Source: Clostridia bacterium | GTDB taxonomy: Bacteria; Bacillota; Clostridia; Oscillospirales; CAG-272 | DNA: 64,000 nt | Direction of reading: 5' to 3' | Assembly (NCBI GenBank): GCA_017621655.1 | Contig: JAGASS010000051.1 | Location: 77,418-141,417, forward strand | Part shown: positions 1 through 64,000 of the stretch, piece by piece | Position numbering within the stretch: the stretch's first letter is position 1 | Layout: each line of letters opens with the position of its first letter | Notes under the pieces: generated by a model | What the model was told of the DNA's origin: nothing | The model's database searches: none | Seen by the model: the letters and a program-made list of their open reading frames with translations, nothing else | Translations under genes and position numbers: made by a program

Positions 1-954
1 TGCCACGCGGCACTTGATATCAAGGAACTTTTCAGCGCCGAGGTCAGCACCGAATCCGGCTTCGGTAACTGCGTAATCGCCGAGCTTCATAGCCATTCTT
101 GTAGCAATAACGGAGTTACAACCGTGAGCAATATTTGCAAAAGGTCCGCCGTGAACGATCGCGGGGGTTCCCTCAAGCGTCTGGACAAGGTTCGGCTTGA
201 GTGCGTCGCGGAGAAGCGCAGTCATAGCACCTGCCGCCTTAAGATCGCCAGCGGTTACCGGCTCGTCGTTATATGTATATCCGACGATTATGCGCGAAAG
301 GCGCGCTTTAAGGTCTGAAAGCGATTCGGAAAGGCAAAGTACTGCCATAATTTCCGATGCAACAGTAATATCATAAGCGTCCTCACGCGGAACACCGTTT
401 ACGCGTCCGCCGAGTCCGTTCGTAACGAAACGGAGCTGACGGTCGTTCATATCAACGCATCTGTGCCAGGTAATGCGGCGAGGGTCGATATTAAGGGCAT
501 TGCCCTGATAAATGTGGTTATCAAGCATTGCGGCAAGAAGGTTGTTTGCCGCGCCGATTGCGTGGAAGTCGCCAGTGAAATGAAGATTAATGTCTTCCAT
601 CGGAACGATCTGCGCGTATCCGCCGCCTGCCGCACCGCCCTTGACGCCGAATACTGGTCCGAGCGACGGCTCGCGAAGAGCTACTACAGACTTTTTACCG
701 ATCTTACGCAGACCGTCAGAAAGTCCGATCGTGGTAGTTGTCTTTCCCTCACCTGCGGGTGTAGGAGTAATAGCTGTTACAAGAATGAGCTTGCCGTTTT
801 CATTTTTACGGTTAAGGATCGAAAGATCAAGCTTTGCCTTATACTTTCCGTACGGCTCATAGGTGTCTTCGTCTATGTCGATCTTGCTTGCGATCTTTCC
901 GATCGGCTCCATTTTGACAGACTGTGCTATTTCAATATCGCTTAAATATGCCAT
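1..954 (-). CDS. fhs: formate--tetrahydrofolate ligase, 5' part only (gene runs off the window start)
   Basis: Not in the ORF track because it is truncated. My reverse translation from the ATG at 952-954 gives [22 protein letters not shown]...[17 protein letters not shown]...[29 protein letters not shown]...[14 protein letters not shown], typical of the FTHFS family. A GGAGAA SD lies in the 13-nt gap after the purL stop. Confidence 0.9.
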
Positions 955-967
955 TTAAGTGTTCTCC

Positions 968-3900
968 TTATTTTTTGAAATAATTTACTGCAGAAGCAAA
1001 TAGCTTCATATCGTACTGACCGATTACGTTCTTGTAGAGGTTCTTGCCGATACGCTCGCTGTGTCCCATCTTACCGAGAACGCGTCCGTCGGGAGAGGTT
1101 ATACCCTCAACTGCAAGGATAGATCCGTTAGGGTTGAACGCGGTATCCATGGTCGGAACGCCGTTAAGATCAACGTACTGCGTTGCGATCTGGCCGTTTT
1201 CAGCAAGCTTGCGAATAAGTGCTTCATCGGCAAGGAAGCGTCCTTCGCCGTGAGAGATCGGAACGGTGTATATCTGACCGACTTCGGTGCCGCTTAGCCA
1301 CGGGGACTTGTTCGTACAAACTCTCGTGCGAACGAGCTTCGACTGATGGCGTCCGATTATATTATATGTAAGAGTCGGGCAGTTTTCGTCGGTATCTATT
1401 ATCTTTCCGTAAGGAACAAGTCCGAGCTTTATAAGTGCCTGGAAGCCGTTACAAATACCGAGCATAAGACCGTCACGGTTATCAAGCAGGTCTCCTACCT
1501 GCTCCTTTATCTCGGGGTTACGGAAGAATGCGGTTATAAACTTCGCAGAGCCGTCCGGCTCATCACCGCCGGAGAATCCGCCGGGAATGAATACCATATT
1601 GCTTTCAGCAAGCTTCTTAGAGACAAGCTCGACGCTGCGGCTTACATCATCCGACGTAAGGTTACGTATAACAACTATCTCCGCTTCAGCTCCCGCATTT
1701 TCAAGAGCGCGCGCGGAATCGTATTCGCAGTTAGTACCAGGGAATACGGGGATAAGTGCCTTCGGACGAGTAGTCTTTACGGCAGGAGAAGCTACTACTC
1801 CGCCGTTATATGCAAACGCGGGAATATTATCTCCCTCTGCCTTAGCGTCGGTCGGATATACGCCCTCAAGAGTTCCCTCGTTAAGCGCGAGAAGCTCGGA
1901 GATCGTCGCCTTTTCGCTTACGAGGTCGATAACCTTTTCATCGGATGTCATACCGATCTTGACAGCGTAATCGGCTGTCACGTCCTCGCTCAGCTCTGCT
2001 ACGATGAAATCATACATCATCGTATTATACCAAGCGTCCTTGATCGCGCCGTTTGAAACGAAGCCGATCTCGTTACCAAACGACATCTTCATAATCGCCT
2101 CGGCAATTCCATTTTCAACGGCGTAAGCCGCCTTTACTTTGCCATCCTTGCAGAGCTTATGGAAGGATTCCCAAGCCGCCTTTGTGGAGTTAGCAGTCTC
2201 ATCTGCAGGGGCAAAGAGATATACGGGATCACCCGCTTCCTTAAACTCGGGAGAGATAACGTCCTTAGCGTTGATCGGAGCGATAGCAAAGGAAATAAGC
2301 GTAGGAGGAACGTCCTTATCAAGGAAGGTTCCCGACATTGAGTCCTTACCGCCGATAGCCGCGGCGTTAAGCTCAAGCTGTGCGTCCATTGCGCCTAGAA
2401 GTGCGGCAAAGGGCTTGCCCCAACGTGTAGGTTCGTTACGGAGCTTTTCAAAGAACTCCTGAAGTGTCAGATAGGCGTCCTTATAATCAGCACCCGATGC
2501 AACGATCTTCGCCATAGAGTTATATACTGCGGCACGTGCGCCCGAATAGGGATCTACGCACATAGCATCGGGATCAAGTCCCCAAGCCATTACGCTCGCC
2601 TGCTCGGTAAACTGACCGGGAAGCACAGGAAGAACTGCCGCCATTGACTGTGCAGGTGTCTTCTGCGTCTTACCGCCGAAAGGCATAAGAATTGAGCTGG
2701 CACCGATCGAGCCGTCAAAGCGCTCGACAAGTCCGCGTCTGCTTGCCGTCTTAAGATCGGATGCCATTTCGCGGAGATCTCCGTACAGAGCATTCGAGAA
2801 TACCGAAAGATCCTTTTCGGTAACTTCAAGGTTAGTGTGCTTATCTGCGCCGTTTGTATTAAGGAATTCGCGGGAAAGGTCAGCTATTATCTGTCCCTTC
2901 CAGCTCATGACCATTCTTGCTTCCTCGGTTACGATGGCAACTCTATACGCTTCAAGATTTTCGCTCTCTGCGTATTCAATGAATTTATCAGCGTCGGATG
3001 CTTCAACAACGACAGCCATTCTTTCCTGAGATTCGGAAATTGCAAGCTCTGTTCCGTCAAGACCGTCATACTTCTTGCGTACTGCATCAAGGTCGATCTT
3101 CAGACCGTCTGCAAGCTCACCGATAGCAACCGAAACGCCGCCTGCGCCGAAGTCGTTACAACGCTTGATAAGACGCGTAACGTCGGGGTTACGGAACAAA
3201 CGCTGGATCTTTCTTTCCTCGGGAGCATTTCCCTTCTGAACTTCGGACGCCATAGTCGTGAGCGACTTCATATTATGGCTCTTTGATGAGCCGGTAGCGC
3301 CACCTATACCGTCGCGGCCTGTTCTGCCGCCGAGCAGGATAATGACGTCGCCTGCCTCGGGGCGCTCACGGCGCACGTTATACGCAGGAGCCGCGGCAAC
3401 GACAGCGCCGCATTCAAGGCGCTTAGCTACGTATCCGTCGTGGTATATTTCCGCTACGTGACCTGTCGCGAGACCTATCTGATTACCGTAGGAGGAATAT
3501 CCTGCGGCCGCCGTCTGACAAAGCTTTCTTTGCGGAAGCTTGCCCGAAAGGGTTTCGGAGAGGGGCTTACGGGGATCAGCCGCACCCATTACACGCATTG
3601 CCTGATGAACGTAAGCGCGTCCCGAAAGGGGGTCACGGATACAACCGCCTATACAGGTTGCCGCACCGCCGAACGGCTCGATCTCGGTCGGGTGGTTATG
3701 GGTTTCATTCTTGAACATCAGAAGCCAATCCTGATCCTCACCGTTTACGTTAGCAGTTACGTGGATCGAGCAAGCATTGATCTCCTCGCTCTCGTCGAGT
3801 TCGGGAAGAAGTCCTCTCTTTTTGAGGACCTTGCCTGCAATCGTCGCAATATCCATAAGGGTCTGCGGACGCTTAGCCGCCTTTTCTTCACCGTACACCT

Positions 3901-4663
3901 CGATTCGCGCGTTAAGGTAACGCTCATATGCTTCGGCAACGGTCTTATCGGATATTTTGACGTTATCAATATGTGTTGAGAAGGTCGTATGACGGCAGTG
4001 GTCTGACCAATACGTGTCAACGACTCTGATCTCAGTTATAGTAGGATCGCGATGCTCCTCGTTCTTAAAATAATCTTGAAGGAACTTAAGGTCATCAAGG
4101 TCCATAGCGAGACCGAGAGTATCAAGAAGCTCGCTAAGACCCTTTTCGTCAAGGGAGATAAATCCGTTAACTGTTGCAACGGTCTCGGGAATAGCGTAGT
4201 CGATAGCAAGCGTTTCGGGCTTACCGAGGTCCGCCTCACGGCTTTCGACTGCGTTTATTACGTACTTTTTGACGGTATTTACGTCATTTTCGGTAAGGTT
4301 TCCGCCGAGAATATATACCTTAGCCGAGCGAACGGTAGGACGCTCACCCTGGCTCTGAAGCTGAATACACTGAGCAGCCGAGTCTGCTCTCTGATCGAAT
4401 TGACCGGGAAGCGGCTCAACGGCAAATACGATACCGTCAACGTTTTCAAGCTCCTTCGATACTTTATCAAGCTGCGGCTCGGAGAATACAGTCTTTACTG
4501 CCTGATCAAAGAGAGCTTCATCAATATTCTCAACGTCGTAACGGTTAATAACTCTTACAGACGTAAGATTTTCGATTCCAACGAGGTTTTTCAGCTCATT
4601 ATATAAGCCGTTCGCCTCATGTGCAAGCTCGGGCTTTTTTTCTACAAATATTCTGTATACCAT
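968..4663 (-). CDS. purL: phosphoribosylformylglycinamidine synthase, single-chain large form with C-terminal glutaminase
   Basis: The 1252-aa ORF has FGAM synthase blocks (NETHNHPTEIEPFGGAATCIGG) and a C-terminal GATase motif (GICNGFQ). I place the start at MVYRIFVEKK (ATG at 4663), preceded by GGAGGAA. The ORF-track extension overlaps purD. Confidence 0.93.
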   Translation of the reverse strand: MVYRIFVEKKPELAHEANGLYNELKNLVGIENLTSVRVINRYDVENIDEALFDQAVKTVFSEPQLDKVSKELENVDGIVFAVEPLPGQFDQRADSAAQCIQLQSQGERPTVRSAKVYILGGNLTENDVNTVKKYVINAVESREADLGKPETLAIDYAIPETVATVNGFISLDEKGLSELLDTLGLAMDLDDLKFLQDYFKNEEHRDPTITEIRVVDTYWSDHCRHTTFSTHIDNVKISDKTVAEAYERYLNARIEVYGEEKAAKRPQTLMDIATIAGKVLKKRGLLPELDESEEINACSIHVTANVNGEDQDWLLMFKNETHNHPTEIEPFGGAATCIGGCIRDPLSGRAYVHQAMRVMGAADPRKPLSETLSGKLPQRKLCQTAAAGYSSYGNQIGLATGHVAEIYHDGYVAKRLECGAVVAAAPAYNVRRERPEAGDVIILLGGRTGRDGIGGATGSSKSHNMKSLTTMASEVQKGNAPEERKIQRLFRNPDVTRLIKRCNDFGAGGVSVAIGELADGLKIDLDAVRKKYDGLDGTELAISESQERMAVVVEASDADKFIEYAESENLEAYRVAIVTEEARMVMSWKGQIIADLSREFLNTNGADKHTNLEVTEKDLSVFSNALYGDLREMASDLKTASRRGLVERFDGSIGASSILMPFGGKTQKTPAQSMAAVLPVLPGQFTEQASVMAWGLDPDAMCVDPYSGARAAVYNSMAKIVASGADYKDAYLTLQEFFEKLRNEPTRWGKPFAALLGAMDAQLELNAAAIGGKDSMSGTFLDKDVPPTLISFAIAPINAKDVISPEFKEAGDPVYLFAPADETANSTKAAWESFHKLCKDGKVKAAYAVENGIAEAIMKMSFGNEIGFVSNGAIKDAWYNTMMYDFIVAELSEDVTADYAVKIGMTSDEKVIDLVSEKATISELLALNEGTLEGVYPTDAKAEGDNIPAFAYNGGVVASPAVKTTRPKALIPVFPGTNCEYDSARALENAGAEAEIVVIRNLTSDDVSRSVELVSKKLAESNMVFIPGGFSGGDEPDGSAKFITAFFRNPEIKEQVGDLLDNRDGLMLGICNGFQALIKLGLVPYGKIIDTDENCPTLTYNIIGRHQSKLVRTRVCTNKSPWLSGTEVGQIYTVPISHGEGRFLADEALIRKLAENGQIATQYVDLNGVPTMDTAFNPNGSILAVEGITSPDGRVLGKMGHSERIGKNLYKNVIGQYDMKLFASAVNYFKK

Positions 4664-4664
4664 G

Positions 4665-5933
4665 TTATTCCTCCAGCGCTTTAAGGGCGCGCGCGCCGAT
4701 GTCTTTGCGGTAGAAAGCGTTATCAAAGCTTATCTTGCTTACGAGCTTATATGCCTCGCTAATTGCTTCGGGAAGCGTATTTGCAACTGCTGTTGCGCCG
4801 AGAACTCGTCCGCCTGCGGTAACAAGCTTTCCGTCCTTTTCAGCCGCTCCAGCAACGTAGACGTTACCTGCTATTTCATCGGGGATATTTATCTCAAATC
4901 CCTTTTCATAGCTCTGCGGATAGCCGTTTGACGCCATAATTACGCAGCAAGCGTGCTTATCCTCGAAAACGACCTCGGTCTCGTCAAGCGTTCCGTTTGT
5001 CGTTGCCTTCATAATTGTCAGAAGATCGCTCTTAAGAAGCGGAAGCACGACCTGCGTTTCGGGGTCGCCGAAGCGGCAGTTATACTCGATTACCTTCGGT
5101 CCGTCGGGGGTTATCATAAGTCCGAAGTAAAGACATCCCTTAAACGGTCTGCCCTCCTGCACCATAGCATTTACGGTCGGAAGGAAGATCGTTTTCATAC
5201 AGACGTCCGCAACTTCTTTTGTATAATACGGGTTAGGGGCAACGGTTCCCATACCGCCTGTATTAAGTCCCTCGTCATTATCGTGCGCTCTCTTGTGGTC
5301 CATAGACGAAACCATCGGCTTGACAGTCTTTCCGTCTGTAAACGCGAGAACTGAAACCTCGGGACCTGTGAGGAATTCCTCGATAACAACTCTTGAACCG
5401 CTGTTACCGAACACCTTGTCGCTCATCATACTCTTGACAGCGTCGACAGCTTCCTCCCTTGTCATAGCGACTATAACGCCCTTACCGAGAGCAAGACCGT
5501 CCGCCTTAATAACTATCGGAATCTTGCAGGTTTCAAGATATTTGAGTGCATCTGCTTCATTATCAAATGTCTCGTATTCAGCCGTCGGAATACCGTATTT
5601 TTTCATAAGATTCTTTGAAAAGATCTTACTTCCCTCGATCTCTGCCGCCTTAGCGCCAGGACCGAAGCACGGAATTCCCTTTTCATTCAGCGCGTCGACC
5701 GCGCCGAGTACGAGCGGATCGTCGGGCGCGACTACTGCATAGTCGATAGCGTTATTAACCGCAAAATCAACTATTGCGGGAATATCCTTTGCGCCGATGT
5801 TGACTAATGTAGCATCACCCGCCATTCCCGCGTTTCCGGGAAGGGCGTAGATGACGTCTATCTCTTTATTTTCTTTCAGCTTTTTAATGATGGCGTGCTC
5901 TCTGCCGCCACCGCCAACTACCATTATTTTCAT
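4665..5933 (-). CDS. purD: phosphoribosylamine--glycine ligase
   Basis: MKIMVVGGGGREHAI and ATP-grasp blocks match the GARS family. The ORF-track start is an upstream TTG. ATG at 5933 is chosen, but its SD is weak. Confidence 0.9.
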   Translation of the reverse strand: MKIMVVGGGGREHAIIKKLKENKEIDVIYALPGNAGMAGDATLVNIGAKDIPAIVDFAVNNAIDYAVVAPDDPLVLGAVDALNEKGIPCFGPGAKAAEIEGSKIFSKNLMKKYGIPTAEYETFDNEADALKYLETCKIPIVIKADGLALGKGVIVAMTREEAVDAVKSMMSDKVFGNSGSRVVIEEFLTGPEVSVLAFTDGKTVKPMVSSMDHKRAHDNDEGLNTGGMGTVAPNPYYTKEVADVCMKTIFLPTVNAMVQEGRPFKGCLYFGLMITPDGPKVIEYNCRFGDPETQVVLPLLKSDLLTIMKATTNGTLDETEVVFEDKHACCVIMASNGYPQSYEKGFEINIPDEIAGNVYVAGAAEKDGKLVTAGGRVLGATAVANTLPEAISEAYKLVSKISFDNAFYRKDIGARALKALEE

Positions 5934-5953
5934 AGCTGCACCAAACAATTATA

Positions 5954-7138
5954 TCAGTGATGGAAAAGTCTCATTCCGGTGAATGCCATAGCCATACCGT
6001 ACTTATCACAGCACTCGATAACGAGGTCGTCACGGATTGATCCGCCCGGCTCAGCTATGTACTTAACGCCGCTCTTCTTTGCTCTTTCGATGTTATCGCT
6101 GAACGGGAAGAACGCATCTGAGCCAAGTGCTACACCGTCGATAGTATCAAGGTAAGCTCTCTGCTCTTCCTTGGTGAATGGAGCGGGCTGAGACGTAAAG
6201 TACTTCTGCCAGTTGCCGTCAGCACAAACGTCCTCTTCATTCTGATTTATATAACCGTCTATAACATTATCACGGTCGGGACGTCCGATTGTGTCCTTGA
6301 AAGGAAGGTTAAGGACCTTGTCGGACTGACGAAGGAACCAGGTGTCCGCCTTACCGCCTGCAAGACGGGTACAGTGAACACGGGACTGCTGACCTGCACC
6401 AACGCCTATTGCCTGTCCGTCAACTGCGAAGCAAACGGAGTTAGACTGCGTATATTTGAGGGTAATAAGCGAGATTATAAGGTCGCGGACAGCGCTTTCG
6501 GGCATATCCTTATTTGCGGTAACTACGTTAGAAAGAAGCTCCTTATTGATCTTGAAGTTGTTTCTTCCCTGCTCAAAGGTGATACCGTAGACCTGCTTGC
6601 GCTCTGCCTCATCGGGAACGAAGTTCGGGTCGATCTTTACGATATTGTAGCTTCCCTTTCTCTTGGATTTGAGGATCTCAAGAGCTTCCGGCTCGTATCC
6701 GGGAGCGATAACGCCGTCGGATACCTCGCGCTTGATCATAAACGCGGTGGTGACGTCGCAAACGTCAGAAAGCGCTACCCAGTCACCGAAGGAGCACATT
6801 CTGTCGGTTCCTCTTGCTCTTGCGTAAGCACAAGCGAGAGGCGACTCGTCAAGTCCTTCAATATCATCGACGAAGCATGCCTTCTTGAGCTTCTCGGAAA
6901 GAGGAAGACCGATAGCGGCTGATGTCGGAGAAACGTGCTTAAACGAGGTAACAGCAGGCATTCCGAGAGCTTCCTTAAGCTCCTTTACAAGCTGCCAGGA
7001 GTTAAATGCGTCAAGGAAATTGATATAACCGGGGCGGCCGTTCAGGATATCGATAGGAAGATCCGAGCCGTCGTGCATATATATTTTAGAGGGCTTCTGA
7101 TTGGGGTTACAGCCGTATTTAAGTTCAAATTCTTTCAT
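5954..7138 (-). CDS. purH: AICAR formyltransferase (PurH C-terminal domain only, no MGS/IMP-cyclohydrolase domain)
   Basis: The 394-aa product starts with LKYGCNPNQ and ends with TGMRLFHH, as in the AICARFT half of PurH. An AAAGGAG SD precedes it. Confidence 0.88.
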   Translation of the reverse strand: MKEFELKYGCNPNQKPSKIYMHDGSDLPIDILNGRPGYINFLDAFNSWQLVKELKEALGMPAVTSFKHVSPTSAAIGLPLSEKLKKACFVDDIEGLDESPLACAYARARGTDRMCSFGDWVALSDVCDVTTAFMIKREVSDGVIAPGYEPEALEILKSKRKGSYNIVKIDPNFVPDEAERKQVYGITFEQGRNNFKINKELLSNVVTANKDMPESAVRDLIISLITLKYTQSNSVCFAVDGQAIGVGAGQQSRVHCTRLAGGKADTWFLRQSDKVLNLPFKDTIGRPDRDNVIDGYINQNEEDVCADGNWQKYFTSQPAPFTKEEQRAYLDTIDGVALGSDAFFPFSDNIERAKKSGVKYIAEPGGSIRDDLVIECCDKYGMAMAFTGMRLFHH

Positions 7139-7157
7139 TGTATGTACTCCTTTTATA

Positions 7158-7880
7158 TCAAGCGTTTTTGTTTATTGTAATGATCTCATCCTTATTGCTG
7201 CAAAGAGAATGAGAAATAACAACAAGAGAAACTTTGTTATCCTCGTTTAAGTTCTTCCAGCAGAGGTCAGCTAATTCCTTTGCGGTGTTGGGAAGAGATA
7301 CCTCCTCGGGTTCACCATAGAATGAAGGAATAGGATTGCCGTCACACTTATAGGTGTGGATAAAGTGTCCAATACCTGACTCGGGTACGTACTCGTAGAA
7401 GAAACGCTGACAAACCTCGGGGCGTCCGTTTGCACTCTTGAGAATAGAGAGCTTATATGTAAAGTCAGAATGATCCTCGTTGTAATCAACTATACCCGAA
7501 ATTCTTGGAGTATAGTTGGGATGGTCTGGCTCGTACTCACGAGTACGCAGTGCCTCCTCAAATGTCTTGCCTTCGTTTATAAAATCATAGATCGTATTGG
7601 TCTGATCACCGTTGGTGATGATGTCTGTATTGCCGTTATTGGCGGAAAGATAGGGATTGTAGATAATAAGACTGGGATCAGAGAGCTTGGACTCGTCAAA
7701 TGCCTTTGTACGCATACCGTTCTCAAACCACTCAAATACTCTGTTGCGGCTATTTTCGCTTCTGCCCATTATAAAGTACGCGATAAGCGCGCTCTTTCCG
7801 TCTGCGGATTTACCGATAACGATTCCGCGTCCGGGATAAGTGTTTTCGCTCAAAAGCTTAGTAAGATCGTAAAGTGCCAT
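7158..7880 (-). CDS. purO: IMP cyclohydrolase, PurO-like (archaeal type)
   Basis: YPGRGIVIGKSADGKSALIAYFIMGRSENSRNRVF resembles the PurO family N-terminus. I place the start at MALYDL (ATG at 7880), 1 nt after the purN stop, with the SD AAAGGAAA inside the purN 3' end. Confidence 0.75.
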   Translation of the reverse strand: MALYDLTKLLSENTYPGRGIVIGKSADGKSALIAYFIMGRSENSRNRVFEWFENGMRTKAFDESKLSDPSLIIYNPYLSANNGNTDIITNGDQTNTIYDFINEGKTFEEALRTREYEPDHPNYTPRISGIVDYNEDHSDFTYKLSILKSANGRPEVCQRFFYEYVPESGIGHFIHTYKCDGNPIPSFYGEPEEVSLPNTAKELADLCWKNLNEDNKVSLVVISHSLCSNKDEIITINKNA

Positions 7881-7881
7881 A

Positions 7882-8502
7882 TCAGTTATTTCCTTTCGCA
7901 TCCATTATTTCTTTTGATACCTTTTCGCAAGAGAGAGGAAGTATCTTCCACTCCGCCTGCTTCATAACTCTTTTTTGGAGAGACTCGGGAGTATCGTTCT
8001 TACATATCTTGACGGCTTTTTGCATAATAATTCTGCCGCCGTCGGGAATTTCATTTACGAAATGAACAGTTGCGCCCGTTACCTTAACGCCGTATTCAAG
8101 CGCCGCCTCGTGGACGCGCAGACCGTAGAATCCCTTGCCGCAAAACGACGGGATAAGTGAGGGGTGAACGTTAATTATCCTCTCGGGATAACGCGAGGTG
8201 AAATTCTCGGTCAGAATTGACATAAAGCCCGCAAGGACTATAAGCTCAATACCGTAGCGGTCAAGAACCTCAATTATTCCCTTTTCAAAAAGCTCCTGCG
8301 AGCCGTTAAGAAGACGCTTACAGACGACCTCTGTCGGAATACCTGCATTTTTTGCACGGACAAGACCGTAAGCATCGGGCTGTGACGAGATAACGCAAGT
8401 AATTTCGCCGCTTTTTATAATTCCGCTGTTCTGCGCATCTATCAGCGCCTGCAGATTCGTTCCGCCGCCTGAGATAAGGACGGCAATTTTCGTTTTACTC
8501 AT
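7882..8502 (-). CDS. purN: phosphoribosylglycinamide formyltransferase
   Basis: KIAVLISGGGTNLQALID and NVHPSLIPSFCG are GART motifs. The SD AAGGAGG lies in the last codons of the upstream gene. Confidence 0.92.
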   Translation of the reverse strand: MSKTKIAVLISGGGTNLQALIDAQNSGIIKSGEITCVISSQPDAYGLVRAKNAGIPTEVVCKRLLNGSQELFEKGIIEVLDRYGIELIVLAGFMSILTENFTSRYPERIINVHPSLIPSFCGKGFYGLRVHEAALEYGVKVTGATVHFVNEIPDGGRIIMQKAVKICKNDTPESLQKRVMKQAEWKILPLSCEKVSKEIMDAKGNN

Positions 8503-8503
8503 A

Positions 8504-9115
8504 TCAGCCCTCCTTTTTTTTGCCTTTAAGCAAGGTCAGTGTCGGGAACAAAAGTCCGCCGACGGTATTTCCAAGGATAACTATTACGAGGAAAACAAGC
8601 ATTTCAAGCGAGAATATTCTTGCAGTGAAGAAGTAAAACATATCCGCAATCGAATGCTCGAATCCGCTAAGAATAAACACGGGAACGCAGAAGAAGATAG
8701 CAAGCGGAGATTTGTTTTCCTTAAATACCGCAACCGCGAGATACATAAGTATTCCGCAGAATATCGCCTTGATGAATACGCCGAGAAGATTATCGTCAAG
8801 CTTGGCTTCACACATAGTCTTAGCGAGAACTGCTCTATCCGAAAGCGCGAAGCTTACAGCCAAACCTGAAAGAAGCGTTCCAATGACGTTACCGAAAAGC
8901 CCCGTCATAAGAGTAACGAAGTCGCTTCCCTTGTGGTTATACGCCATAAATCCGATCTTGCCTGTATAAAGCGAGTAACCGCGATAACAGATTATAAGAA
9001 GCGCTATCGTAAAGAAGCACGCACCGGGAATACCTCCGCCAACCGAGAGAAGCACCGTTCCGCCGATGCCTATCATAAGTCCTGCGAGGATACCGTCTAT
9101 AGTTCCCTTCAGCAT
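8504..9115 (-). CDS. formate/nitrite transporter (FNT) family channel, short form
   Basis: The 203-aa polytopic membrane protein carries FNT-like blocks [11 protein letters not shown] and [11 protein letters not shown]. Its start overlaps the purM stop (ATGCTGA), and its stop lies 1 nt before the purN ATG. Confidence 0.7.
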
Positions 9116-10155
9116 ATTACGACCTTTTCCTCACTCTTAACTATCTTACCGATAGTGTAAGCGTCGATACCGTTATTCTTAAGTATCTCGATTGCCTTGT
9201 CTGCCTCAGTGGCAGGAACTACTATGCTCATTCCAACGCCCATATTATATGTATTGAACATATCTCTTTCGGGGATGTTACCGAATTTTGCGATAAGATC
9301 GAAAATGGGAAGGATCTTGACAGACGCCTTGTCGATAACTGCGCCGAGACCGTCGGGAATGCTTCTCGGAATATTCTCGTAGAATCCGCCGCCCGTGATA
9401 TGCGAAATGCCGTGAACATTGACCTCGCTAAGGAGCGCGAGCACCGGCTTTACGTATATCTTAGTAGGCGTAAGAAGTGCCTCGGCTATCGTTTTACCGC
9501 CAAGCTCTTCCCTCTCAACGTAAAGAAGCGGATCGTTATTATCAATATTAAATACCTTACGGCAAAGCGAGAAGCCGTTACTGTGAATACCTGTCGAGGG
9601 AAGCGCGATAACAATATCGCCCTCCTGCATCTTCTTATTGTCGATAATCTTCTTTTTATCAACGATACCGACAGCAAAACCGGCGAGGTCATAATCGTCG
9701 ATAGGCATAAGTCCGGGATGCTCGGCAGTCTCACCGCCAATCAGAGCCGCGCCCGACTGAACGCAACCCTCAGCAACACCCGATACGATCGCCGCGATCT
9801 TCTCGGGAACGTTCTTTCCGCAAGCGATATAATCAAGGAAGAAAAGTGGCTTTGCGCCGACGCAGATAATGTCGTTTACGCACATTGCGACCGCGTCGAT
9901 ACCGATAGTATCGTGCTTGTCCATAAGGATAGCAAGCTTGACCTTAGTTCCGCAACCGTCAGTTCCCGAAACAAGAACCGGCTCCTCCATTCCGCTGATG
10001 GGAAGACCGAAGCAACCGCCAAAGCCGCCAACGTCATCAAGACAGCCCTCGTTTCTCGTGCGTGCGATATGCGCCTTCATAAGCTCTACTGCTTTGTAAC
10101 CTGCGGTGATGTCAACACCTGCCTGCTTGTAGCTTTCGCTGTAACTGCTTTTCAT
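9109..10155 (-). CDS. purM: phosphoribosylformylglycinamidine cyclo-ligase (AIR synthetase)
   Basis: [19 protein letters not shown] and the overall length (348 aa) fit the PurM family. Confidence 0.93.
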
Positions 10156-10176
10156 ACCTATATCCTTTCAAATTGT

Positions 10177-11601
10177 TTATTCTTTACCGTTCCAGCAATA
10201 GGTGCAAAGCTTGCACGGATCAATTCCTATTGCCTTTATTACGCCGTCAAGCGACTGGAAGTCGAGCGAATCAAAGTGGAAGCGCTCACATATAGTCTTA
10301 CGAAGCGCCTTACCTCTTTCGGTAGATCCGTCGCTGTATTCTTCAATATAGTTGAAGCCCTCCTCGCCCTCAAGCTCGTTTATGATCCTGCGAGCGATAA
10401 GCTCCATATCGGATGTCGCGCGGCTGAAATTAAGATACTTACAGCCATACATGATCGGAGGACACGCAGAGCGCATGTGAACGCTCTTTGCGCCGTTATC
10501 GTAAAGGAAGTCTACAGTTTCCTTAAGCTGTGTACCGCGGACGATTGAGTCGTCAACGAACATAAGGTGCTTGTCCTTGATAAGCTCAAGAACCGGTATC
10601 TGCTTCATCTTTGCGACCTTGCTTCTTGCCGCCTGCGTAGTAGGCGTGAAGGAACGCGACCAAGTGGGAGTATACTTTATAAATGCTCTTGCAAACGGCA
10701 GATGGCTAGCATTTGAATAACCGATAGCATGAGGGGTACCCGAATCGGGAACGCCGACGACGTATTCGATGTTCTCATCAAGACCTGCCTTACGGTCGTT
10801 TTCAGCCATAATCTGTCCGTTTCGATAACGCATTATCTCAACATTGACACCCTCATAGGTCGATGTCGGGTAACCATAGTAGCTCCAAAGGAAGGAGCAA
10901 ATACGCATCTCTTTTCCCGGCTCGGCAAGCTGACGGCAGTAATCGGAGCAAAGCTCGACGATCTCTCCCGGTCCAAGCTCCTTATGATGCTCATAACCGA
11001 GCTTTTGATATGCGTACGCCTCGAAGGATACACAGTATCCTTCATCTTTACGTCCTATCTGTACGGGAATTCGTCCGAGACGGTCACGAGCCGCAATGAT
11101 CTTTCCGTCATCCTTAAGAATAATGATCGAGGCAGTTCCGTCAATTATCTCTTGCGCAAAGTGTATACCGTCGACGAAATTTTCCTTTTGTCCGATAAGC
11201 GCCGCTACAAGCTCCGTAGAGTTTACGTTTCCGCCCGTCATCGCGTTAAAATGAGCGGAGCACTCGGAAAGATGATCGCTTATCAGCTGTTCGGCATTGT
11301 TGATTATACCTACAAAGCAGATAGCAAACTTTCCGAGACGCGAACGCACAAGAAGCGGCTGTGGATCAAAGTCACTGATGCAACCGATCGCCGAGTTGCC
11401 CTTCATATCGTCAAAGACGTGCTCAAACTTCGTACGGAAGGGAGAGTTTTGTATATTGTGTATTTCTCTTTGCAGACCCGCAAGATCGTGATATGCGGCG
11501 ATACCACCGCATTTCGTTCCGAGATGCGAATGATAGTCTGTACCGAAAAATACGTCTGAAATTGCGTCGCACTTAAGCGCCGCGCCGAAATATCCGCCCA
11601 T
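10177..11601 (-). CDS. purF: amidophosphoribosyltransferase-like protein (divergent N-terminus, no Cys at position 2)
   Basis: The PRTase block LMFVDDSIVRGTQ and the position between purE and purM support the call. The N-terminus is MGGYFGA instead of the canonical MCG. An AGAGGT SD precedes it. Confidence 0.8.
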   Translation of the reverse strand: MGGYFGAALKCDAISDVFFGTDYHSHLGTKCGGIAAYHDLAGLQREIHNIQNSPFRTKFEHVFDDMKGNSAIGCISDFDPQPLLVRSRLGKFAICFVGIINNAEQLISDHLSECSAHFNAMTGGNVNSTELVAALIGQKENFVDGIHFAQEIIDGTASIIILKDDGKIIAARDRLGRIPVQIGRKDEGYCVSFEAYAYQKLGYEHHKELGPGEIVELCSDYCRQLAEPGKEMRICSFLWSYYGYPTSTYEGVNVEIMRYRNGQIMAENDRKAGLDENIEYVVGVPDSGTPHAIGYSNASHLPFARAFIKYTPTWSRSFTPTTQAARSKVAKMKQIPVLELIKDKHLMFVDDSIVRGTQLKETVDFLYDNGAKSVHMRSACPPIMYGCKYLNFSRATSDMELIARRIINELEGEEGFNYIEEYSDGSTERGKALRKTICERFHFDSLDFQSLDGVIKAIGIDPCKLCTYCWNGKE

Positions 11602-11622
11602 GAATTACCTCTTTTATAGTTC

Positions 11623-12123
11623 TTATGCGTTGAATTTTTCTTCGATTGCTCTGTTCTTTTCGAGAACCTTCTCTGCTCCCTCGCTTCTTGCCTTGTCAAG
11701 ACGCGCGGCAAGCGCACCGTCTGTAACGGCAAGTATCTGAACAGAAAGCATAGCGGCATTGGCAGCTCCGTCGATAGCTACTGTTGCGACAGGTATTCCT
11801 GTCGGCATCTGTACTGTCGAAAGAAGCGCGTCAATGCCGTCGAGATTTTTACTTTTTACAGGTATTCCGATAACGGGAAGCGTAGTGTTAGCCGCTATTG
11901 CCCCCGCAAGATGTGCCGCCATACCCGCAGCGGCAATTATAGCGCCGAAGCCGTTTGCTCTTGCATTGACCGCAAACTCCTTTGCCTCGACGGGCGTTCT
12001 GTGCGCCGAATAAACGTGTACCTCGAACGGTACACCGTATTCTTTAAGCACGTTAATTGCTTTTTCGACAACGGGAAGATCGCTATCGCTTCCCATTACG
12101 ATTCCAACCTTTTTAATGCTCAT
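11623..12123 (-). CDS. purE: 5-(carboxyamino)imidazole ribonucleotide mutase
   Basis: VGIVMGSDSDLPV and YSAHRTP are PurE motifs. I place the start at MSIKKV with GGAGGTAACT immediately upstream. Confidence 0.92.
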   Translation of the reverse strand: MSIKKVGIVMGSDSDLPVVEKAINVLKEYGVPFEVHVYSAHRTPVEAKEFAVNARANGFGAIIAAAGMAAHLAGAIAANTTLPVIGIPVKSKNLDGIDALLSTVQMPTGIPVATVAIDGAANAAMLSVQILAVTDGALAARLDKARSEGAEKVLEKNRAIEEKFNA

Positions 12124-12149
12124 AGTTACCTCCAATTACCCGACAAATC

Positions 12150-12250
12150 AAAAATGGGCAGTCTTGCCTTATAATGCAAAACTGCCCAGACGGTCGGCTT
12201 TATTATTTTCCGTTCCCCGGTGGTTGCCCACCCATCCGTCAGTTGCGGAA
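12150..12250 (-). promoter_or_regulatory. ZTP (pfl-motif) riboswitch aptamer (about 12181-12250) plus overlapping intrinsic terminator (12150-12189)
   Basis: The minus strand reads UUCCGCAACUGACGGAUGGGUGGGCAACCACCGGGGAACGGAA, then an A-rich linker, then GCCGACCGUCUGGGCAG. Structural elements are P1 UUCCG/CGGAA, the hairpin GGUGG-GCAA-CCACC followed by GGGGA, and 3' CCGUC pairing with GACGG (pseudoknot) followed by UGGGC. The terminator GGGCAGUUUUGC...GCAAGACUGCCC+AUUUUU shares its 5' arm with the conserved CUGGGCAG. Confidence 0.8.
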
Positions 12251-12265
12251 AATCTCAACGCACTT

Positions 12266-12295
12266 ATTATACCATATATAAATATAAAAAGTCAA
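12266..12295 (-). promoter_or_regulatory. sigma-A type promoter of the pur operon
   Basis: On the minus strand: TTGACT, an 18-nt spacer, then TGGTATAAT (extended -10). Confidence 0.7.
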
Positions 12296-12369
12296 TTGCA
12301 TTTTGAGATTTTTACCGACAACATATTACAAATTTCAAAGTGATTTTTTGTTGCAAATTACCACATGAG

Positions 12370-12549
12370 TCACGTGACCGAGCTGTCTCCGCAAAAGGAA
12401 TCCTTGCTCTGCTCACACTTTTCGTAATTCATGCACTTGAGAGCCGGATTTTTTCCAAAAGTCTTGCGCATGATGACATTTTCACCGCACTTCGGACAGT
12501 ATCTCTCAACGACCTCGTAACGACCCGTTTCTTTTCTGTTTTCGTTCAT
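12370..12549 (-). CDS. small zinc-ribbon protein (topoisomerase-type C4 finger-like)
   Basis: The pattern is CPKCG...x17...CMNYEKC. A GAGGTG SD lies 4 nt before ATG 12549 (MNENRK). Confidence 0.55.
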   Translation of the reverse strand: MNENRKETGRYEVVERYCPKCGENVIMRKTFGKNPALKCMNYEKCEQSKDSFCGDSSVT

Positions 12550-12631
12550 TTCGCACCTCACATTTCGTATTTACTATTATTATTATATCCTATGAAAATG
12601 CGAATATGCCGTGACAAAAAATAATCGGGAA

Positions 12632-13999
12632 TTATTTTCCAACGCAGAAGCGGCTGAAAATTCTATCTGTTATTTCCTCACTTACGTTTCTGCCGTCTAT
12701 CTCGCGAAGCGCGGAAAGTGAAAGCTCAAGGTCCATTCCCGCAATATCCTGCGTAAAGCCGCTTTTAAGTGCCTGAAGAGCGCTTTCAAGACGCGCCTTT
12801 GCCTCTGTTGCCGCGGCAAACTGACGCGCGTTCGTGAGAACGGGAGTAGTATCATAATTGAGCTTTTCATCAACGTAGAGATCGGAGATCATCTTTTTCA
12901 GCTCATCAAATCCGCTTCCGTCAAGAGCAGAAACGGTCACTACCCTGAACGGAACATTAAGCTCGATATTAGAACATATATCCGATTTGTTTACAATTGC
13001 GATGACCTCTGCATCACTCTTCATAACGCGCTCAATTACCTCGCGGTCAAGCTCGTCAAGTGGAGACGAGCCGTCAAAAACGGCAAGGATAAGCTCCGCC
13101 TCGTTAAGCTTTCCGATACTGCGTTCGATTCCGAGACGCTCGACCTCGTCGCTCGATTCTCGAATGCCGGCAGTATCGCAAAGCCGCAAGGTCACTCTTC
13201 CGATAACCGCCGTCTCTTCAACGGTATCGCGAGTAGTTCCCGCAACCGAGGTAACGATTGCGCGATCATAGCCAAGTAGTCTGTTAAGAACAGACGATTT
13301 CCCTGCGTTCGGCTTGCCGACGATTGCAGTTTTAATTCCGTCGTTAACTGCTTTGCCGCTTCTATAGCTCGACACAAGCTTATTCGTCTCATCAAGCAGC
13401 TTTTCAGCGCGAAGAGTCAGCTCCTCGATCGAAACGTCAGTCAGGTCCTCGTCGGGATAATCAATATAGGCGTATACAGAAGCAAGAAGCTCGGTTATTT
13501 CGTCGCAGAGCTTATTGACGCCGTTTTTAAGCACGCCGTTTGTGATTGATGCGGAAAGACGCAGCTGCTCGTCGCTTTCTGCGTCGATAAGACCGATAAC
13601 GGCTTCTGCTTCTGTCAACGACATCTTTCCGTTAAGAAAAGCGCGCTTGCTGAATTCACCGCCGAGCGCAAGACGGAAGCCGCTTTCAAGTGCTGAAGTC
13701 AGCACGTTTTCGGTAAGAAGTATTCCGCCATGGCAAGATATTTCAACGGTATCCTCACCGGTAAACGAGCGCGGAGCGCGAAAAACAGTTGCTATACCGT
13801 CGTCAATACGCTTACCGTTTCTGAGAATATCTCCGTAAACAGCATAGCCGGACTCAACGTCTGACAGATGTTTTTTTGATTTCGGAACAAAGATCTTCTC
13901 GGCAAGCGTAATGCTTCCCTCTCCGCTTAATCTTATAACTGCGATGCCGCCTCTTCCGTACGGGGTGGATATTGCGGCGATCGGTTCAAAGCTCTGCAT
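12632..13999 (-). CDS. mnmE: tRNA modification GTPase MnmE
   Basis: GKPNAGKSS G1 motif, DTAGIR, and the C-terminal FCVGK tetrapeptide typical of MnmE. The start is ATG 13999 (MQSFEPIAA) with GGAG 6 nt upstream. The ORF-track start is an upstream TTG. Confidence 0.92.
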   Translation of the reverse strand: MQSFEPIAAISTPYGRGGIAVIRLSGEGSITLAEKIFVPKSKKHLSDVESGYAVYGDILRNGKRIDDGIATVFRAPRSFTGEDTVEISCHGGILLTENVLTSALESGFRLALGGEFSKRAFLNGKMSLTEAEAVIGLIDAESDEQLRLSASITNGVLKNGVNKLCDEITELLASVYAYIDYPDEDLTDVSIEELTLRAEKLLDETNKLVSSYRSGKAVNDGIKTAIVGKPNAGKSSVLNRLLGYDRAIVTSVAGTTRDTVEETAVIGRVTLRLCDTAGIRESSDEVERLGIERSIGKLNEAELILAVFDGSSPLDELDREVIERVMKSDAEVIAIVNKSDICSNIELNVPFRVVTVSALDGSGFDELKKMISDLYVDEKLNYDTTPVLTNARQFAAATEAKARLESALQALKSGFTQDIAGMDLELSLSALREIDGRNVSEEITDRIFSRFCVGK

Positions 14000-14065
14000 A
14001 TTTTTCTCCAATCATTTTATAGTTACATTATAAATGAACTCGGTTAAGATTTCAATAGAAAAAAC

Positions 14066-14092
14066 AAAAAACCGCGATAAAACGCGGTTTTT
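14066..14092 (-). terminator. intrinsic terminator after the Cys-rich miniprotein gene
   Basis: The hairpin AAAAACCGCG-loop-CGCGGTTTTT is followed on the minus strand by TTTTTTGTTTTTT. Confidence 0.75.
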
Positions 14093-14115
14093 GCCTATCA
14101 AAAGTCTTACTTAAA

Positions 14116-14334
14116 TTATTCTTCGCTCTTCTTAAGGTACTGGCAGTTATCGCAGTCGCAGTCAAGCTCGTCATTTTCGAGGCACTCAAAATCGCAGTCG
14201 CAATCATCCTCACAAGCAGTACGAAGATTCTTCTTGTATCTGTTGTAGATCATTCTGACGATAATGTAGAGACCGATGATGATTCCTATAGCGAGGAATA
14301 TCTTAAGAAGTGTTTTAAGAGTCTTGTTTTCCAT
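14116..14334 (-). CDS. single-TM miniprotein with Cys/Asp-rich C-terminal tail
   Basis: 72 aa: hydrophobic LKIFLAIGIIIGLYIIV, then CEDDCDCDFECLENDELDCDCDNC. It is followed by its own terminator. Confidence 0.6.
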   Translation of the reverse strand: MENKTLKTLLKIFLAIGIIIGLYIIVRMIYNRYKKNLRTACEDDCDCDFECLENDELDCDCDNCQYLKKSEE

Positions 14335-14478
14335 AATATTTTACCCCCAAATTAATATCGTTTATTGAAATTGCTTTACACTTAAATTATAACACAACTT
14401 TTGCAATTTAACAAGTACCTACAGAAAAAAATTGTAAATATTTTTTTGCTTTAGTCGTAATATTTATTCCAATTACTA

Positions 14479-14507
14479 TTGAAATTTATTCGCGACCGTG
14501 CTAAAAT
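14479..14507 (+). promoter_or_regulatory. sigma-A type promoter
   Basis: TTGAAA, a 17-nt spacer, then TGCTAAAAT (extended -10), upstream of the 14544 gene. Confidence 0.5.
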
Positions 14508-14543
14508 GATTGTGTATGGAAAATTTTGAAAGGAGGTTACGTC

Positions 14544-15554
14544 TTGAATCAAAACGATAAAAAGCTGAATTTGCGTCAAAATCCGCAAAAACGTGCTGTT
14601 GATCAGCCGATCAACCGTCCTCAGAATCATAGACCAAATCAGCCCCGTCAAGAGCAAATACCTCCCATTCAAAACAGATCCCCACAGCGTCCGCCGATAA
14701 ATCGACAAGTGCAGCAGCGTCCGCAGAACGCGGCAAAAAAGCCGTCGGGGCTTACTGACAACCTGCGTTCACAGACACCGCTTCAAAGGCAGATGCGTAA
14801 GAAAAACGCACCGAGTGAACCCGGAACCGTCAGAAGGACCGCAACTCAGCAGTTCAAGATCCGTCAAAGCGGAACAAAGCCGCAAAAGCAAAAGGTAAAG
14901 AAGACAAGCAGGTCCTTCACGAAACGCGTTCTTGTTTTAGGTGTGATTGCCTACCTGATACTGCTTCCGATGGTCGTTTTAATTGCAAACCTGCTTTTGA
15001 AATCAAACGTCATGACGGAGACCGATGATTTCAGCTACCGCCTCGGCACAGGTAAAAACACGGTATCCATAAAAACGTATTCTTATTCACGCGTCTGCCG
15101 AGACGGCGTTTACTACATCGACATGGACGCTCTTGCCGACTACTGCGAATTGACTACGACGGGCGACGGTAAGAATATGCGCTACGTCGTAAGAGAGACC
15201 GCTGAATCGGTTGAATTCGTTCTCGGCGAAAGCATCGCTTATATAAACGGTGTTCCCGACAGAACGGGAGGAAACGCGTTTCTTTACGGCGGAAAGGTAC
15301 ACATTCCGCTTGAGTTTGCAAAGAGATGCTTTATTAATCTTGATATTACCCTTGATACAGAGCGAAACAGAATAACGATCGTACGTAACACGGACGAAAA
15401 AGGAAATTATCTCGCACTTGACTTCCCATATAAGCTGACTGACGGAACCGATAAGATCGTTTTCGGCGAGCTTGAAGTTGAGATCCAGGAGCAGATAATA
15501 AAGCAAAACCAGCCCGTCATACCCGAGGGCGACGTTACCCTACCAATTCAGTAA
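14544..15554 (+). CDS. membrane-anchored protein with P/Q/R-rich N-terminal tail and C-terminal globular domain
   Basis: The likely start is TTG 14544, 7 nt after AAAGGAGG (the ORF-track start is an upstream TTG overlapping the SD). About 135 low-complexity residues (RPQN/QRP repeats) are followed by one TM (VLVLGVIAYLILL) and a roughly 190-aa domain. Confidence 0.6.
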   Translation: MNQNDKKLNLRQNPQKRAVDQPINRPQNHRPNQPRQEQIPPIQNRSPQRPPINRQVQQRPQNAAKKPSGLTDNLRSQTPLQRQMRKKNAPSEPGTVRRTATQQFKIRQSGTKPQKQKVKKTSRSFTKRVLVLGVIAYLILLPMVVLIANLLLKSNVMTETDDFSYRLGTGKNTVSIKTYSYSRVCRDGVYYIDMDALADYCELTTTGDGKNMRYVVRETAESVEFVLGESIAYINGVPDRTGGNAFLYGGKVHIPLEFAKRCFINLDITLDTERNRITIVRNTDEKGNYLALDFPYKLTDGTDKIVFGELEVEIQEQIIKQNQPVIPEGDVTLPIQ

Positions 15555-15587
15555 TTAATTTTTCATAACATAAAGGAGATAAACACC

Positions 15588-16607
15588 ATGAACGTACTTC
15601 TTACAGGCGGAGCCGGCTTCATCGGCTCACACACCGCAGTCGAGCTTATCGAAAAGGGACACAGCGTTGTCATCGTTGACAACCTTGTAAACAGCAAGCC
15701 CGAATCGGTAAGACGTGTTGAAGCAATAACCGGCACAAAGATCAAGCTTTACGTTGACGACGTAGCGGACAAGGCAGCTCTTGAAAAGATCTTCGAGGAA
15801 AACAAGATCGATGCTGTTATACATTTTGCAGGACTCAAGGCAGTCGGTGAATCGGTAAAGCTTCCCGTTCTTTATTACAGAAACAACCTCGACACTACTC
15901 TTACTCTTCTTGAAACAATGAAGAAATACGGTTGCACCAAGCTCATATTCAGCTCCTCCGCAACAGTTTACGGCGATCCCGAAAAGGTGCCGATAACCGA
16001 GGATATGCACGTAGGTGACTGCTCTAATCCTTACGGCAAGACCAAGTATATGATCGAGGAGATCCTTAAGGATACCTGCCACGCAGACAGCGACCTTTCC
16101 GTCGTTCTTCTCCGTTACTTTAATCCTATCGGCGCACATAAGAGCGGACTTCTCGTTGAGGACCCTAACGGAATCCCGAACAACCTTATGCCTTACATAC
16201 TCAAGGTAGCTATGGGCAAGATGCCTCACCTCAACGTATTCGGTGACGATTATCCTACTCCCGACGGAACCGGTGTACGTGACTACATTCACGTTTCCGA
16301 CCTCGCAAAGGGACACGTTGCAGCTATCGAATATGCTGACACTAACAAGGGTATTGAGGTATTCAACCTAGGTACAGGTAACGGCTACTCGGTTCTCGAC
16401 GTAGTAAAGGCGTTCGAGAAGGCAAGCGGAAATCCCCTTCCTTATAAGATTGCTCCCCGCCGTGAGGGCGACATCGCTGCTTGCTACGCTTCTCCCGACA
16501 AGGCGTATAACGGTCTTAAGTGGAAGGCAGAGCTTACTATCGACGATATGTGCCGCGACGCTTGGGAAGCAGTAAAGAAGAATCCCGAGGGTTATCCCAA
16601 CGACTGA
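15588..16607 (+). CDS. galE: UDP-glucose 4-epimerase
   Basis: LLTGGAGFIGSH Rossmann motif, YGKTK catalytic motif, 339 aa. Confidence 0.92.
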   Translation: MNVLLTGGAGFIGSHTAVELIEKGHSVVIVDNLVNSKPESVRRVEAITGTKIKLYVDDVADKAALEKIFEENKIDAVIHFAGLKAVGESVKLPVLYYRNNLDTTLTLLETMKKYGCTKLIFSSSATVYGDPEKVPITEDMHVGDCSNPYGKTKYMIEEILKDTCHADSDLSVVLLRYFNPIGAHKSGLLVEDPNGIPNNLMPYILKVAMGKMPHLNVFGDDYPTPDGTGVRDYIHVSDLAKGHVAAIEYADTNKGIEVFNLGTGNGYSVLDVVKAFEKASGNPLPYKIAPRREGDIAACYASPDKAYNGLKWKAELTIDDMCRDAWEAVKKNPEGYPND

Positions 16608-16630
16608 TAATTTCCTTACGTGAGGTAAAT

Positions 16631-17677
16631 ATGGAACCTACGATCCGCGATAAGAATTTTATAGTTGAGACAAATATCAAGCGCGAGGGACTTAAGTACA
16701 TAGATATTGAAGAATGTGATGAAATGCTCCTTCACGGCGTTCAGCTCATTGACGGTAAGTACCGCCGTCTGCCCGAGGATATTGCAAAGAGCGTTAACGA
16801 ATGCGTTGACGAAATGCATGACCGTACCGCAGGCGGACGCGTCAGATTTATAACTAACAGTCCTTATATCGCCATCCACGCCGAGATGGTAAGCGTTCTG
16901 AAAATGAACCATTTTGCCATTACGGGAAGCGTTGGAATGGACCTTTATTCCGGCACGAGATACTACGGCACGTTCGTTCCTCCTTTTGGAGTTGATGCAG
17001 TATTTGAGAGCGTTATAGATCTTGACGGCGAGGAGCGCGAATACACGATAAATCTTCCTCTGTATTCGGGCGTTAAGCGACTTTTCGTTGGTATCAAGGA
17101 GGGCTGTACGCTTAAAGCTCCATCTCCTTACCGCCTCGACAAGCCCGTCGTTTACTACGGCTCGTCGATCACGCAGGGCGGCTGCGCATCAAGACCGGGT
17201 GTTGCTTATCAGGCGATCCTTACAAGAGAGCTACACGTCGACCACATAAACATGGGCTTCTCGGGCGGCGCACGCGGCGAGGATCCTATCGTTGATTACG
17301 TCGCAGGACTTGAAATGTCGGCATTCGTATCCGACTACGACCACAACGCTCCGACAGCCGATCACCTCCGTGCAACTCACGAAAAGCTTTACCGCGCGGT
17401 AAGAAAGAATCATCCCGACATTCCGATCCTATTCCTTACCCGTCCGAAGTTCCATCTTGACGAACAAGAAAAGCTCCGCCTTGAAATCGTAAAAGAAACT
17501 TACGAAAAGGCGCTTTCCGAGGGCGATAATAACGTCTACTTCATTCCCGGACCCGAGCTTCTTAACGAACAGGTCAGAGAATGCTGCCTTGTAGACAACA
17601 CGCATCCGACGGATGCAGGTTTTGTCAGTATGGCATACGCTATTCTTCCGACGCTGAAAAAGATGCTGAATCTTTGA
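16631..17677 (+). CDS. SGNH/GDSL-family hydrolase
   Basis: YYGSSITQGG (block I Ser), GFSGGA, and DNTHPTD (Asp-x-x-His). The start is MEPTIR at ATG 16631, after the galE stop. The ORF-track extension overlaps galE. Confidence 0.7.
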   Translation: MEPTIRDKNFIVETNIKREGLKYIDIEECDEMLLHGVQLIDGKYRRLPEDIAKSVNECVDEMHDRTAGGRVRFITNSPYIAIHAEMVSVLKMNHFAITGSVGMDLYSGTRYYGTFVPPFGVDAVFESVIDLDGEEREYTINLPLYSGVKRLFVGIKEGCTLKAPSPYRLDKPVVYYGSSITQGGCASRPGVAYQAILTRELHVDHINMGFSGGARGEDPIVDYVAGLEMSAFVSDYDHNAPTADHLRATHEKLYRAVRKNHPDIPILFLTRPKFHLDEQEKLRLEIVKETYEKALSEGDNNVYFIPGPELLNEQVRECCLVDNTHPTDAGFVSMAYAILPTLKKMLNL

Positions 17678-17681
17678 TATA

Positions 17682-17716
17682 TCTCCCGACGGCTTCCGTC
17701 GGGAGATTTCTTTTAT
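17682..17716 (+). terminator. intrinsic terminator
   Basis: TCTCCCGACGG-CTT-CCGTCGGGAGA followed by TTTCTTTTATTT. Confidence 0.8.
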
Positions 17717-17787
17717 TTATGTCTTGATTTATGAAGAAATATCTGTTATAATACAAATTAACATCGAATTTTGAAAGGAGAATTCTT

Positions 17788-18369
17788 ATGGCTATGAATG
17801 AAACGGCGGCTGTGATCAGTTCATGTATCTCGCCAAGCGCTATATGCAAGGTAATGTTTGAGTATCAGCAGTATGAAGAATTTTTCTTTCCCGTTGCAAT
17901 ATCCGACGAGCTTTTCCTCTCGGTAAGCGACAGAGATTTCCGTCTTGACGGCTTTACTCTAAGACAGCTATCCGACGTTGTATCGGCTACGCCGATAAAA
18001 GGCACTTATCTCAAGATCCATCAGGCGGAGGGTAATCTTTCGCGCTTATCTGTTCCGCCTATAAATATCAAGAGCTGGCGTCACGCATTCAACTCCATCC
18101 TCGCTTCGGGAGAGATAATAAGTGTTGAGGGATATGCTCCAAACAGCACAAACAAGTACTTCATAGTCGGACGAGTTCTCGCTGTCGGCGAGCAAGGCAT
18201 TCGCATAAGAACCTTTGACGGAAGCGGAACCTGGGCAGAAAATCCGATAACCGTTCCCTATAAAAATATCTTCTCAATGACCTTCGGCTCGTCTTATATT
18301 ACGACCTATACAAAATACCTAAAGCCATACCCCGAGGTCAAGCCCCCGACACCCATCAAAAACCGCTGA
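17788..18369 (+). CDS. hypothetical protein
   Basis: 193-aa ORF with AAAGGAGAA 6 nt upstream. I recognise no motif. Confidence 0.5.
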   Translation: MAMNETAAVISSCISPSAICKVMFEYQQYEEFFFPVAISDELFLSVSDRDFRLDGFTLRQLSDVVSATPIKGTYLKIHQAEGNLSRLSVPPINIKSWRHAFNSILASGEIISVEGYAPNSTNKYFIVGRVLAVGEQGIRIRTFDGSGTWAENPITVPYKNIFSMTFGSSYITTYTKYLKPYPEVKPPTPIKNR

Positions 18370-18475
18370 TATTCTCGGCGGTTTTAACATTTCACAAAAA
18401 AAATTATATATATTCATCCAATATTCAAATAATAGGGTTAAAATGGTAGTTAACTCTAAAAGAGAAGGTAGAACT

Positions 18476-21400
18476 ATGCTTGAATTAAGAAACATTAAAA
18501 AGGATTACCCTACCGGTAACGAAACGGTGCACGCGCTCAAGGGCGTTTCCCTTTCGTTCCGAAGAAGCGAGTTTGTCAGTATTCTCGGTCAGTCGGGCTG
18601 CGGTAAAACTACGCTTCTTAACATCATTGGAGGACTTGACAGATATACAGAAGGCGACCTTATCATAAACGGTAGGTCAACAAAGAACTATAATGACAGA
18701 GATTGGGACACGTACCGCAACCACTCTGTCGGATTCGTTTTCCAGAGCTACAATCTGATTCCCCACCAGACCGTTCTTCAAAACGTCGAGCTTGCGCTCA
18801 CACTTTCGGGCGTGTCGAAATCCGAGCGCAGAAAGAGAGCGACCGAAGCTCTTGCGGCAGTCGGTCTTAAATCTCAACTTAATAAGAAGCCGAGCGAATT
18901 GTCGGGCGGACAGATGCAGAGAGTTGCTATTGCACGTGCAATAGTAAACAACCCCGATATTATCCTTGCCGACGAGCCGACCGGTGCTCTTGACTCCGAG
19001 ACGAGCGTTCAGGTCATGGAAATACTCAAGGAGATCTCGAAGGATCGACTTGTCGTTATGGTAACGCACAACCCAGAGCTTGCAGAGCAGTATTCGACAA
19101 GAACGGTAAGAATGCTCGACGGACTTATCATTTCCGACTCTATGCCGCTAACGGATGAAGAAATTGAGGCGGAGAATGCAGCGCTTGAGCAGGCAAAAAA
19201 GGCGGCGGCAACAAAAAAACAGAAAAAGCAGAAGAAGCCCTCGATGTCCTTCTTCACCTCCTTCGGTCTTTCGATAAGAAACCTCTTTACCAAAAAAGGA
19301 AGAACCGTCCTTACGTCCTTTGCGGGAAGTATCGGAATAATCGGAATCGCGCTTATTTATGCGGTTTCCGAGGGTACGACAAACTATATTTCTTACGTTC
19401 AGGAAAGCACGCTTTCCTCTTATCCTATAACGCTTGAGGCACAGCACGTCAGCGTAGGAACTCTGATGGAGACCTTCATAGGCGCGGCAAAGGAAAAGGA
19501 GAAGCACCCGAACGACGCGGTTTATCAGAATCCCGTGCTTTATGACCTCGTAAATACTCTCAGCCAGATTGAGGCAAAGGAAAACGACCTGCGTTCCTTC
19601 AAGAAGTATCTTGAAACGAAGCTTGACGACAAGGAGAACGAAAAATTCAACGCCGCTATAAACGGCATTCAGTATTCTTACGGAGTTGACCTCAATATCT
19701 ACACCAAAAACGTAGACGGAACGATCATAAAGAGTAACACCGAAGAGCTTATTCAGAAAATGCTCATTAAGTACATGGGCGAGATAAGCGGCTCCCAGAT
19801 GACGGGAGACACCGGTATGCTATCTATGCTCTCGGGCGGCAGTATGTCGTCTATGATGAGAGTTTGGCAAGAGCTTCTTCCCGGCAAGGACGGTTCAGCC
19901 ATCAATCCGCTTGTCGAGAAGCAATATGATCTCGTTTACGGAAACTGGCCGAACGAATATAACGAGATAGTTATCGTTGTTGACGAGAACAACGAGATCG
20001 ACGATATGACCCTCTATGCACTCGGTCTTATCTCAGATGAAGAGATAGATAAGATCGTAAAGGCAGCCGCAAAGGATGAGCCGCTTGAATTCGAGACGCA
20101 GAAATGGTCTTATGAGGACATCTGCAAAATGGAATTCAAGACGATCCTGAACGCAGATCTCTATTCGAATATCGACGGCATATATCAGGACGTTTCGGCA
20201 AGCGAATCGCACCTTAACGTTCTCTATAATCACAAGGCGGTCCCCCTTAAGGTCACCGGTATAATCAAGCTTAAGGAAGATACAAGCTCTACTCTTATAA
20301 CGGGTACTATCGGATACACTTATCACCTAACCGAATATATTGCCGAAGAAAATAAAAAATCGGGCGCAATAGTTGATCAGATCAATAATCCGAAGCTCGA
20401 CATTTTCACGGGTCTTCCCTTCGCGGACACCGAAGGAACTCTTAACAATGCTGAGAAGGCAGAGTACTTCAGAAGCCATATTGCAGGCATGACGGCAGAG
20501 GAAAAGGCGCAAACCTATATCTCTATAATTTCGATACCGTCATCTGAGTATCTTGCAAGTAAGATAGGACCAGTGATTGCAGGCATGACACCCGAAATCA
20601 TGCGTGAGGCAGTAATATCTCAGATACTTGCTTCGCAGACCGTAAAGGATGAAAACAGCGTTCGCGAGTACGTCGGTCTTATGTCCGACGAGGATATAAC
20701 CGCAATGATCAGCGGTATTCTTGCCGAGCAGGAAACGGCAATTTTCGCCGCAGAGCAAAAAGCAAAATATGCAAACAAAACTCCCGAGGAGCTTGCATCC
20801 GAGCTTGACAGCGCAGTTCTTTCTTATACTGACGAGCAGTGCGCCGCGTACTACGACAGCGTATTCAAGTTCTCCCCTTCTACCTATGAGATGAATATGC
20901 ATAAACTCGGCTACGTTGATCTTGAACAGCCGACGACCATAAATCTCTTTGCTACCTCCTTTGCAAATAAGGACGTCATCGAGGAAATGATCATCAGCTA
21001 CAACAACAGCGTAGACGAGATCTCGCGAATCGAATATACCGACTTTATGGGAATCATGATGTCCTCTATAACGACGATCATCAATGCAATCAAGTACGTT
21101 CTTATCGCATTCGTCAGCGTTTCTCTCATTGTTTCCTCGATAATGATAGGCGTAATAACGCTCATATCCGTTCAGGAAAGAACGAAGGAGATCGGTATTC
21201 TTCGCGCGATCGGTGCGTCGAAGCGCAACGTTTGCAGTATGTTCAATGCAGAAACCGTAATCATCGGATTCACTTCCGGCTTGATCGGCGTTCTGTTCAC
21301 TTACCTTGTCTGCATTCCTATCAACCTTATCCTCTATGCGCTAACGGGAATTGCAAACCTGCAGGCAACGCTTGATATCAGAGTTGCAATTGTTCTTGTC

Positions 21401-21493
21401 GCAATCAGCGTGCTTCTCACGCTCATATCGGGACTTATTCCCTCTCGCGGCGCCGCAAAGAAGGATCCCGTTGTTGCACTTCGTACCGAATAA
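18476..21493 (+). CDS. fused ABC transporter ATP-binding/permease protein, MacB/FtsX type
   Basis: The N-terminal NBD has GQSGCGKTT Walker [15 protein letters not shown] signature and [11 protein letters not shown] Walker B. It is followed by TM1, about 580 aa predicted extracytoplasmic, and a C-terminal FtsX-like 3-TM bundle ([16 protein letters not shown]). I place the start at MLELRNIKK. Confidence 0.85.
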
Positions 21494-21510
21494 TTTACAG
21501 GAATATAAAA

Positions 21511-22161
21511 ATGAAGGACATTGTATTTTTTGACCTTGACGGCACTTTAACTGACTCGGGCGACGGAATCAAAAATTCCGCCGCCTATGCCCTGAATAAA
21601 TTCGGAATACCTGTTCCGAAGAGAGACGAGCTAAATAAATTCATCGGTCCGCCTCTTGTCGGAAGCTTCAGAAATCTTTTCGGTATGTCCGACGAGGATG
21701 CTGACCTTGCGGTGGTTTATTACCGCGAATATTACGCGGTTAAGGGTATATTTGAAAACTCTCTTTACGACGGAGTTACCGATATGCTCGAGGCGCTGAA
21801 AAAGGCAGGAAGAACGATCGTTTTAGCAACGTCAAAGCCCGAGATCTACGCTAATCAGATACTCAAGTATTTTAATATTTACGACTACTTCACGCACGTT
21901 TGCGGTGCAGAAATGGATCACAAGCGCACTGATAAGCACGAGGTCATCGAGTATGCGCTTGAGACTGCCGGGGTAACTGACAGAAGCCGCGTAGTAATGG
22001 TTGGCGACCGTCTTCACGACATTCAAGGCGCAAAAAAATCACACCTTGACAGCATCGGCGTCACCTTTGGCTACGGAAGCGAAGCCGAGCTTAAGGAAGC
22101 TGGCGCAGATTACATTGTCAACGACGCTAAAGAGCTTACCGAGCTTCTTCTCAAACTATAA
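21511..22161 (+). CDS. HAD-superfamily hydrolase (phosphoglycolate phosphatase-like subfamily)
   Basis: FFDLDGTLTDS motif I, ATSK motif II, VGDRLHD motif III/IV. Confidence 0.8.
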   Translation: MKDIVFFDLDGTLTDSGDGIKNSAAYALNKFGIPVPKRDELNKFIGPPLVGSFRNLFGMSDEDADLAVVYYREYYAVKGIFENSLYDGVTDMLEALKKAGRTIVLATSKPEIYANQILKYFNIYDYFTHVCGAEMDHKRTDKHEVIEYALETAGVTDRSRVVMVGDRLHDIQGAKKSHLDSIGVTFGYGSEAELKEAGADYIVNDAKELTELLLKL

Positions 22162-22162
22162 G

Positions 22163-22199
22163 AAAAAGGCAACCGCAATTGCGGTTGCCTTTATTTTTA
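22163..22199. terminator. bidirectional intrinsic terminator between convergent genes
   Basis: AAAAAGGCAACCGC-AATT-GCGGTTGCCTTTATTTTT, with an A-run and a T-run flanking a 9-bp GC stem. Confidence 0.8.
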
Positions 22200-23543
22200 T
22201 TCCTCGTCTTCCTCGTTTTCTTCCTTTGGAAGAAGCTCAACGACAGCGGACACTACTCTGTGCTCGGTTATCTCCTCAACCTTGATATGAAGTCGGTCGA
22301 TAGTAAGCTCAGGCGTTTCACCGTCTGCAGGAATGGTAGTAAATCTACTGAATATAAGTCCCGAAAGAGTTGACAGGTCATCATCCTCGGGCGGAAAATC
22401 AATGTCAAGCGCCTCTTCAACTGTATCAAGCGCAACGCTACCGTCCATGCGGTAGAGATTCTCGCCGATCTGCTCGATCTCTTCGTCCTCGAACTGCTCG
22501 TCGGTCTCGTCGTATATATTACCGACGATCTGCTCTATCAGATCTTCCATAGTAACGAGACCTGCTGTGCCACCGTACTCGTCAAGAATTATAGCCATAT
22601 GAGTTTTCTTTTCCTGCATATCGCGGAACAGAAGGTCAGCGCGTACAGATTCGGGCACGAAATTCGGCTCAAATATAAGCTCTTTAAGAGTTTTCGGCGA
22701 CTGCTCGCATACGTTAAGAAGGAATCTTCTCGTACTGAGAACGCCGATTATGTTATCAATATCGTCTTCATAAACGGGAAAACGCGAATAGCCCGTTTCG
22801 TTTATCGTCTTTATTATATCTTCAAAGCTGTCGTTAATATCTATTGCCGTCATCTCGGTGCGATGCGTCATAATATCGGCGGCGGTAGTGTTATTGAACT
22901 CGAAAATGTTTTCGATCATTTCCTTTTCGTCTGCCTGAATATTACCATCCTCTTCACTTGACTCGACCATCATGCGTATCTCTTCCTCGGTGACCTCTTC
23001 ATCCTCGTGCTTGGGATCGATCCTCAGCATTTTGAGTACAAGGTTAGTCGATACCGAAAGGAACCACACTACAGGACGGAAGATCACGGCAAAGAAGCGA
23101 ACGACAGAGCAAAGTCGCATAGCCGCCTTTTCGGGGTTTTTCATCGCTATTCTCTTCGGGACAAGCTCGCCGAGAATAAGTGTAAAATAGGAGAGAATGA
23201 GAGTGATCAAGATGACGCAAAGCACGTCGAGCACCTGCTCGCCGAGCGACGTAAAGCCGACACCGTAATACAGCCAATGTGTCAGTCTGCTCGCGATGTT
23301 ATCGGCGGCAAATGCAGAACCGAGAAAGCCGGCGAGAGTAATGCTTATCTGAATCGTAGACAGGAATCTGTCAGGATTCTGAAGCATTTTAAGCAGCTTC
23401 GCTGCCTTTTTATTTCCGTCCTCGGCAAGCTTTTCCATCTTTTTCTCGTTTAGAGAAACAACCGCCATCTCGGAGCATGCAAAAATTGCATTAACAAAAA
23501 TAAGAATAAACTGGAGTATTAATTGACCCCATAACGGATCCAA
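22197..23543 (-). CDS. CNNM/hemolysin-family membrane protein (DUF21 TM domain + CBS pair + CorC_HlyC)
   Basis: Four N-terminal TM segments, a CBS pair region (TAADIMTHRTEM...GYSRFPVYE) and a C-terminal transporter-associated domain. TTG start with AAGGGGGGA upstream. Confidence 0.8.
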   Translation of the reverse strand: MDPLWGQLILQFILIFVNAIFACSEMAVVSLNEKKMEKLAEDGNKKAAKLLKMLQNPDRFLSTIQISITLAGFLGSAFAADNIASRLTHWLYYGVGFTSLGEQVLDVLCVILITLILSYFTLILGELVPKRIAMKNPEKAAMRLCSVVRFFAVIFRPVVWFLSVSTNLVLKMLRIDPKHEDEEVTEEEIRMMVESSEEDGNIQADEKEMIENIFEFNNTTAADIMTHRTEMTAIDINDSFEDIIKTINETGYSRFPVYEDDIDNIIGVLSTRRFLLNVCEQSPKTLKELIFEPNFVPESVRADLLFRDMQEKKTHMAIILDEYGGTAGLVTMEDLIEQIVGNIYDETDEQFEDEEIEQIGENLYRMDGSVALDTVEEALDIDFPPEDDDLSTLSGLIFSRFTTIPADGETPELTIDRLHIKVEEITEHRVVSAVVELLPKEENEEDEE

Positions 23544-23628
23544 AAAGAATCCCCCCTTAAATATTTAATCTTTTATATTATACTACACTTTTGAAAAATA
23601 GTCAATACCGATTCCGAATAACAAAAGG

Positions 23629-23657
23629 TTGACATTTTAGGTCATTGGAGTTATAAT
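23629..23657 (+). promoter_or_regulatory. sigma-A type promoter of the ligase-racemase pair
   Basis: TTGACA, a 17-nt spacer, TATAAT. Confidence 0.65.
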
Positions 23658-23693
23658 AATATAAATGTGTGATTAACTATCAAGGAGCTATAA

Positions 23694-24737
23694 ATGGCTA
23701 AAATCAGAATCGCCGTTATCTTCGGCGGAAATTCAACGGAATATGAAATATCTCTTCAGTCGGCGTTTTCGGTACTTGATAATCTCGATCCCGAAAAATA
23801 CGACGTTATCCCTCTCGGAATAACACGTGACGGTGACTGGTATCGCTATTACGGCAGTTATGAAAATCTGCCGGCAAACACCTGGATGAACGATCCCGAG
23901 CTTCTGATGCCGGTCGTTATCTCTCACAGCCGTTCCTCTAAGGGCATTATAGAGCTTCGCCCCGATGGAAACGTGCTTACCGAGATAGACCTTGCCCTTC
24001 CGATCCTTCACGGAAAGAACGGCGAGGACGGAACGGTACAGGGTCTGTTTGAGCTTGCGGGAATCACCGTTGTCGGATGCTCCGCGCTTTCTTCCGCTAT
24101 CTGTATGGATAAGGACCGCGCACACAAGCTTGTAGAGCTTGCGGGCATCGAGGTTCCTAAGGCGGTAATGATCAGAAAATATCAGAAGGACGATGCTCCC
24201 GCTTTGACTAAGGGACTTACGTATCCCCTTTTCGTTAAGCCCGTTCGTGCAGGTTCTTCCTTCGGTATTACCAAGATATATCGCGAAGAAGAGCTTGTTT
24301 CGGCAGTCAGCTTCGCTTTTGAACACGACGACGAGGTAATTATCGAAGAAAACGTTGACGGCTTTGAGGTCGGCTGTGCCGTTCTTGGTATTGACGAGCT
24401 TACCGTCGGTCGCGTTGACGAGATCGAGCTTTCTCACGGCTTCTTCGATTTTACCGAGAAATATAACCTTATCACCTCTAACATATATATGCCTGCGCGC
24501 ATCGATCCAGAAACCGAAAAGCGTATTCAGGAAAGCGCAAAGATCATATATAAAGCTCTCGCTTGCAGCGGTTTTGCGCGTGTGGACATGTTCCTTACGC
24601 CCGACAAGCGCATAGTATTTAATGAGGTCAATACCATTCCGGGTTTCACCTCGCATAGCCGTTATCCCAGCATGATGAAAGGAATCGGGCTGACATTTGA
24701 CAAGATGCTCGATAAGCTCATCGAACTCTATATCTGA
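23694..24737 (+). CDS. ddl: D-alanine--D-alanine ligase family protein (VanG/VanC-like features)
   Basis: IAVIFGGNSTEYEISLQSA, HGKNGEDGTVQGLFELAGI, FFDFTEKY and NEVNTIPGFTSHSRYP are Ddl/Van ligase ATP-grasp blocks. Confidence 0.88.
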   Translation: MAKIRIAVIFGGNSTEYEISLQSAFSVLDNLDPEKYDVIPLGITRDGDWYRYYGSYENLPANTWMNDPELLMPVVISHSRSSKGIIELRPDGNVLTEIDLALPILHGKNGEDGTVQGLFELAGITVVGCSALSSAICMDKDRAHKLVELAGIEVPKAVMIRKYQKDDAPALTKGLTYPLFVKPVRAGSSFGITKIYREEELVSAVSFAFEHDDEVIIEENVDGFEVGCAVLGIDELTVGRVDEIELSHGFFDFTEKYNLITSNIYMPARIDPETEKRIQESAKIIYKALACSGFARVDMFLTPDKRIVFNEVNTIPGFTSHSRYPSMMKGIGLTFDKMLDKLIELYI

Positions 24738-24765
24738 TTCAATCAAAACCTAACGGGAGGAAAAT

Positions 24766-25902
24766 ATGGTGAGAAGAAAAGCAGCTATTTCCAAGGCGCA
24801 AAGGTCGTGGATCGAGCTTGATTTTGCGGCACTTCGTAATAACGTAAGCGAGCTACGTCGCATTATGCACAGCGGCTGCAGAATTCTTGCTATCGTAAAG
24901 GACGAAGGATACGGTCACGGTGCGTATCAGATAACAAAGGAGCTTCAGAAGCTCGGCGTTGACGCTTACGGCGTTGCAACGGTCGACGAAGCTATAGCTA
25001 TCAGAAAATTCGGTATTAAGGGCATGATCCTAGTTCTCGGCTATACCGATCCGATCAGAGCAAAGGATCTTAAGAAATACAATATAACGCAGACTGTATT
25101 TGATGTTGATTACGCCAAAGAGCTGAACTCTCAGGGCAAAAAGATAAAGGTACATATAGCCATAGACAGCGGAATGCACAGAATCGGAATCGACGTAAAG
25201 GACTTTGATGCAGTCGCCTCGGTATACACGCTCAAGAATCTTTCGGTTGACGGTGTATTCTCTCATCTTTGCGTCAGTGACTCAAAGAAGGAAGATGACA
25301 TCGAATACACAAAAAGTCAGATCAATTCTTTCAACGAGCTTATAAGTGCTCTTGAAGCAAACGGTCTTCCCGTGAAAACTCAGCACATTCAGGCAAGCTA
25401 CGGGCTAATCAACTATCCCGAAATCAAGAGTGACTACGCAAGAATGGGAATTTCCCTTTACGGCGCAGACAGTGAGTACGGTTACGAAAAGGAGATTGAC
25501 ATTTCCCTATCGCCCGTTATGTCGATAAGAACAAAGATAATTCAGCTACGCACTTATCAGCCGGGCGAGTCGATCGGATACGGAAGAACCTTTATAACCG
25601 AACGCGAAAGCCGTATAGCGGTCCTGCCGATAGGATACGGTGACGGTATTCCGAGATGTCTCTCGGGCAAGGCGAACGTGCTCGTTTGCGGAAAACGCGC
25701 TCCTATGGTCGGACGCATCTGCATGGATCAGCTGATGATAGACGTGACGGATATTCCCGAAGCTTCCGTCGGAGCTATCGCTACCGTTATCGGGCGCGAC
25801 GGAGACGAGATCATAACTGCCGAGGAGGTCGCTTATCAGGCAGGAACGATAACGAACGAAATATTCTCCCGACTTGGACGTCGCCTTGACATAATATCAT
25901 AA
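24766..25902 (+). CDS. alr: alanine (or serine) racemase, soluble
   Basis: PLP-Lys block AIVKDEGYGHG, HIAIDSGMHRIG, and the SHLCVSDS variant of the THFA block, 378 aa. Confidence 0.85.
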   Translation: MVRRKAAISKAQRSWIELDFAALRNNVSELRRIMHSGCRILAIVKDEGYGHGAYQITKELQKLGVDAYGVATVDEAIAIRKFGIKGMILVLGYTDPIRAKDLKKYNITQTVFDVDYAKELNSQGKKIKVHIAIDSGMHRIGIDVKDFDAVASVYTLKNLSVDGVFSHLCVSDSKKEDDIEYTKSQINSFNELISALEANGLPVKTQHIQASYGLINYPEIKSDYARMGISLYGADSEYGYEKEIDISLSPVMSIRTKIIQLRTYQPGESIGYGRTFITERESRIAVLPIGYGDGIPRCLSGKANVLVCGKRAPMVGRICMDQLMIDVTDIPEASVGAIATVIGRDGDEIITAEEVAYQAGTITNEIFSRLGRRLDIIS

Positions 25903-25909
25903 ACACAAA

Positions 25910-25937
25910 CAGCCCGCAAATGCGGGCTGTTTTCTTT
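25910..25937. terminator. intrinsic terminator between convergent genes
   Basis: CAGCCCGCA-AA-TGCGGGCTG followed by TTTTCTTT. Confidence 0.75.
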
Positions 25938-26868
25938 AGCTAAAAATTGTTTCTATTATTCTTTGGCTTCCTTTCGGTGAATAACGCCACGAATCAATAT
26001 GAGACACATCATCACCATAAGGACGTATCTCACGCACAGGCAAATTTTCGCCCTTGTATGCATCGATGATAACAAGCTTAAGCTTCATTCGCTCGGGAAT
26101 GATATTCTTTATGTAGACTGCCGTAGTTTGCCCCACGGTAATATCCGAGCGATACTCTGCCAACCCCGCAAGATTCGGCGTAAGCTCAACGAATATGCCG
26201 TATTCCTCAATGCTTCTTACGATTCCTGCCACGGTCTGACCGACCGAAAACATTGATGCGTTTTCCTCCCAAGTGCCGAGAAGCTCCTTGTGCGTCACGT
26301 AAATTCTCTCGCCGTCATTGCTCTTTATTGCAACCTTTATTCTATCACCGACCGAAAATCTGTCAGACGGATGGCTAATACGTGAAACCGAAATACAGTC
26401 AATTGACAAAAGTGAAATAACGCCGCATCCAATGTCAACAAACGCACCGAAATTCTCAAGATGCGTTATCTTTGCGTCAATTATATCACCCGAAATGCAG
26501 TCGGAAAGGAAAGCTTCGTAGCATTCCCTTTGCGCTTCCTTGCGTGACAGGCGCGCGACCTTTATTCCGTCCTGATAATAGAACCCCATCACCTTGAAGC
26601 ATACCGCTTTTCCGACGCGAGTTATAACGGCAATATCGCGCACGTCACCGCCGGATCTATCGTATTCTACGTCACCGCGGTCAATAATACCGAGCATACA
26701 GCCAAGATCAACTGTCAGTGTATAATTTGCGTCACACCGCACAGCCATTGCCTCAAGAATAACGCCCTCGTTCATAGCTCGAATCAACCCGTTTTCGTTT
26801 GAGAGATATTCCCTGTTCTCAGGCATTGACAGAACTATTCCCTCGGGCTTGTATTTACATAAATGCAT
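25936..26868 (-). CDS. S1 RNA-binding domain-containing protein
   Basis: Two S1-like repeats (GDIIDAKITHLENFGAFVDIG and GQTVAGIVRSIEEYGIFVEL). GGAGG lies 7 nt upstream. Confidence 0.7.
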   Translation of the reverse strand: MHLCKYKPEGIVLSMPENREYLSNENGLIRAMNEGVILEAMAVRCDANYTLTVDLGCMLGIIDRGDVEYDRSGGDVRDIAVITRVGKAVCFKVMGFYYQDGIKVARLSRKEAQRECYEAFLSDCISGDIIDAKITHLENFGAFVDIGCGVISLLSIDCISVSRISHPSDRFSVGDRIKVAIKSNDGERIYVTHKELLGTWEENASMFSVGQTVAGIVRSIEEYGIFVELTPNLAGLAEYRSDITVGQTTAVYIKNIIPERMKLKLVIIDAYKGENLPVREIRPYGDDVSHIDSWRYSPKGSQRIIETIFS

Positions 26869-26949
26869 AATTAAACCTCCGCCGAACGTTTCGTCCGCTT
26901 TTTTGATAAGCGTTACTACTATATTCGGCGGAGGTCATTTATATGCTAT

Positions 26950-28188
26950 TTATTTAAGGGAAATATGGACGGGAAGACCGTTTTTATATTCGGGATAGCT
27001 CTCGCCCTCGATGAGAGGAAGGAGGTACTTAACGCCCTCGTCGGTGATACCGTTACCGCGCTCGTTAATAAAGCTGTCGGGAACTGTTCTGACCATATTA
27101 GCTATCTTGTCAATGTCCTCGTATCCCGGAACGCAGGTATACGGGTCGTTGCTTGTACGAACGAAGGTCATCATTTTACCGCTGATGCCGTTAACTGCAT
27201 TTTCAACTGCGGCTTTACCGACTGCAACAGACTCGGTAATATCGGTAAGAGAAGCAATATGAGAGGCGCATCTCTGAAGAATGTTAAGCTCAACGGAACG
27301 AACCTTACAGCCGATCTCTTCCTTAACAGCAAGCTCAAGTGCTTTACCCGTACCCGAAAGATACTTGTGACCGAAAGCATCGGCAACACCGCTCTGCGTA
27401 CCCTCGCCAACGTATCTGCCGTCAGATAGACGAATACCCTCGGAAACACAAACGACTACGTTAGGATGCTTTTCAAGGCAAGCGCGGACATCGGCAAAAA
27501 ACTCATCGTAATTAAACACTCTCTCGGGAAGATAAATAAGATCCGGCTCAAATCCCGTAGCTCTGGTAAGTGCCGCTGCAGCGGTAAGCCAACCTGCGTC
27601 ACGTCCCATAATTTCGATGATAGTAACTGCCTTGACGGTGTAGACCGCGCAGTCGCGGAGCATTTCGGAAACAGACGCCGCAATGTACTTAGCGGCTGAA
27701 CCGTAACCGGGAGTATGGTCTGTACCCATAACGTCGTTATCGATCGTCTTCGGCACTCCCATTATGCGCATTTCGTAATCAACCGTCTTTGAATAAGCAG
27801 AAAGCTTCGCAACGGTATCCATAGAATCGTTACCGCCGATGTAGAAGAAATAGCGGATATTATGCTTCTTGAAGAAGGCAAAGACCTTTTCGTATACCGC
27901 CTTGTCACTGTCAGACATATTATTGAGAGACGGAAGCTTCTTACGGCAGGAGCCAAGAGCAGCTGCAGGAGTTTTCTCGAGCGTTACGAGCTTAGATTCA
28001 TCGTCAAACATCTCTGTAAGATTGCAGAAGCTGTCATTAAGAATTCCCTCGATACCGTGATACATACCGAATATAGTTTCGATATTCTCATTTTCAAGCG
28101 CACCGCGGATAACACCGCTGAGGGTTGCGTTAATTGCGGCAGTAGGTCCGCCGGACTGTCCGACGATAGCATTTCCCTTCAATACCAT
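26950..28188 (-). CDS. 6-phosphofructokinase, long form, probably pyrophosphate-dependent
   Basis: GQSGGPTAAINA, IGGNDS and PKTIDND (Lys rather than Gly before TIDND, as in PPi enzymes). The start is MVLKGN with GGAGG upstream. Confidence 0.85.
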   Translation of the reverse strand: MVLKGNAIVGQSGGPTAAINATLSGVIRGALENENIETIFGMYHGIEGILNDSFCNLTEMFDDESKLVTLEKTPAAALGSCRKKLPSLNNMSDSDKAVYEKVFAFFKKHNIRYFFYIGGNDSMDTVAKLSAYSKTVDYEMRIMGVPKTIDNDVMGTDHTPGYGSAAKYIAASVSEMLRDCAVYTVKAVTIIEIMGRDAGWLTAAAALTRATGFEPDLIYLPERVFNYDEFFADVRACLEKHPNVVVCVSEGIRLSDGRYVGEGTQSGVADAFGHKYLSGTGKALELAVKEEIGCKVRSVELNILQRCASHIASLTDITESVAVGKAAVENAVNGISGKMMTFVRTSNDPYTCVPGYEDIDKIANMVRTVPDSFINERGNGITDEGVKYLLPLIEGESYPEYKNGLPVHISLK

Positions 28189-28208
28189 AGAAACCTCCAA
28201 AGTTTATA

Positions 28209-28242
28209 AAAAAGTAAAAAGCGCAGGCAAGCCTGCGCTTTT
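28209..28242 (-). terminator. intrinsic terminator after tRNA-Glu
   Basis: AAAAAGCGCAGGC-AA-GCCTGCGCTTTTT. On the minus strand it is followed by TTTTTACTTTTTT. Confidence 0.75.
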
Positions 28243-28317
28243 TGGTGACCCGTAGGGGAATCGAACCCCTGTTTCCGCCGTGAGAGGGCGGCGTCTTAGC
28301 CTCTTGACCAACAGGCC
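28243..28317 (-). tRNA. tRNA-Glu (anticodon CUC), CCA encoded
   Basis: Reverse complement: GGCCTGTTGGTCAAGAGGCTAAGACGCCGCCCTCTCACGGCGGAAACAGGGGTTCGATTCCCCTACGGGTCACCA. It has a 7-bp acceptor stem (two G-U pairs), anticodon stem CCGCC/GGCGG with loop CUCUCAC, and a GGTTCGATTCC T-arm. Confidence 0.9.
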
Positions 28318-28334
28318 TCATTGGCACGGTTAGA

Positions 28335-28363
28335 ATTATACCACACTTCTTTATATTTTGCAA
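28335..28363 (-). promoter_or_regulatory. sigma-A type promoter of tRNA-Glu
   Basis: On the minus strand: TTGCAA, a 17-nt spacer, TGGTATAAT (extended -10). Confidence 0.7.
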
Positions 28364-28491
28364 GAGCTTTTCAAAATTTATTTATGAATTTTTTGTAAAT
28401 TGAAAAATTATTGACGAAACAAGAAAAAAGTTGCAATTTCTGACAAAATATGATATAATGAATCAGTTAAAATATTTTACGGAGAAAAACA

Positions 28492-28758
28492 ATGAAAAAC
28501 TCACTTATCGTTTTCTTTTTCGTTTGTGCGGGAATAGTATCCGGCTCGCTGGTCGCGAACCTCACTTCAAGCGTTAAGGGTCTGTCTTGGCTTTCTTACG
28601 GTCTCGCGTTTGGGATCACAGAGCCGTTCGTTCTTGATCTGAGCGTGCTTAAGCTATCCCTCGGCTTGACCTTTAATCTAAACATTTCAGTAATACTGTT
28701 TGTTACCCTCGCCGTCGTTATTGCATATATGATAACGGGCAAGCGCAGAAGAAGATGA
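28492..28758 (+). CDS. small membrane protein, DUF4321-like
   Basis: 88 aa with two hydrophobic segments. It sits directly upstream of maf, as DUF4321 genes often do in Clostridia, with an ATGA stop/start overlap with maf. Confidence 0.5.
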   Translation: MKNSLIVFFFVCAGIVSGSLVANLTSSVKGLSWLSYGLAFGITEPFVLDLSVLKLSLGLTFNLNISVILFVTLAVVIAYMITGKRRRR

Positions 28759-29336
28759 TAAAGAATATAATTCTTGCGTCAAAATCGCCGCGACGACACG
28801 AGCTTTTATCTATGCTCGGATTTGAAATAAAAACCGTCGTGTCCGACGTGGACGAAGAAGCGATAAAAGCAGACACCCCTGCTCTCCTTGCAGCAAAGCT
28901 CGCACACACAAAGGCACTTGCAGTTGCAAACGAGATCGGAAAGACCGATCTTCCGATAATTGCCGCCGATACTCTCGTTGAAATAAACGGCGAGATCCTC
29001 GGAAAGCCGAAGGATGAAGCCGATGCGAGAAGAATGCTTAATATGCTATCGGGCAGTGTTCATTACGTTCACACCGGCATTTCGGTTATATACGGTAGCA
29101 ACGAGATCAATCTGACGGATACGGCAAAGGTGTTTTTCAGAGAAATTGACGAAGACGAGCTTGATGACTATATCGCATCCAAAGAGCCGTTTGACAAGGC
29201 GGGTGCATACGGCATTCAAGGAAAAGCAGGCGCGTTCGTTGAAAGAATAGAGGGAGACTTCTTCTCGATAATGGGTCTGCCTATCTGCGCCGTTACCAAA
29301 GCACTGAAACAATTAACAAAGGACGATAATATATGA
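28755..29336 (+). CDS. maf: Maf-like nucleoside triphosphate pyrophosphatase
   Basis: [14 protein letters not shown] and AGAYGIQG motifs, 193 aa. Confidence 0.9.
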
Positions 29337-31144
29337 GCTCAAGACAGAGTAAAATCAGAAACTTCTCAATAATCGCCCATATTGACCACGGAAAAAGCAC
29401 TCTTGCTGACAGAATTCTCGAACATACGAGAACGGTCTCGACGCGAGAAATGGAATCACAGCTTCTCGACAATATGGATCTCGAAAGAGAGCGTGGAATT
29501 ACTATAAAGGCACGCGCGGTCAACCTTGCTTATACCGCAAAGGACGGCGAGACATACAATCTCAATCTGATCGACACTCCCGGTCACGTTGACTTTAACT
29601 ACGAGGTATCCCGTTCGCTTAACGCTTGCGAGGGTGCGCTTCTCGTCGTTGACGCGACTCAGGGAATCGAGGCGCAGACGCTTGCTAACGCTTATCTTGC
29701 TGTCGAAAGTAACCTTGAGATAATCCCCGTAATAAACAAGATCGACCTTCCGTCTGCCGATATCGAAGGCACAAGAAACGAGATCGAGGACGTTATTGGT
29801 ATTCCTGCCGAGGACTGCCCTGCGGTTTCGGCAAAAACTGGACTTAATATTGAGGACGTTCTTGAAGCAGTCGTTTCCGGAATTCCCGCCCCGAAGGGCG
29901 ACGAAAACGGCAAGCTGAAGGCACTCATCTTTGACTCTTACTATGATCCATATCTCGGAGTCGTCGTTCTCGTTCGAATCATCGACGGTAAGCTTACTGT
30001 CGGCGACAGAGTAACCATGATGAGCACCGGGTCTGTGTTTGAAACGATCGAGGTCGGAACGCTTGCACCGTTTGGACTCCGCCCCGGAAATACCCTTTCG
30101 GCGGGCGACGTCGGATATTTTACCGCAAGCATAAAGACGGTATCCGAGACACGCGTCGGTGATACCGTAACAAGCCCCGACGATCCTGCAGATACACCCT
30201 GCCCCGGCTTCCGTCAAGCACTGCCGATGGTATTCTCGGGTATTTACCCTGCTGACGGCGCAAAGTATAACGACCTGCGTGACGCACTCGAAAAGCTACA
30301 GCTCAATGACGCGGCGCTCGCTTTTGAACCCGAAACGTCGATCGCTCTCGGATTCGGATTCCGATGCGGATTTCTCGGTCTTCTCCACATGGAGATAATT
30401 CAGGAGCGTCTTGAACGTGAGTATAATCTTGATATTATAACTACCGCCCCGAGCGTTATCTACGAGATCAAAAAGCGTAACGGCGAGCTTATCAGAATTG
30501 ATAACCCGTCAAACTATCCGTCAGCAGATGAGATCGAAACTGCATACGAGCCGATGGTCAAGGCAAGCATAATAACGCCTGCCGAATACGTCGGTAACAT
30601 AATGGACCTCTGCCAGGACAGACGCGGTAATTTCATAGATATGAAATATCTTGACGCTAACCGCACCGAGCTTCACTACAATCTGCCTCTTAATGAGATA
30701 GTTTACGACTTCTTCGACGCTCTCAAGAGCCGTAGCCGCGGTTATGCTTCTCTCGATTACGAGCTTAACGGCTATGTACCGAGTAAGCTTGTCAAGCTCG
30801 ATATTCTCCTTAATGGCGATATCGTCGACGCACTGTCCTTCATTGTTCACGAGGAAAAGGCATACGCAAGAGCGCGTAGGATCGCCGAAAAGCTTAAGGA
30901 GAATATACCGCGTCAGCTGTTTGAGGTACCGATCCAGGCGGCTATCGGAGGAAAGATAATCGCTCGTGAGACCGTTAAGGCACTTCGTAAGGACGTACTT
31001 GCTAAGTGCTACGGCGGTGACATCACCCGTAAAAAGAAGCTTCTTGAAAAACAGAAGGAAGGTAAAAAGAAAATGCGTCAGCTCGGCTCTGTTGAGGTAT
31101 CGCCCGAAGCGTTCATGGCAGTGCTTAAGCTTGACGAGGAATAA
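29333..31144 (+). CDS. lepA: translation elongation factor 4
   Basis: [28 protein letters not shown] and NKID G-motifs, plus the LepA C-terminal region. ATGA overlap with maf. Confidence 0.95.
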
Positions 31145-31176
31145 AAAATCGCATAACAAAGAAAGGATAAACTACT

Positions 31177-31401
31177 ATGAGAATTAAAATTCGCCTAGAC
31201 ACAATGTCGGAGATCAACGCCTTCGTCAGCGCAATGACGAAGACCGGCGCAAACGTATTCCTTACCGATAAGGACAGAAACTTTATCGTAAGCGCAAAGA
31301 GTATGCTCGGAGCAGTTTACTCAATGGAATGGGACGAGGTTTGGTGCGAAAGCGACGAGGACATCTACCACGTCGTAAGCAAGTTCGCAGCAGACGAATA
31401 A
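31177..31401 (+). CDS. HPr-like domain miniprotein (no His15-equivalent seen)
   Basis: 74 aa. SAKSMLGAVYS resembles the NAKSIMGVMSL block of HPr. AAAGGA SD upstream. Confidence 0.4.
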   Translation: MRIKIRLDTMSEINAFVSAMTKTGANVFLTDKDRNFIVSAKSMLGAVYSMEWDEVWCESDEDIYHVVSKFAADE

Positions 31402-31407
31402 TCATTA

Positions 31408-31441
31408 AAGGTCAGCCAACTCTCGTTGGCTGACTTTTTTA
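31408..31441 (+). terminator. intrinsic terminator
   Basis: GTCAGCCAAC-TCTC-GTTGGCTGAC followed by TTTTTT. Confidence 0.85.
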
Positions 31442-31547
31442 ACGTTAAATTTGTAAACTTTTTGTTAAGTTTTTGCCGAGACCGAAAGTATTTTATCACT
31501 TAAACGTGAAATTCGTGAGATTTTTTTGCGTTTTTCCAATAAAATGT

Positions 31548-31576
31548 TTGCATTTATATTAATAGTGTGATATAAT
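31548..31576 (+). promoter_or_regulatory. sigma-A type promoter of rlmN operon
   Basis: TTGCAT, a 17-nt spacer, TGATATAAT (extended -10). Confidence 0.65.
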
Positions 31577-31617
31577 ATAGTGAATTATTATTTCTAAGGT
31601 AAGTTTTCGGTGGTATT

Positions 31618-32658
31618 ATGGCAACTGATATCCTGACAATGGCATACGACGATATCCTCGCTATCGTAACAAGCTTGGGATTTCCGTCCTTTCGCGCAAA
31701 GCAGCTTTATCATTGGCTTAACAAAGGCGCGTCGTTTGACGAAATGAACAATCTGCCAAAGACATTTAAGGAAGCACTTGCCGAAAACGGGTATTTCGTT
31801 GACCTGCCGAAGATCGAAAAGAAGCTTGTTTCTCAGATCGATGGCACTGTAAAGCTTCTCTATTCCCTTTCGGACGGTCAATATATCGAAAGCGTCGTGA
31901 TGAAATACGAGCACGGAAATACCATCTGCGTCTCCTGTCAGGCAGGATGCCGTATGGGCTGTAAGTTCTGCGCGTCAACGCTGAGAGGTCTTTCGCGAAA
32001 TCTCACACCGTCCGAGATCATCGGGCAAATTTTCATGGCTCAGAGGTCTATCGGCGAGCGGATATCGAATATCGTTATGATGGGCATAGGCGAGCCGCTT
32101 GACAACTACGATAACGTCATAAAGTTTCTTCACGCGGTAAACCGCGAGGAGGGACTTAACATCGGATACAGACACATTTCCCTTTCGACCTGCGGTGTTG
32201 TCGACGGTATCAAAAAGCTCGAAAAGGAAATGCTTCCGATAACGCTCTCGATCTCGCTTCACAACATCGACACCGAGGGGCGAAAGTCAATAATGCCGAT
32301 AACTAACAAATGGAGCGTTGAAGAGCTGCTATCCGCTTGTGCCGAGTATTTTAAGGCAACGGGCAGAAGAATCTCGTTTGAATATACGCTCATCGCCGAC
32401 GAGAACGACAGTATTCCTCAGGCAGAGGAGCTGGCGAGGGGACTTAAAAGGTTTCTGCCGGGAATGCCGATACACGTTAATCTCATACCGCTTAACGACG
32501 TAAGTGAACGCAGCTATAAGAAGAGCACGGCAAAGAACATCGAGGCATTCAAAAACCGACTGAACGGTCTCGGAATAAACGCAACCGTCCGCCGCCGTCT
32601 CGGACCGGACATAAACGCATCGTGCGGACAGCTTCGGCTGAATGCACAGGAACAATAA
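31618..32658 (+). CDS. rlmN: 23S rRNA/tRNA (adenine-C2)-methyltransferase, radical SAM
   Basis: CQAGCRMGCKFCAS radical-SAM cluster motif and C-terminal GPDINASCGQL. Confidence 0.92.
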   Translation: MATDILTMAYDDILAIVTSLGFPSFRAKQLYHWLNKGASFDEMNNLPKTFKEALAENGYFVDLPKIEKKLVSQIDGTVKLLYSLSDGQYIESVVMKYEHGNTICVSCQAGCRMGCKFCASTLRGLSRNLTPSEIIGQIFMAQRSIGERISNIVMMGIGEPLDNYDNVIKFLHAVNREEGLNIGYRHISLSTCGVVDGIKKLEKEMLPITLSISLHNIDTEGRKSIMPITNKWSVEELLSACAEYFKATGRRISFEYTLIADENDSIPQAEELARGLKRFLPGMPIHVNLIPLNDVSERSYKKSTAKNIEAFKNRLNGLGINATVRRRLGPDINASCGQLRLNAQEQ

Positions 32659-32713
32659 CCCAAACGAAGGAATTTCGTTTTAATTCAGGAACATACTATT
32701 AACGAGGTACAAA

Positions 32714-33448
32714 ATGTTTATCTGCGGAAAGAGCGACGTCGGAAAGCGTCGCGTAAACAATCAGGACTGCTATAGCGTCACACCCCTGCCGGGCGGCGCG
32801 TTTCTCTGTACCGTCTGTGACGGAATGGGTGGAGCAAACGGCGGTAACATAGCAAGCGAGATCGCTTGCCGCGTTTATACCGACTTCGTAAAGGAGAGCT
32901 TCTCGCTTGAAAGCGAAAATGATGCCGAGCTTATGAAGGCGGCGGTCACGCGTGCAAACACGGCAGTTTATGAAGCCGCGCAGGCAGATCAGGCGCTTAA
33001 AGGAATGGGAACGACTCTCGTTTCCGCGCTCGTAAGAGAAAACGGAAAAGCGACTGTAATAAACGTCGGCGACAGCCGTCTCTATTCGCTCAGCGCAGGA
33101 CAGATGCGCCAGATTACCCGCGATCACTCATACGTACAGTACCTCGTCGATATGGGTCAGATAACCGTAAACGATGCAAAGAGCGCCTCGATCCGAAACA
33201 TAATCATCCGTTCGATCGGAAACGAAGCAAAGACGAATCCCGACGTTTTCCACCTCGATCATGAAACCGACGGATACCTGCTTCTTTGTACCGACGGTCT
33301 TACCAATTGCGTTCCCAACGACGTTATCGCAGAGAACGTAAAGGCACAAAGTGCCGAAGAGCTTGAAAAATGCGCTGAGAAGCTCATACACCTCGCCAAT
33401 GAGGGCGGTGGAAACGATAACATAACCGTTCTGCTTGTAAAGCTTTAA
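32714..33448 (+). CDS. stp: PP2C-family Ser/Thr protein phosphatase
   Basis: SDVGKRRVNNQD, VCDGMGG, DGLTN and GGNDNITV motifs. Confidence 0.9.
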   Translation: MFICGKSDVGKRRVNNQDCYSVTPLPGGAFLCTVCDGMGGANGGNIASEIACRVYTDFVKESFSLESENDAELMKAAVTRANTAVYEAAQADQALKGMGTTLVSALVRENGKATVINVGDSRLYSLSAGQMRQITRDHSYVQYLVDMGQITVNDAKSASIRNIIIRSIGNEAKTNPDVFHLDHETDGYLLLCTDGLTNCVPNDVIAENVKAQSAEELEKCAEKLIHLANEGGGNDNITVLLVKL

Positions 33449-33477
33449 TCTGATAATTAAGACAAAGGAATTTCTTA

Positions 33478-35217
33478 ATGGATACAGCAAACAGATACGT
33501 CGGCAAGATACTTGACCGAAGATATGAAATAAAAAGAATAATCGGCATCGGCGGTATGGCAGTCGTTTTCGAAGCTAACGACATAGTAATGAACCGTACA
33601 GTTGCCGTAAAAATGCTTAAAGAGGACCTTTCCGATGATGCTGAGGCGGTAAAGAGATTCATCAACGAATCGAAGGCCGTTTCGATGCTTTCTCATCCGA
33701 ACATCGTAAAGATATTCGACGTCTCGGTAAAAGCACGTCTTAAGTATATCGTAATGGAGCGCGTAGAAGGTATCACGCTCAAGAGCTATATGCAGAAAAA
33801 GGGTGCGCTTTCGCGTGAGGAGGTAATAAGCTATTCCGAGCAGGTGCTTCGCGCTCTTGAGCATGCTCATTCCAAGGGCATCGTTCACCGCGATATAAAG
33901 CCGCAGAATATAATGCTCCTCAAAAACGGACGCGTTAAGGTAACGGACTTCGGTATAGCTGTCCTTCCGTCGAGTGACAAGAATCCCGACGGGAAGGCAA
34001 TCGGTACGGTATATTATATCAGCCCCGAGCAGGCAAGCGGTAAGGAGACTGATACACGAAGCGACCTCTACTCTCTCGGAATCCTTATGTACGAGATGGC
34101 AACGGGAACGCTTCCCTTCAACGCTGAAACCCCCGTTTCAGTCGCACTTATGCAGGTGCGTGAGCAGCCGAAGCCGCCCTCCGAGATACGCGCTGACATT
34201 CCGAGAGGACTTGAGCAAATAATTCTTGGCGCAATGGAAAAGAGTCCCGAAAGACGCTTCCAGTCAGCAACGCAAATGCTCAAATACGTTGAAAAAGTAC
34301 ACCTTAATCCCGAATATGTTTTCAAGACCAGAGGAGCAGCTCAGGAATCGACTGCCCTTCATGCGGCAAACGATATGAAAAAGCAGATAAACAAAAAGAA
34401 ATCAGTTAAGCGCCGCAAGGAAAGCTCTTCAATGTTCCCGATAATATTGGGAGTTGCCGTCGCTTTTGCCATCGTTCTTATTACGTGTGCAGTAACGCTA
34501 CTTGACCGGCTGCTTCAAACCCAGTCAGCGCAGGCATCCGAGCAGGTCAAGGTTCCGAACGTCATCGGCGAGATCTATTCACAGCAAACGATCGGCGATC
34601 TGCTTGATTCCTCGATATACAAGGTCGAGCTGAAGTATAAATCCGATGACGCTCCCGCAGGAACTATCATAAACCAGGAGCCCGCCCCCAACTCGTCGCG
34701 TAAGGTCATCAAGCACGTGCAGTACTGCACAGTGAAGATAACGGTCAGTCTCGGTGCGAATCTCGTATCGGTTCCCGATCTTGTGAATTATCATTACAAG
34801 TCTGCTGAGCTTATCGCGAAGGATCAAACGAAATTCGATTTCAAGGTCAAGTTTGTAGAAGTGACCAATGAAGCGTTCAAATACGGTCTTGTAGTCAAAA
34901 CGGAGCCCGCCGCAGGTGAAGCGGTTGAGTATGGCTCAACGATAACCATCTACTACAGCGTCGGCCCCGAATACGAATACGTTACGGTCGACGATTATAC
35001 GGGAAAAACTCCCGCGCAGGCAAGTACCTTGATTGCAGGCGACCTAAGGATCGATCAAAATACGGCAAAAGAATACAGTGAAACCGTGCCTGAGGGCAGG
35101 ATAATTTCGCAGAGCTTACTGCCCGGAAGTTATCTTAAAGGTTCGCTGATCAAATTCACTATCAGTCTCGGACCATCACCGCAAACAGACCCTCCGTCTG
35201 ATACGCAAACACCCTAA
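33478..35217 (+). CDS. prkC: Ser/Thr protein kinase with extracellular PASTA repeats
   Basis: HRDIKPQN, DFG and SPEQ kinase motifs, one TM (IILGVAVAFAIVLI), then three PASTA-like repeats (VPNVIG..., VPDLVN..., VDDYTG...). Confidence 0.92.
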   Translation: MDTANRYVGKILDRRYEIKRIIGIGGMAVVFEANDIVMNRTVAVKMLKEDLSDDAEAVKRFINESKAVSMLSHPNIVKIFDVSVKARLKYIVMERVEGITLKSYMQKKGALSREEVISYSEQVLRALEHAHSKGIVHRDIKPQNIMLLKNGRVKVTDFGIAVLPSSDKNPDGKAIGTVYYISPEQASGKETDTRSDLYSLGILMYEMATGTLPFNAETPVSVALMQVREQPKPPSEIRADIPRGLEQIILGAMEKSPERRFQSATQMLKYVEKVHLNPEYVFKTRGAAQESTALHAANDMKKQINKKKSVKRRKESSSMFPIILGVAVAFAIVLITCAVTLLDRLLQTQSAQASEQVKVPNVIGEIYSQQTIGDLLDSSIYKVELKYKSDDAPAGTIINQEPAPNSSRKVIKHVQYCTVKITVSLGANLVSVPDLVNYHYKSAELIAKDQTKFDFKVKFVEVTNEAFKYGLVVKTEPAAGEAVEYGSTITIYYSVGPEYEYVTVDDYTGKTPAQASTLIAGDLRIDQNTAKEYSETVPEGRIISQSLLPGSYLKGSLIKFTISLGPSPQTDPPSDTQTP

Positions 35218-35248
35218 ATAACCCCTTAATTTAACGGAGAAAAATGCT

Positions 35249-37342
35249 ATGAACAATATTACAGACTGCTTCGGTACGATGGTATTTGACGACACCGCGA
35301 TGCGTAAGAAGCTCCCCAAGGAGACTTACGACGCGATGCGTCGCACAATCAAGGATGGAAAACGCCTCGATATTGAGCTTGCAAACGTAGTCGCCGCGGC
35401 GATGAAGGATTGGGCGATCGAAAAGGGTGCAACCCACTATACGCATTGGTTCCAGCCGATGACAGGTATTACTGCCGAAAAGCATGATAGCTTTATCAGC
35501 CCTACAAAAGACGGTAAGGTCATTATGGAATTCTCGGGCAAAGAGCTTGTAAAGGGTGAAACCGACGCTTCTTCCTTCCCCTCGGGCGGACTTCGTGCTA
35601 CCTTTGAAGCACGCGGCTATACCGCTTGGGACCCCTCGTCATATGCTTTCATCAAGGACAGAACGCTTTGTATTCCGACAGCTTTCTGCTCATACGGCGG
35701 CGAGGCACTAGATAAGAAAACTCCCCTTCTCCGCTCGATGGAGAAGATCAATAAGCAGGCGCTTCGCGTTCTGAAGCTTTTCGGTAACGAAAACGTAACG
35801 TCAGTAAAGACAACGGTCGGAGTTGAGCAGGAATACTTCCTTATCACGAAGGAAGTTTACGAAAAGCGCAAGGACCTTTTCTATACGGGCAGAACGCTCT
35901 TTGGTGCTAAAGCGCCGAAGGGTCAGGAGCTTGACGATCACTATTTCGGCTCAATAAAGGACAAGGTCTCAGAGTTCATGCACGACGTTGACGTCGAGCT
36001 TTGGAAGCTCGGTGTGCTTGCAAAGACCGAGCATAACGAGGCAGCTCCCGCGCAGCACGAGCTTGCACCGATATTCACAACTGCAAATATTGCTGCAGAC
36101 CACAATCAGCTCACGATGGAAATGCTGCAGACCGTTGCAAAGAGACACGGACTTGTATGTCTGCTTCACGAGAAGCCCTTTGCAGGCGTAAACGGAAGCG
36201 GTAAGCATAATAACTGGTCGATCTCTACCGACACGGGAATCAATCTTCTCGAGCCGGGAGAAACGCCATATGAAAACGCACAGTTCCTTTTGTTTTTGAG
36301 CGCAATTATCAAGGCAGTCGACGATTATCAGGAGCTTCTCCGTATCTCCGTTGCAACAGCCGGTAATGACCACCGTCTCGGTGCAGGCGAAGCACCTCCC
36401 GCAATCGTTTCCTTCTTCCTCGGCGACGAGCTTACCGAGATACTTAACGCAATCGAGAGCGAGACCTCTTACGGCGGCAAGGAAAAGGAGCTTCTCCGTG
36501 TAGGCGTACATATTCTCCCCAAATTTACAAAGGATACGACGGACAGAAACCGTACTTCTCCCTTTGCCTTTACGGGAAATAAGTTTGAATTCCGTATGCT
36601 CGGCTCTGCCGCGTCGGTTTCCGACGTAAACACGGTGATCAATACCGCAGTTGCAGAGACGCTCAAGGGCTTTGCTGACCGACTTGAAAGCGCCGAATGC
36701 TTCGAGGAAGCACTTCACGATCTTATCCGTGACACAGTTCGCGCTCATAAGAGGATACTCTTTAACGGAAACGGCTACGACGAATCATGGGTCAAAGAAG
36801 CAGAAAAGAGAGGTCTTTCCAATCTCCGCAACACCCCCGAGGCGCTCTCACATTTTCTTGACGAAAAGAACGTAACGCTATTCTCGGAAAATAAAATTTT
36901 CTCGGAAACCGAGCTTCGTTCGCGCAAGGAAATAATGCTTGAAAATTACTGCAAGCTTATCAACATTGAAGCGCTGACGATGATCGAAATGGCAAGAAAG
37001 GAAATAATCCCCGCTGTCATTTCCTACGTCAAGGACGTTTCAAAGACGATAATTAACGTTAAAACAGCTGTACCGAGCGCAGTAACTGACACAGAAGAGG
37101 AGATAGTATCTTCCCTTTCTTCGCTCGTTTCGAAGGCAAATACAGCCGTGAAAGAGCTTGACGCGCTTACCGTCAAGGCAAACGCTATATCCGATCACGC
37201 AGAATGCGCAGATTTCTATCTTAATTCCGTGATCCCGAAAATGACAGAGCTTCGCCGCATTTGTGATGAAGCAGAGACCATGACTGCAGAAAGCTATTGG
37301 CCCTTCCCGACATACGGAGATATTCTTTTCAGCGTGCGCTGA
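35249..37342 (+). CDS. glnN: glutamine synthetase type III
   Basis: The 697-aa length and blocks such as THYTHWFQP, EHNEAAPAQHELAP and NGSGKHNNWS are characteristic of GSIII. Confidence 0.88.
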   Translation: MNNITDCFGTMVFDDTAMRKKLPKETYDAMRRTIKDGKRLDIELANVVAAAMKDWAIEKGATHYTHWFQPMTGITAEKHDSFISPTKDGKVIMEFSGKELVKGETDASSFPSGGLRATFEARGYTAWDPSSYAFIKDRTLCIPTAFCSYGGEALDKKTPLLRSMEKINKQALRVLKLFGNENVTSVKTTVGVEQEYFLITKEVYEKRKDLFYTGRTLFGAKAPKGQELDDHYFGSIKDKVSEFMHDVDVELWKLGVLAKTEHNEAAPAQHELAPIFTTANIAADHNQLTMEMLQTVAKRHGLVCLLHEKPFAGVNGSGKHNNWSISTDTGINLLEPGETPYENAQFLLFLSAIIKAVDDYQELLRISVATAGNDHRLGAGEAPPAIVSFFLGDELTEILNAIESETSYGGKEKELLRVGVHILPKFTKDTTDRNRTSPFAFTGNKFEFRMLGSAASVSDVNTVINTAVAETLKGFADRLESAECFEEALHDLIRDTVRAHKRILFNGNGYDESWVKEAEKRGLSNLRNTPEALSHFLDEKNVTLFSENKIFSETELRSRKEIMLENYCKLINIEALTMIEMARKEIIPAVISYVKDVSKTIINVKTAVPSAVTDTEEEIVSSLSSLVSKANTAVKELDALTVKANAISDHAECADFYLNSVIPKMTELRRICDEAETMTAESYWPFPTYGDILFSVR

Positions 37343-37354
37343 TAAGGAGAAACA

Positions 37355-39124
37355 ATGAAAAACACGATCAAGATCGCGCTTGCGGCAAATGAAATTTCGG
37401 TTGCCGATATAAGCGCAAACCTCAAAGCGATAACCGATATTATCAAGGAAAGTGCCGAAAACGGCGCAAATGCGGTAGTATTCCCCGAGCTTTCGGTTAC
37501 AGGTTATTTCTGCGGCGACCTCTTCTTAAACAGTAAGCTGACAGACGTTTGGGCAGACGCTCTTAACGAGATAGCAGAGGTGACGTTCGACTCATCGGTA
37601 ACCGCATTTATCGGTCTGCCGATAAATATTGACGGCTCGCTTTACGACTGTGTCGCAGTAGTAAATAAAGGCGAACTTCTCGGCTTTGCGCCGAAAAGAA
37701 ATCTGTCTTACGCTGAAAAGCGGATATTCGTATCCGATAACGATCCGGCTATTGTCTTTGAAACAGACGACGCGGTTTACGGCGTAGCTATAGGCGACGA
37801 TATTCTGGATACTTACTATTGCCGTAAGTTGAAAGAGGCCGGCGCGACGGTTATAGTTAACCCCTACGCGTCAGCGATGACTGCAACCTTTGAAAGCGAA
37901 AAAAAGGCGCAGGTCAGATATCTTTCCGAAACACTTGGTCTTACCGTACTTTCCGTTGGCGCTTCACCTACGGAATCAACGACGGATACCGTATTTGCAG
38001 ACTATATGCTCGCTATTAAAAACGGCGAGATCATCGCAGAGCAGAAGGCGCTAACAAACGGCGGTATCTGCTATGCCGAGTTTGAGCCGACTGTAACAAA
38101 GGGCAAAAATATCGAGAAACCGTCATTGTTAGAGAATGTCGATAAAAACCCATTCATACCCGAAGGAATTACCGACGATTATTTTGAAAGCTGTCTAAAA
38201 ATTCAGTCATACGGACTCATGAAACGTATGACAGCGGCACACGCAAAAACTGCTGTGCTCGGAATTTCGGGCGGTCTTGACAGTACTCTCGCGCTTCTTG
38301 CGACTGTACGAACCTTCGATATGATGTGCAAGGACCGAAAGGACATTATCTGTGTCACTATGCCCTGTTTCGGCACTACGAAGCGCACAAAGAGCAACGC
38401 GATAAAAATATGCGAGGAGCTTGGCGTTGACATACGCGAGATAAACATCGGCAAAGCAGTTCTTCAGCATTTTGAGGACATCGGACACGATCCGTCCGTC
38501 ACCGACGTGACATATGAAAACTCGCAGGCAAGAGAACGCACTCAGATCCTGATGGATCTTTCAAACAGATATAACGGACTTGTCATAGGTACAGGTGATA
38601 TGTCGGAGCTTGCGCTCGGTTGGGCGACCTACAACGGCGACCATATGTCGATGTACGGTCTCAATGCGTCGATAACGAAAACGCTCGTCCGTGCGCTCGT
38701 TGATTACGAGGCAAGACGCCTTGGCGGAGCTATTGCAGACATACTCATAGACGTAATCGGAACGCCCGTCTCCCCCGAGCTTCTTCCCGCAGACAATGAC
38801 GGTAAGATCGCGCAGAAGACCGAGGATCTCGTCGGTCCGTACGAGCTTCACGATTTCTTCCTTTATCATTTTATAAAGGAACACCGTTCTCCGAAAGAGA
38901 TTTACTTCCTCGCTTGCTCGGTATTTGAAAACGAATACAAATCCGAAACGATACTTAAATGGCTTAAAACATTTATACGCCGTTTCTTCATCTCACAGTT
39001 CAAGCGTTCCTGCGTTCCCGACGGACCGCGTGTAACGGACGTTTCCCTTTCGCCTCGCGGCTCATTCTCGATGCCGTCCGACGCATCGTTTGCCTTCTTT
39101 ATGAAGGAGCTTGACGAGATATAG
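37355..39124 (+). CDS. nadE: NAD+ synthase, two-domain form (CN-hydrolase-like N-domain + NAD synthetase)
   Basis: The N-domain has FPELSVTGY and APK, but AIGDD where EICED is expected. The C-domain has the LGISGGLDS PP-loop and TGDMSELALGWATYNGD. Confidence 0.88.
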   Translation: MKNTIKIALAANEISVADISANLKAITDIIKESAENGANAVVFPELSVTGYFCGDLFLNSKLTDVWADALNEIAEVTFDSSVTAFIGLPINIDGSLYDCVAVVNKGELLGFAPKRNLSYAEKRIFVSDNDPAIVFETDDAVYGVAIGDDILDTYYCRKLKEAGATVIVNPYASAMTATFESEKKAQVRYLSETLGLTVLSVGASPTESTTDTVFADYMLAIKNGEIIAEQKALTNGGICYAEFEPTVTKGKNIEKPSLLENVDKNPFIPEGITDDYFESCLKIQSYGLMKRMTAAHAKTAVLGISGGLDSTLALLATVRTFDMMCKDRKDIICVTMPCFGTTKRTKSNAIKICEELGVDIREINIGKAVLQHFEDIGHDPSVTDVTYENSQARERTQILMDLSNRYNGLVIGTGDMSELALGWATYNGDHMSMYGLNASITKTLVRALVDYEARRLGGAIADILIDVIGTPVSPELLPADNDGKIAQKTEDLVGPYELHDFFLYHFIKEHRSPKEIYFLACSVFENEYKSETILKWLKTFIRRFFISQFKRSCVPDGPRVTDVSLSPRGSFSMPSDASFAFFMKELDEI

Positions 39125-39187
39125 AGCATAATAAGCGCCTGACGTCGTGTCTGGAAAATCGGCGGAAAATCTAATTTCATAACGTAG

Positions 39188-39219
39188 GGCGGGGGCTTGC
39201 TCCCGCCGCTTCGTTTTTT
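39188..39219 (+). terminator. intrinsic terminator (first of tandem pair)
   Basis: GGCGGGGG-CTTG-CTCCCGCC followed by GCTTCGTTTTTT. Confidence 0.75.
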
Positions 39220-39232
39220 AGCATCTTTGTTA

Positions 39233-39258
39233 GGGCGACTGTCTGTCGCCCGTTTTTT
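39233..39258 (+). terminator. intrinsic terminator (second of tandem pair)
   Basis: GGGCGAC-TGTCT-GTCGCCC followed by GTTTTTT. Confidence 0.75.
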
Positions 39259-39357
39259 GATTTAATAAAGGAGTTTTTCGGTGGGAGCAAGCATCGGAAA
39301 ACGCAAAAATCCAACTTCCGGTTGATTTTTGCTCATGAAAAATACCCGTTTGATATA

Positions 39358-39386
39358 TTGGACACCTTAACGTGTTATGATATAAT
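39358..39386 (+). promoter_or_regulatory. sigma-A type promoter of XRE-TPR gene
   Basis: TTGGAC, a 17-nt spacer, TGATATAAT (extended -10). Confidence 0.6.
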
Positions 39387-39427
39387 TATTACAGTGATCA
39401 CGAAATATATTTAAAGGAGATAACCTT

Positions 39428-40510
39428 ATGAATATCGGAACAAATATATATACCCTTCGTAAAGAAAAGAAGATTACACAAGCACAGCTTGCCGAAAAGC
39501 TTGGAGTATCGGAACAGGCAATTTCCAAATGGGAAAATAACCAATGTGCTCCAGATGTTAGTATTTTTCCTGTCATTGCGGATTATTTCGGAGTTTCAAT
39601 TGACCGCCTTTTCGGATATCATATGAACAGCTATGCGGAAGATGTCAAAGCAATTATGAAAGCTGCTGACGACAGTATGGATACCTATAAGGAAATCGAG
39701 ATTATCAGCGAGGGCTTAAGAAAATATCCTAACAGTCCCGATTTAAAAAGCTATCTTGCTTTTTCTCTGTCTATGGTCAACAGAATATCGAAGGACGAAA
39801 ATGAAAAAAAGGAAGCTGTAAAAAAAGCAATACAACTCTGTACTGAAGTGATTGATACTTGTGGAGACAACAAGCAAGTAGACAGTGCGCTGAATATGCT
39901 GACACGCATTTATAATGAGACGGGAAACTACGAAAAGGCAAAAGAGTCGATTTTGAAGATCAGCGCAGATGCCTATAGCTCTCGCATTGTAGGCATGGTC
40001 AGTATGCTGGGCTTCAAAAAAAGCTATGCAGATCAAGAGCAATTTGCAGAAGACTCTCTTTGGAAGCTATATTGGACAATGAGCCACGTCTTTGAACATA
40101 TGACTCATTCTTACACGATTAACAAGGACTATGACAAAGCAATTGCTTTCTTCGATGCACACGAAAAATTGCTTTCCGTATTTGATAGGGGTTGCTCGGA
40201 TTTTTATGCTACGTACAAGGTTTATGCCTGTGAAAAGAAGGCACAAGTGTATATGATGATGGGTGATAAGGAAAAATGCCTTGATGAATTGAAGCGGTTC
40301 TTTGCTATTGCCGAACAAGTCAGAGTAGTTGCAAAAAGCAGTGATTTCAATATTGCAGTTCGCAATCCGATGTATTTTTCAAATATCTCCGAGGAAATCG
40401 GAGAGGAATATATGTCAAGTATCTATCCTGAAAAGGCGCTCGGAAAGTACGATGCGTTTTTCGGAGATGATCAAGCATATATTCAGTTTAAAAAAACTGT
40501 TACCGAATAA
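39428..40510 (+). CDS. XRE-family HTH transcriptional regulator with C-terminal TPR-like helical repeat domain
   Basis: The N-terminus LRKEKKITQAQLAEKLGVSEQAISKWENNQ is a Cro/C1-type HTH. The remaining roughly 290 aa is helical-repeat-like. AAAGGAG SD upstream. Confidence 0.8.
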   Translation: MNIGTNIYTLRKEKKITQAQLAEKLGVSEQAISKWENNQCAPDVSIFPVIADYFGVSIDRLFGYHMNSYAEDVKAIMKAADDSMDTYKEIEIISEGLRKYPNSPDLKSYLAFSLSMVNRISKDENEKKEAVKKAIQLCTEVIDTCGDNKQVDSALNMLTRIYNETGNYEKAKESILKISADAYSSRIVGMVSMLGFKKSYADQEQFAEDSLWKLYWTMSHVFEHMTHSYTINKDYDKAIAFFDAHEKLLSVFDRGCSDFYATYKVYACEKKAQVYMMMGDKEKCLDELKRFFAIAEQVRVVAKSSDFNIAVRNPMYFSNISEEIGEEYMSSIYPEKALGKYDAFFGDDQAYIQFKKTVTE

Positions 40511-40517
40511 TTCTCTT

Positions 40518-40547
40518 GCCCCGCTCGTGCGGGGCTTTTCTTTGTTT
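40518..40547 (+). terminator. intrinsic terminator
   Basis: GCCCCGC-TCGT-GCGGGGC followed by TTTTCTTTGTTT. Confidence 0.8.
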
Positions 40548-40550
40548 CCG

Positions 40551-40581
40551 CAAAACAAAAACCTTCTCCAGCAGGAGAAGG
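40551..40581 (-). terminator. intrinsic terminator after ttcA
   Basis: CCTTCTCC-AGCA-GGAGAAGG. On the minus strand it is followed by TTTTTGTTTTG. Confidence 0.7.
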
Positions 40582-40622
40582 CAATTTATTTTAGCGCTAA
40601 TTTTGCAGAGTTTCGAAGAGGG

Positions 40623-41354
40623 TTATCGCTCTTCGGTCTGCTCAAAAAGTCCGCCGCGTTCAACTGCGGTAAACAGGCGGTGCTTAAGTCCTTTATATTC
40701 TTTATCAAGCCCTGCGATCATTGTCTTGACCTTTTCCCTTTCGGTATGACCGTCCTCGGGACAAAGATTCTTAACGAGAGGCAGATCATTTTTGCCCATA
40801 AAGTAACGGACGTCCTTTTCCTCAACGTATATCATCGGGCGAATCAGCGTCAGATCCTTGCGAGATAGATACGTTACGGGCAGAAACGCACCGAGGCGCC
40901 CTTCGTGCAGAAGATTAAGCATAAAGGTCTCGACAACGTCATCGTAATGATGACCGAGGGCAAGCTTGTTACAGCCAAGCTCCTTTGCCGTATCGTGAAG
41001 GATACCGCGTCGCATTTTAGCGCAGAGCGAGCAGGGATTGCTCTCGTTGCGGTAATTGAAAATTACGTTCGCAAGCTGTGTATCGACGAGCTTGAACTCA
41101 CAGCCGCAATCGCGGACAAACCTTTCAAGCGGTGAAAAATCCATTCCATCAAAGCCCATATTCAGCGATATTCCGATAAGCTCGAACTTCTTGGGATAGA
41201 ACATCTGCAGATTCTTTAGCGCGCAGAATAGCGCAAGCGAATCCTTACCGCCCGAAAGGCCTACGGCTATTCGGTCGCCATCTTCTATCATGTTGTATTT
41301 TTCAACTGCGCGTCGTGTGCAGCTTAAAATATGTCTAATTTTGTTAAATTCCAT
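40623..41354 (-). CDS. ttcA: tRNA 2-thiocytidine biosynthesis protein TtcA-like PP-loop ATPase
   Basis: SGGKDS PP-loop (VGLSGGKDSLAL) and CSLCAKMRRG motif, 243 aa. Confidence 0.82.
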   Translation of the reverse strand: MEFNKIRHILSCTRRAVEKYNMIEDGDRIAVGLSGGKDSLALFCALKNLQMFYPKKFELIGISLNMGFDGMDFSPLERFVRDCGCEFKLVDTQLANVIFNYRNESNPCSLCAKMRRGILHDTAKELGCNKLALGHHYDDVVETFMLNLLHEGRLGAFLPVTYLSRKDLTLIRPMIYVEEKDVRYFMGKNDLPLVKNLCPEDGHTEREKVKTMIAGLDKEYKGLKHRLFTAVERGGLFEQTEER

Positions 41355-41424
41355 TGAGCGCCTTTCTTTGTCACTCCGTTTTTTTACGCATATAATAGCA
41401 TTAAAACTTAAACGGAGGAACGTA

Positions 41425-41991
41425 ATGGCAGTTAAAATTTTTATAGATCAGGGTCACAATCCGCGCAACCCAAACGCAGGAGCCGAGGGAAACGGCCTTT
41501 ACGAGCAGGACATAACCTACGAGGTAGGTGTTCAGCTTGCGGACCTGCTTCGAGCGAACCCGAATTTCGAGGTTCGACTCTCGCGAAATTCACCCGACGA
41601 AATACTCGGAACGAGTATCGGAACAAGCTTAAAGGCGCGCACAGATGCGGCAAATAATTGGGGCGCGGACGCATTTATCAGCATACACGCAAACGCGTCA
41701 AACATAGAAAGCGCAAGCGGAAACGAGGGCTACGCGTACTCGCAAAGCTCGCCCGGCTTCGCTCTCGGCGAGAATATTCTCATAGGACTTACAGAATCAA
41801 CGGGACTCAAAAGCCGCGGAATGTTCGTCCGTCCGTCTCTCTACGTTTTAAGGCGGACTAAAATGCCTGCTGTACTTATTGAGCTTGGATTTATAACGAA
41901 TCCCTCTGACGCCGCACTTATGAACGAGCGTCCCGATCTGTTTGCTACGGGAATGTATAACGGTATACTTACCTATTACGGCTTGAATTAA
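41425..41991 (+). CDS. N-acetylmuramoyl-L-alanine amidase (Amidase_3 family), no obvious signal peptide
   Basis: IFIDQGHN, ISIHANAS and VLIELGFITN blocks. The start is MAVKIF with GGAGGAA upstream (the ORF-track extension overlaps ttcA). Its stop overlaps the stop of the convergent gene at a TTAA palindrome. Confidence 0.82.
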   Translation: MAVKIFIDQGHNPRNPNAGAEGNGLYEQDITYEVGVQLADLLRANPNFEVRLSRNSPDEILGTSIGTSLKARTDAANNWGADAFISIHANASNIESASGNEGYAYSQSSPGFALGENILIGLTESTGLKSRGMFVRPSLYVLRRTKMPAVLIELGFITNPSDAALMNERPDLFATGMYNGILTYYGLN

Positions 41992-42686
41992 CCCTCGGGG
42001 GCAAATTCGATCATAGCACGGAAAACCTTTTTTGAGTAGCTATATATATTATTTGCTTCTTTACGCCCCATCATTGACGACGTCGTCGGCATAACTCTGA
42101 AGCAAACTATCGTATCCTCGGGAAGCTTTCCGACAGAATCGGTAAAGAAGTTATAAAATTCAAGGTCACGCAGATAAATCGAATATTCGTCGATAGCATT
42201 GTCGGGCATATATCCGAGAACCTTAGAAAGCGGAACGATAGCTTTATTGCTTTTAAGAATATCGTACCAATGCTTATCAATAAGGCAAATGTATCCGTCG
42301 CCCGCTACGGCGCTCGTAAACTTATTTCTTGCTTGGTCGACTGTATAAGGTGCGTATTTTATAAGCAGATCTTCGTCTTCGGACTCGCCTGTAGCATCGC
42401 GTATCTGCTCGTCGGTAAAGGCAGGAATATCCATAATATCCGCCGACTTTTTACCGTCACCGTTATAATCGTCCATTATCTGCTCAAAGGCATCGGATAA
42501 CGCATCCTTTTCATTTATCTCGAAGATATGAGGGCCTGTATACATTATCCTTACGTCATGCTTTTCCTGCGTTGAGCACTGAACGAAGCATATAGTAAGT
42601 ATCACGGCAAAAGCGCCGATCACTATAACGCCCCATTTATAATAGTACCAATAATTATGAAACCAATCTTTTATTTTCGTAAACAC
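41988..42686 (-). CDS. hypothetical single-TM protein
   Basis: 232 aa. GTG start with GGGAGA 5 nt upstream, N-terminal TM WGVIVIGAFAVILTICFV. I recognise no motif. Confidence 0.5.
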   Translation of the reverse strand: MFTKIKDWFHNYWYYYKWGVIVIGAFAVILTICFVQCSTQEKHDVRIMYTGPHIFEINEKDALSDAFEQIMDDYNGDGKKSADIMDIPAFTDEQIRDATGESEDEDLLIKYAPYTVDQARNKFTSAVAGDGYICLIDKHWYDILKSNKAIVPLSKVLGYMPDNAIDEYSIYLRDLEFYNFFTDSVGKLPEDTIVCFRVMPTTSSMMGRKEANNIYSYSKKVFRAMIEFAPEG

Positions 42687-42805
42687 GTCGATCTCCCATT
42701 AATGATTTACACATTAAAGTATACCATATGTAAGTATTCATTTCAAGAATAAAACAAAAAAGTAACAAATATTTGAAAAAAGCAGATATTTTTTCAATAT
42801 TTCTC

Positions 42806-42834
42806 TTTACGAATCGAGCCGAAAGTGCTATACT
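42806..42834 (+). promoter_or_regulatory. candidate sigma-A promoter of mgtE leader
   Basis: TTTACG, a 17-nt spacer, TGCTATACT (extended -10). Confidence 0.5.
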
Positions 42835-42840
42835 GTAAAA

Positions 42841-42993
42841 AAATCCAAAGAAGAGGTGAGCATTAATGGACGCAGGCAGTAATCCCGACGGGTGTAATCA
42901 GTGCTTTGTAATAATAGACTTTTTTGCTCACGGTATAGTTATCTGAATTTAGATTTCTTTCGTGCGCAGGATCGTCTGCGCACTTTTTATTTC
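42841..42993 (+). promoter_or_regulatory. structured mgtE leader with uORF and intrinsic terminator (attenuator or riboswitch-like element, class unassigned)
   Basis: GTGAGCA (42856-42862) pairs with TGCTCAC (42925-42931). A 26-codon ORF (42866-42946) follows SD GAGGTGA. The hairpin GTGCGCAG-GATCGT-CTGCGCAC plus TTTTTATTT lies at 42962-42993, 50 nt before the mgtE ATG. Confidence 0.55.
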
Positions 42994-43043
42994 TGTCGGT
43001 ACTACCTTAACACTACTCTATTAAAAGAAAGGAAAGTACCGAA

Positions 43044-44411
43044 ATGGAAAATAACATTCTCGACCTTGAGCTTGCTCAAGGACTTTACGAAGAGAAAAAA
43101 TTCGGCGAGCTCGGACGTCTGCTAAAGACTGCAGAGCCGGCGGACATCGCTTTGCTCTTTGATATGATAGATGAAGAGCAGCATCGCCTTATTTTCCGCC
43201 TGCTCCCGAAGGAGCTTGCGGCGGAGGTTTTCGTCGAAATGGACCCCGACACGCAGGAGGCACTTATCAACGCCTTCACAGATAAGGAGCTTCAGTCGGT
43301 CCTTGACGAGCTTTATCTTGACGATACCGTCGACATCGTAGAAGAGATGCCGGCAAACGTCGTTACGCGTATTCTCAAAAACTCACATCCCGACAGCCGC
43401 AAGGCAATAAATCAGCTTCTTTCTTATTCGGGCGACACGGCGGGAAGCATAATGACGATAGAATTCGTCAGTCTCCGCCCGAGCATGACCGTTGAAGAAG
43501 CATTTATACATCTTCGCAAAACGGGAACGGAAAGCGAAAGCATTTACACCTGCTACGTAACCGAAAACAAAAAGCTTCTCGGTGTCGTTTCCGTATACAC
43601 GCTGATTTTGTCTGATAAAGACGCGAAAATAAGCGATATAATGAACCCGAACGTAATAGCGGTAAACACGTCGGAGGACAGAGCTGAAGCGGCTAATCTT
43701 CTGATGAAGTACGACTTCCTTGCCCTACCCGTCGTTGACAACGAAAACCGCCTTGTCGGTATCATTACGATCGACGACGCTGTAGACGTCATAAGTGAAG
43801 AGGACGAAGAGGATATTGCTAAGATGTCGGCTATCACACCGACAGACCGCCCCTATATCAAAACGTCGCCGTTCAAAATATTCCTGACCCGTATTCCGTG
43901 GCTTATGATACTTATGCTCTCGGCAACCTTTACGGGAATAATCATTTCGTCCTTTGAAAAAGCACTTGCAGTTCAGGTCGCTCTGACTGCGTTTATCCCG
44001 ATGATAATGGGTACGGGCGGTAACGCGGGAAGCCAGGCATCGGTCACCGTCATTCGAGGTCTTTCACTCGGTGAGCTTGGTTATTCGGACGTATTCAGGA
44101 TAATGTTCAAGGAGTTGCGAGTTTCTATCCTCTGCGGAGGTGCTGTTGCTATCGCTACGTTTGTGAAGATCATACTTATTGATAATCTTCTTTTAGGAAG
44201 CGGTATATCTTTGACAGTCGCGCTCGTAGTAGCGCTTACTATGGCGTTCACGATATTTATAGCAAAGCTTATCGGATGCTCTCTGCCGCTTCTTGCAGGC
44301 AAGCTCGGTCTTGACCCTGCAGTTATGGCGAGTCCCTTTATAACGACTATCGTCGACGCTCTTTCCCTGCTCGTATATTTCGGCGTTGCGAGCGCGATCC
44401 TTAATATCTAA
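43044..44411 (+). CDS. mgtE: magnesium transporter MgtE
   Basis: An N-domain, a CBS pair (SIMTIEFVSL... and ISDIMNPNVIAV...) and a C-terminal 5-TM domain with GNAGSQ. Confidence 0.92.
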   Translation: MENNILDLELAQGLYEEKKFGELGRLLKTAEPADIALLFDMIDEEQHRLIFRLLPKELAAEVFVEMDPDTQEALINAFTDKELQSVLDELYLDDTVDIVEEMPANVVTRILKNSHPDSRKAINQLLSYSGDTAGSIMTIEFVSLRPSMTVEEAFIHLRKTGTESESIYTCYVTENKKLLGVVSVYTLILSDKDAKISDIMNPNVIAVNTSEDRAEAANLLMKYDFLALPVVDNENRLVGIITIDDAVDVISEEDEEDIAKMSAITPTDRPYIKTSPFKIFLTRIPWLMILMLSATFTGIIISSFEKALAVQVALTAFIPMIMGTGGNAGSQASVTVIRGLSLGELGYSDVFRIMFKELRVSILCGGAVAIATFVKIILIDNLLLGSGISLTVALVVALTMAFTIFIAKLIGCSLPLLAGKLGLDPAVMASPFITTIVDALSLLVYFGVASAILNI

Positions 44412-44423
44412 AGGAGACATAAA

Positions 44424-45896
44424 ATGAACGAATCAACTCTCCCCCTTACGCTGAATAATGACCACTGGACGGTAACGGCAATAATGCTCACTGCGTTCAC
44501 CGACGATATAGATACTCCCGTCCGCAAAACCGAGCTTAATCTTCATCGCGGACAGCTTGGTGAGAAGCTTGAAGGAAACATTTTCTTTCTTGAAAATGAA
44601 CACGACGGCAACGCTTACGTTATCATAACCGACTGTCCCGATAACGAAAGAGCTGTTTTGACGGTAAACGATTTCACCGTCGACCTTAACTGCGGAACTA
44701 ACCCTGTGGCTATAGTACCCTGCAAAAAAGGCGAGTGTTACGAGGCATGCCGAACCGAATACAAGAAAAGAATGGCGAACCGTCCTCTAATTTCCATGTC
44801 TAACACTTGGGGAGACCGAAACGGATTTTCACGAGTCTCTGAAGCATTTGTAATGCGCGAGATCGACAAGGCGGCGGTCCTTGGTCTTGACGTTGTGCAG
44901 ATAGATGACGGCTGGCAGGTCGGTAACACAGCAGATCCTTCTATTCTCGATTCAAAAAACCGCCGAATCTTCGATGACTATTTCTGGCAGCTTAATACCG
45001 AGCGTTTTCCGAACGGTATACGTTTCCTTTCGGATTATGCCGCTAAAAAGGGTGTAAAGCTCGGTCTTTGGTTTGCGCCCGACAGCAGAGAACATTTTAC
45101 CCGCGCCGAGCGAGATATTGCGATACTAAAAAATGCTTACGATAATTGGGGCGCGAGATTTTTCAAGCTCGATATGTACTGGATAGAATGCGACGAGGAC
45201 AGGGACGCTTTTCTATCGCTTCTTAAGGCAGTTTACGACTTCGGAGACGACGTCTTCGTGCAGATAGACGTAACGACACCTGCGCGTATCAACTATCTGT
45301 GCGGTCGTGAGTACGGTACGATTTTTGTTGAAAACCGCTACACAAAATGGAGAACGTACTATCCAAACAGAACGCTAAAAAACCTTTGGCTTCTTTCAAG
45401 CTGTATTCCCGCATCAAAGCTTCAGTTCGAGCTTGTAAACTCGGGGCTTAATGCTGACTGCTATGATGAAAACGACGACTTCGCACCGTCTAAATACGAT
45501 ATCGACTATCTGTTTGCTTCCGTTATGCTCTCGAATCCCCTCTTTTGGATGGAGCTTCAGTTTCTTTCCGACGAGAATACAGAGAAGCTGAAAAAGATAA
45601 TAGGTTTCTGGCATTCTTACCGAGATATTTTCCGTAACTCAGACGTTTCGCCTATTGGCGAAAAGCCGTCAGGCAGAAGCTTCACGGGCTTCCGTATTAA
45701 AAACGGAAACGATCAATACGCGCTCTTATTCAGAGAAGCAACATTCAGCGATAGCGGCGTTTACGTAATGCCGAGAAACATTAATAGCGCTGAAGTTTTA
45801 CTGAGTAATGCTGACGTTTCGATAGAAACCATTGGCAACGCATTAAAAGCAACCTTTTCAAAGCCGCGCTCTTACGCATTTATCAAGTTTCATTAA
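44424..45896 (+). CDS. glycoside hydrolase, alpha-galactosidase-like (clan GH-D, GH36/GH27-related)
   Basis: NTWGDRNG, VVQIDDGWQ, GLWFAPD and FFKLDMYW resemble melibiase-type TIM-barrel blocks. AGGAG SD upstream. Confidence 0.5.
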   Translation: MNESTLPLTLNNDHWTVTAIMLTAFTDDIDTPVRKTELNLHRGQLGEKLEGNIFFLENEHDGNAYVIITDCPDNERAVLTVNDFTVDLNCGTNPVAIVPCKKGECYEACRTEYKKRMANRPLISMSNTWGDRNGFSRVSEAFVMREIDKAAVLGLDVVQIDDGWQVGNTADPSILDSKNRRIFDDYFWQLNTERFPNGIRFLSDYAAKKGVKLGLWFAPDSREHFTRAERDIAILKNAYDNWGARFFKLDMYWIECDEDRDAFLSLLKAVYDFGDDVFVQIDVTTPARINYLCGREYGTIFVENRYTKWRTYYPNRTLKNLWLLSSCIPASKLQFELVNSGLNADCYDENDDFAPSKYDIDYLFASVMLSNPLFWMELQFLSDENTEKLKKIIGFWHSYRDIFRNSDVSPIGEKPSGRSFTGFRIKNGNDQYALLFREATFSDSGVYVMPRNINSAEVLLSNADVSIETIGNALKATFSKPRSYAFIKFH

Positions 45897-45901
45897 ACGA
45901 A

Positions 45902-45933
45902 AATGTCCCCCCGATAATCGGGGGGCATTTTTA
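45902..45933. terminator. intrinsic terminator between convergent genes
   Basis: CCCCCCG-ATAAT-CGGGGGG followed by CATTTTT. Confidence 0.75.
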
Positions 45934-47751
45934 CTTCAGTATCGTTTCTGCAATTTCTGCGGACGTAATTCCGTGAATCTTACAGCTCGTATTATCAATG
46001 ACTGAGATCAAGTCGTTAAGTGACAGTCGACAACCGTTAAGAGCTTCTTCAAGCAACGCTATCTCGCCGTCAGCAAAGAAGTCGCCGTTGATTCTCGCAT
46101 CCTTTATAACGCCGTTTTCGGAGTCGAAGGAGATCTGAATGCTTCCGCCGTCAAATCTTGCGCTCACTGTCTTTGAAAGCGCCTTGGAGCTTCCGTAAAC
46201 GTATTCCCACGACGAATATTTTTCGTCTGCGAGAAGCTTGATCTCGGATTTATCCTTATCAGTAAGTTCAAGGCGTCTGCCCCATAGCTTATCAGTCAAT
46301 ATGCAATCAATCATACTGACGGTAACGTAGGGATAAACGTCCTTTATGTTCGTCACACGGCTTCTTACGCTACTTATACCCTTGCTCGTCAGCTTTTCAG
46401 CATTCACGTTAAGCACCGAAGAAAGCACGTCGGCATCGACGTCTACAAGCAGTGTGCCGTGATGAAGCACCTTGCCGTATTTACGGCACTGCGCACTTCC
46501 AGAGATCTTTTTACCGCCCATAAGCAAATCGTTTCTACCCGAGATCTCAGTCTCGATTCCAAGCGAAGCAAGGGCTTCCTTGATAGGCGCGAGGAAGCGA
46601 GCAAAATCAATACCGTTACCGTCATCCTTGACTATAAAGGTAAAATTAAGATTACCGCTGTCGTGGTAGACTGCACCGCCTCCGCTCATTCTGCGGACAA
46701 CTGAAATTCCGTTCTTCTCGGCATAAGGAATATTGACCTCTGCATACGCGTTCTGATAGCGACCTATAACGACCGTCGGACTGTTCTGCCAAAGGACAAT
46801 TACGTCCTCATCACAGTTCTTCATAAGCCATTCCTCAAGCGCGAGATTATAAAACGGATCGGTTGAGGAATTGTGTAGAAGTCTGTGCTGAGAAGTCCAT
46901 ACGTTATGCGATTGCTTCGCGCGCTTCAGATGCTCGGAGGGATGGGTGCCGAAAATACCCTTAAAGGTCTTGGAAAAGTGTGCCGGTGTGATAAAGCCAC
47001 TCATGTCGCATATCTCGGCTATCGTGTACTTCTTCGACCCCAAAAGCTCCTTTGCGAATTCACATCTTGTACGGTTAATGAACTCAACAGGAGTAAGTCC
47101 CGTTGACTTTTTGAATTCGCGGCAAAAATGATAGCGCGAAAGTCCAGCCGCGTCCGACACCTCTTCAAGTGAGAGATCGCGTCTGAAATTCTGCTTGATA
47201 TAATTTATTGAATACTTTATCTTCTTTAGCGTTTTGCTTTCCTTTTCGCTATTCGTATCCTTAACGGTGTAATCACGGCACATACGAACGCAAAGCTCTG
47301 CAACTATTGACTTTACTATAACGCTTTTGAACTTATCGTCATGGTGCCACTCAATGCAGATCTTATCAAAAAGCTCGCTGAAGCATGGTGACGCGATCTT
47401 ATCCTCAAAGCAGACCTCGTCAGTATCAATGCCTATCGAATATAGAAAATCGTTATCGATGATAAGACAATGATAACGAAATTCACTTTCGGTGGTCGAA
47501 TAATGTATTCTGTTCGTATTTATAACCGCCATTTCACCGGGCACGAGCTGAATCGCCTTCATATCGGAATAAACAGTCCCCGAGCCGGAAATGCACATAA
47601 GTATTTCAAGCTCCTTATGCTTATTTGCGTGATGCTGAGGCGAATTTATAACGCAGTCTGTATGAAAAACAAAAGGGAGCGCGCGGTGAGAGAGCATGTG
47701 CGTCTCTAAAGTAGCTTCACGGCTCACAGTATCCAGCAGATTTTGATCCAT
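45931..47751 (-). CDS. fusion protein: AraC-family regulator (cupin + AraC/XylS HTH) joined in frame to lipoate-protein ligase A
   Basis: N-terminal half: a cupin-like segment (ELEILMCISGSGTVY...PGEMAVINTNRIHY) and the dual HTH (LSLEEVSDAAGLSRYHFCREFKKSTGLTPVEFINRTR...IAEICDMSGFITPAHFSKTFK). C-terminal half: LplA blocks DPFYNLALEEWL, RRMSGGGAVYHDSGNLNFTF, GGKKISGSAQ and the C-terminal accessory domain (EKYSSWEYVYG). There is no in-frame stop or start in the roughly 18-residue linker (46870-46923). I place the start at MDQNLL. Confidence 0.8.
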   Translation of the reverse strand: MDQNLLDTVSREATLETHMLSHRALPFVFHTDCVINSPQHHANKHKELEILMCISGSGTVYSDMKAIQLVPGEMAVINTNRIHYSTTESEFRYHCLIIDNDFLYSIGIDTDEVCFEDKIASPCFSELFDKICIEWHHDDKFKSVIVKSIVAELCVRMCRDYTVKDTNSEKESKTLKKIKYSINYIKQNFRRDLSLEEVSDAAGLSRYHFCREFKKSTGLTPVEFINRTRCEFAKELLGSKKYTIAEICDMSGFITPAHFSKTFKGIFGTHPSEHLKRAKQSHNVWTSQHRLLHNSSTDPFYNLALEEWLMKNCDEDVIVLWQNSPTVVIGRYQNAYAEVNIPYAEKNGISVVRRMSGGGAVYHDSGNLNFTFIVKDDGNGIDFARFLAPIKEALASLGIETEISGRNDLLMGGKKISGSAQCRKYGKVLHHGTLLVDVDADVLSSVLNVNAEKLTSKGISSVRSRVTNIKDVYPYVTVSMIDCILTDKLWGRRLELTDKDKSEIKLLADEKYSSWEYVYGSSKALSKTVSARFDGGSIQISFDSENGVIKDARINGDFFADGEIALLEEALNGCRLSLNDLISVIDNTSCKIHGITSAEIAETILK

Positions 47752-47982
47752 ATGTGTTTTCCCTTTCAAAACAGCAATTTCAACGCAAATATAGCACAAA
47801 AAGAGCTATTTGTCAATGATTTTCGGCAATTTATAGCGCATTTTATGACGAATTTTTTTGAACGCGAACGCCAAAAAATCGAGCGTTCTTTTTTTGTTCT
47901 CTTTTATATCGAACATTGTCGAAAATTTGTTCTATTACGCAAAAAATATTAGAATTTGTCGTCAAAATAGTGGGTTTTTCTA

Positions 47983-48011
47983 TTGCAAAACCCTATTCTC
48001 TGATATATAAT
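47983..48011 (+). promoter_or_regulatory. sigma-A type promoter of the dcw (mraZ) operon
   Basis: TTGCAA, a 17-nt spacer, TATAAT. Confidence 0.65.
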
Positions 48012-48019
48012 TGTAGCAG

Positions 48020-48055
48020 AAGTGGTGAAAAGTGGGTCAAAGTGGTTGAAAAGTC
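48020..48055 (+). promoter_or_regulatory. candidate MraZ operator: direct repeats with 10-bp phasing
   Basis: AAGTGGTGAA AAGTGGGTCA AAGTGGTTGA AAAGTC lies immediately downstream of the -10. Confidence 0.6.
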
Positions 48056-48107
48056 CACGATATGACCGCAACTTCCCATAAAAACGTCAAGCAAGGAGGA
48101 AACGCGT

Positions 48108-48527
48108 ATGTTCTGCGGAGAATACAGTCACAATTTAGATAGCAAGAAGCGCGTCAGTCTTCCCTCTCGACTTCGCGAGGAGCTTGGCGAAACGGTCGTT
48201 ATGACAAAGAACGTAGATAAGTGTATTTCCCTTTACCCGATGGACCGCTGGGAGGATTTCACAGCAAAGCTTGAGACCCTTCCTCAGACCGAAACGAGAA
48301 TGATCAAGAGATTCCTCTTCTCCGCTGCGTTTGAAACGAATGTTGACGGTCAGGGACGCGTGCTTATATCCCCTACCCTTTGCGAATATGCAGGTCTTAC
48401 CCGTGCCGTAAAGATAATCGGCGTTGGCGACCACATTGAGATCTGGGACGAGGAAAGCTGGATAAACGAAAGCAATTCCGAAAACACCGCAGACATTACC
48501 GATCTGCTCATAAAGCTCGGTTTCTGA
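48108..48527 (+). CDS. mraZ: division/cell wall cluster transcriptional regulator MraZ
   Basis: Two SpoVT/AbrB-like halves (LDSKKRVSLP and VDGQGRVLIP), 139 aa, first gene of the dcw cluster. Confidence 0.92.
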   Translation: MFCGEYSHNLDSKKRVSLPSRLREELGETVVMTKNVDKCISLYPMDRWEDFTAKLETLPQTETRMIKRFLFSAAFETNVDGQGRVLISPTLCEYAGLTRAVKIIGVGDHIEIWDEESWINESNSENTADITDLLIKLGF

Positions 48528-48528
48528 T

Positions 48529-49461
48529 ATGGCAGTTAACTTTGAACACTACTCCGTAATGCTGAATGAGTGCATCGACGGACTGAACATAAAGCCCGAC
48601 GGTCTCTACGTAGACTGCACGGCAGGCGGCGGCGGACACAGCTACGCCATCGCGAGCCGATTGAACGAAAACGGAAAGCTCATTGCAATTGACCGCGACA
48701 TCGACGCGATTGAGGCAGTGACCGAGCGACTTGCTCCCTTCTCCGACAGAGTCGAGATCGTGAAGAACAACTTCTCGAATCTCAAAGAGATACTTAACGG
48801 ACGCAAGCCCGACGGAGTGCTTATCGACCTCGGAATCTCCTCTCATCAAATCGACGTAGCCGGGCGTGGTTTCTCCTATAACGCAGATGCCCCTCTCGAT
48901 ATGAGAATGAACAGAGATGATCCCATCTCAGCATACGATATTGTAAACACCTATTCCGAGGAAAAGCTAGCGAACATCATCTTCCAGTACGGTGAAGAAA
49001 AATTTTCCAGAAGGATCGCCTCAAGAATAGTTGAAGCAAGAAAAACAAAACCTATAAATACAACGCTTGAGCTTGTATCCATAATAACCGACTCGATTCC
49101 CCCGAAGTTCCGCGAAAAAGGATCAAACCCCGCAAAAAGAACCTTTCAGGCAATCAGAATCGAGGTCAACGGCGAGCTTGAAATAATCCCGCCGACGGTA
49201 AAAGACATCACGGAATGCTTAAACGTGGGCGGACGAATGGCGATAATTACCTTCCATTCACTTGAGGACCGACTCGTTAAGCAAACTATAAACGATCTCA
49301 GCAAGGGCTGCACCTGCCCTCCGAGCTTCCCTGTCTGCGTATGCGGAAAGAAGCCGACGGTAAAGCAGATTTCAAGAAAACCGATACTCCCAAGCGACAA
49401 GGAGCTTGAAGAAAACAAGAGAAGCCACAGCGCAAAGCTTCGCGTGGCAGAAAAACTTTAA
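48529..49461 (+). CDS. rsmH: 16S rRNA (cytosine1402-N4)-methyltransferase
   Basis: HYSVMLNE, DCTAGGGGHS, DLGISSHQ and FHSLEDR motifs. Confidence 0.93.
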   Translation: MAVNFEHYSVMLNECIDGLNIKPDGLYVDCTAGGGGHSYAIASRLNENGKLIAIDRDIDAIEAVTERLAPFSDRVEIVKNNFSNLKEILNGRKPDGVLIDLGISSHQIDVAGRGFSYNADAPLDMRMNRDDPISAYDIVNTYSEEKLANIIFQYGEEKFSRRIASRIVEARKTKPINTTLELVSIITDSIPPKFREKGSNPAKRTFQAIRIEVNGELEIIPPTVKDITECLNVGGRMAIITFHSLEDRLVKQTINDLSKGCTCPPSFPVCVCGKKPTVKQISRKPILPSDKELEENKRSHSAKLRVAEKL

Positions 49462-49481
49462 GAAAGAAGGATAACCAAATC

Positions 49482-50057
49482 ATGAGCGAAGTCGTAAGAG
49501 CAAATGCCAACAATGAAAGATCACGCGCAAACACCTCCTCGATGAGAAACTCAAACGGTTACAGCAGAATAAAGAACGGTGAGCACAAAAGAAGAGGCGT
49601 TACCCGTTCGCCCAATATGTCGAATCCAAACGCAAGAGCCGCAAAGGCAGACGTCGCTGTAGGTTCTATTCCCGTAAGCGTTCCCGCAAAGAAGATGGCG
49701 GTGCCTGTAGCAAGCGTAAGAACCGAGCCGACAGTAAGAACAGTTACCGACACGACGAAGACTGCTTTCCCGTATTCGGTAGTTTTCCTTTCCCTCCTCT
49801 GCTCGCTTCTCTTCTTCTATATGATATTCAATTACGTTCAGATAAACGAGCATACCTCCACCGTCTCCGATCTCAAGAGCGAGATCGCTACTCTCTCCTT
49901 TGAAGCAGAGGATCTGACAGCTAAGCTCGATATTAAAAACGACCTTACCGTTATCGAAAAGATAGCCAAGGAAAAGCTCGGTATGGTAACCGTCGACGAG
50001 ATAGCAAAGAAATATATCACAATGGATCCCGGTGACACAATCGACCCAAGCAAATAA
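49482..50057 (+). CDS. ftsL: FtsL-like cell division protein with long basic N-terminal tail
   Basis: It occupies the position after rsmH. One TM (VVFLSLLCSLLFFYMIF) is followed by a coiled-coil-like segment (LKSEIATLSFEAEDLTAKLD). Confidence 0.6.
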   Translation: MSEVVRANANNERSRANTSSMRNSNGYSRIKNGEHKRRGVTRSPNMSNPNARAAKADVAVGSIPVSVPAKKMAVPVASVRTEPTVRTVTDTTKTAFPYSVVFLSLLCSLLFFYMIFNYVQINEHTSTVSDLKSEIATLSFEAEDLTAKLDIKNDLTVIEKIAKEKLGMVTVDEIAKKYITMDPGDTIDPSK

Positions 50058-50085
50058 TGAGTTAAGCGATTAAATCACGATCATC

Positions 50086-50130
50086 AGGAACAACGGCAAA
50101 AAAATTTACCGTTGTTCCTCTTTTTCTTTC
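50086..50130 (+). terminator. intrinsic terminator inside the dcw cluster (after ftsL)
   Basis: AGGAACAACGG, a 12-nt loop, CCGTTGTTCCT, followed by CTTTTTCTTTC. Confidence 0.7.
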
Positions 50131-50219
50131 TATTTTGTATTGTAAATTCATATATTTAGTAGTATAATATATATAAGTATACCCATCTTCCGTCAATTAA
50201 CGCGGAAGAGCAAACGGAG

Positions 50220-52481
50220 GTGCCTAAAATTAAACCCTCAACTACCGCACGTAAAAGAATGATACCCGGCAGATCCATGATAATACTGATGTGTTTCATG
50301 GCTTTTTGGTGCGTTCTCATTTTTAGACTTTTCCAGTTACAGATAATTGAGTACGATAAATATCAGAATAAGGTAATAAACAATATTCAGCGCTATACCA
50401 CGCTTAAAGCGGAGCGAGGAGAGATATACGACACAAACATGACTAAGCTTGCGTCGAATCACACAGTCTACCGTGTATTCATTTCACCTCGTGACATCGA
50501 AAAGAGCGGAAAAGCCGAGCTTATCTCAAAAGGACTTTCCGAAATTCTCGACGTCGATTACGAGAAGATACTCGCGCTGACGAAAAAGACGCACCGCGCC
50601 GATGAAACGGTACTGAAAAAAGCCACCGAGGAGCAGGCAGACGCAGTCAGAGCTTTTATACTTGCAAACGACCTTAAGCTTCAGGTGCATCTCGAGGCAG
50701 GATCGTCGCGATACTATCCCTTCTCTTCCCTTGCATCAAACGTTATAGGTGTCGTCGGCACAGACCAGGGTCTTAGCGGCCTTGAGCTTGAATACAACTC
50801 GTTCCTAAAGGGCGAATCGGGTAAATACATAACCTCAAAGGATGCGCAGGGCGGACAGATGCCCGGCAAATACGATACCTATATCGACGCGTCAAACGGT
50901 GCAAACCTCGTCACCACAATTGACGTTACCATCCAACGCGCGCTCGAAAATCAAGTTAAGCAGGCGTACCTCGATTCTAATCCGCTGAACCGAGTTACGG
51001 GAATCGTTATGGACTGTAACACGGGAGCAATTCTCGCAATGGCAACCTATCCATCCTTCGATCTTAACTCCCCCTATGAGCTGGATCAGAACTCGCAAAG
51101 CAAGCTTGAAAACAGCGGTCTCGACCCTGAATCGACCGAATATTCAAAGTACCGCACCGAGCTTCTATATACGCTTTGGAGAAACAAGGCAGTATCAGAG
51201 CTTTACGAGCCGGGATCGACCTTCAAGATAATGACGAGTGCTATGGCGCTTGAAGAAGGTGTCGTCTCCCCGAATGAGGGATTTTATTGCAGCGGCTCGT
51301 ACAAGGTTGCAGGGTATCCGAATCCGATACACTGTCACAGAACGAAGGGTCACCGTTCTATAACCTTCACGACCGGTCTACAAATGTCTTGTAACCCTCT
51401 GATGATGACCGTGTCTCGCCGTCTCGGTCAAGACACCTTCTATAAGTATTTCGAGTCCTTCGGAATAACCTCAAGGACGGGTATAGACCTACCCGGTGAG
51501 GCAAAGGGTATCTATTCGACAAAAACTGATTTTACCGACGTTTCTCTTGCCGTCTACTCGTTCGGTCAGACCTTCAAGGTCACACCTCTTACACAGCTCA
51601 CAGCCATCAATACAGTTGCAAACGGCGGTAATCTGCTTACACCCTACGTCGTTGATAAGATCATTGACGACGACGGAAACATTCTTATGCAGCATGAGAC
51701 GATAATCAAGCGTCAGGTCGTAAGCGAAAGCGTATGCAAAACACTTGCAACGATCCTTGAGGGCGGCGTCTCCAGCAAAAACGGCGGTGCCAAGAACGCA
51801 TACGTTGCAGGATACAAGATCGCCGCTAAAACCGGTACATCCGAGATCCGCGACCTTGCAGACCCCGACGGTAACTTCTCTTACCGTGTCGGCTCTTGTG
51901 CCGCATTCGCGCCTGCTGACGACCCGCAGATAGCCGCAATAATAGTGGTTGACACCCCTACCTCCCCCTCCAAGTACGGAAGCACCGTCGCCGCGCCCTA
52001 TATTGCGGGACTTCTTGACGAGATACTTCCTTATATCGGAATCGAGCGTAACTATTCCGACGCAGAGCTTAAGAAAATCAAAACGACTCTTAGTAACTAC
52101 GTTGGCTGGTCAAAGGCGGATACGATCTCTGCCGTCGTCAATCGCGGCATCGAATACGAGATCCGCGGTGACGGTGACGTGATAACCTACCAGGTTCCCG
52201 CAAAGGGTCAGGAAATAATGAAGAATTCGGGAAAGGTCATCTTCTACACAGGATCGGCAACTCCCGTCGCAAACAAGACGGTTCCCGACGTAGTCGGACA
52301 GACCGCAACCGCGGCAAACAGAACGCTCAGCAACCGCGGATTTAACGTCATCATTAACGGCGCGGCTAACACCACCTCTGCCGAGGCGTACGTCGTATCG
52401 CAGTCCATTTCCCCCGGAACTCTCGTAACCGAGGGAACTGTCGTTACGATAACCGTCCGTTATCTTGACGAAACAGCGTAA
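50220..52481 (+). CDS. class B penicillin-binding protein (FtsI/SpoVD type) with two C-terminal PASTA domains
   Basis: STFK (EPGSTFKIM), SCN and KTGT transpeptidase motifs, plus two PASTA-like repeats at the C-terminus. The start is uncertain: GTG 50220 overlaps the GGAGG SD, and the alternatives are ATT 50229 and ATG 50259. Confidence 0.88.
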   Translation: MPKIKPSTTARKRMIPGRSMIILMCFMAFWCVLIFRLFQLQIIEYDKYQNKVINNIQRYTTLKAERGEIYDTNMTKLASNHTVYRVFISPRDIEKSGKAELISKGLSEILDVDYEKILALTKKTHRADETVLKKATEEQADAVRAFILANDLKLQVHLEAGSSRYYPFSSLASNVIGVVGTDQGLSGLELEYNSFLKGESGKYITSKDAQGGQMPGKYDTYIDASNGANLVTTIDVTIQRALENQVKQAYLDSNPLNRVTGIVMDCNTGAILAMATYPSFDLNSPYELDQNSQSKLENSGLDPESTEYSKYRTELLYTLWRNKAVSELYEPGSTFKIMTSAMALEEGVVSPNEGFYCSGSYKVAGYPNPIHCHRTKGHRSITFTTGLQMSCNPLMMTVSRRLGQDTFYKYFESFGITSRTGIDLPGEAKGIYSTKTDFTDVSLAVYSFGQTFKVTPLTQLTAINTVANGGNLLTPYVVDKIIDDDGNILMQHETIIKRQVVSESVCKTLATILEGGVSSKNGGAKNAYVAGYKIAAKTGTSEIRDLADPDGNFSYRVGSCAAFAPADDPQIAAIIVVDTPTSPSKYGSTVAAPYIAGLLDEILPYIGIERNYSDAELKKIKTTLSNYVGWSKADTISAVVNRGIEYEIRGDGDVITYQVPAKGQEIMKNSGKVIFYTGSATPVANKTVPDVVGQTATAANRTLSNRGFNVIINGAANTTSAEAYVVSQSISPGTLVTEGTVVTITVRYLDETA

Positions 52482-52506
52482 ATTACTAACAGATTGGAGC
52501 AAATTT

Positions 52507-53973
52507 ATGTTACTGAACAAAATGCTCGAAAACATACCCTGCCGTCTTTCGGCAGATATTCCGCAAATAGAAATAAAGGGAATCACCCCCGACCCTACAC
52601 TTTGCAAGGAGGGTTATCTCTTCGTCTGCATCAAGGGCTTCACGCGTGACGGACACCTTATTATCGACAAGGCGATCGAAAACGGTGCAGTTGCCTTTGC
52701 TATAGATGAAAACCGCCCTGAAATTGAGGAAAAGCTGAACGCGCTTTCTCTTCCCTACGCTATTTTTGAAAACACGCGTGCAGGTGAAGCGTATCTGACG
52801 TCGCGCTTTTATAACGATCCGTGGAAGGATCTCAAAATCACGGCTGTAACGGGTACAAACGGTAAAACGAGTACCGTTACGATGCTGACCGAAATATACC
52901 GCGCGGCAGGCGTTAAGGCGGCGACAATAGGAACGATAACAGGAAAGATGACGACCCCTGATCCGTCGGTACTCTACCCGCTTCTCGCGCAGTATCGAGA
53001 CGAGGGGTATTCGCACGTTATCATGGAAGCTTCCTCTCACGCGCTTGCTCTCGGCAAGCTCGAGCCGATAGAATTCGACTGTGGCGTGTTTACGAATCTC
53101 ACTCCCGAGCATCTTGATTTTCATAAAACGCTTGACGAATATGCAAAGGCAAAGGCAAAGCTTTTCCCGCGCGTCAGACGCGCGATAATCAATGCCGACG
53201 ACAGCTATTCGTCGGTTATGATAAATGCGTCAAAGAACCCGATCCTCTGCTCTGCAAAGGGTACGGCTGTTGATTTCTGTGCTAAGAACATTTCCGATAA
53301 CAAGAGCCAAGGTATTGATTACGACGTCTTTACGAAGGACCTCGTTTTCAGGATCACCTCCCCAATTCCCGGCTCGTTCACCGTTATGAACACCCTTGAA
53401 GCCGCAACCGCCGCTTATACCGACGGTGTTCCGCACAGAACGATAATGGCGGCTCTCAGCCGCTTTACAGGTGTCAAGGGCAGAATGGAGCGCATCGCTC
53501 TGCCGACGAACGACTTTTCTCTCTACATAGATTTCGCGCACACACCCGACGCGCTTGAGAACGTACTGAGAACCGTTCGCCGTTTCATGAAGGATGAACA
53601 GCGTCTTGTGCTTCTCTTCGGCTGCGGTGGAGACCGCGACCGCACAAAGCGTCCCGTAATGGGTGGGATCGCCTCAAAAATGGCTGATTTCGTAATCGTT
53701 ACTGCCGATAACAGCAGAAGCGAAAACACAAGAGATATTATAGGCAATATTCTTGAGGGCTTCGATGAAAGCTGTCCTCATACGGTTATCGAAAACCGCA
53801 AGGAAGCGATCGAATACGCGGTAAAGACCGCACAGCTCGGTGACGTTATCCTGCTTGCAGGTAAGGGACACGAGGAATATGAGATAATGCCCGACGGCAC
53901 TCATCCCTTCTCGGAGAGAAATATTGCTCTTGAAGCATCAAAGCAGTATCTTAAGGATCACGGACTATACTGA
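52507..53973 (+). CDS. murE: UDP-N-acetylmuramoyl-L-alanyl-D-glutamate--2,6-diaminopimelate ligase
   Basis: VTGTNGKTS P-loop and Mur ligase middle and C-terminal domains, in dcw context. The start is ATG 52507 after GGAG (the ORF-track TTG start overlaps the PBP gene). Confidence 0.9.
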   Translation: MLLNKMLENIPCRLSADIPQIEIKGITPDPTLCKEGYLFVCIKGFTRDGHLIIDKAIENGAVAFAIDENRPEIEEKLNALSLPYAIFENTRAGEAYLTSRFYNDPWKDLKITAVTGTNGKTSTVTMLTEIYRAAGVKAATIGTITGKMTTPDPSVLYPLLAQYRDEGYSHVIMEASSHALALGKLEPIEFDCGVFTNLTPEHLDFHKTLDEYAKAKAKLFPRVRRAIINADDSYSSVMINASKNPILCSAKGTAVDFCAKNISDNKSQGIDYDVFTKDLVFRITSPIPGSFTVMNTLEAATAAYTDGVPHRTIMAALSRFTGVKGRMERIALPTNDFSLYIDFAHTPDALENVLRTVRRFMKDEQRLVLLFGCGGDRDRTKRPVMGGIASKMADFVIVTADNSRSENTRDIIGNILEGFDESCPHTVIENRKEAIEYAVKTAQLGDVILLAGKGHEEYEIMPDGTHPFSERNIALEASKQYLKDHGLY

Positions 53974-53990
53974 TCGAAAGGAAATAAGCA

Positions 53991-55394
53991 ATGCTCGACA
54001 TTTTTCACGGCGCAAGCGGCGCATCTGTCGCCGATGCCTGTAAAGGAAAGCTCATATATGAAGGCGCAAAAAAGGTAAAAAGCGCTGTGATAGACTCGCG
54101 CAAGGTATCAGAGGGCGATCTATTCGTCGCAATTGTCGGCGAGCGCACAGACGGACATCTATATCTAACGTCTGCGGCAGAAAAGGGTGCTTCCGCTGTT
54201 TTAACCGAAAGAATACCGGAAGACCTTACACCGTTTGAAAATAGCGGCTGCTCGGTTATTCTCTGTGAAAACACCTCCCTGTCTCTTGCATATTTAGCTG
54301 CTGAACATAAAAAAGAATGCGAGCTTCTGACAGTCGGTGTTACAGGCAGTGTCGGTAAGACGACGACAAGACAGTTTATAGCAGCTGTTTTAGGTGCTAA
54401 ATTCCCGACGCACAAGACCGAGAGCAACTTCAATAACGCCCTCGGGCTTCCCCTTACCCTTCTCGGAATCAAAGAAGAACATAAGGCGGCAGTAATCGAA
54501 ATGGGCATGAGCGCAAAAGGCGAGATATCGTTTCTCACAAAGCTTACACGCCCCGATATTGGCGTAATTACCGTTATCGGCTCGTCTCACATCGAGCATC
54601 TCGGCTCACGCGAGGGAATACGCGACGCAAAGCTCGAGATAAGAGACGGAATGACTGAGGACGGAATACTCGTCCTTAACGGCGACGAGCCGCTTTTAAG
54701 TGATATTGAAAACGCAGTCTACGTTTCACTGCGTAATAAGGAATGTCCCTATCGCGCCGAGAATATACGTAACGACGAAGACGGAATGGTATTCGATGCG
54801 ATCACTCCCGACGGTGTAATCACCGATTGCCGCATTCCGACACTAGGCGAGCATACAGTCCTTGACGCAATGTATGCTGTCACAGTCGGAAAGCTTGCGG
54901 GACTTACAGATAGCGAGATCAAGCTTGGTCTATCATCCTTCGTCGGCGTAGGAATGAGACAGAATATCGTAAAGCATAACGGCATAACATTTATAAACGA
55001 CTATTATAACGCAAGCCCCGAATCTATCAAAGCTTCCCTTTCGGTCACAAAAGGACTTTCCAAAGACACAGGCGGAAGAACCATAGCGGTCATCGGAAAC
55101 GTAATGGAGCTTGGAGAAAGAAGCGAGGAGCTTCACCGTTCGGTCGGAAAGTACGTTTCGGAAATCGGAGTTGATCTTCTCTTCACGTTTGGAAACGATG
55201 CCTCATACATCGCCGATGAAGCACTTAAAAACGGCTTCAATAGTGATAATGTCTTCGTTTTCACCGACATAAAAGACGAAAAGCCCATATCCGAATGCGT
55301 TGCCGAAAAGCTTCAGGAAAACGACTGTGTGCTTATTAAAGCAAGCCACGGTATCGACATGGGCAGAATCGCAAAGATACTTCTCGAAAATTAA
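53991..55394 (+). CDS. murF: UDP-N-acetylmuramoyl-tripeptide--D-alanyl-D-alanine ligase
   Basis: VTGSVGKTTT P-loop and Mur ligase domains, in dcw context. Confidence 0.9.
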   Translation: MLDIFHGASGASVADACKGKLIYEGAKKVKSAVIDSRKVSEGDLFVAIVGERTDGHLYLTSAAEKGASAVLTERIPEDLTPFENSGCSVILCENTSLSLAYLAAEHKKECELLTVGVTGSVGKTTTRQFIAAVLGAKFPTHKTESNFNNALGLPLTLLGIKEEHKAAVIEMGMSAKGEISFLTKLTRPDIGVITVIGSSHIEHLGSREGIRDAKLEIRDGMTEDGILVLNGDEPLLSDIENAVYVSLRNKECPYRAENIRNDEDGMVFDAITPDGVITDCRIPTLGEHTVLDAMYAVTVGKLAGLTDSEIKLGLSSFVGVGMRQNIVKHNGITFINDYYNASPESIKASLSVTKGLSKDTGGRTIAVIGNVMELGERSEELHRSVGKYVSEIGVDLLFTFGNDASYIADEALKNGFNSDNVFVFTDIKDEKPISECVAEKLQENDCVLIKASHGIDMGRIAKILLEN

Positions 55395-55424
55395 AAGGAG
55401 CGGCTAAAGCCGAGGAATTAAAAA

Positions 55425-56414
55425 ATGATACTCTTTTATATTATCTCACTGCTTATAACGTTCGTAATGACCGCGGTAATTTTGCGTTTTCTTATCCCGT
55501 ATCTTAAAAGCAAGAAAATGGGACAGAAGATACTCGATATAGGACCGCGCTGGCATAAATCAAAGGAAGGCACACCGACGATGGGAGGATTATCCTTTCT
55601 CATCGCAATATCGCTCGTTTGCGCTACGCTCTTCACGGTGCTGTTTGCACAGACGGACGATAAGCAGATGCTCTTCCCCGTCATTTGCCTTGTTTTTGCG
55701 ATCCTTAATTCCGTCATCGGTATGATCGACGACAGAACGAAGTTCGCAAAAAATAAGAACGAGGGTCTATTATCCTGGCAAAAGTATCTCCTTCAGCTTA
55801 TTGTAGCGATACTTTTCGTGGTAACGGCAAGCTGCCTCGATTTTGTAGATACACATATTTATCTGCCATTCTTTAATAAGGCAGTCGACCTTGGATTCTT
55901 CTATTACATAATCGCCGTAATACTCATCACGGGCGTTGTAAACAGCGTAAACCTCGCTGACGGTATAGACGGACTTGCAGCGTCCGAAACTGCAGTAGTT
56001 GCCGCATTCTTCTCTGCGGTTGCATTCAAGAGTGAAAACAAAGCACTCGGCGTCCTTTCGGGATCGACTCTCGGCGGATGCCTCGGCTTCCTCGTATATA
56101 ACTTCTACCCTGCAAGAGTATTTATGGGAGACACGGGATCGCTCTTCCTCGGAGGTCTCGTTACCTCGATGGCATTCCTTATCGGAAATCCTCTCATAAT
56201 TCTAATCTGCGGCTTCGTGTACATAATGGAAGCGATCTCCGATATTATTCAGGTCGGATACTTCAAGATAACACACGGCAAGCGCTTCTTTAAGATGGCA
56301 CCTATACATCATCACTTTGAAAAATGCGGCTGGAGCGAGATAAAGGTCGTAACGGTATTCTCGCTTACGACACTCGTCCTCTGCGTCGTCTCATATTTCT
56401 TCGGAATAGCTTAA
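55425..56414 (+). CDS. mraY: phospho-N-acetylmuramoyl-pentapeptide-transferase
   Basis: KEGTPTMGG, NLADGIDGLA, MGDTGSL and APIHHHFE motifs. Confidence 0.95.
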   Translation: MILFYIISLLITFVMTAVILRFLIPYLKSKKMGQKILDIGPRWHKSKEGTPTMGGLSFLIAISLVCATLFTVLFAQTDDKQMLFPVICLVFAILNSVIGMIDDRTKFAKNKNEGLLSWQKYLLQLIVAILFVVTASCLDFVDTHIYLPFFNKAVDLGFFYYIIAVILITGVVNSVNLADGIDGLAASETAVVAAFFSAVAFKSENKALGVLSGSTLGGCLGFLVYNFYPARVFMGDTGSLFLGGLVTSMAFLIGNPLIILICGFVYIMEAISDIIQVGYFKITHGKRFFKMAPIHHHFEKCGWSEIKVVTVFSLTTLVLCVVSYFFGIA

Positions 56415-56427
56415 AAGGATCATAAAC

Positions 56428-58071
56428 ATGAACAGAACCCCTAACGAAAAAGACAAAAACGGTAGTAGGCCGTCATATAATCCGTCGGGCAATTCTGTTC
56501 GACGTCAAACACAGGGATCAACTGCACGACCAAATCCGCAGCCCAATAGACCCGAGCCGAGCAATCAGCAGAGACCTGTTAGCCGTCCCTTAAACACCGA
56601 AAGAAAAACTGTAAACGGCAATAATAACGCTGACAGACGAACGGTTAACGGCGCTCAGAATGCCGTTAGAAAGGCAGTTGATAGTGATCCTCGCGCAAAA
56701 CAAGGCGCATCACGCAACGATCAGCGTGCCGCTCAGCGTCCTCAGCAGGGTCAACAAAGCCGTCCTCAAGGCGATGGCAAGCAGGTTGCGCCCCGCAAGG
56801 ACAGACAAACGACACCTCAAAAGAATGCAAGCAAAAAGCCGAGTATGTTCAAGCGCATGACTACGGCACTAACAACGCGTTCGCAAAATAAGCCGGCGCC
56901 CCGTACGCAGAAAAACGACTTTATAAAGCCGACCGACGTTGTGAGAATCAAGGGTAGCTACGATAAGCTGTTTTTGATCCTAGTCATAATTCTCACGCTT
57001 TTCGGAATCATTATGGACTTCTCGGCAAGCTATGCCTACGCATACAGCAAATACAGCGACAGCTTCTATTTCGTAAAGCAGCAGATCATATTTGCCTGTA
57101 TCGGAATCGGACTCATGGTATTTGCAATGAGAGTTGATTACCGTTGGCTGCGAAAATTCACAGTCCCCTATTTTATCGCAATGACGGTACTGCTTATAGC
57201 GGTACTTGTGCGAGGAATTGCAAGCGGTGTTGCGCAAAGATGGATAACGATAGGTATTACCTTTCAGCCGTCAGAGTTTATGAAGCCGGGTCTTGTGTGT
57301 ATGCTTGCACTATACGTCGCACGAAATCAGGACAGAATTACGAACTACCGAAATTTCAAGCAGTCTACCTTTTACGGAATGGTGATCCCGTTCCTTATCG
57401 TTGCAATCCCCTGCGGTCTTATCTTCCTTGAAAAGCACTTTTCGGGTACTATTATCACCTTCGCGATCGGCGCGGTGATCATATTCGCGGCTGGCGCGCA
57501 GATAAGGTGGTTCGTAGGTGCGGTCGGCGCGGTCCTCGGCGGACTGCTTGTGGCGATAATGTTCGTTCCTTATGCTAAGGAACGAGTGAGCATGCTACTT
57601 AATCCCGAAAGCTACGACCCGACGGGTAAGATATGGCAGACACTTCAGGGCCTATATGCAATAGGATCGGGAGGTCTGTTTGGAGTTGGTCTCGGTAACA
57701 GCCGACAGAAGCATATGTACGTTTCTCAGCCGCAAAACGACTTCGTCTTCTCGATAATTGCAGAGGAGCTTGGCTTTGCGGGAGCAGCGCTCGTTATAAT
57801 ACTGTTTATGCTTCTCATCTGGCGCGGCTTCGTCATAGCTCTTAAAGCGCCCGATACATTCTCTTCTCTTGTCGTTATCGGTCTAATTAGTAAGGTCGCA
57901 ATACAGACTCTTCTTAATATTGCAGTCGTTACTAACCTGATCCCGAACACAGGTATTTCTCTACCGTTCTTCAGCTACGGAGGCACGGCGCTGGTCGTAC
58001 AGCTTGCTGAGATGGGAGTAATACTTTCAATATCTAAATACTCATATCAGAAAAAGGATGCTTTTGATTAA
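56428..58071 (+). CDS. ftsW: FtsW/RodA/SpoVE-family (SEDS) peptidoglycan polymerase with about 175-aa low-complexity N-terminal extension
   Basis: The SEDS core has QPSEFMKP, LQGLYAIGSGGLFG and PFFSYGGT. It is preceded by a P/Q/R/N-rich tail. Confidence 0.88.
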   Translation: MNRTPNEKDKNGSRPSYNPSGNSVRRQTQGSTARPNPQPNRPEPSNQQRPVSRPLNTERKTVNGNNNADRRTVNGAQNAVRKAVDSDPRAKQGASRNDQRAAQRPQQGQQSRPQGDGKQVAPRKDRQTTPQKNASKKPSMFKRMTTALTTRSQNKPAPRTQKNDFIKPTDVVRIKGSYDKLFLILVIILTLFGIIMDFSASYAYAYSKYSDSFYFVKQQIIFACIGIGLMVFAMRVDYRWLRKFTVPYFIAMTVLLIAVLVRGIASGVAQRWITIGITFQPSEFMKPGLVCMLALYVARNQDRITNYRNFKQSTFYGMVIPFLIVAIPCGLIFLEKHFSGTIITFAIGAVIIFAAGAQIRWFVGAVGAVLGGLLVAIMFVPYAKERVSMLLNPESYDPTGKIWQTLQGLYAIGSGGLFGVGLGNSRQKHMYVSQPQNDFVFSIIAEELGFAGAALVIILFMLLIWRGFVIALKAPDTFSSLVVIGLISKVAIQTLLNIAVVTNLIPNTGISLPFFSYGGTALVVQLAEMGVILSISKYSYQKKDAFD

Positions 58072-58073
58072 AA

Positions 58074-59195
58074 ATGAAGGTTCTGCTTACAGGCGGAGGC
58101 ACGGGCGGACATATCAATCCCGCGATCGCCATCGCTAAAACGATACTTAAACATCAACCCGACGCCGAGATCGCCTTCGTCGGAACAAGTCGCGGAATGG
58201 AAAACCGCCTTGTACCGAAGGAGGGCTTCAAGCTATATCATATTGAGATGCAGGGACTGAAGAGAAAGCTTTCGCTGTCAAACCTTAAAACTCTGTATCT
58301 TACTGCAACATCTGTCGGAAAAGCGAAAAAGCTTATAAAGGAATTCAAGCCCGATATTTGTATCGGTACGGGCGGTTACGTCTCGTGGCCGCTTATCAAG
58401 GCGGCGGCAAAGATGAAGATCCCGACCGCAATGCACGAGTCAAATGCGCTTGCGGGCGTTGCGGTAAAAATGCTCGCGCCTCACATCGACGTTCTCTTCA
58501 CGAATTTCGAGACGACAGCTGAACAGATAAAGAAGTGCAAAAAGATAATGCACGTCGGAAATCCGCTGAAATCGGGCTTTTCCGATATAACTAGGGAGGA
58601 AGCAAGACGTAAGCTCGGCTTTGAAAACCGCTACCGCTATTCCCTTCTCACCTGCGGCGGAAGCAACGGCGCAGGCAGGATAAATACCGAGGCAATAAAG
58701 CTGATGGCGGAATTTTCTTCTAAGCACCCCGAGGTGCATCATCTGCATCAGGCAGGCGTTATCAACTATGAAAAGACGAAGGCGGAATTTGAGCGCCTCG
58801 GTCTTAATAAGTACGAAAACCTCGTTCTTGTTGATTACATATATGATATGCCCGACCGTCTCGCCGCGGCTGATCTCGTTATCAACCGCGCGGGTGCAAT
58901 GACAATATCCGAGCTTGCACATCTGAAAAAGCCGTCAATACTTATTCCCTCACCAAACGTAACCGATAACCATCAGTATAAAAACGCAAAGGTGCTTTAC
59001 GATGCCGACGCGATCTGTCTGATAGAAGAAAGCAAGATCACAGAGGGACTTCTCTCTAAAACCGTAGAGGAGCTTCTCTTTGACCGCGAAAAGCGTCAGA
59101 AGATGGGCGAAAATTTCGGCAAATTTGCAATAAGCAACGCAAACGAGCTGATATATGATGAAATTTTGGCACTTGTAAATTCCAAGAAGAAGTGA
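58074..59195 (+). CDS. murG: undecaprenyldiphospho-muramoylpentapeptide beta-N-acetylglucosaminyltransferase
   Basis: TGGGTGGHINPA N-terminus and AGAMTISEL near the C-terminus. Confidence 0.93.
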   Translation: MKVLLTGGGTGGHINPAIAIAKTILKHQPDAEIAFVGTSRGMENRLVPKEGFKLYHIEMQGLKRKLSLSNLKTLYLTATSVGKAKKLIKEFKPDICIGTGGYVSWPLIKAAAKMKIPTAMHESNALAGVAVKMLAPHIDVLFTNFETTAEQIKKCKKIMHVGNPLKSGFSDITREEARRKLGFENRYRYSLLTCGGSNGAGRINTEAIKLMAEFSSKHPEVHHLHQAGVINYEKTKAEFERLGLNKYENLVLVDYIYDMPDRLAAADLVINRAGAMTISELAHLKKPSILIPSPNVTDNHQYKNAKVLYDADAICLIEESKITEGLLSKTVEELLFDREKRQKMGENFGKFAISNANELIYDEILALVNSKKK

Positions 59196-59239
59196 TATAA
59201 TTGCTTTTACCCTCATTTTTCGGAAAGGAGTCGTGAAAA

Positions 59240-60100
59240 TTGAATAGTAACGATAGCGAATACTTATTCAACGAAGAATTAAGTAACGCCGAGCTTGTAA
59301 ATAACGACTCTTTTTTGAAGCTTCGTACAAAGAACAAGCGAAAAGAGGTCGGCAGAAAGATATTCTACGTCGTGATCGGTGCAGCACTTACCGCGCTTAT
59401 CGCAGTTGTTTGCATCGTCGTTTTCTTTGGTCTTAAAAAGGTTGAGATCAGAGGAAACAGCCGCTATACCGAAAAGCAGATTCTTGACGCGTGTGGCTTT
59501 TCCCCGTCGGACAACCTGTTCGGCGTTGACCTGAAAAAAGCCGAAAGGAACATAATAAAAAAATATCCTTATATAAGTAAGGTAACCTTCAAGCGCGTGC
59601 TTCCCTCTACCCTCATAGTAAGCGTGACAGAGGACGCGCCAAGCTATTGTGCCGAAATCTACGGAGATTATTTCTTGCTTTCAGAGGACCTGAGAATTAT
59701 ATCAAAGCACGATATTTACGAGGATATAGAGGTCCTCGATATGCCGGTCATCTACCTTAAGCTACCTCAGGTAGAACGAGCTGTTCAGGGCGAAAGGATC
59801 GTATTTGATAAAAATTCAAATTACGATCATCTGATCGAGTTTCTTTCCGAGCTGCGCGAGCAGGAGATATATAACAGGACCGACTGTATCGACGCCAGAG
59901 ACAGATACCACATTGCCCTGTATACCGACGGCGGTAAATATAAGATCGTCGTAGGAACGCTTGACAACCTTGATACTAAACTGAAATTTGTAAAGAATGT
60001 TATAGCGACTTACGATCCGTACGCGATAGTATCAATTAACGTCGAGAAGGTAAATCAAATTGTTGCAAGAGTAATGGAAGAACAGTTTGAGTACAGATAA
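59240..60100 (+). CDS. ftsQ: cell division protein FtsQ/DivIB (POTRA domain)
   Basis: One TM is followed by the POTRA-like segment VEIRGNSRYTEKQILDACGF...KYPYISKVTFKRVLPSTLIVSVTE. TTG start 9 nt after AAAGGAG. Confidence 0.8.
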   Translation: MNSNDSEYLFNEELSNAELVNNDSFLKLRTKNKRKEVGRKIFYVVIGAALTALIAVVCIVVFFGLKKVEIRGNSRYTEKQILDACGFSPSDNLFGVDLKKAERNIIKKYPYISKVTFKRVLPSTLIVSVTEDAPSYCAEIYGDYFLLSEDLRIISKHDIYEDIEVLDMPVIYLKLPQVERAVQGERIVFDKNSNYDHLIEFLSELREQEIYNRTDCIDARDRYHIALYTDGGKYKIVVGTLDNLDTKLKFVKNVIATYDPYAIVSINVEKVNQIVARVMEEQFEYR

Positions 60101-60153
60101 ACGTCTTGGGGCAAACAAAATTATGAACAAAAAGTAAACTTTGTGAAAACCCC

Positions 60154-60182
60154 TTGCATCAAAGTCTAAAAAGAAGTATCAT
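60154..60182 (+). promoter_or_regulatory. candidate promoter upstream of ftsZ
   Basis: TTGCAT, a 17-nt spacer, TATCAT. Confidence 0.4.
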
Positions 60183-60267
60183 ATTGTTGTGTGACCTATT
60201 TTTTCCGAAATAATGTCGCAAAGTGCAAAATAATAGAATTATAAATGTTTTTTGGAGGATACATATC

Positions 60268-61398
60268 ATGGAATTTGAAAACTACGCAGAAAATGAAAAT
60301 TTAGTAAATATAAAGGTAGTCGGCGTCGGCGGCGGCGGAAACAACGCAGTTAACCGCATGATCTCGAGCAACGTTCGCGGCGTTGAGTTCATCGCTGTAA
60401 ATACCGACGTACAGGCACTCAAGCGTTCTACCGCAACCAAGAAGATCGCTCTTGGCAACAAGATCACCCAGGGTCATGGCGCAGGCGCTAACCCCGACAT
60501 CGGTGCAAGAGCCGCTGAAGAGAGCCAGGAAGAAATTACTAACGCTATCAAGGGCGCTGACATGGTATTTATCACCTCCGGTATGGGCGGCGGAACCGGA
60601 ACCGGTGCTGCTCCCGTAGTTGCTAAGATCGCTCGCGATATGGGCATTCTTACCGTTGGTATCGTAACCAAGCCCTTCGCATTTGAAGGAAGAAAGAGAA
60701 TGGAAGCCGCAGAGGGCGGTATCGAGCGTCTCCGCGACTGCGTTGACTCCCTCATCATCATCCCCAATGAGCGCCTTAAGCAGATCTCCGAAACCAGAAT
60801 CACTCTCGCAAACGCTTTCTCCGAGGCAGATAACATCCTCCGCCACGGTGTACAGAGCATTTCCGAGCTTATCAACATTGACGGATTCATCAACCTCGAC
60901 TTCGCTGACGTTACTACCGTTATGAAGGACGGCGGCCCTGCTCACATGGGTATCGGTACCGCTAGCGGTAAGGATAAGGCAACCGAAGCTCCTCGCCTTG
61001 CGATCTCCTCTCCCCTTCTCGAGACCACTATCGCAGGTGCAAAGGGTATCCTCATCAGCATCACTGCTTCCCCCGACATCGGACTCGAAGAGATCGAGAC
61101 TGCATCGCAGCTCATCTCCGACGAGGCACATCCCGACGCAGAGATCATCTGGGGTGTTGCGTTCGACGACAGTCTCGAGGACACCATGACGATCACCGTT
61201 GTTGCTACCGGCTTCGATGCTCCCAAGAAGGAGACCAAGACCACTGCTAAGGCAGCATTCGCTAACAAACCTGAAAAGGCAGAAAAACCCGAAGCAACCG
61301 ACGAAGAGAACACCGAAGCAGCTGATCCTTCCGTTCCCGATGACGATTTCCTCGCACTTTGGGACATCGTTCAGAAGAAGAGAAACGCAGGAAACTGA
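60268..61398 (+). CDS. ftsZ: cell division GTPase FtsZ
   Basis: [15 protein letters not shown] and the [11 protein letters not shown] tubulin signature. The start is MEFENY with GGAGG upstream. Confidence 0.96.
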
Positions 61399-61408
61399 TT
61401 TATGAATT

Positions 61409-61447
61409 AAACGCGGCTCGTTGAGCCGCGTTTTTCTTTATTTTTTT
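61409..61447 (+). terminator. intrinsic terminator after ftsZ
   Basis: ACGCGGCTC-GTT-GAGCCGCGT followed by TTTTCTTTATTTTTTT. Confidence 0.85.
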
Positions 61448-61457
61448 GATTTTTCTC

Positions 61458-61486
61458 TTGACATTGAGGGAATACTGTGGTATAAT
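61458..61486 (+). promoter_or_regulatory. sigma-A type promoter of tRNA-Lys
   Basis: TTGACA, a 17-nt spacer, TGGTATAAT (consensus -35 and extended -10). Confidence 0.75.
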
Positions 61487-61504
61487 ATCATTCGTGCCGA
61501 AAAC

Positions 61505-61580
61505 GCCCCTGTAGCTCAGTTGGTAGAGCACTTGACTTTTAATCAAGTTGTCCGGAGTTCGACTCTCCGCAGGAGCACCA
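61505..61580 (+). tRNA. tRNA-Lys (anticodon UUU), CCA encoded
   Basis: GCCCCTG TA GCTC AGTTGGTA GAGC A CTTGA CTTTTAA TCAAG TTGTC CGGAG TTCGACT CTCCG CAGGAGC A CCA. It forms a cloverleaf with one C3:A70 mismatch in the acceptor stem. Confidence 0.88.
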
Positions 61581-61617
61581 AAAATCGACAAGGTCCTTTA
61601 GAACCTTGTCGATTTTT
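61581..61617 (+). terminator. intrinsic terminator after tRNA-Lys
   Basis: ATCGACAAGGT, an 8-nt loop, ACCTTGTCGAT, followed by TTTT. Confidence 0.8.
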
Positions 61618-61669
61618 ACTTCTTACCTCTTACTTCTTCACTCTTCACTAAAAGTACCTTGTCGATTTT
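61603..61669 (+). repeat. 14-nt direct repeat ACCTTGTCGATTTT (61603-61616 and 61656-61669)
   Basis: Exact duplicate of the terminator 3' arm, 53 nt downstream. A 12-bp inverted repeat TACTTCTTCACT / AGTGAAGAAGTA (61631-61642 and 61692-61703) is interleaved with it. Confidence 0.7.
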
Positions 61670-61736
61670 GAGGTAATAAGTAAAATGTAATAGTGAAGAA
61701 GTAGGGTCATCTGCTTAGCGATGGCTTTTTTCAATT

Positions 61737-62468
61737 TTATATCCCAAATCCACCATCAACCGAGAGCACCTGTCCCGTCACAAATGAAGCGCTGTCAGAC
61801 GCTAAGAAGAATATCGTCTCAGCAACCTCGTCAGGGGTGCCAATACGGCATAGAGGAGTTGATTCGGACAATTCGTTCATAGTATCATCGCTGAGTGTTG
61901 CGTTCATTTCAGTCGCAATTACGCCCGGTGCTACGCAGTTTACTCTGATGCCTGACGGCCCAAGCTCTTTAGCAAGCGACTTTGTAAGTCCGATAACAGC
62001 CGCCTTTGAAGCTGAATAAACGCTCTCGCACGACGAGCCGCTGATGCCCCACATTGATGAAACATTGACAATGCTGCCTTTATGTTCCTTCAGCATATAT
62101 TTTACCGCTTCTCTTGTGCAGTAAAACGTTCCGTTATAGTTGATACCGTTAACGCGGTCAAATTCATCGTCGGTAATATCGGTAAGAAGCCCAAACGAAC
62201 AAACGCCTGCGTTATTTACAAGCACGTCAATGCTTCCGAATTGCGTATAAACGTCATTAAAAAGCTTTGTGACTTCGCTTGACCTTGACACGTCAAGCTT
62301 GTAGGTAATTGCTAAGAGTCCTTCCCTTTTAAGCTCGTCGCAAAGAGCGTCTGCCGCCTCTACCGAGTTATTATAACAAATAACGGTATTATATCCGCGC
62401 GTGGCGAAAAGCTTTGCCGTCGCACGTCCTATTCCTCGTGACGCGCCCGTAATTATCGCAGTCCCCAT
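61737..62468 (-). CDS. short-chain dehydrogenase/reductase (FabG-like)
   Basis: ITGASRGIG cofactor motif, NNAG, and the YSASK catalytic motif. The start is MGTAII with AAAGGAGAA upstream. Confidence 0.85.
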   Translation of the reverse strand: MGTAIITGASRGIGRATAKLFATRGYNTVICYNNSVEAADALCDELKREGLLAITYKLDVSRSSEVTKLFNDVYTQFGSIDVLVNNAGVCSFGLLTDITDDEFDRVNGINYNGTFYCTREAVKYMLKEHKGSIVNVSSMWGISGSSCESVYSASKAAVIGLTKSLAKELGPSGIRVNCVAPGVIATEMNATLSDDTMNELSESTPLCRIGTPDEVAETIFFLASDSASFVTGQVLSVDGGFGI

Positions 62469-62611
62469 AGTTTCTCCTTTAAGGTGCAAAGTGTTCATAA
62501 GATATTATAGCACTTAAGAGTTCAATTTTCAATAAAATTTCTTCAAATAATCACATTACTGTCACATTCGACGTTTATAATCAAAGCATAAAGATAAAAA
62601 AGGAGGATATC

Positions 62612-64000
62612 ATGAACAATCCTTACGATCAGAATTCTCGAAACAACGAGCCGATAACCGAGCAAAATGCGGTTAATGCCGAGCCGATCCATCAGCCCGA
62701 GCCGCCGAAAGCAGAGCCGACTCAGACACAGACGCAGTCAACAAATCAGGGCTACACACCTCCGACTCAGCCGTATGCTCAGAACGGATATAATCAGCAG
62801 TACACGCAAAACTACGGCGAATACAGACAGAATCCGCAGTACGCGCAGAACAACCAGAACACCTATCAGCGTCCGCAGTACAGTGGATATTACGGAAACG
62901 CCGGATATTACGGTCAGCAAGCGACTCAGACTCCCTATTCTCAGCCAAACAGACCTCAGATACAGATCCAGAAGCCCGAAAAGAAGCGCGCTTCCAAGGG
63001 ATTTGTAATAGGAATGGTCGGTATCGGACTTGCTATATCCTTCCTTTTCAACGTATTCAGCTGTTCTATTATGCACATGCCCTCCGACGGCATGAGTATC
63101 TTCTCGCCCGGTGAAGTCATTATTCAGTACGCACCCAAGAACGAAAACACAACGCCGATAACCGATAAGGGCGTCTCAGCTTACGTCGCATCGGTTGCCG
63201 CAAATACGGTAGTTGAGGTAACTACGGAAACCGTTGAGACAGACACATATTACGGTCAATATATCACAGAAGGCGCAGGAAGCGGCGTTATCGTGTCCTC
63301 GACCGAAGACGGAAGCTACATTCTCACCTGCGCGCACGTCATTGACGGTGCGGCAAAGATAACCGTCAAGCTCAAGGACGGAACGGTATATGAGGCGGAT
63401 TCTTACGTCTGCGACGCGGAAAGTGACGTTGGCGTTATCAAGCTGAACGTCAAGGGTCTTCCCATCGCTACAGTCGGCAACTTCGACGAGGTCGTCATCG
63501 GTGAAACCGTAGTTGCGATCGGTAACCCTCTCGGAACTCTCGGCGGCTCCGTAACTAACGGAATCGTAAGCGCTCTTGACCGCGATATTATCATTGACGG
63601 AACGACCTATCACCTTCTCCAGACAAACGCAGAGATCAACCCCGGTAACTCGGGCGGCGGACTCTTCAACGCAAAGGGCGAGCTTATCGGCATCGTCAAC
63701 GCTAAATCCGTCGGCGAAAACGTTGAGGGTCTCGGATTTGCAATTCCCGTATCCGATGCAGTCGCAATAATGACCGATCTGATTGAAAAGGGCTACGTTT
63801 CGGGAAGAGTCAAGCTCGGATTTGAGCTGTTTGAGATTCAGACGGAAGAAGACATAAGATACTGGTTCAAGTATTACAGATACTTCTCAGATTACGGTGT
63901 ATATATTGCTTCCGCTGAAAGCTCAAGCTTCCAGGAGGGCGACCTTCTTGTTGCTATCGACGGCAATAAGATCACTACCCTTGCCGACGTAAAAGCACTC
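62612..64000 (+). CDS. htrA: HtrA/DegP-family serine protease with Q/N/Y-rich N-terminal tail, 3' end beyond window
   Basis: Not in the ORF track (no stop in window). My translation from ATG 62612 (AGGAGG 5 nt upstream) gives about 125 low-complexity residues, a TM (FVIGMVGIGLAISFLF), the trypsin-like triad context TCAHVI / DVGVIKL / GNSGGG, and the start of a PDZ domain (GDLLVAIDGNKI). Confidence 0.88.
   Translation, partial: MNNPYDQNSRNNEPITEQNAVNAEPIHQPEPPKAEPTQTQTQSTNQGYTPPTQPYAQNGYNQQYTQNYGEYRQNPQYAQNNQNTYQRPQYSGYYGNAGYYGQQATQTPYSQPNRPQIQIQKPEKKRASKGFVIGMVGIGLAISFLFNVFSCSIMHMPSDGMSIFSPGEVIIQYAPKNENTTPITDKGVSAYVASVAANTVVEVTTETVETDTYYGQYITEGAGSGVIVSSTEDGSYILTCAHVIDGAAKITVKLKDGTVYEADSYVCDAESDVGVIKLNVKGLPIATVGNFDEVVIGETVVAIGNPLGTLGGSVTNGIVSALDRDIIIDGTTYHLLQTNAEINPGNSGGGLFNAKGELIGIVNAKSVGENVEGLGFAIPVSDAVAIMTDLIEKGYVSGRVKLGFELFEIQTEEDIRYWFKYYRYFSDYGVYIASAESSSFQEGDLLVAIDGNKITTLADVKAL

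Follow-up and report, generated by a model that had tools for sequence, protein, structure and literature searches.

A short membrane protein encoded in the middle of a purine biosynthesis operon of a Clostridia bacterium is probably a formate uptake channel that is induced through a ZTP riboswitch and feeds formate-tetrahydrofolate ligase (Fhs). The protein is a formate/nitrite transporter (FNT) family member, and its gene is distributed among genomes in a pattern complementary to that of pyruvate formate-lyase (PFL). The initial annotation of the 64,000 nt window (the whole stretch of DNA analyzed) had read this locus as a candidate ZTP-controlled formate supply module. The evidence presented below supports that interpretation, in which formate would be the substrate and uptake the direction of transport.

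A short FNT gene is embedded in a purine operon

The gene resides on the minus strand of the window within an operon ordered ZTP riboswitch, purE, purF, purM, FNT, purN, purO, purH, purD, purL and fhs. The features of this region are as follows.

12266..12295 (-), near-consensus promoter-like site TTGACT-18-TATAAT with TG ahead of the -10 hexamer (11/12 matches)
12177..12256 (-), ZMP/ZTP riboswitch aptamer (RF01750, 62 bits, cut-off 39)
12155..12188 (-), terminator hairpin of 13 pairs with a T run; the aptamer 3′ end and the hairpin 5′ arm overlap
11623..12135 (-), purE, AIR carboxylase family (Pfam)
10177..11601 (-), purF-like amidophosphoribosyltransferase (Pfam)
9109..10155 (-), purM, AIR synthase (Pfam)
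8504..9115 (-), short FNT-family channel gene, 203 aa (P0001; ORF, Pfam, NCBIfam, PDB profile search, AF2, Foldseek, FocA alignment)
7882..8502 (-), purN, GAR formyltransferase, which uses 10-formyl-THF (Pfam)
7158..7901 (-), PurO-like IMP cyclohydrolase (PF07826)
5954..7138 (-), PurH of the AICAR formyltransferase-only type (NF005492, 683 bits)
4665..5948 (-), purD (Pfam)
968..4726 (-), purL, large FGAM synthase (ORF and Pfam)
1..954 (-), fhs, formate-tetrahydrofolate ligase, truncated at the window edge (NF010030, E 1e-178)

Because the mechanical ORF call for purL extends into purD, translation of purL probably begins downstream of the called start. The full-length fhs gene is found at G000:C38:76701-78359. 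The RF01750 match is the sole ZTP riboswitch in the whole 2.1-Mb genome, and it lies with its expression platform upstream of the operon, on the same strand and without an intervening terminator. Overlap between aptamer and terminator is the layout expected of a genetic ON switch, and it is from this layout that riboswitch function is predicted. These matches agree with the earlier proposal that the operon is governed by a ZTP riboswitch, carries fhs at its distal end and encodes PurN and AICAR formyltransferase together with the FNT protein.

The 2.1-Mb genome (96.7% complete) has no other gene of the FNT family. As first described, an ORF encoding a 203 aa membrane protein separates purM from purN and is translationally coupled to both. 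Specifically, its ATG (9115-9113) lies in the terminal 7 nt of purM (stop codon 9111-9109), and its TGA (8506-8504) is followed by a single base and then the purN ATG (8502-8500). The sequence AGGAGG, positioned ahead of purN, is contained in the last codons of the FNT gene.

The short protein retains the FNT core

The translation carries the two FNT hallmark-like blocks, of 11 and 10 residues, on which family membership was initially proposed, and this assignment holds across the full length of the protein. The match to Pfam family PF01226 (Form_Nir_trans) scores 93.1 bits against a cut-off of 34.6, with residues 5-194 aligned to profile positions 22-237 of 240. The protein scores below the equivalog cut-offs for FocA (TIGR04060, 44.5 versus 290.1; NF008069, 21.1 versus 440) and NirC (NF008595, 39.1 versus 293), as well as below that for the generic ‘fnt’ subfamily (TIGR00790, 55.1 versus 232.3), and so it falls into none of the curated NCBIfam subfamilies. 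The only NCBIfam models matched were those for FocA, NirC and generic FNT. When a profile built from 30 family members was searched against the PDB, every solved FNT was recovered, including HSC (3e-24), Vibrio FocA (3e-21), NirC (5e-20), LciA (1.5e-19) and PfFNT (2e-13).

An AlphaFold (AF2) model of the single chain (pLDDT 95.1, pTM 0.91) predicts a six-helix fold in which the omega and S loops interrupt TM2 and TM5, with helix breaks at residues 46-49 and 150-154. Foldseek TMq values for this model are 0.87 with HSC, 0.86 with LciA, 0.83 with FocA, and 0.78 with both NirC and PfFNT. The predicted FNT fold, with its central His and Thr, is the one that had been anticipated, and pentameric assembly of the modeled chain is presumed. 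We conclude from these results that the short FNT, although divergent, truly belongs to the FNT family.

Residues were mapped by alignment to E. coli FocA (285 aa), and invariance was judged in 30 diverse family members. The short FNT residues T51, H154, K105 and E153 correspond to T91, H209, K156 and E208 of FocA, and N76 and N183 correspond to N121 and N262. The central constriction is preserved as F35, F147 and A157 (FocA F75, F202 and A212), and two slit leucines are preserved as L39 and L49 (FocA L79 and L89). The conserved FNT pore-lining set is therefore present (K105, E153, N183, N76, F35, F147, L39 and L49). Moreover, T51, H154, F147, N76, N183 and the pore Lys are invariant in all 30 proteins. 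This constriction, F-F-H-A, is of the FocA/HSC type (PMC5525234).

The cytoplasmic slit differs at two positions, where N172 and V175 of FocA are replaced by G121 and M124. N172 is important for translocation by FocA, and the sole natural variant known there is Gly (PMC9380403), a substitution also recorded in PMC5525234. FocA N213 is also replaced, by D158, a change that is near-native when made in FocA (PMC9380403).

As the initial annotation had noted, the protein is shorter than classical FocA and NirC proteins, with 82 aa less than E. coli FocA. The 82 FocA residues left unpaired in the alignment make up its entire N-terminal domain (1-30) along with segments of five loops, and thus the short FNT amounts to a full FNT core in minimal form. 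FocA requires its cytoplasmic N-terminal domain for function (PMC8914244). Absence of this domain would fit an ungated channel that operates in cells without a PflB partner.

Short FNT genes recur with purine genes and ZTP riboswitches

The short FNT has matches in more than 4,000 clusters at 90% identity and, with E < 1e-10, in 1,216 clusters at 50% identity, nearly all of the latter with proteins of 195-220 aa. Gene contexts were surveyed at 80 loci, drawn from gut and rumen Clostridia contigs with each species represented by one genome. The purM-FNT-purN arrangement proved to be widespread, occurring inside a purE...purL(-fhs) operon in 61 of the 80 loci. Where the 5′ end of such an operon was covered, a ZTP riboswitch was present 40-156 nt ahead of purE in 43 of 49 cases. 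In total, 50 of the 80 loci carry a ZTP riboswitch, and seven of these RNAs lie directly before FNT-led units.

Among the loci with other arrangements, four (L025, L038, L045 and L067) have a ZTP riboswitch directly ahead of a monocistronic FNT gene, with unrelated flanking genes (CotH, sugar transferase, GxGYxYP hydrolase, FtsH-like, epimerase). Two more (L034 and L065) have the order ZTP, FNT, purO, fhs, one (L050) has ZTP, guaB, FNT, purO, purB ... purH, fhs, and one (L100) has FNT, glyA, fhs. On a quick maximum-likelihood tree (SH-aLRT), which leaves most deep branches unresolved, the various contexts originated several times and are interspersed with the purine-embedded FNT genes. Stand-alone ZTP-FNT units arose at least twice on this tree, given its weak deep nodes. 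It is difficult to see why a ZTP riboswitch would govern the channel alone if the channel did not relieve a shortage of 10-formyl-THF.

About a dozen loci place the FNT gene among unrelated genes without a ZTP riboswitch, and the contexts of L052, L053, L056, L072-L075, L086 and L094 gave no functional hint. Two loci associate the gene with lysine synthesis. At L100:7476-13761, a lysine-riboswitch operon dapA-lysA-FNT is followed by glyA-fhs, with a 4-nt overlap between the lysA stop and the FNT start. At L095:3434-9184, a lysine-riboswitch operon has the order dapA-lysA-dapF-aminotransferase-FNT-pspC. The formate model does not explain this association. As a separate observation, two adjacent matches to Gut-1 RNA (RF01706) are found on opposite strands beside a tRNA at L034:8037-8219, approximately 1.6 kb upstream of the ZTP-FNT-purO-fhs unit.

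Short FNTs and PFL have complementary distributions

The source genome contains fhs, glyA and folD, and searches of this 96.7% complete genome found neither PFL nor the alpha subunit of formate dehydrogenase. Fhs is thus left without an evident bulk internal source of formate. Serine can supply one-carbon units via GlyA and FolD, and the presence of both genes means that formate is not the sole route to 10-formyl-THF in this organism.

We examined 201 genomes of the same order with completeness of at least 90%, in which the family profile separates short FNTs (at least 158 bits) from other FNTs (at most 108 bits). Short FNTs are present in 59 of these genomes (~30% of the sample) and are spread across 15 families. 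Co-occurrence with fhs is uninformative, because 198 of the 201 genomes carry that gene. In contrast, true PFL, found in 80 genomes overall, is present in only 6 of the 59 genomes with a short FNT versus 74 of the 142 others (odds ratio 0.10; nominal Fisher p 1e-8, a value that is overstated because the sampled genomes are related). Six of the 201 genomes therefore carry both genes, and 68 carry neither. The split recurs inside at least 10 families, and we conclude that short FNTs and PFL are distributed in a complementary way.

The same relationship is evident within the source genus, where PFL is present in 1 of 10 FNT-positive genomes versus 5 of 9 FNT-negative ones. In all five FNT-negative congeners examined, purM adjoins purN (the two are 72 nt apart in G008 and 5-23 nt apart in the other four), and so the FNT gene is a presence/absence polymorphism at this junction. 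Four of these five congeners have PFL; G008 lacks both FNT and PFL. Furthermore, a ZTP riboswitch lies 60-110 nt ahead of pflB in four of eight PFL-positive relatives, and three of those four (G002, G016 and G007) belong to the source genus. The same sensor therefore appears to turn on either a formate-making enzyme or a channel.

Sequence comparison of congeners also revealed uneven divergence along the operon. In locus L008 (G007:C3:1-3019), identity to the window is 93-99% for purF, purM and FNT, whereas it is only ~60% for purN and purO. This drop at the FNT/purN junction (compared with window positions 7158-10155) may mark a recombination breakpoint immediately downstream of the FNT gene. 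Among the congeners, only G007 has both FNT and PFL. The FNT of L009 (G009) is 80% identical to that of the window, compared with 96% and 90% for the neighboring purM and purN, and the FNT of L010 (G018) is 47% identical, compared with 65-73% for purM and 70% for purN. Faster divergence of the FNT gene could reflect either relaxed constraint or replacement by a distant allele. In the FNT-less loci L108, L110 and L111 (G012, G006 and G008), the amidotransferase encoded before purM is ~29% identical to the window PurF. Two other congeners encode in this slot an enzyme that is 78-80% identical, and therefore two types of purF occupy the same position within one genus.

Proposed function of the short FNT

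A shortage of one-carbon units raises ZMP and ZTP. In the mechanism that we favor, depletion of 10-formyl-THF would lead to ZMP/ZTP accumulation, and the riboswitch would then let transcription proceed into the operon. By way of the overlapping and abutting reading frames, the channel would be produced in step with PurN, AICAR formyltransferase and Fhs. Formate is plentiful in gut and rumen, and from outside the cell it could then enter through the His/Thr pore as formate or formic acid. Fhs ligates formate to THF, and 10-formyl-THF serves both purine formylation steps. The product of Fhs would in this manner supply C8 and C2 of the purine ring. The source organism has no recognizable formate synthesis of its own, and relatives fill the same regulatory slot with PFL.

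The invariant pore His fits a role in uptake, since FocA needs this residue for uptake and not for efflux, and FocA variants with N or Q in its place only export (PMC8914244). Weighing against the assignment are the standing of HSC as the nearest solved relative, the two slit changes, the lack of an N-terminal domain, and the 68 of 201 genomes that have neither gene.

A broader version of this proposal can be formulated, for and against which we find the arguments evenly balanced. Short FNTs may be dedicated formate importers that dispense with the FocA gating domain and serve as an alternative to PFL. Gut and rumen Clostridia would then be split into makers (ZTP-pfl) and takers (ZTP-FNT) of formate, with the takers drawing purine C2 and C8 from cross-fed formate when one-carbon units are short. 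If this is true, a large FNT branch that has no name (~1,200 clusters at 50% identity) would gain a function, a membrane transporter would be added to the ZTP one-carbon regulon, and it would be explained how PFL-less gut anaerobes feed a near-universal Fhs. Formate would be a cross-fed biosynthetic nutrient in gut and rumen communities, beyond its role as an electron carrier. Short FNTs would also represent natural minimal FNTs that are useful for probing the roles of the FocA N-terminal domain and Asn172.

Alternative roles for the short FNT

FNT channels are bidirectional and somewhat promiscuous, with formate, nitrite, HS-, lactate, acetate and possibly bicarbonate among their substrates. 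These properties limit the assignment of formate, and sequence alone does not fix the substrate. The short FNT might carry another small anion or weak acid connected to purine synthesis, such as bicarbonate/CO2 for AIR carboxylation, HS-, nitrite, acetate or lactate. The best match in both sequence and fold is a hydrosulfide channel (HSC), LciA, an algal bicarbonate-related protein, matches as well as FocA does, and slit residues G121 and M124 are unlike those of FocA. The two loci in which the FNT gene follows lysA, which encodes a CO2-releasing decarboxylase, behind a lysine riboswitch point in the same direction. We nevertheless consider another substrate unlikely, because the ZTP riboswitch specifically reports a shortage of 10-formyl-THF and in several genomes stands before the FNT gene alone. 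Likewise, the gene is recurrently accompanied by fhs, glyA, purN and purH rather than by sulfite or nitrite reductases, its complementary pattern is with a producer of formate, and its F-F-H-A constriction is common to FocA (PMC5525234).

Some of these substrates were evaluated individually. Searches for purK in the source genome returned only weak ATP-grasp matches (at most 35 bits). Because no purK was found, PurE is probably of the CO2-using class II type, bicarbonate would not be a substrate of the carboxylation step in this organism, and bicarbonate supply for PurE/PurK was rejected as a role for the channel. Roles in nitrite and HS- transport were rejected on gene context.

Release of formate or formic acid that builds up inside the cell, in place of import, is a still less probable role. 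FNTs can work in both directions, E. coli FocA exports formate during growth (PMC8914244), and minor cellular reactions release formate. However, a genome with neither PFL nor formate dehydrogenase offers no bulk internal formate to export, and a short FNT is absent from most genomes that produce formate with PFL. Export would also oppose the action of Fhs, which is encoded on the same transcript and is subject to the same one-carbon shortage signal. Moreover, the pore His is invariant in short FNTs, although efflux-only FNTs can do without it (PMC8914244).

Finally, we regard it as highly implausible that the protein is a decayed or accessory passenger of the operon with no consequential transport role: it is ~80 aa shorter than classical FNTs, diverges faster than its neighbors (in one congener, 47% identity versus 65-73% for purM) and shows losses among congeners, but the conserved length (nearly all of ~1,200 clusters at 50% identity are 195-220 aa), invariant pore residues, confidently predicted and complete fold, and conserved operon position and riboswitch linkage are the pattern of a gene under selection.

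Comparison with known FNTs and the ZTP regulon

Induced formate uptake, the role that we favor for the short FNT, can be set against several known systems. HSC (FNT3) of Clostridioides difficile (PDB 3TDO and others) is the best match by both sequence (89 bits, 27-29% identity) and structure (TMq up to 0.87), and its residues L82, T84, K148, F194 and H201 have identical counterparts in a profile alignment. HSC is a 268 aa protein with an N-terminal helix, whereas the short FNT has neither this length nor an N-terminal domain. The HSC gene resides alongside sulfite reductase genes. In contrast, the partners of the short FNT gene are pur genes, fhs, glyA and ZTP riboswitches.

FocA of E. coli and Vibrio (PDB 3KCU, 3KLY and 9G49) has the six-helix fold in common with the short FNT (TMq 0.81-0.83), along with the central Thr/His pair, the vestibule Lys, the Phe-Phe-His-Ala constriction and the Leu-Leu slit, and formate is the likely shared substrate. 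The two proteins are only 25% identical, and the short FNT reaches 44.5 bits against the TIGR04060 cut-off of 290. FocA residues 1-30 form a domain without a counterpart in the short FNT, whose loops are also shorter. Whereas FocA is linked to pflB and tied to fermentation, the short FNT gene is not beside pflB, resides in a genome without PFL, and is tied through its ZTP riboswitch to the anabolism of purines.

The uncharacterized YfdC-type FNTs share with the short FNT a Gly at the N172 position and a Met or Ile at the V175 position. The YfdC slit has the sequence FLFG[IM] (PMC5525234), and that of the short FNT is L-L-Y-G-M. However, YfdC proteins have the longest N-termini of the FNT family and a different central constriction (PMC5525234), whereas the short FNT lacks the N-terminus and keeps the F-F-H-A constriction. 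Kinship with YfdC was considered as an explanation for the Gly/Met slit and is unsupported by length, constriction residues or NCBIfam matches.

The genes of the ZTP (pfl motif) regulon include pfl, fhs, glyA, folD and purH. In a literature search that left the original 2015 ZTP paper outside its reach, no paper was found that joins ZTP or its riboswitch with a formate transporter, or an FNT with purM or purN. No FNT gene is named in the first 200 of the 438 supplementary files of the pfl-motif paper, and the FNT classification paper (PMC5525234) mentions neither a purine context nor a short class. The link between FNTs and the pur operon or ZTP regulon is thus apparently undescribed, although a bare listing elsewhere, such as in an earlier gene table, is possible.

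According to the logic established for the pfl motif, a one-carbon shortage calls for a source of formate together with Fhs, and 10-formyl-THF is rebuilt (PMC2864571). The short FNT operon follows the same logic, and congeners carry the riboswitch ahead of pflB. The formate source in the known regulon is an enzyme, PFL, whereas the source proposed here is import through a membrane channel. The short FNT would act most like FocA in its uptake mode and would fill the role of PFL in the ZTP regulon.

Follow-up and report, generated by a model that had tools for sequence, protein, structure and literature searches.

In the 64-kb stretch of clostridial DNA analysed here (the window), one open reading frame on the minus strand (45931..47751; 606 aa plus a TAA stop) joins a complete AraC/XylS-type regulator to a complete lipoate–protein ligase A (LplA). 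This araC::lplA gene is a genuine gene fusion that has been evolutionarily maintained, since the same fusion occurs at the same locus in at least 12 sequence clusters of 72–97% identity and both of its halves are under strong purifying selection (dN/dS 0.056 for the AraC half and 0.081 for the LplA half, with dS above 1). Alignment with the loci of sister lineages indicates that it arose when one frameshift, of net −2 nt, merged two neighbouring genes that overlapped. The best reading of the product, and in our judgement the likely one, is a modular bifunctional protein derived from a co-translated regulator-enzyme operon.

The AraC-LplA architecture appears to be undescribed so far. Literature searches found no paper on it, and just one of the best 150 matches listed, from 1.84 billion cluster representatives, was a fused cluster; the other entries among those 150 were LplA-only and AraC-only proteins, and LplA joined to other HTH classes could rank lower. 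A protein identical to that of the window is present at NCBI (MBO5041168.1) on 8 contigs from at least five samples and three sources, where it is named only “lipoate--protein ligase,” a cautionary case of an annotation that masks a 290-residue regulator.

Domains and junction of the fused gene

The reading frame runs uninterrupted from an ATG at 47751 to a TAA at 45931–45933, and Pfam and NCBIfam models place along it, in order, an AraC cupin, a dual HTH, and a full LplA with its C-terminal domain, so that the single frame and both sets of domains bear out the original prediction of an in-frame fusion of two complete proteins. The N-terminal cupin or ligand-binding domain (residues 43–109; 47425..47625, minus strand) is recognised by PF02311 (AraC_binding) with a score that is weak yet above cutoff (26.4 bits against 21.1), AF2 models a beta-rich, beta-barrel-like region at residues 27–98 with pLDDT above 90, and dN/dS in this domain is 0.08. 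The AraC-type dual HTH DNA-binding domain (HTH_AraC/HTH_18; residues 185–277; 46921..47199, minus strand) matches PF12833 over positions 2–80 of 80 (67 bits) and PF00165 in two stretches (65 bits), lies within AF2 helices at residues 173–286, matches the HTH chains of MarA and XylR in the PDB, and has the lowest dN/dS of the gene (0.036). Full-length AraC proteins (ToxT, Rns, CsvR) are matched by Foldseek at an rmsd of 13–15 Å, which is uninformative on the ligand.

The LplA catalytic domain (residues 291–479; 46315..46881, minus strand) is identified by Foldseek, by Pfam LplA-B_cat (PF21948; residues 298–479, E 6e-68), and by NCBIfam TIGR00545 (lipoate--protein ligase), which, with a score of 375.6 bits (cutoff 280), covers model positions 3–327 of 328 over residues 291–604. 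PF03099 (BPL_LplA_LipB) matches as well. The adenylate-binding motif RRMSGGGAVYHD (R353–D364; 46660..46695, minus strand) aligns with RRISGGGAVYHD of PDB 1vqz, and R353, R354, S356, G357–G359, A360, V361, H363, and D364 are invariant in our family alignment (A1). Also invariant in A1 is the conserved lipoyl-AMP lysine of GGKKISGSAQ, Lys415 (codon at 46507..46509, minus strand), which we take to be the equivalent of K133 in E. coli LplA. Nearly all residues of the blocks RRxSGGGAV(Y/F)HD and GxKxSGxAQ are unchanged across 14 family members, and both blocks also align to 1vqz and 8cri. The C-terminal accessory domain of LplA, which is needed for the adenylation step, occupies residues 527–604 (45940..46173, minus strand; PF10437, Lip_prot_lig_C, 61 bits, positions 6–85 of 85). 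Solved LplA structures superpose on this half with TM 0.82–0.90, the best fit being E. faecalis LplA-2 (5ich; TM 0.90, rmsd 1.9 Å). Within the fused family, where dS is 1.3–1.8 for either half, the catalytic domain has a dN/dS of 0.054. The near full-length match above cutoff, the catalytic blocks, and the purifying selection agree with the earlier view that LplA has not decayed, and it is apparently catalytically intact.

The junction (residues 278–290; 46882..46920, minus strand) is the former C-terminal tail of AraC reading through into the former N-terminus of LplA, as in the stretch ...SEHLKRAKQSHNVWTSQHR... of the fused protein. As had been predicted, its codons include neither a stop nor an ATG, GTG, or TTG in frame, and the ATG within AACGTATGGACT is out of frame. 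The predicted linker of about 18 residues was too long. LplA homology begins some 8 residues ahead of DPFYN, with HRLLHNSSTDP aligning to MKIINNQSTDP of the stand-alone orthologues, and the real linker is therefore about 2–13 residues. AF2 models a helix that ends at residue 286, with the first strand of LplA beginning at 289, which makes for a very short tether. Across the family the junction is fixed in length and variable in sequence, and with a dN/dS of about 0.4 it evolves much faster than either half.

Origin and conservation of the locus

Conservation in relatives had been named as a check on the fusion, and besides the 12 or more clusters, seven GTDB species-representative MAGs carry it with the same synteny, so that the architecture is kept across species and independent assemblies. 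The possibility that it is unique to this assembly, raised as grounds for doubt, does not hold, although sister lineages do have split genes. At their orthologous loci, separate araC (288–296 aa) and lplA (317–320 aa) genes overlap by 4 bp in an ATGA stop/start. These split operons (L086, L088, L089, and GCA_016648615) are orthologues at the same chromosomal position, with mraZ or a coaX-like gene upstream, and with mgtE convergent downstream in L086, L089, and GCA_016648615 and about 5 kb off in L088. Their promoter has the architecture and flanking repeats of that at the fused locus, from which the split operons differ in making two polypeptides from the overlapping frames, while the lineage of the window has the net −2 nt change and has lost the LplA start Met. 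In neighbour-joining trees of each half, the fused clade is monophyletic and the split forms are successive outgroups.

These comparisons point to an ancestor with a two-gene araC-lplA operon in which the lplA start overlapped the araC stop; the ATGA overlap implies that the two genes were translationally coupled. A net loss of 2 nt in the 3' tail of araC then brought araC into the lplA frame upstream of its stop codon, in a single clade of genus rank among uncultured gut Clostridia. The interval from HFSK to DP carries the real signature of the event, since all nine fused loci have it at 126 nt, whereas the split loci have 128, 122, and 128 nt, each leaving a remainder of 2 on division by 3 and accompanied by the ATGA overlap. 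His289 stands in the alignment where the ancestral start Met stood, and because that Met has been replaced, the fused forms have no separate lplA start; LplA would since have been produced solely as a C-terminal extension of the regulator, with expression driven by the araC promoter and translation beginning at the araC start codon.

We also considered whether the out-of-frame ATG (in GTATGGA) might descend from the ATGA overlap of the ancestor by a change of TGA to TGG. This was rejected, as the ATG is absent in one fused member (L006), Trp is not found at this place in other fused members, and it is His289 that lines up with the ancestral Met. From the alignment, this ATG is lineage-specific and not a relic start codon.

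Some loci have lost one module. Two (L087 and L090) have araC without an adjacent lplA, and AraC-deleted forms (L013 and P0013) nest within the fused clade as a single lineage in which the deletion is in frame, the araC promoter and ATG are kept, and LplA is still under purifying selection (dN/dS 0.095). The modules of the locus can be lost independently of each other, though a copy of the missing one may lie elsewhere in those genomes. Split adjacent orthologues, a single fused origin, and purifying selection on both parts are what the Rosetta-stone approach looks for, and operon and fusion together suggest a functional link of the regulator with lipoate salvage. The locus offers a natural series at one position (coupled operon, fused gene, araC alone, lplA alone) that makes the question of how regulator and enzyme relate directly testable. 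Even if the modules prove independent, it is a clean, datable case in which a 2-nt change at an ATGA overlap turned an operon into a multidomain protein.

Promoter region and genomic neighbourhood

Upstream of the fused gene lies a near-consensus promoter (47788..47816, minus strand), TTGACA-17-TGcTATATT, with a TG-extended TATATT and 11 of 12 consensus matches, which is kept in 16 of 16 related loci, split and single-gene ones included. Two candidate operator half-sites flank it, half-site 1 (AAATTGCCGAAAA; 47820..47832, minus strand) directly upstream of the −35 hexamer and half-site 2 (AAATTGCTGTTTT; 47768..47780, minus strand) just downstream of the −10 hexamer. Their spacing of 52 bp is conserved, half-site 1 is found at position −14 in nearly all loci, and the copies co-vary in L090 (AATCTTGCCG / AATCTTGCGG) and in L089. 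This conservation of promoter and repeats extends to loci with a different upstream neighbour. In the window the repeats flank only the gene's own promoter; the exact 13-mer pattern occurs in the 64 kb at half-sites 1 and 2 alone, a regulon search of the window returning no further exact copy and matches with one mismatch at chance level. A possible distal copy in inverted orientation (ATTGTCGAAAA; 47915..47925, plus strand) is weakly evidenced: of the eight places in the window that match ATTGYYGWWWW, three lie inside 160 bp at the promoter, and only the core GTCGAAAA of the distal copy is conserved in other loci. The repeats behind the proposed operator are short and AT-rich, their choice was in part post hoc, and AraC-deleted loci still have them; they may be parts of an UP element or of the leader instead. 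The near-consensus promoter makes the classic activator role of an AraC protein unlikely there, and only repression fits.

Downstream, a bidirectional intrinsic terminator (45907..45925; 8-bp stem, 7 of its pairs G-C, and a T run after it on either strand) is shared with a convergent GH36-like gene of the Melibiase family. The gene order is as originally described, with mraZ divergent on the other side. Other neighbours in the window are housekeeping genes, among them the dcw cluster, a pur operon, GS, and NAD synthase. The 64 kb yielded no lipoyl-dependent or lipoate-pathway gene, no gene for lipoate synthesis, uptake, or an acceptor was found in the window or in neighbouring loci, and an Rfam scan found nothing at the fused-gene locus.

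Readings of the fused protein and known systems

If the fusion is a modular bifunctional protein, as we think likely, then its LplA module would be an ordinary ATP-dependent salvage ligase for lipoate (or octanoate), most likely still working, that forms lipoyl-AMP and then passes the lipoyl group to the lysine of a lipoyl domain. The AraC module would be a DNA-binding regulator controlled by a ligand of its cupin, also most likely still working, and probably acting on its own strong promoter through the repeats bracketing the −35 and −10 hexamers, which would amount to autoregulation. Nothing observed requires allosteric cross-talk between the halves, and AF2 gives confident domains (pLDDT above 90) for the full protein with a pTM of 0.57 and no confident inter-domain arrangement. 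On the other hand, the very short modelled tether might make full independence of the modules sterically unrealistic.

Tighter coupling has a precedent in BirA, the group II biotin protein ligase and bio operon repressor, in which the acyl-adenylate of the cofactor drives dimerisation and DNA binding. In a BirA-like scenario, formation and consumption of lipoyl-AMP in the LplA module would alter how the tethered AraC HTH binds DNA, for instance by way of the large rotation of the LplA C-terminal domain on adenylation. Demand for lipoylation would then be tracked by transcription, either of the fused gene or of genes related to lipoate. LplA and BirA have the BPL_LplA_LipB catalytic fold in common, as the PF03099 match reflects, and the fusion does place a DNA-binding domain and a ligase of this fold in one polypeptide, with an HTH of AraC type and not a winged helix. 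With so short a tether, movements within LplA could be transmitted to the HTH; the promoter of the gene itself is bracketed by candidate operator repeats, and the fused state has been retained through saturating synonymous divergence. Coupling followed by fusion over several genera also suggests selection for co-production and possibly for physical interaction. However, the ancestral state was two separate polypeptides, the modules have not been kept together at this locus (split, araC-alone, and lplA-alone forms all occur), LplA stays under purifying selection after the in-frame deletion of AraC, there are no nearby lipoate genes to regulate, and AF2 gives no confident interface. The AraC half moreover has its own complete cupin sensor and dimerisation domain under selection, so that a second sensor would be unneeded. 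BirA-like coupling is possible, if unsupported and somewhat weakened by these observations, and we regard it as doubtful.

A joint reading would have the AraC partner, split or fused, act as a dedicated regulator of lipoate salvage that senses free lipoate or octanoate in its cupin pocket, and in the fused clade the adenylation-driven rotation of LplA would gate the HTH through a 2–3-residue tether. We consider this combination unlikely. If true, it would be the first described bacterial lipoate-salvage regulator and a lipoate analogue of BirA built independently on an AraC scaffold.

The LplA half could instead have become a non-catalytic domain for ligand sensing or protein binding, for lipoate or an apo-lipoyl protein for example, since transcription factors commonly have sensor domains that derive from enzymes and the fusion puts LplA where effector domains sometimes sit. 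This seems very improbable to us given that the RRxSGGGAVxHD and GxKxSGxAQ residues, K415 included, are invariant or nearly so, that the TIGR00545 score exceeds the equivalog cutoff, and that the catalytic domain has so low a dN/dS. LplA is also kept alone under selection after loss of AraC, which argues that ligase activity itself is selected.

Less probable still is the suggestion that the AraC half began as a sugar (alpha-galactoside) regulator of the GH36-like gene and was joined to lplA by accident, with no relation to lipoate. AraC-family regulators often control glycoside hydrolase genes, and a Melibiase-family gene is indeed convergent to the fusion in the window, but at the fused-family locus that gene is a variable insertion, missing from four of nine fused loci and from every locus of the split lineages, in all of which the araC-lplA pair is present. 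It lies 12 bp downstream of mgtE on the opposite strand, without its own promoter region facing the regulator, and its insertion is younger than the araC-lplA linkage. This distribution across fused and split loci contradicts the earlier idea, and we reject GH36 as the regulator's original target.

That an indel in this assembly wrongly joined two ordinary neighbouring genes is effectively refuted: two separate genes do occupy this position in sister lineages, but independent assemblies by differing pipelines gave the same 606-aa product in at least five samples, the nine fused loci examined (dS >1) all have exactly 126 nt and no stop between the anchors, and His, Tyr, or other residues now stand in place of the original lplA start Met.

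With these alternatives weighed, the modular bifunctional protein can be set beside known systems. Stand-alone LplA/LplJ enzymes (1x2g, E. coli LplA; 5ich; 1vqz, S. pneumoniae; 8cri, L. monocytogenes LplA1) match its catalytic and C-terminal domains over their full length, with 33–38% identity, TM up to 0.90, rmsd 1.9 Å, and all catalytic motifs present in the fusion, but they are proteins of about 330 aa that begin at a start codon of their own, whereas the fused ligase follows a 290-residue N-terminal regulator and has none. LplA is known to fuse or split with functionally linked partners, as in the LplA-LipA fusion (NF053790), LplAB, and the split LplA-LplB; those partners are lipoate-pathway enzymes or LplA's own C-terminal domain and not a transcription factor, and the fused protein scores far under the cutoffs of the models for these architectures (243 against 800).

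We know of no transcription factor dedicated to lipoate salvage and of no DNA-binding LplA, and literature searches found none; to our knowledge, BirA is the only cofactor ligase that doubles as a repressor. BirA resembles the fusion in having a DNA-binding domain N-terminal to a BPL_LplA_LipB-fold ligase that makes a cofactor acyl-adenylate, and it is the conceptual model for tying cofactor demand to transcription. It differs in having a single winged HTH and no separate sensor, whereas the fusion has a complete AraC/XylS protein with a cupin and two HTH motifs, modules that occur and persist separately in relatives, and no adjacent genes for cofactor synthesis or transport. Ada, and fusions of the Ada-AlkA type, likewise have an AraC-type HTH followed by a C-terminal enzyme domain in one polypeptide, and the NCBIfam Ada model NF011964 matches the HTH region of the fused protein. 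Ada is a DNA repair methyltransferase and not a cofactor ligase, it is without a cupin, and it is switched directly by self-methylation, but fusions of this type show that a catalytic domain can be accommodated C-terminal to an AraC DNA-binding domain.

A regulator and a lipoate ligase in one reading frame

The araC::lplA gene (45931-47751, minus strand) is best explained as a Rosetta-stone fusion, in which a translationally coupled regulator-enzyme operon gave rise to a modular bifunctional protein. The ORF runs for 606 codons plus TAA without interruption, and Pfam places AraC_binding at residues 43-109 of the product, HTH_AraC/HTH_18 at 185-277, LplA-B_cat at 298-479 (E 6e-68) and Lip_prot_lig_C at 527-604. 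TIGR00545, the NCBIfam equivalog for lipoate--protein ligase, scores 375.6 bits (cutoff 280) with model positions 3-327/328 matched at residues 291-604, and the catalytic motifs RRMSGGGAVYHD and GGKKISGSAQ (K415) are intact. No stop or start codon lies in frame at the junction; the ATG close by is in another frame. The original prediction, made from the bare sequence, had described just this: a single minus-strand ORF joining a full AraC to a full LplA with intact catalytic blocks and a closed junction, which has its own terminator, points away from mraZ and faces a GH36-like gene in convergent orientation. The terminator (45907-45925) is bidirectional, and the GH36-like gene belongs to the Melibiase family. 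Its linker of about 18 residues was far too long. LplA homology starts at about residue 289, where HRLLHNSSTDP aligns with MKIINNQSTDP, and an AF2 model has a helix reaching residue 286, with LplA's first strand beginning at 289.

This model, built from a 102-sequence alignment, has confident domains (mean pLDDT 89) with a pTM of only 0.57, and no reliable inter-domain packing was predicted for the fused protein. Superposition of the LplA half on E. faecalis LplA-2 gives TM 0.90 and rmsd 1.9 Å, and other solved LplAs superpose on it too. For the AraC half, the matches to ToxT, Rns and CsvR have rmsd 13-15 Å and reflect just the scarcity of full-length AraC structures.

Pairwise Nei-Gojobori estimates over nine fused loci give dN/dS of 0.056 for the AraC half (0.036 for the HTH alone), 0.081 for the LplA half (0.054 for its catalytic domain) and about 0.4 for the 13-residue junction, which varies in sequence, never in length, and has never gained a stop. 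These low ratios, with synonymous sites near saturation (dS 1.3-1.8) and a length-constant, stop-free junction, imply that both modules are probably functional and that the fused frame has been kept for a long time.

Origin, spread and partial loss of the fusion

The fusion is not an artefact: the exact protein (MBO5041168.1, annotated at NCBI simply as 'lipoate--protein ligase') is encoded by 8 contigs that come from at least 5 independent samples across NCBI, ENA and Logan, which rules out misassembly as its source. The same four-domain architecture is found in 12 further clusters (72-97% identity, 601-644 aa) and the full-length fusion in 7 GTDB species-representative MAGs, so that the conservation in relatives proposed as a check is borne out, synteny included: in all fused loci the dcw cluster, ending in rsmH and mraZ, is divergent from araC::lplA, and an optional GH36 gene and then mgtE follow downstream in convergent orientation. 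Of the 150 best matches listed when 1.84 billion cluster representatives (50% identity) were scanned, one was a fused cluster and the other 149 were LplA-only or AraC-only. The fusion is limited to a single genus-level clade of uncultured gut Clostridia.

When the AraC half was used by itself as the query, stand-alone homologs came up at 47-58% identity. In the related loci L086, L088, L089 and GCA_016648615, an araC of 288-296 aa is followed by an lplA of 317-320 aa, the two overlapping by 4 bp (ATGA) such that the lplA ATG overlaps the araC TGA. L086 and L088 have dcw/mraZ upstream, as in the window, and L089 and GCA_016648615 a coaX-like gene instead; L086, L089 and GCA_016648615 have a convergent mgtE immediately after the pair, and in L088 it is ~5 kb away. 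The interval from the HFSK anchor of AraC to the DP anchor of LplA is 126 nt in 9/9 fused loci and 128, 122 and 128 nt in split loci, each leaving a remainder of 2 on division by 3. These intervals show that the tail of araC changed by a net -2 nt, which put araC into the lplA frame ahead of its own stop; the ancestral LplA start Met has become His in most fused members. In neighbor-joining trees of both halves the fused clade is monophyletic with split forms as successive outgroups, which indicates that the fusion happened once.

Either module can also be missing. L087 (sister to L086) and L090 (sister to L089) carry araC without adjacent lplA, two independent losses from the locus. Nested in the fused clade is a lineage with an in-frame deletion of the AraC module: in P0013 (loci L003, L004) the ~30 N-terminal AraC residues remain and run into LplA, in L013 only MGKN is left ahead of RFIYNSS, and both forms use the araC promoter and araC ATG. 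Their LplA is still under purifying selection (dN/dS 0.095, dS 0.43). At this locus, with copies elsewhere in the genomes possible, such forms appear to show that LplA function is what selection retains, that AraC is not needed in cis and that AraC can exist without a neighboring lplA. Downstream synteny is broken in the AraC-deleted lineage too: an FtsH-like gene follows lplA in L013 (8960-10477) in place of GH36/mgtE, and the L003 and L004 contigs end <150 bp from the lplA stop.

Promoter, candidate operator and neighboring features

The near-consensus araC::lplA promoter (TTGACA-17-TGnTATATT, 47816-47788, minus strand) is conserved in 16/16 loci, including those with the coaX-like neighbor rather than mraZ. 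Two copies of a repeat, AAATTGC(C/T)G with an A/T run behind it, lie 52 bp apart, one directly upstream of the -35 hexamer (47820-47832) and the other shortly after the -10 hexamer (47768-47780). No further exact match to the 13-mer pattern exists in the 64 kb, both copies co-vary in L090 and L089, and three of eight window matches to a looser pattern fall within 160 bp at this promoter region, including a distal, inverted third copy (47915-47925) that is only partly conserved. This pair is a candidate AraC operator that would repress the strong promoter, and the cupin-HTH regulator probably autoregulates. The repeats could instead be UP-element or leader features, as they persist in AraC-deleted loci. 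Upstream of the AraC-deleted lplA in L004 (2060-2110), ATTGTCGAAATAAATTGACAAA, a candidate operator half-site plus -35 hexamer, is tandemly duplicated.

On the divergent side (47983-48059, plus strand), GTGG(T/G) repeats with a 10-bp period (48022, 48032, 48042 and a degenerate fourth at 48053) lie downstream of the mraZ promoter (TTGCAA-17-TATAAT, 47983-48011). Every mraZ-linked locus retains them, and they look like a putative MraZ-box operator array. GAACAAA occurs as conserved direct repeats between the promoters (47860-47945), together with an inverted repeat, GAACGC...GCGTTC (47860-47888); both contain LexA-like GAAC/GTTC words. GAACAAA and the left arm (GAAC) are invariant or almost so over fused, split and single-gene mraZ-linked loci, and beyond the fused clade the right arm shows poor conservation.

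The GH36-like gene (490 aa, 44424-45896, plus strand) shows presence/absence polymorphism: the window, L001, L006, L010, L011 and L091-L094 have it, as an insertion 12 bp past mgtE, and L005/L012, L007, L008 and L009 lack it. The idea that the AraC half was once a sugar regulator, drawn from this neighbor, falls with the finding that it is a variable insertion lacking in 4/9 fused loci and all split loci. Relative to L011, the fused gene (45934-47751) is 79% identical in AraC and 88% in LplA, and relative to L012, 83% and 76%; such discordant distances suggest recombination between species, the breakpoint lying within or close to the junction. Elsewhere, a ZMP/ZTP riboswitch (RF01750, 62 bits, 12177-12256, minus strand) precedes a long minus-strand run of genes that, judged by layout alone, resembles a purine-biosynthesis operon (~4665-12135). 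Pfam gave no match for ORFs 14526-15554 (+), 17788-18369 (+), 62667-63008 (+), 63176-63613 (-) and 41988-42686 (-); every related locus has the last of these (232 aa), conserved and in synteny, although it evolves fast (62-83% identity vs >90% for its neighbors).

Coupling of the two halves and known systems

The LplA half would be a ligase of the canonical lipoate-salvage type, and the cupin-HTH regulator to which it is tethered would be canonical as well. Because the araC-lplA pair is conserved over several genera and became fused, the comparisons point to a functional link between the regulator and lipoate salvage, which would itself be new. Coupling of the BirA kind, as first proposed, is improbable. 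LplA undergoes a large domain movement on adenylation, and with so short a modeled tether such coupling would be physically conceivable, but the AraC half has a complete sensor domain, and the modules were separate in the ancestral state and have been lost independently, which argues against obligate coupling. If DNA binding were to respond to lipoate plus ATP, the importance of the fusion would rise substantially.

We found no description in the literature of an AraC-LplA fusion or of any DNA-binding LplA, in agreement with the original prediction. As a Rosetta-stone fusion, AraC-LplA is of a regulator-enzyme kind already known, with ordinary LplA among its closest relatives. BirA has the ligase fold and the idea in common with it but uses another HTH class, and for BirA adenylate-dependent DNA binding has been demonstrated. 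Ada-type fusions likewise place an enzyme after an AraC HTH, although the chemistry differs, and the split araC-lplA operon of sister lineages represents the pre-fusion state of this very system.
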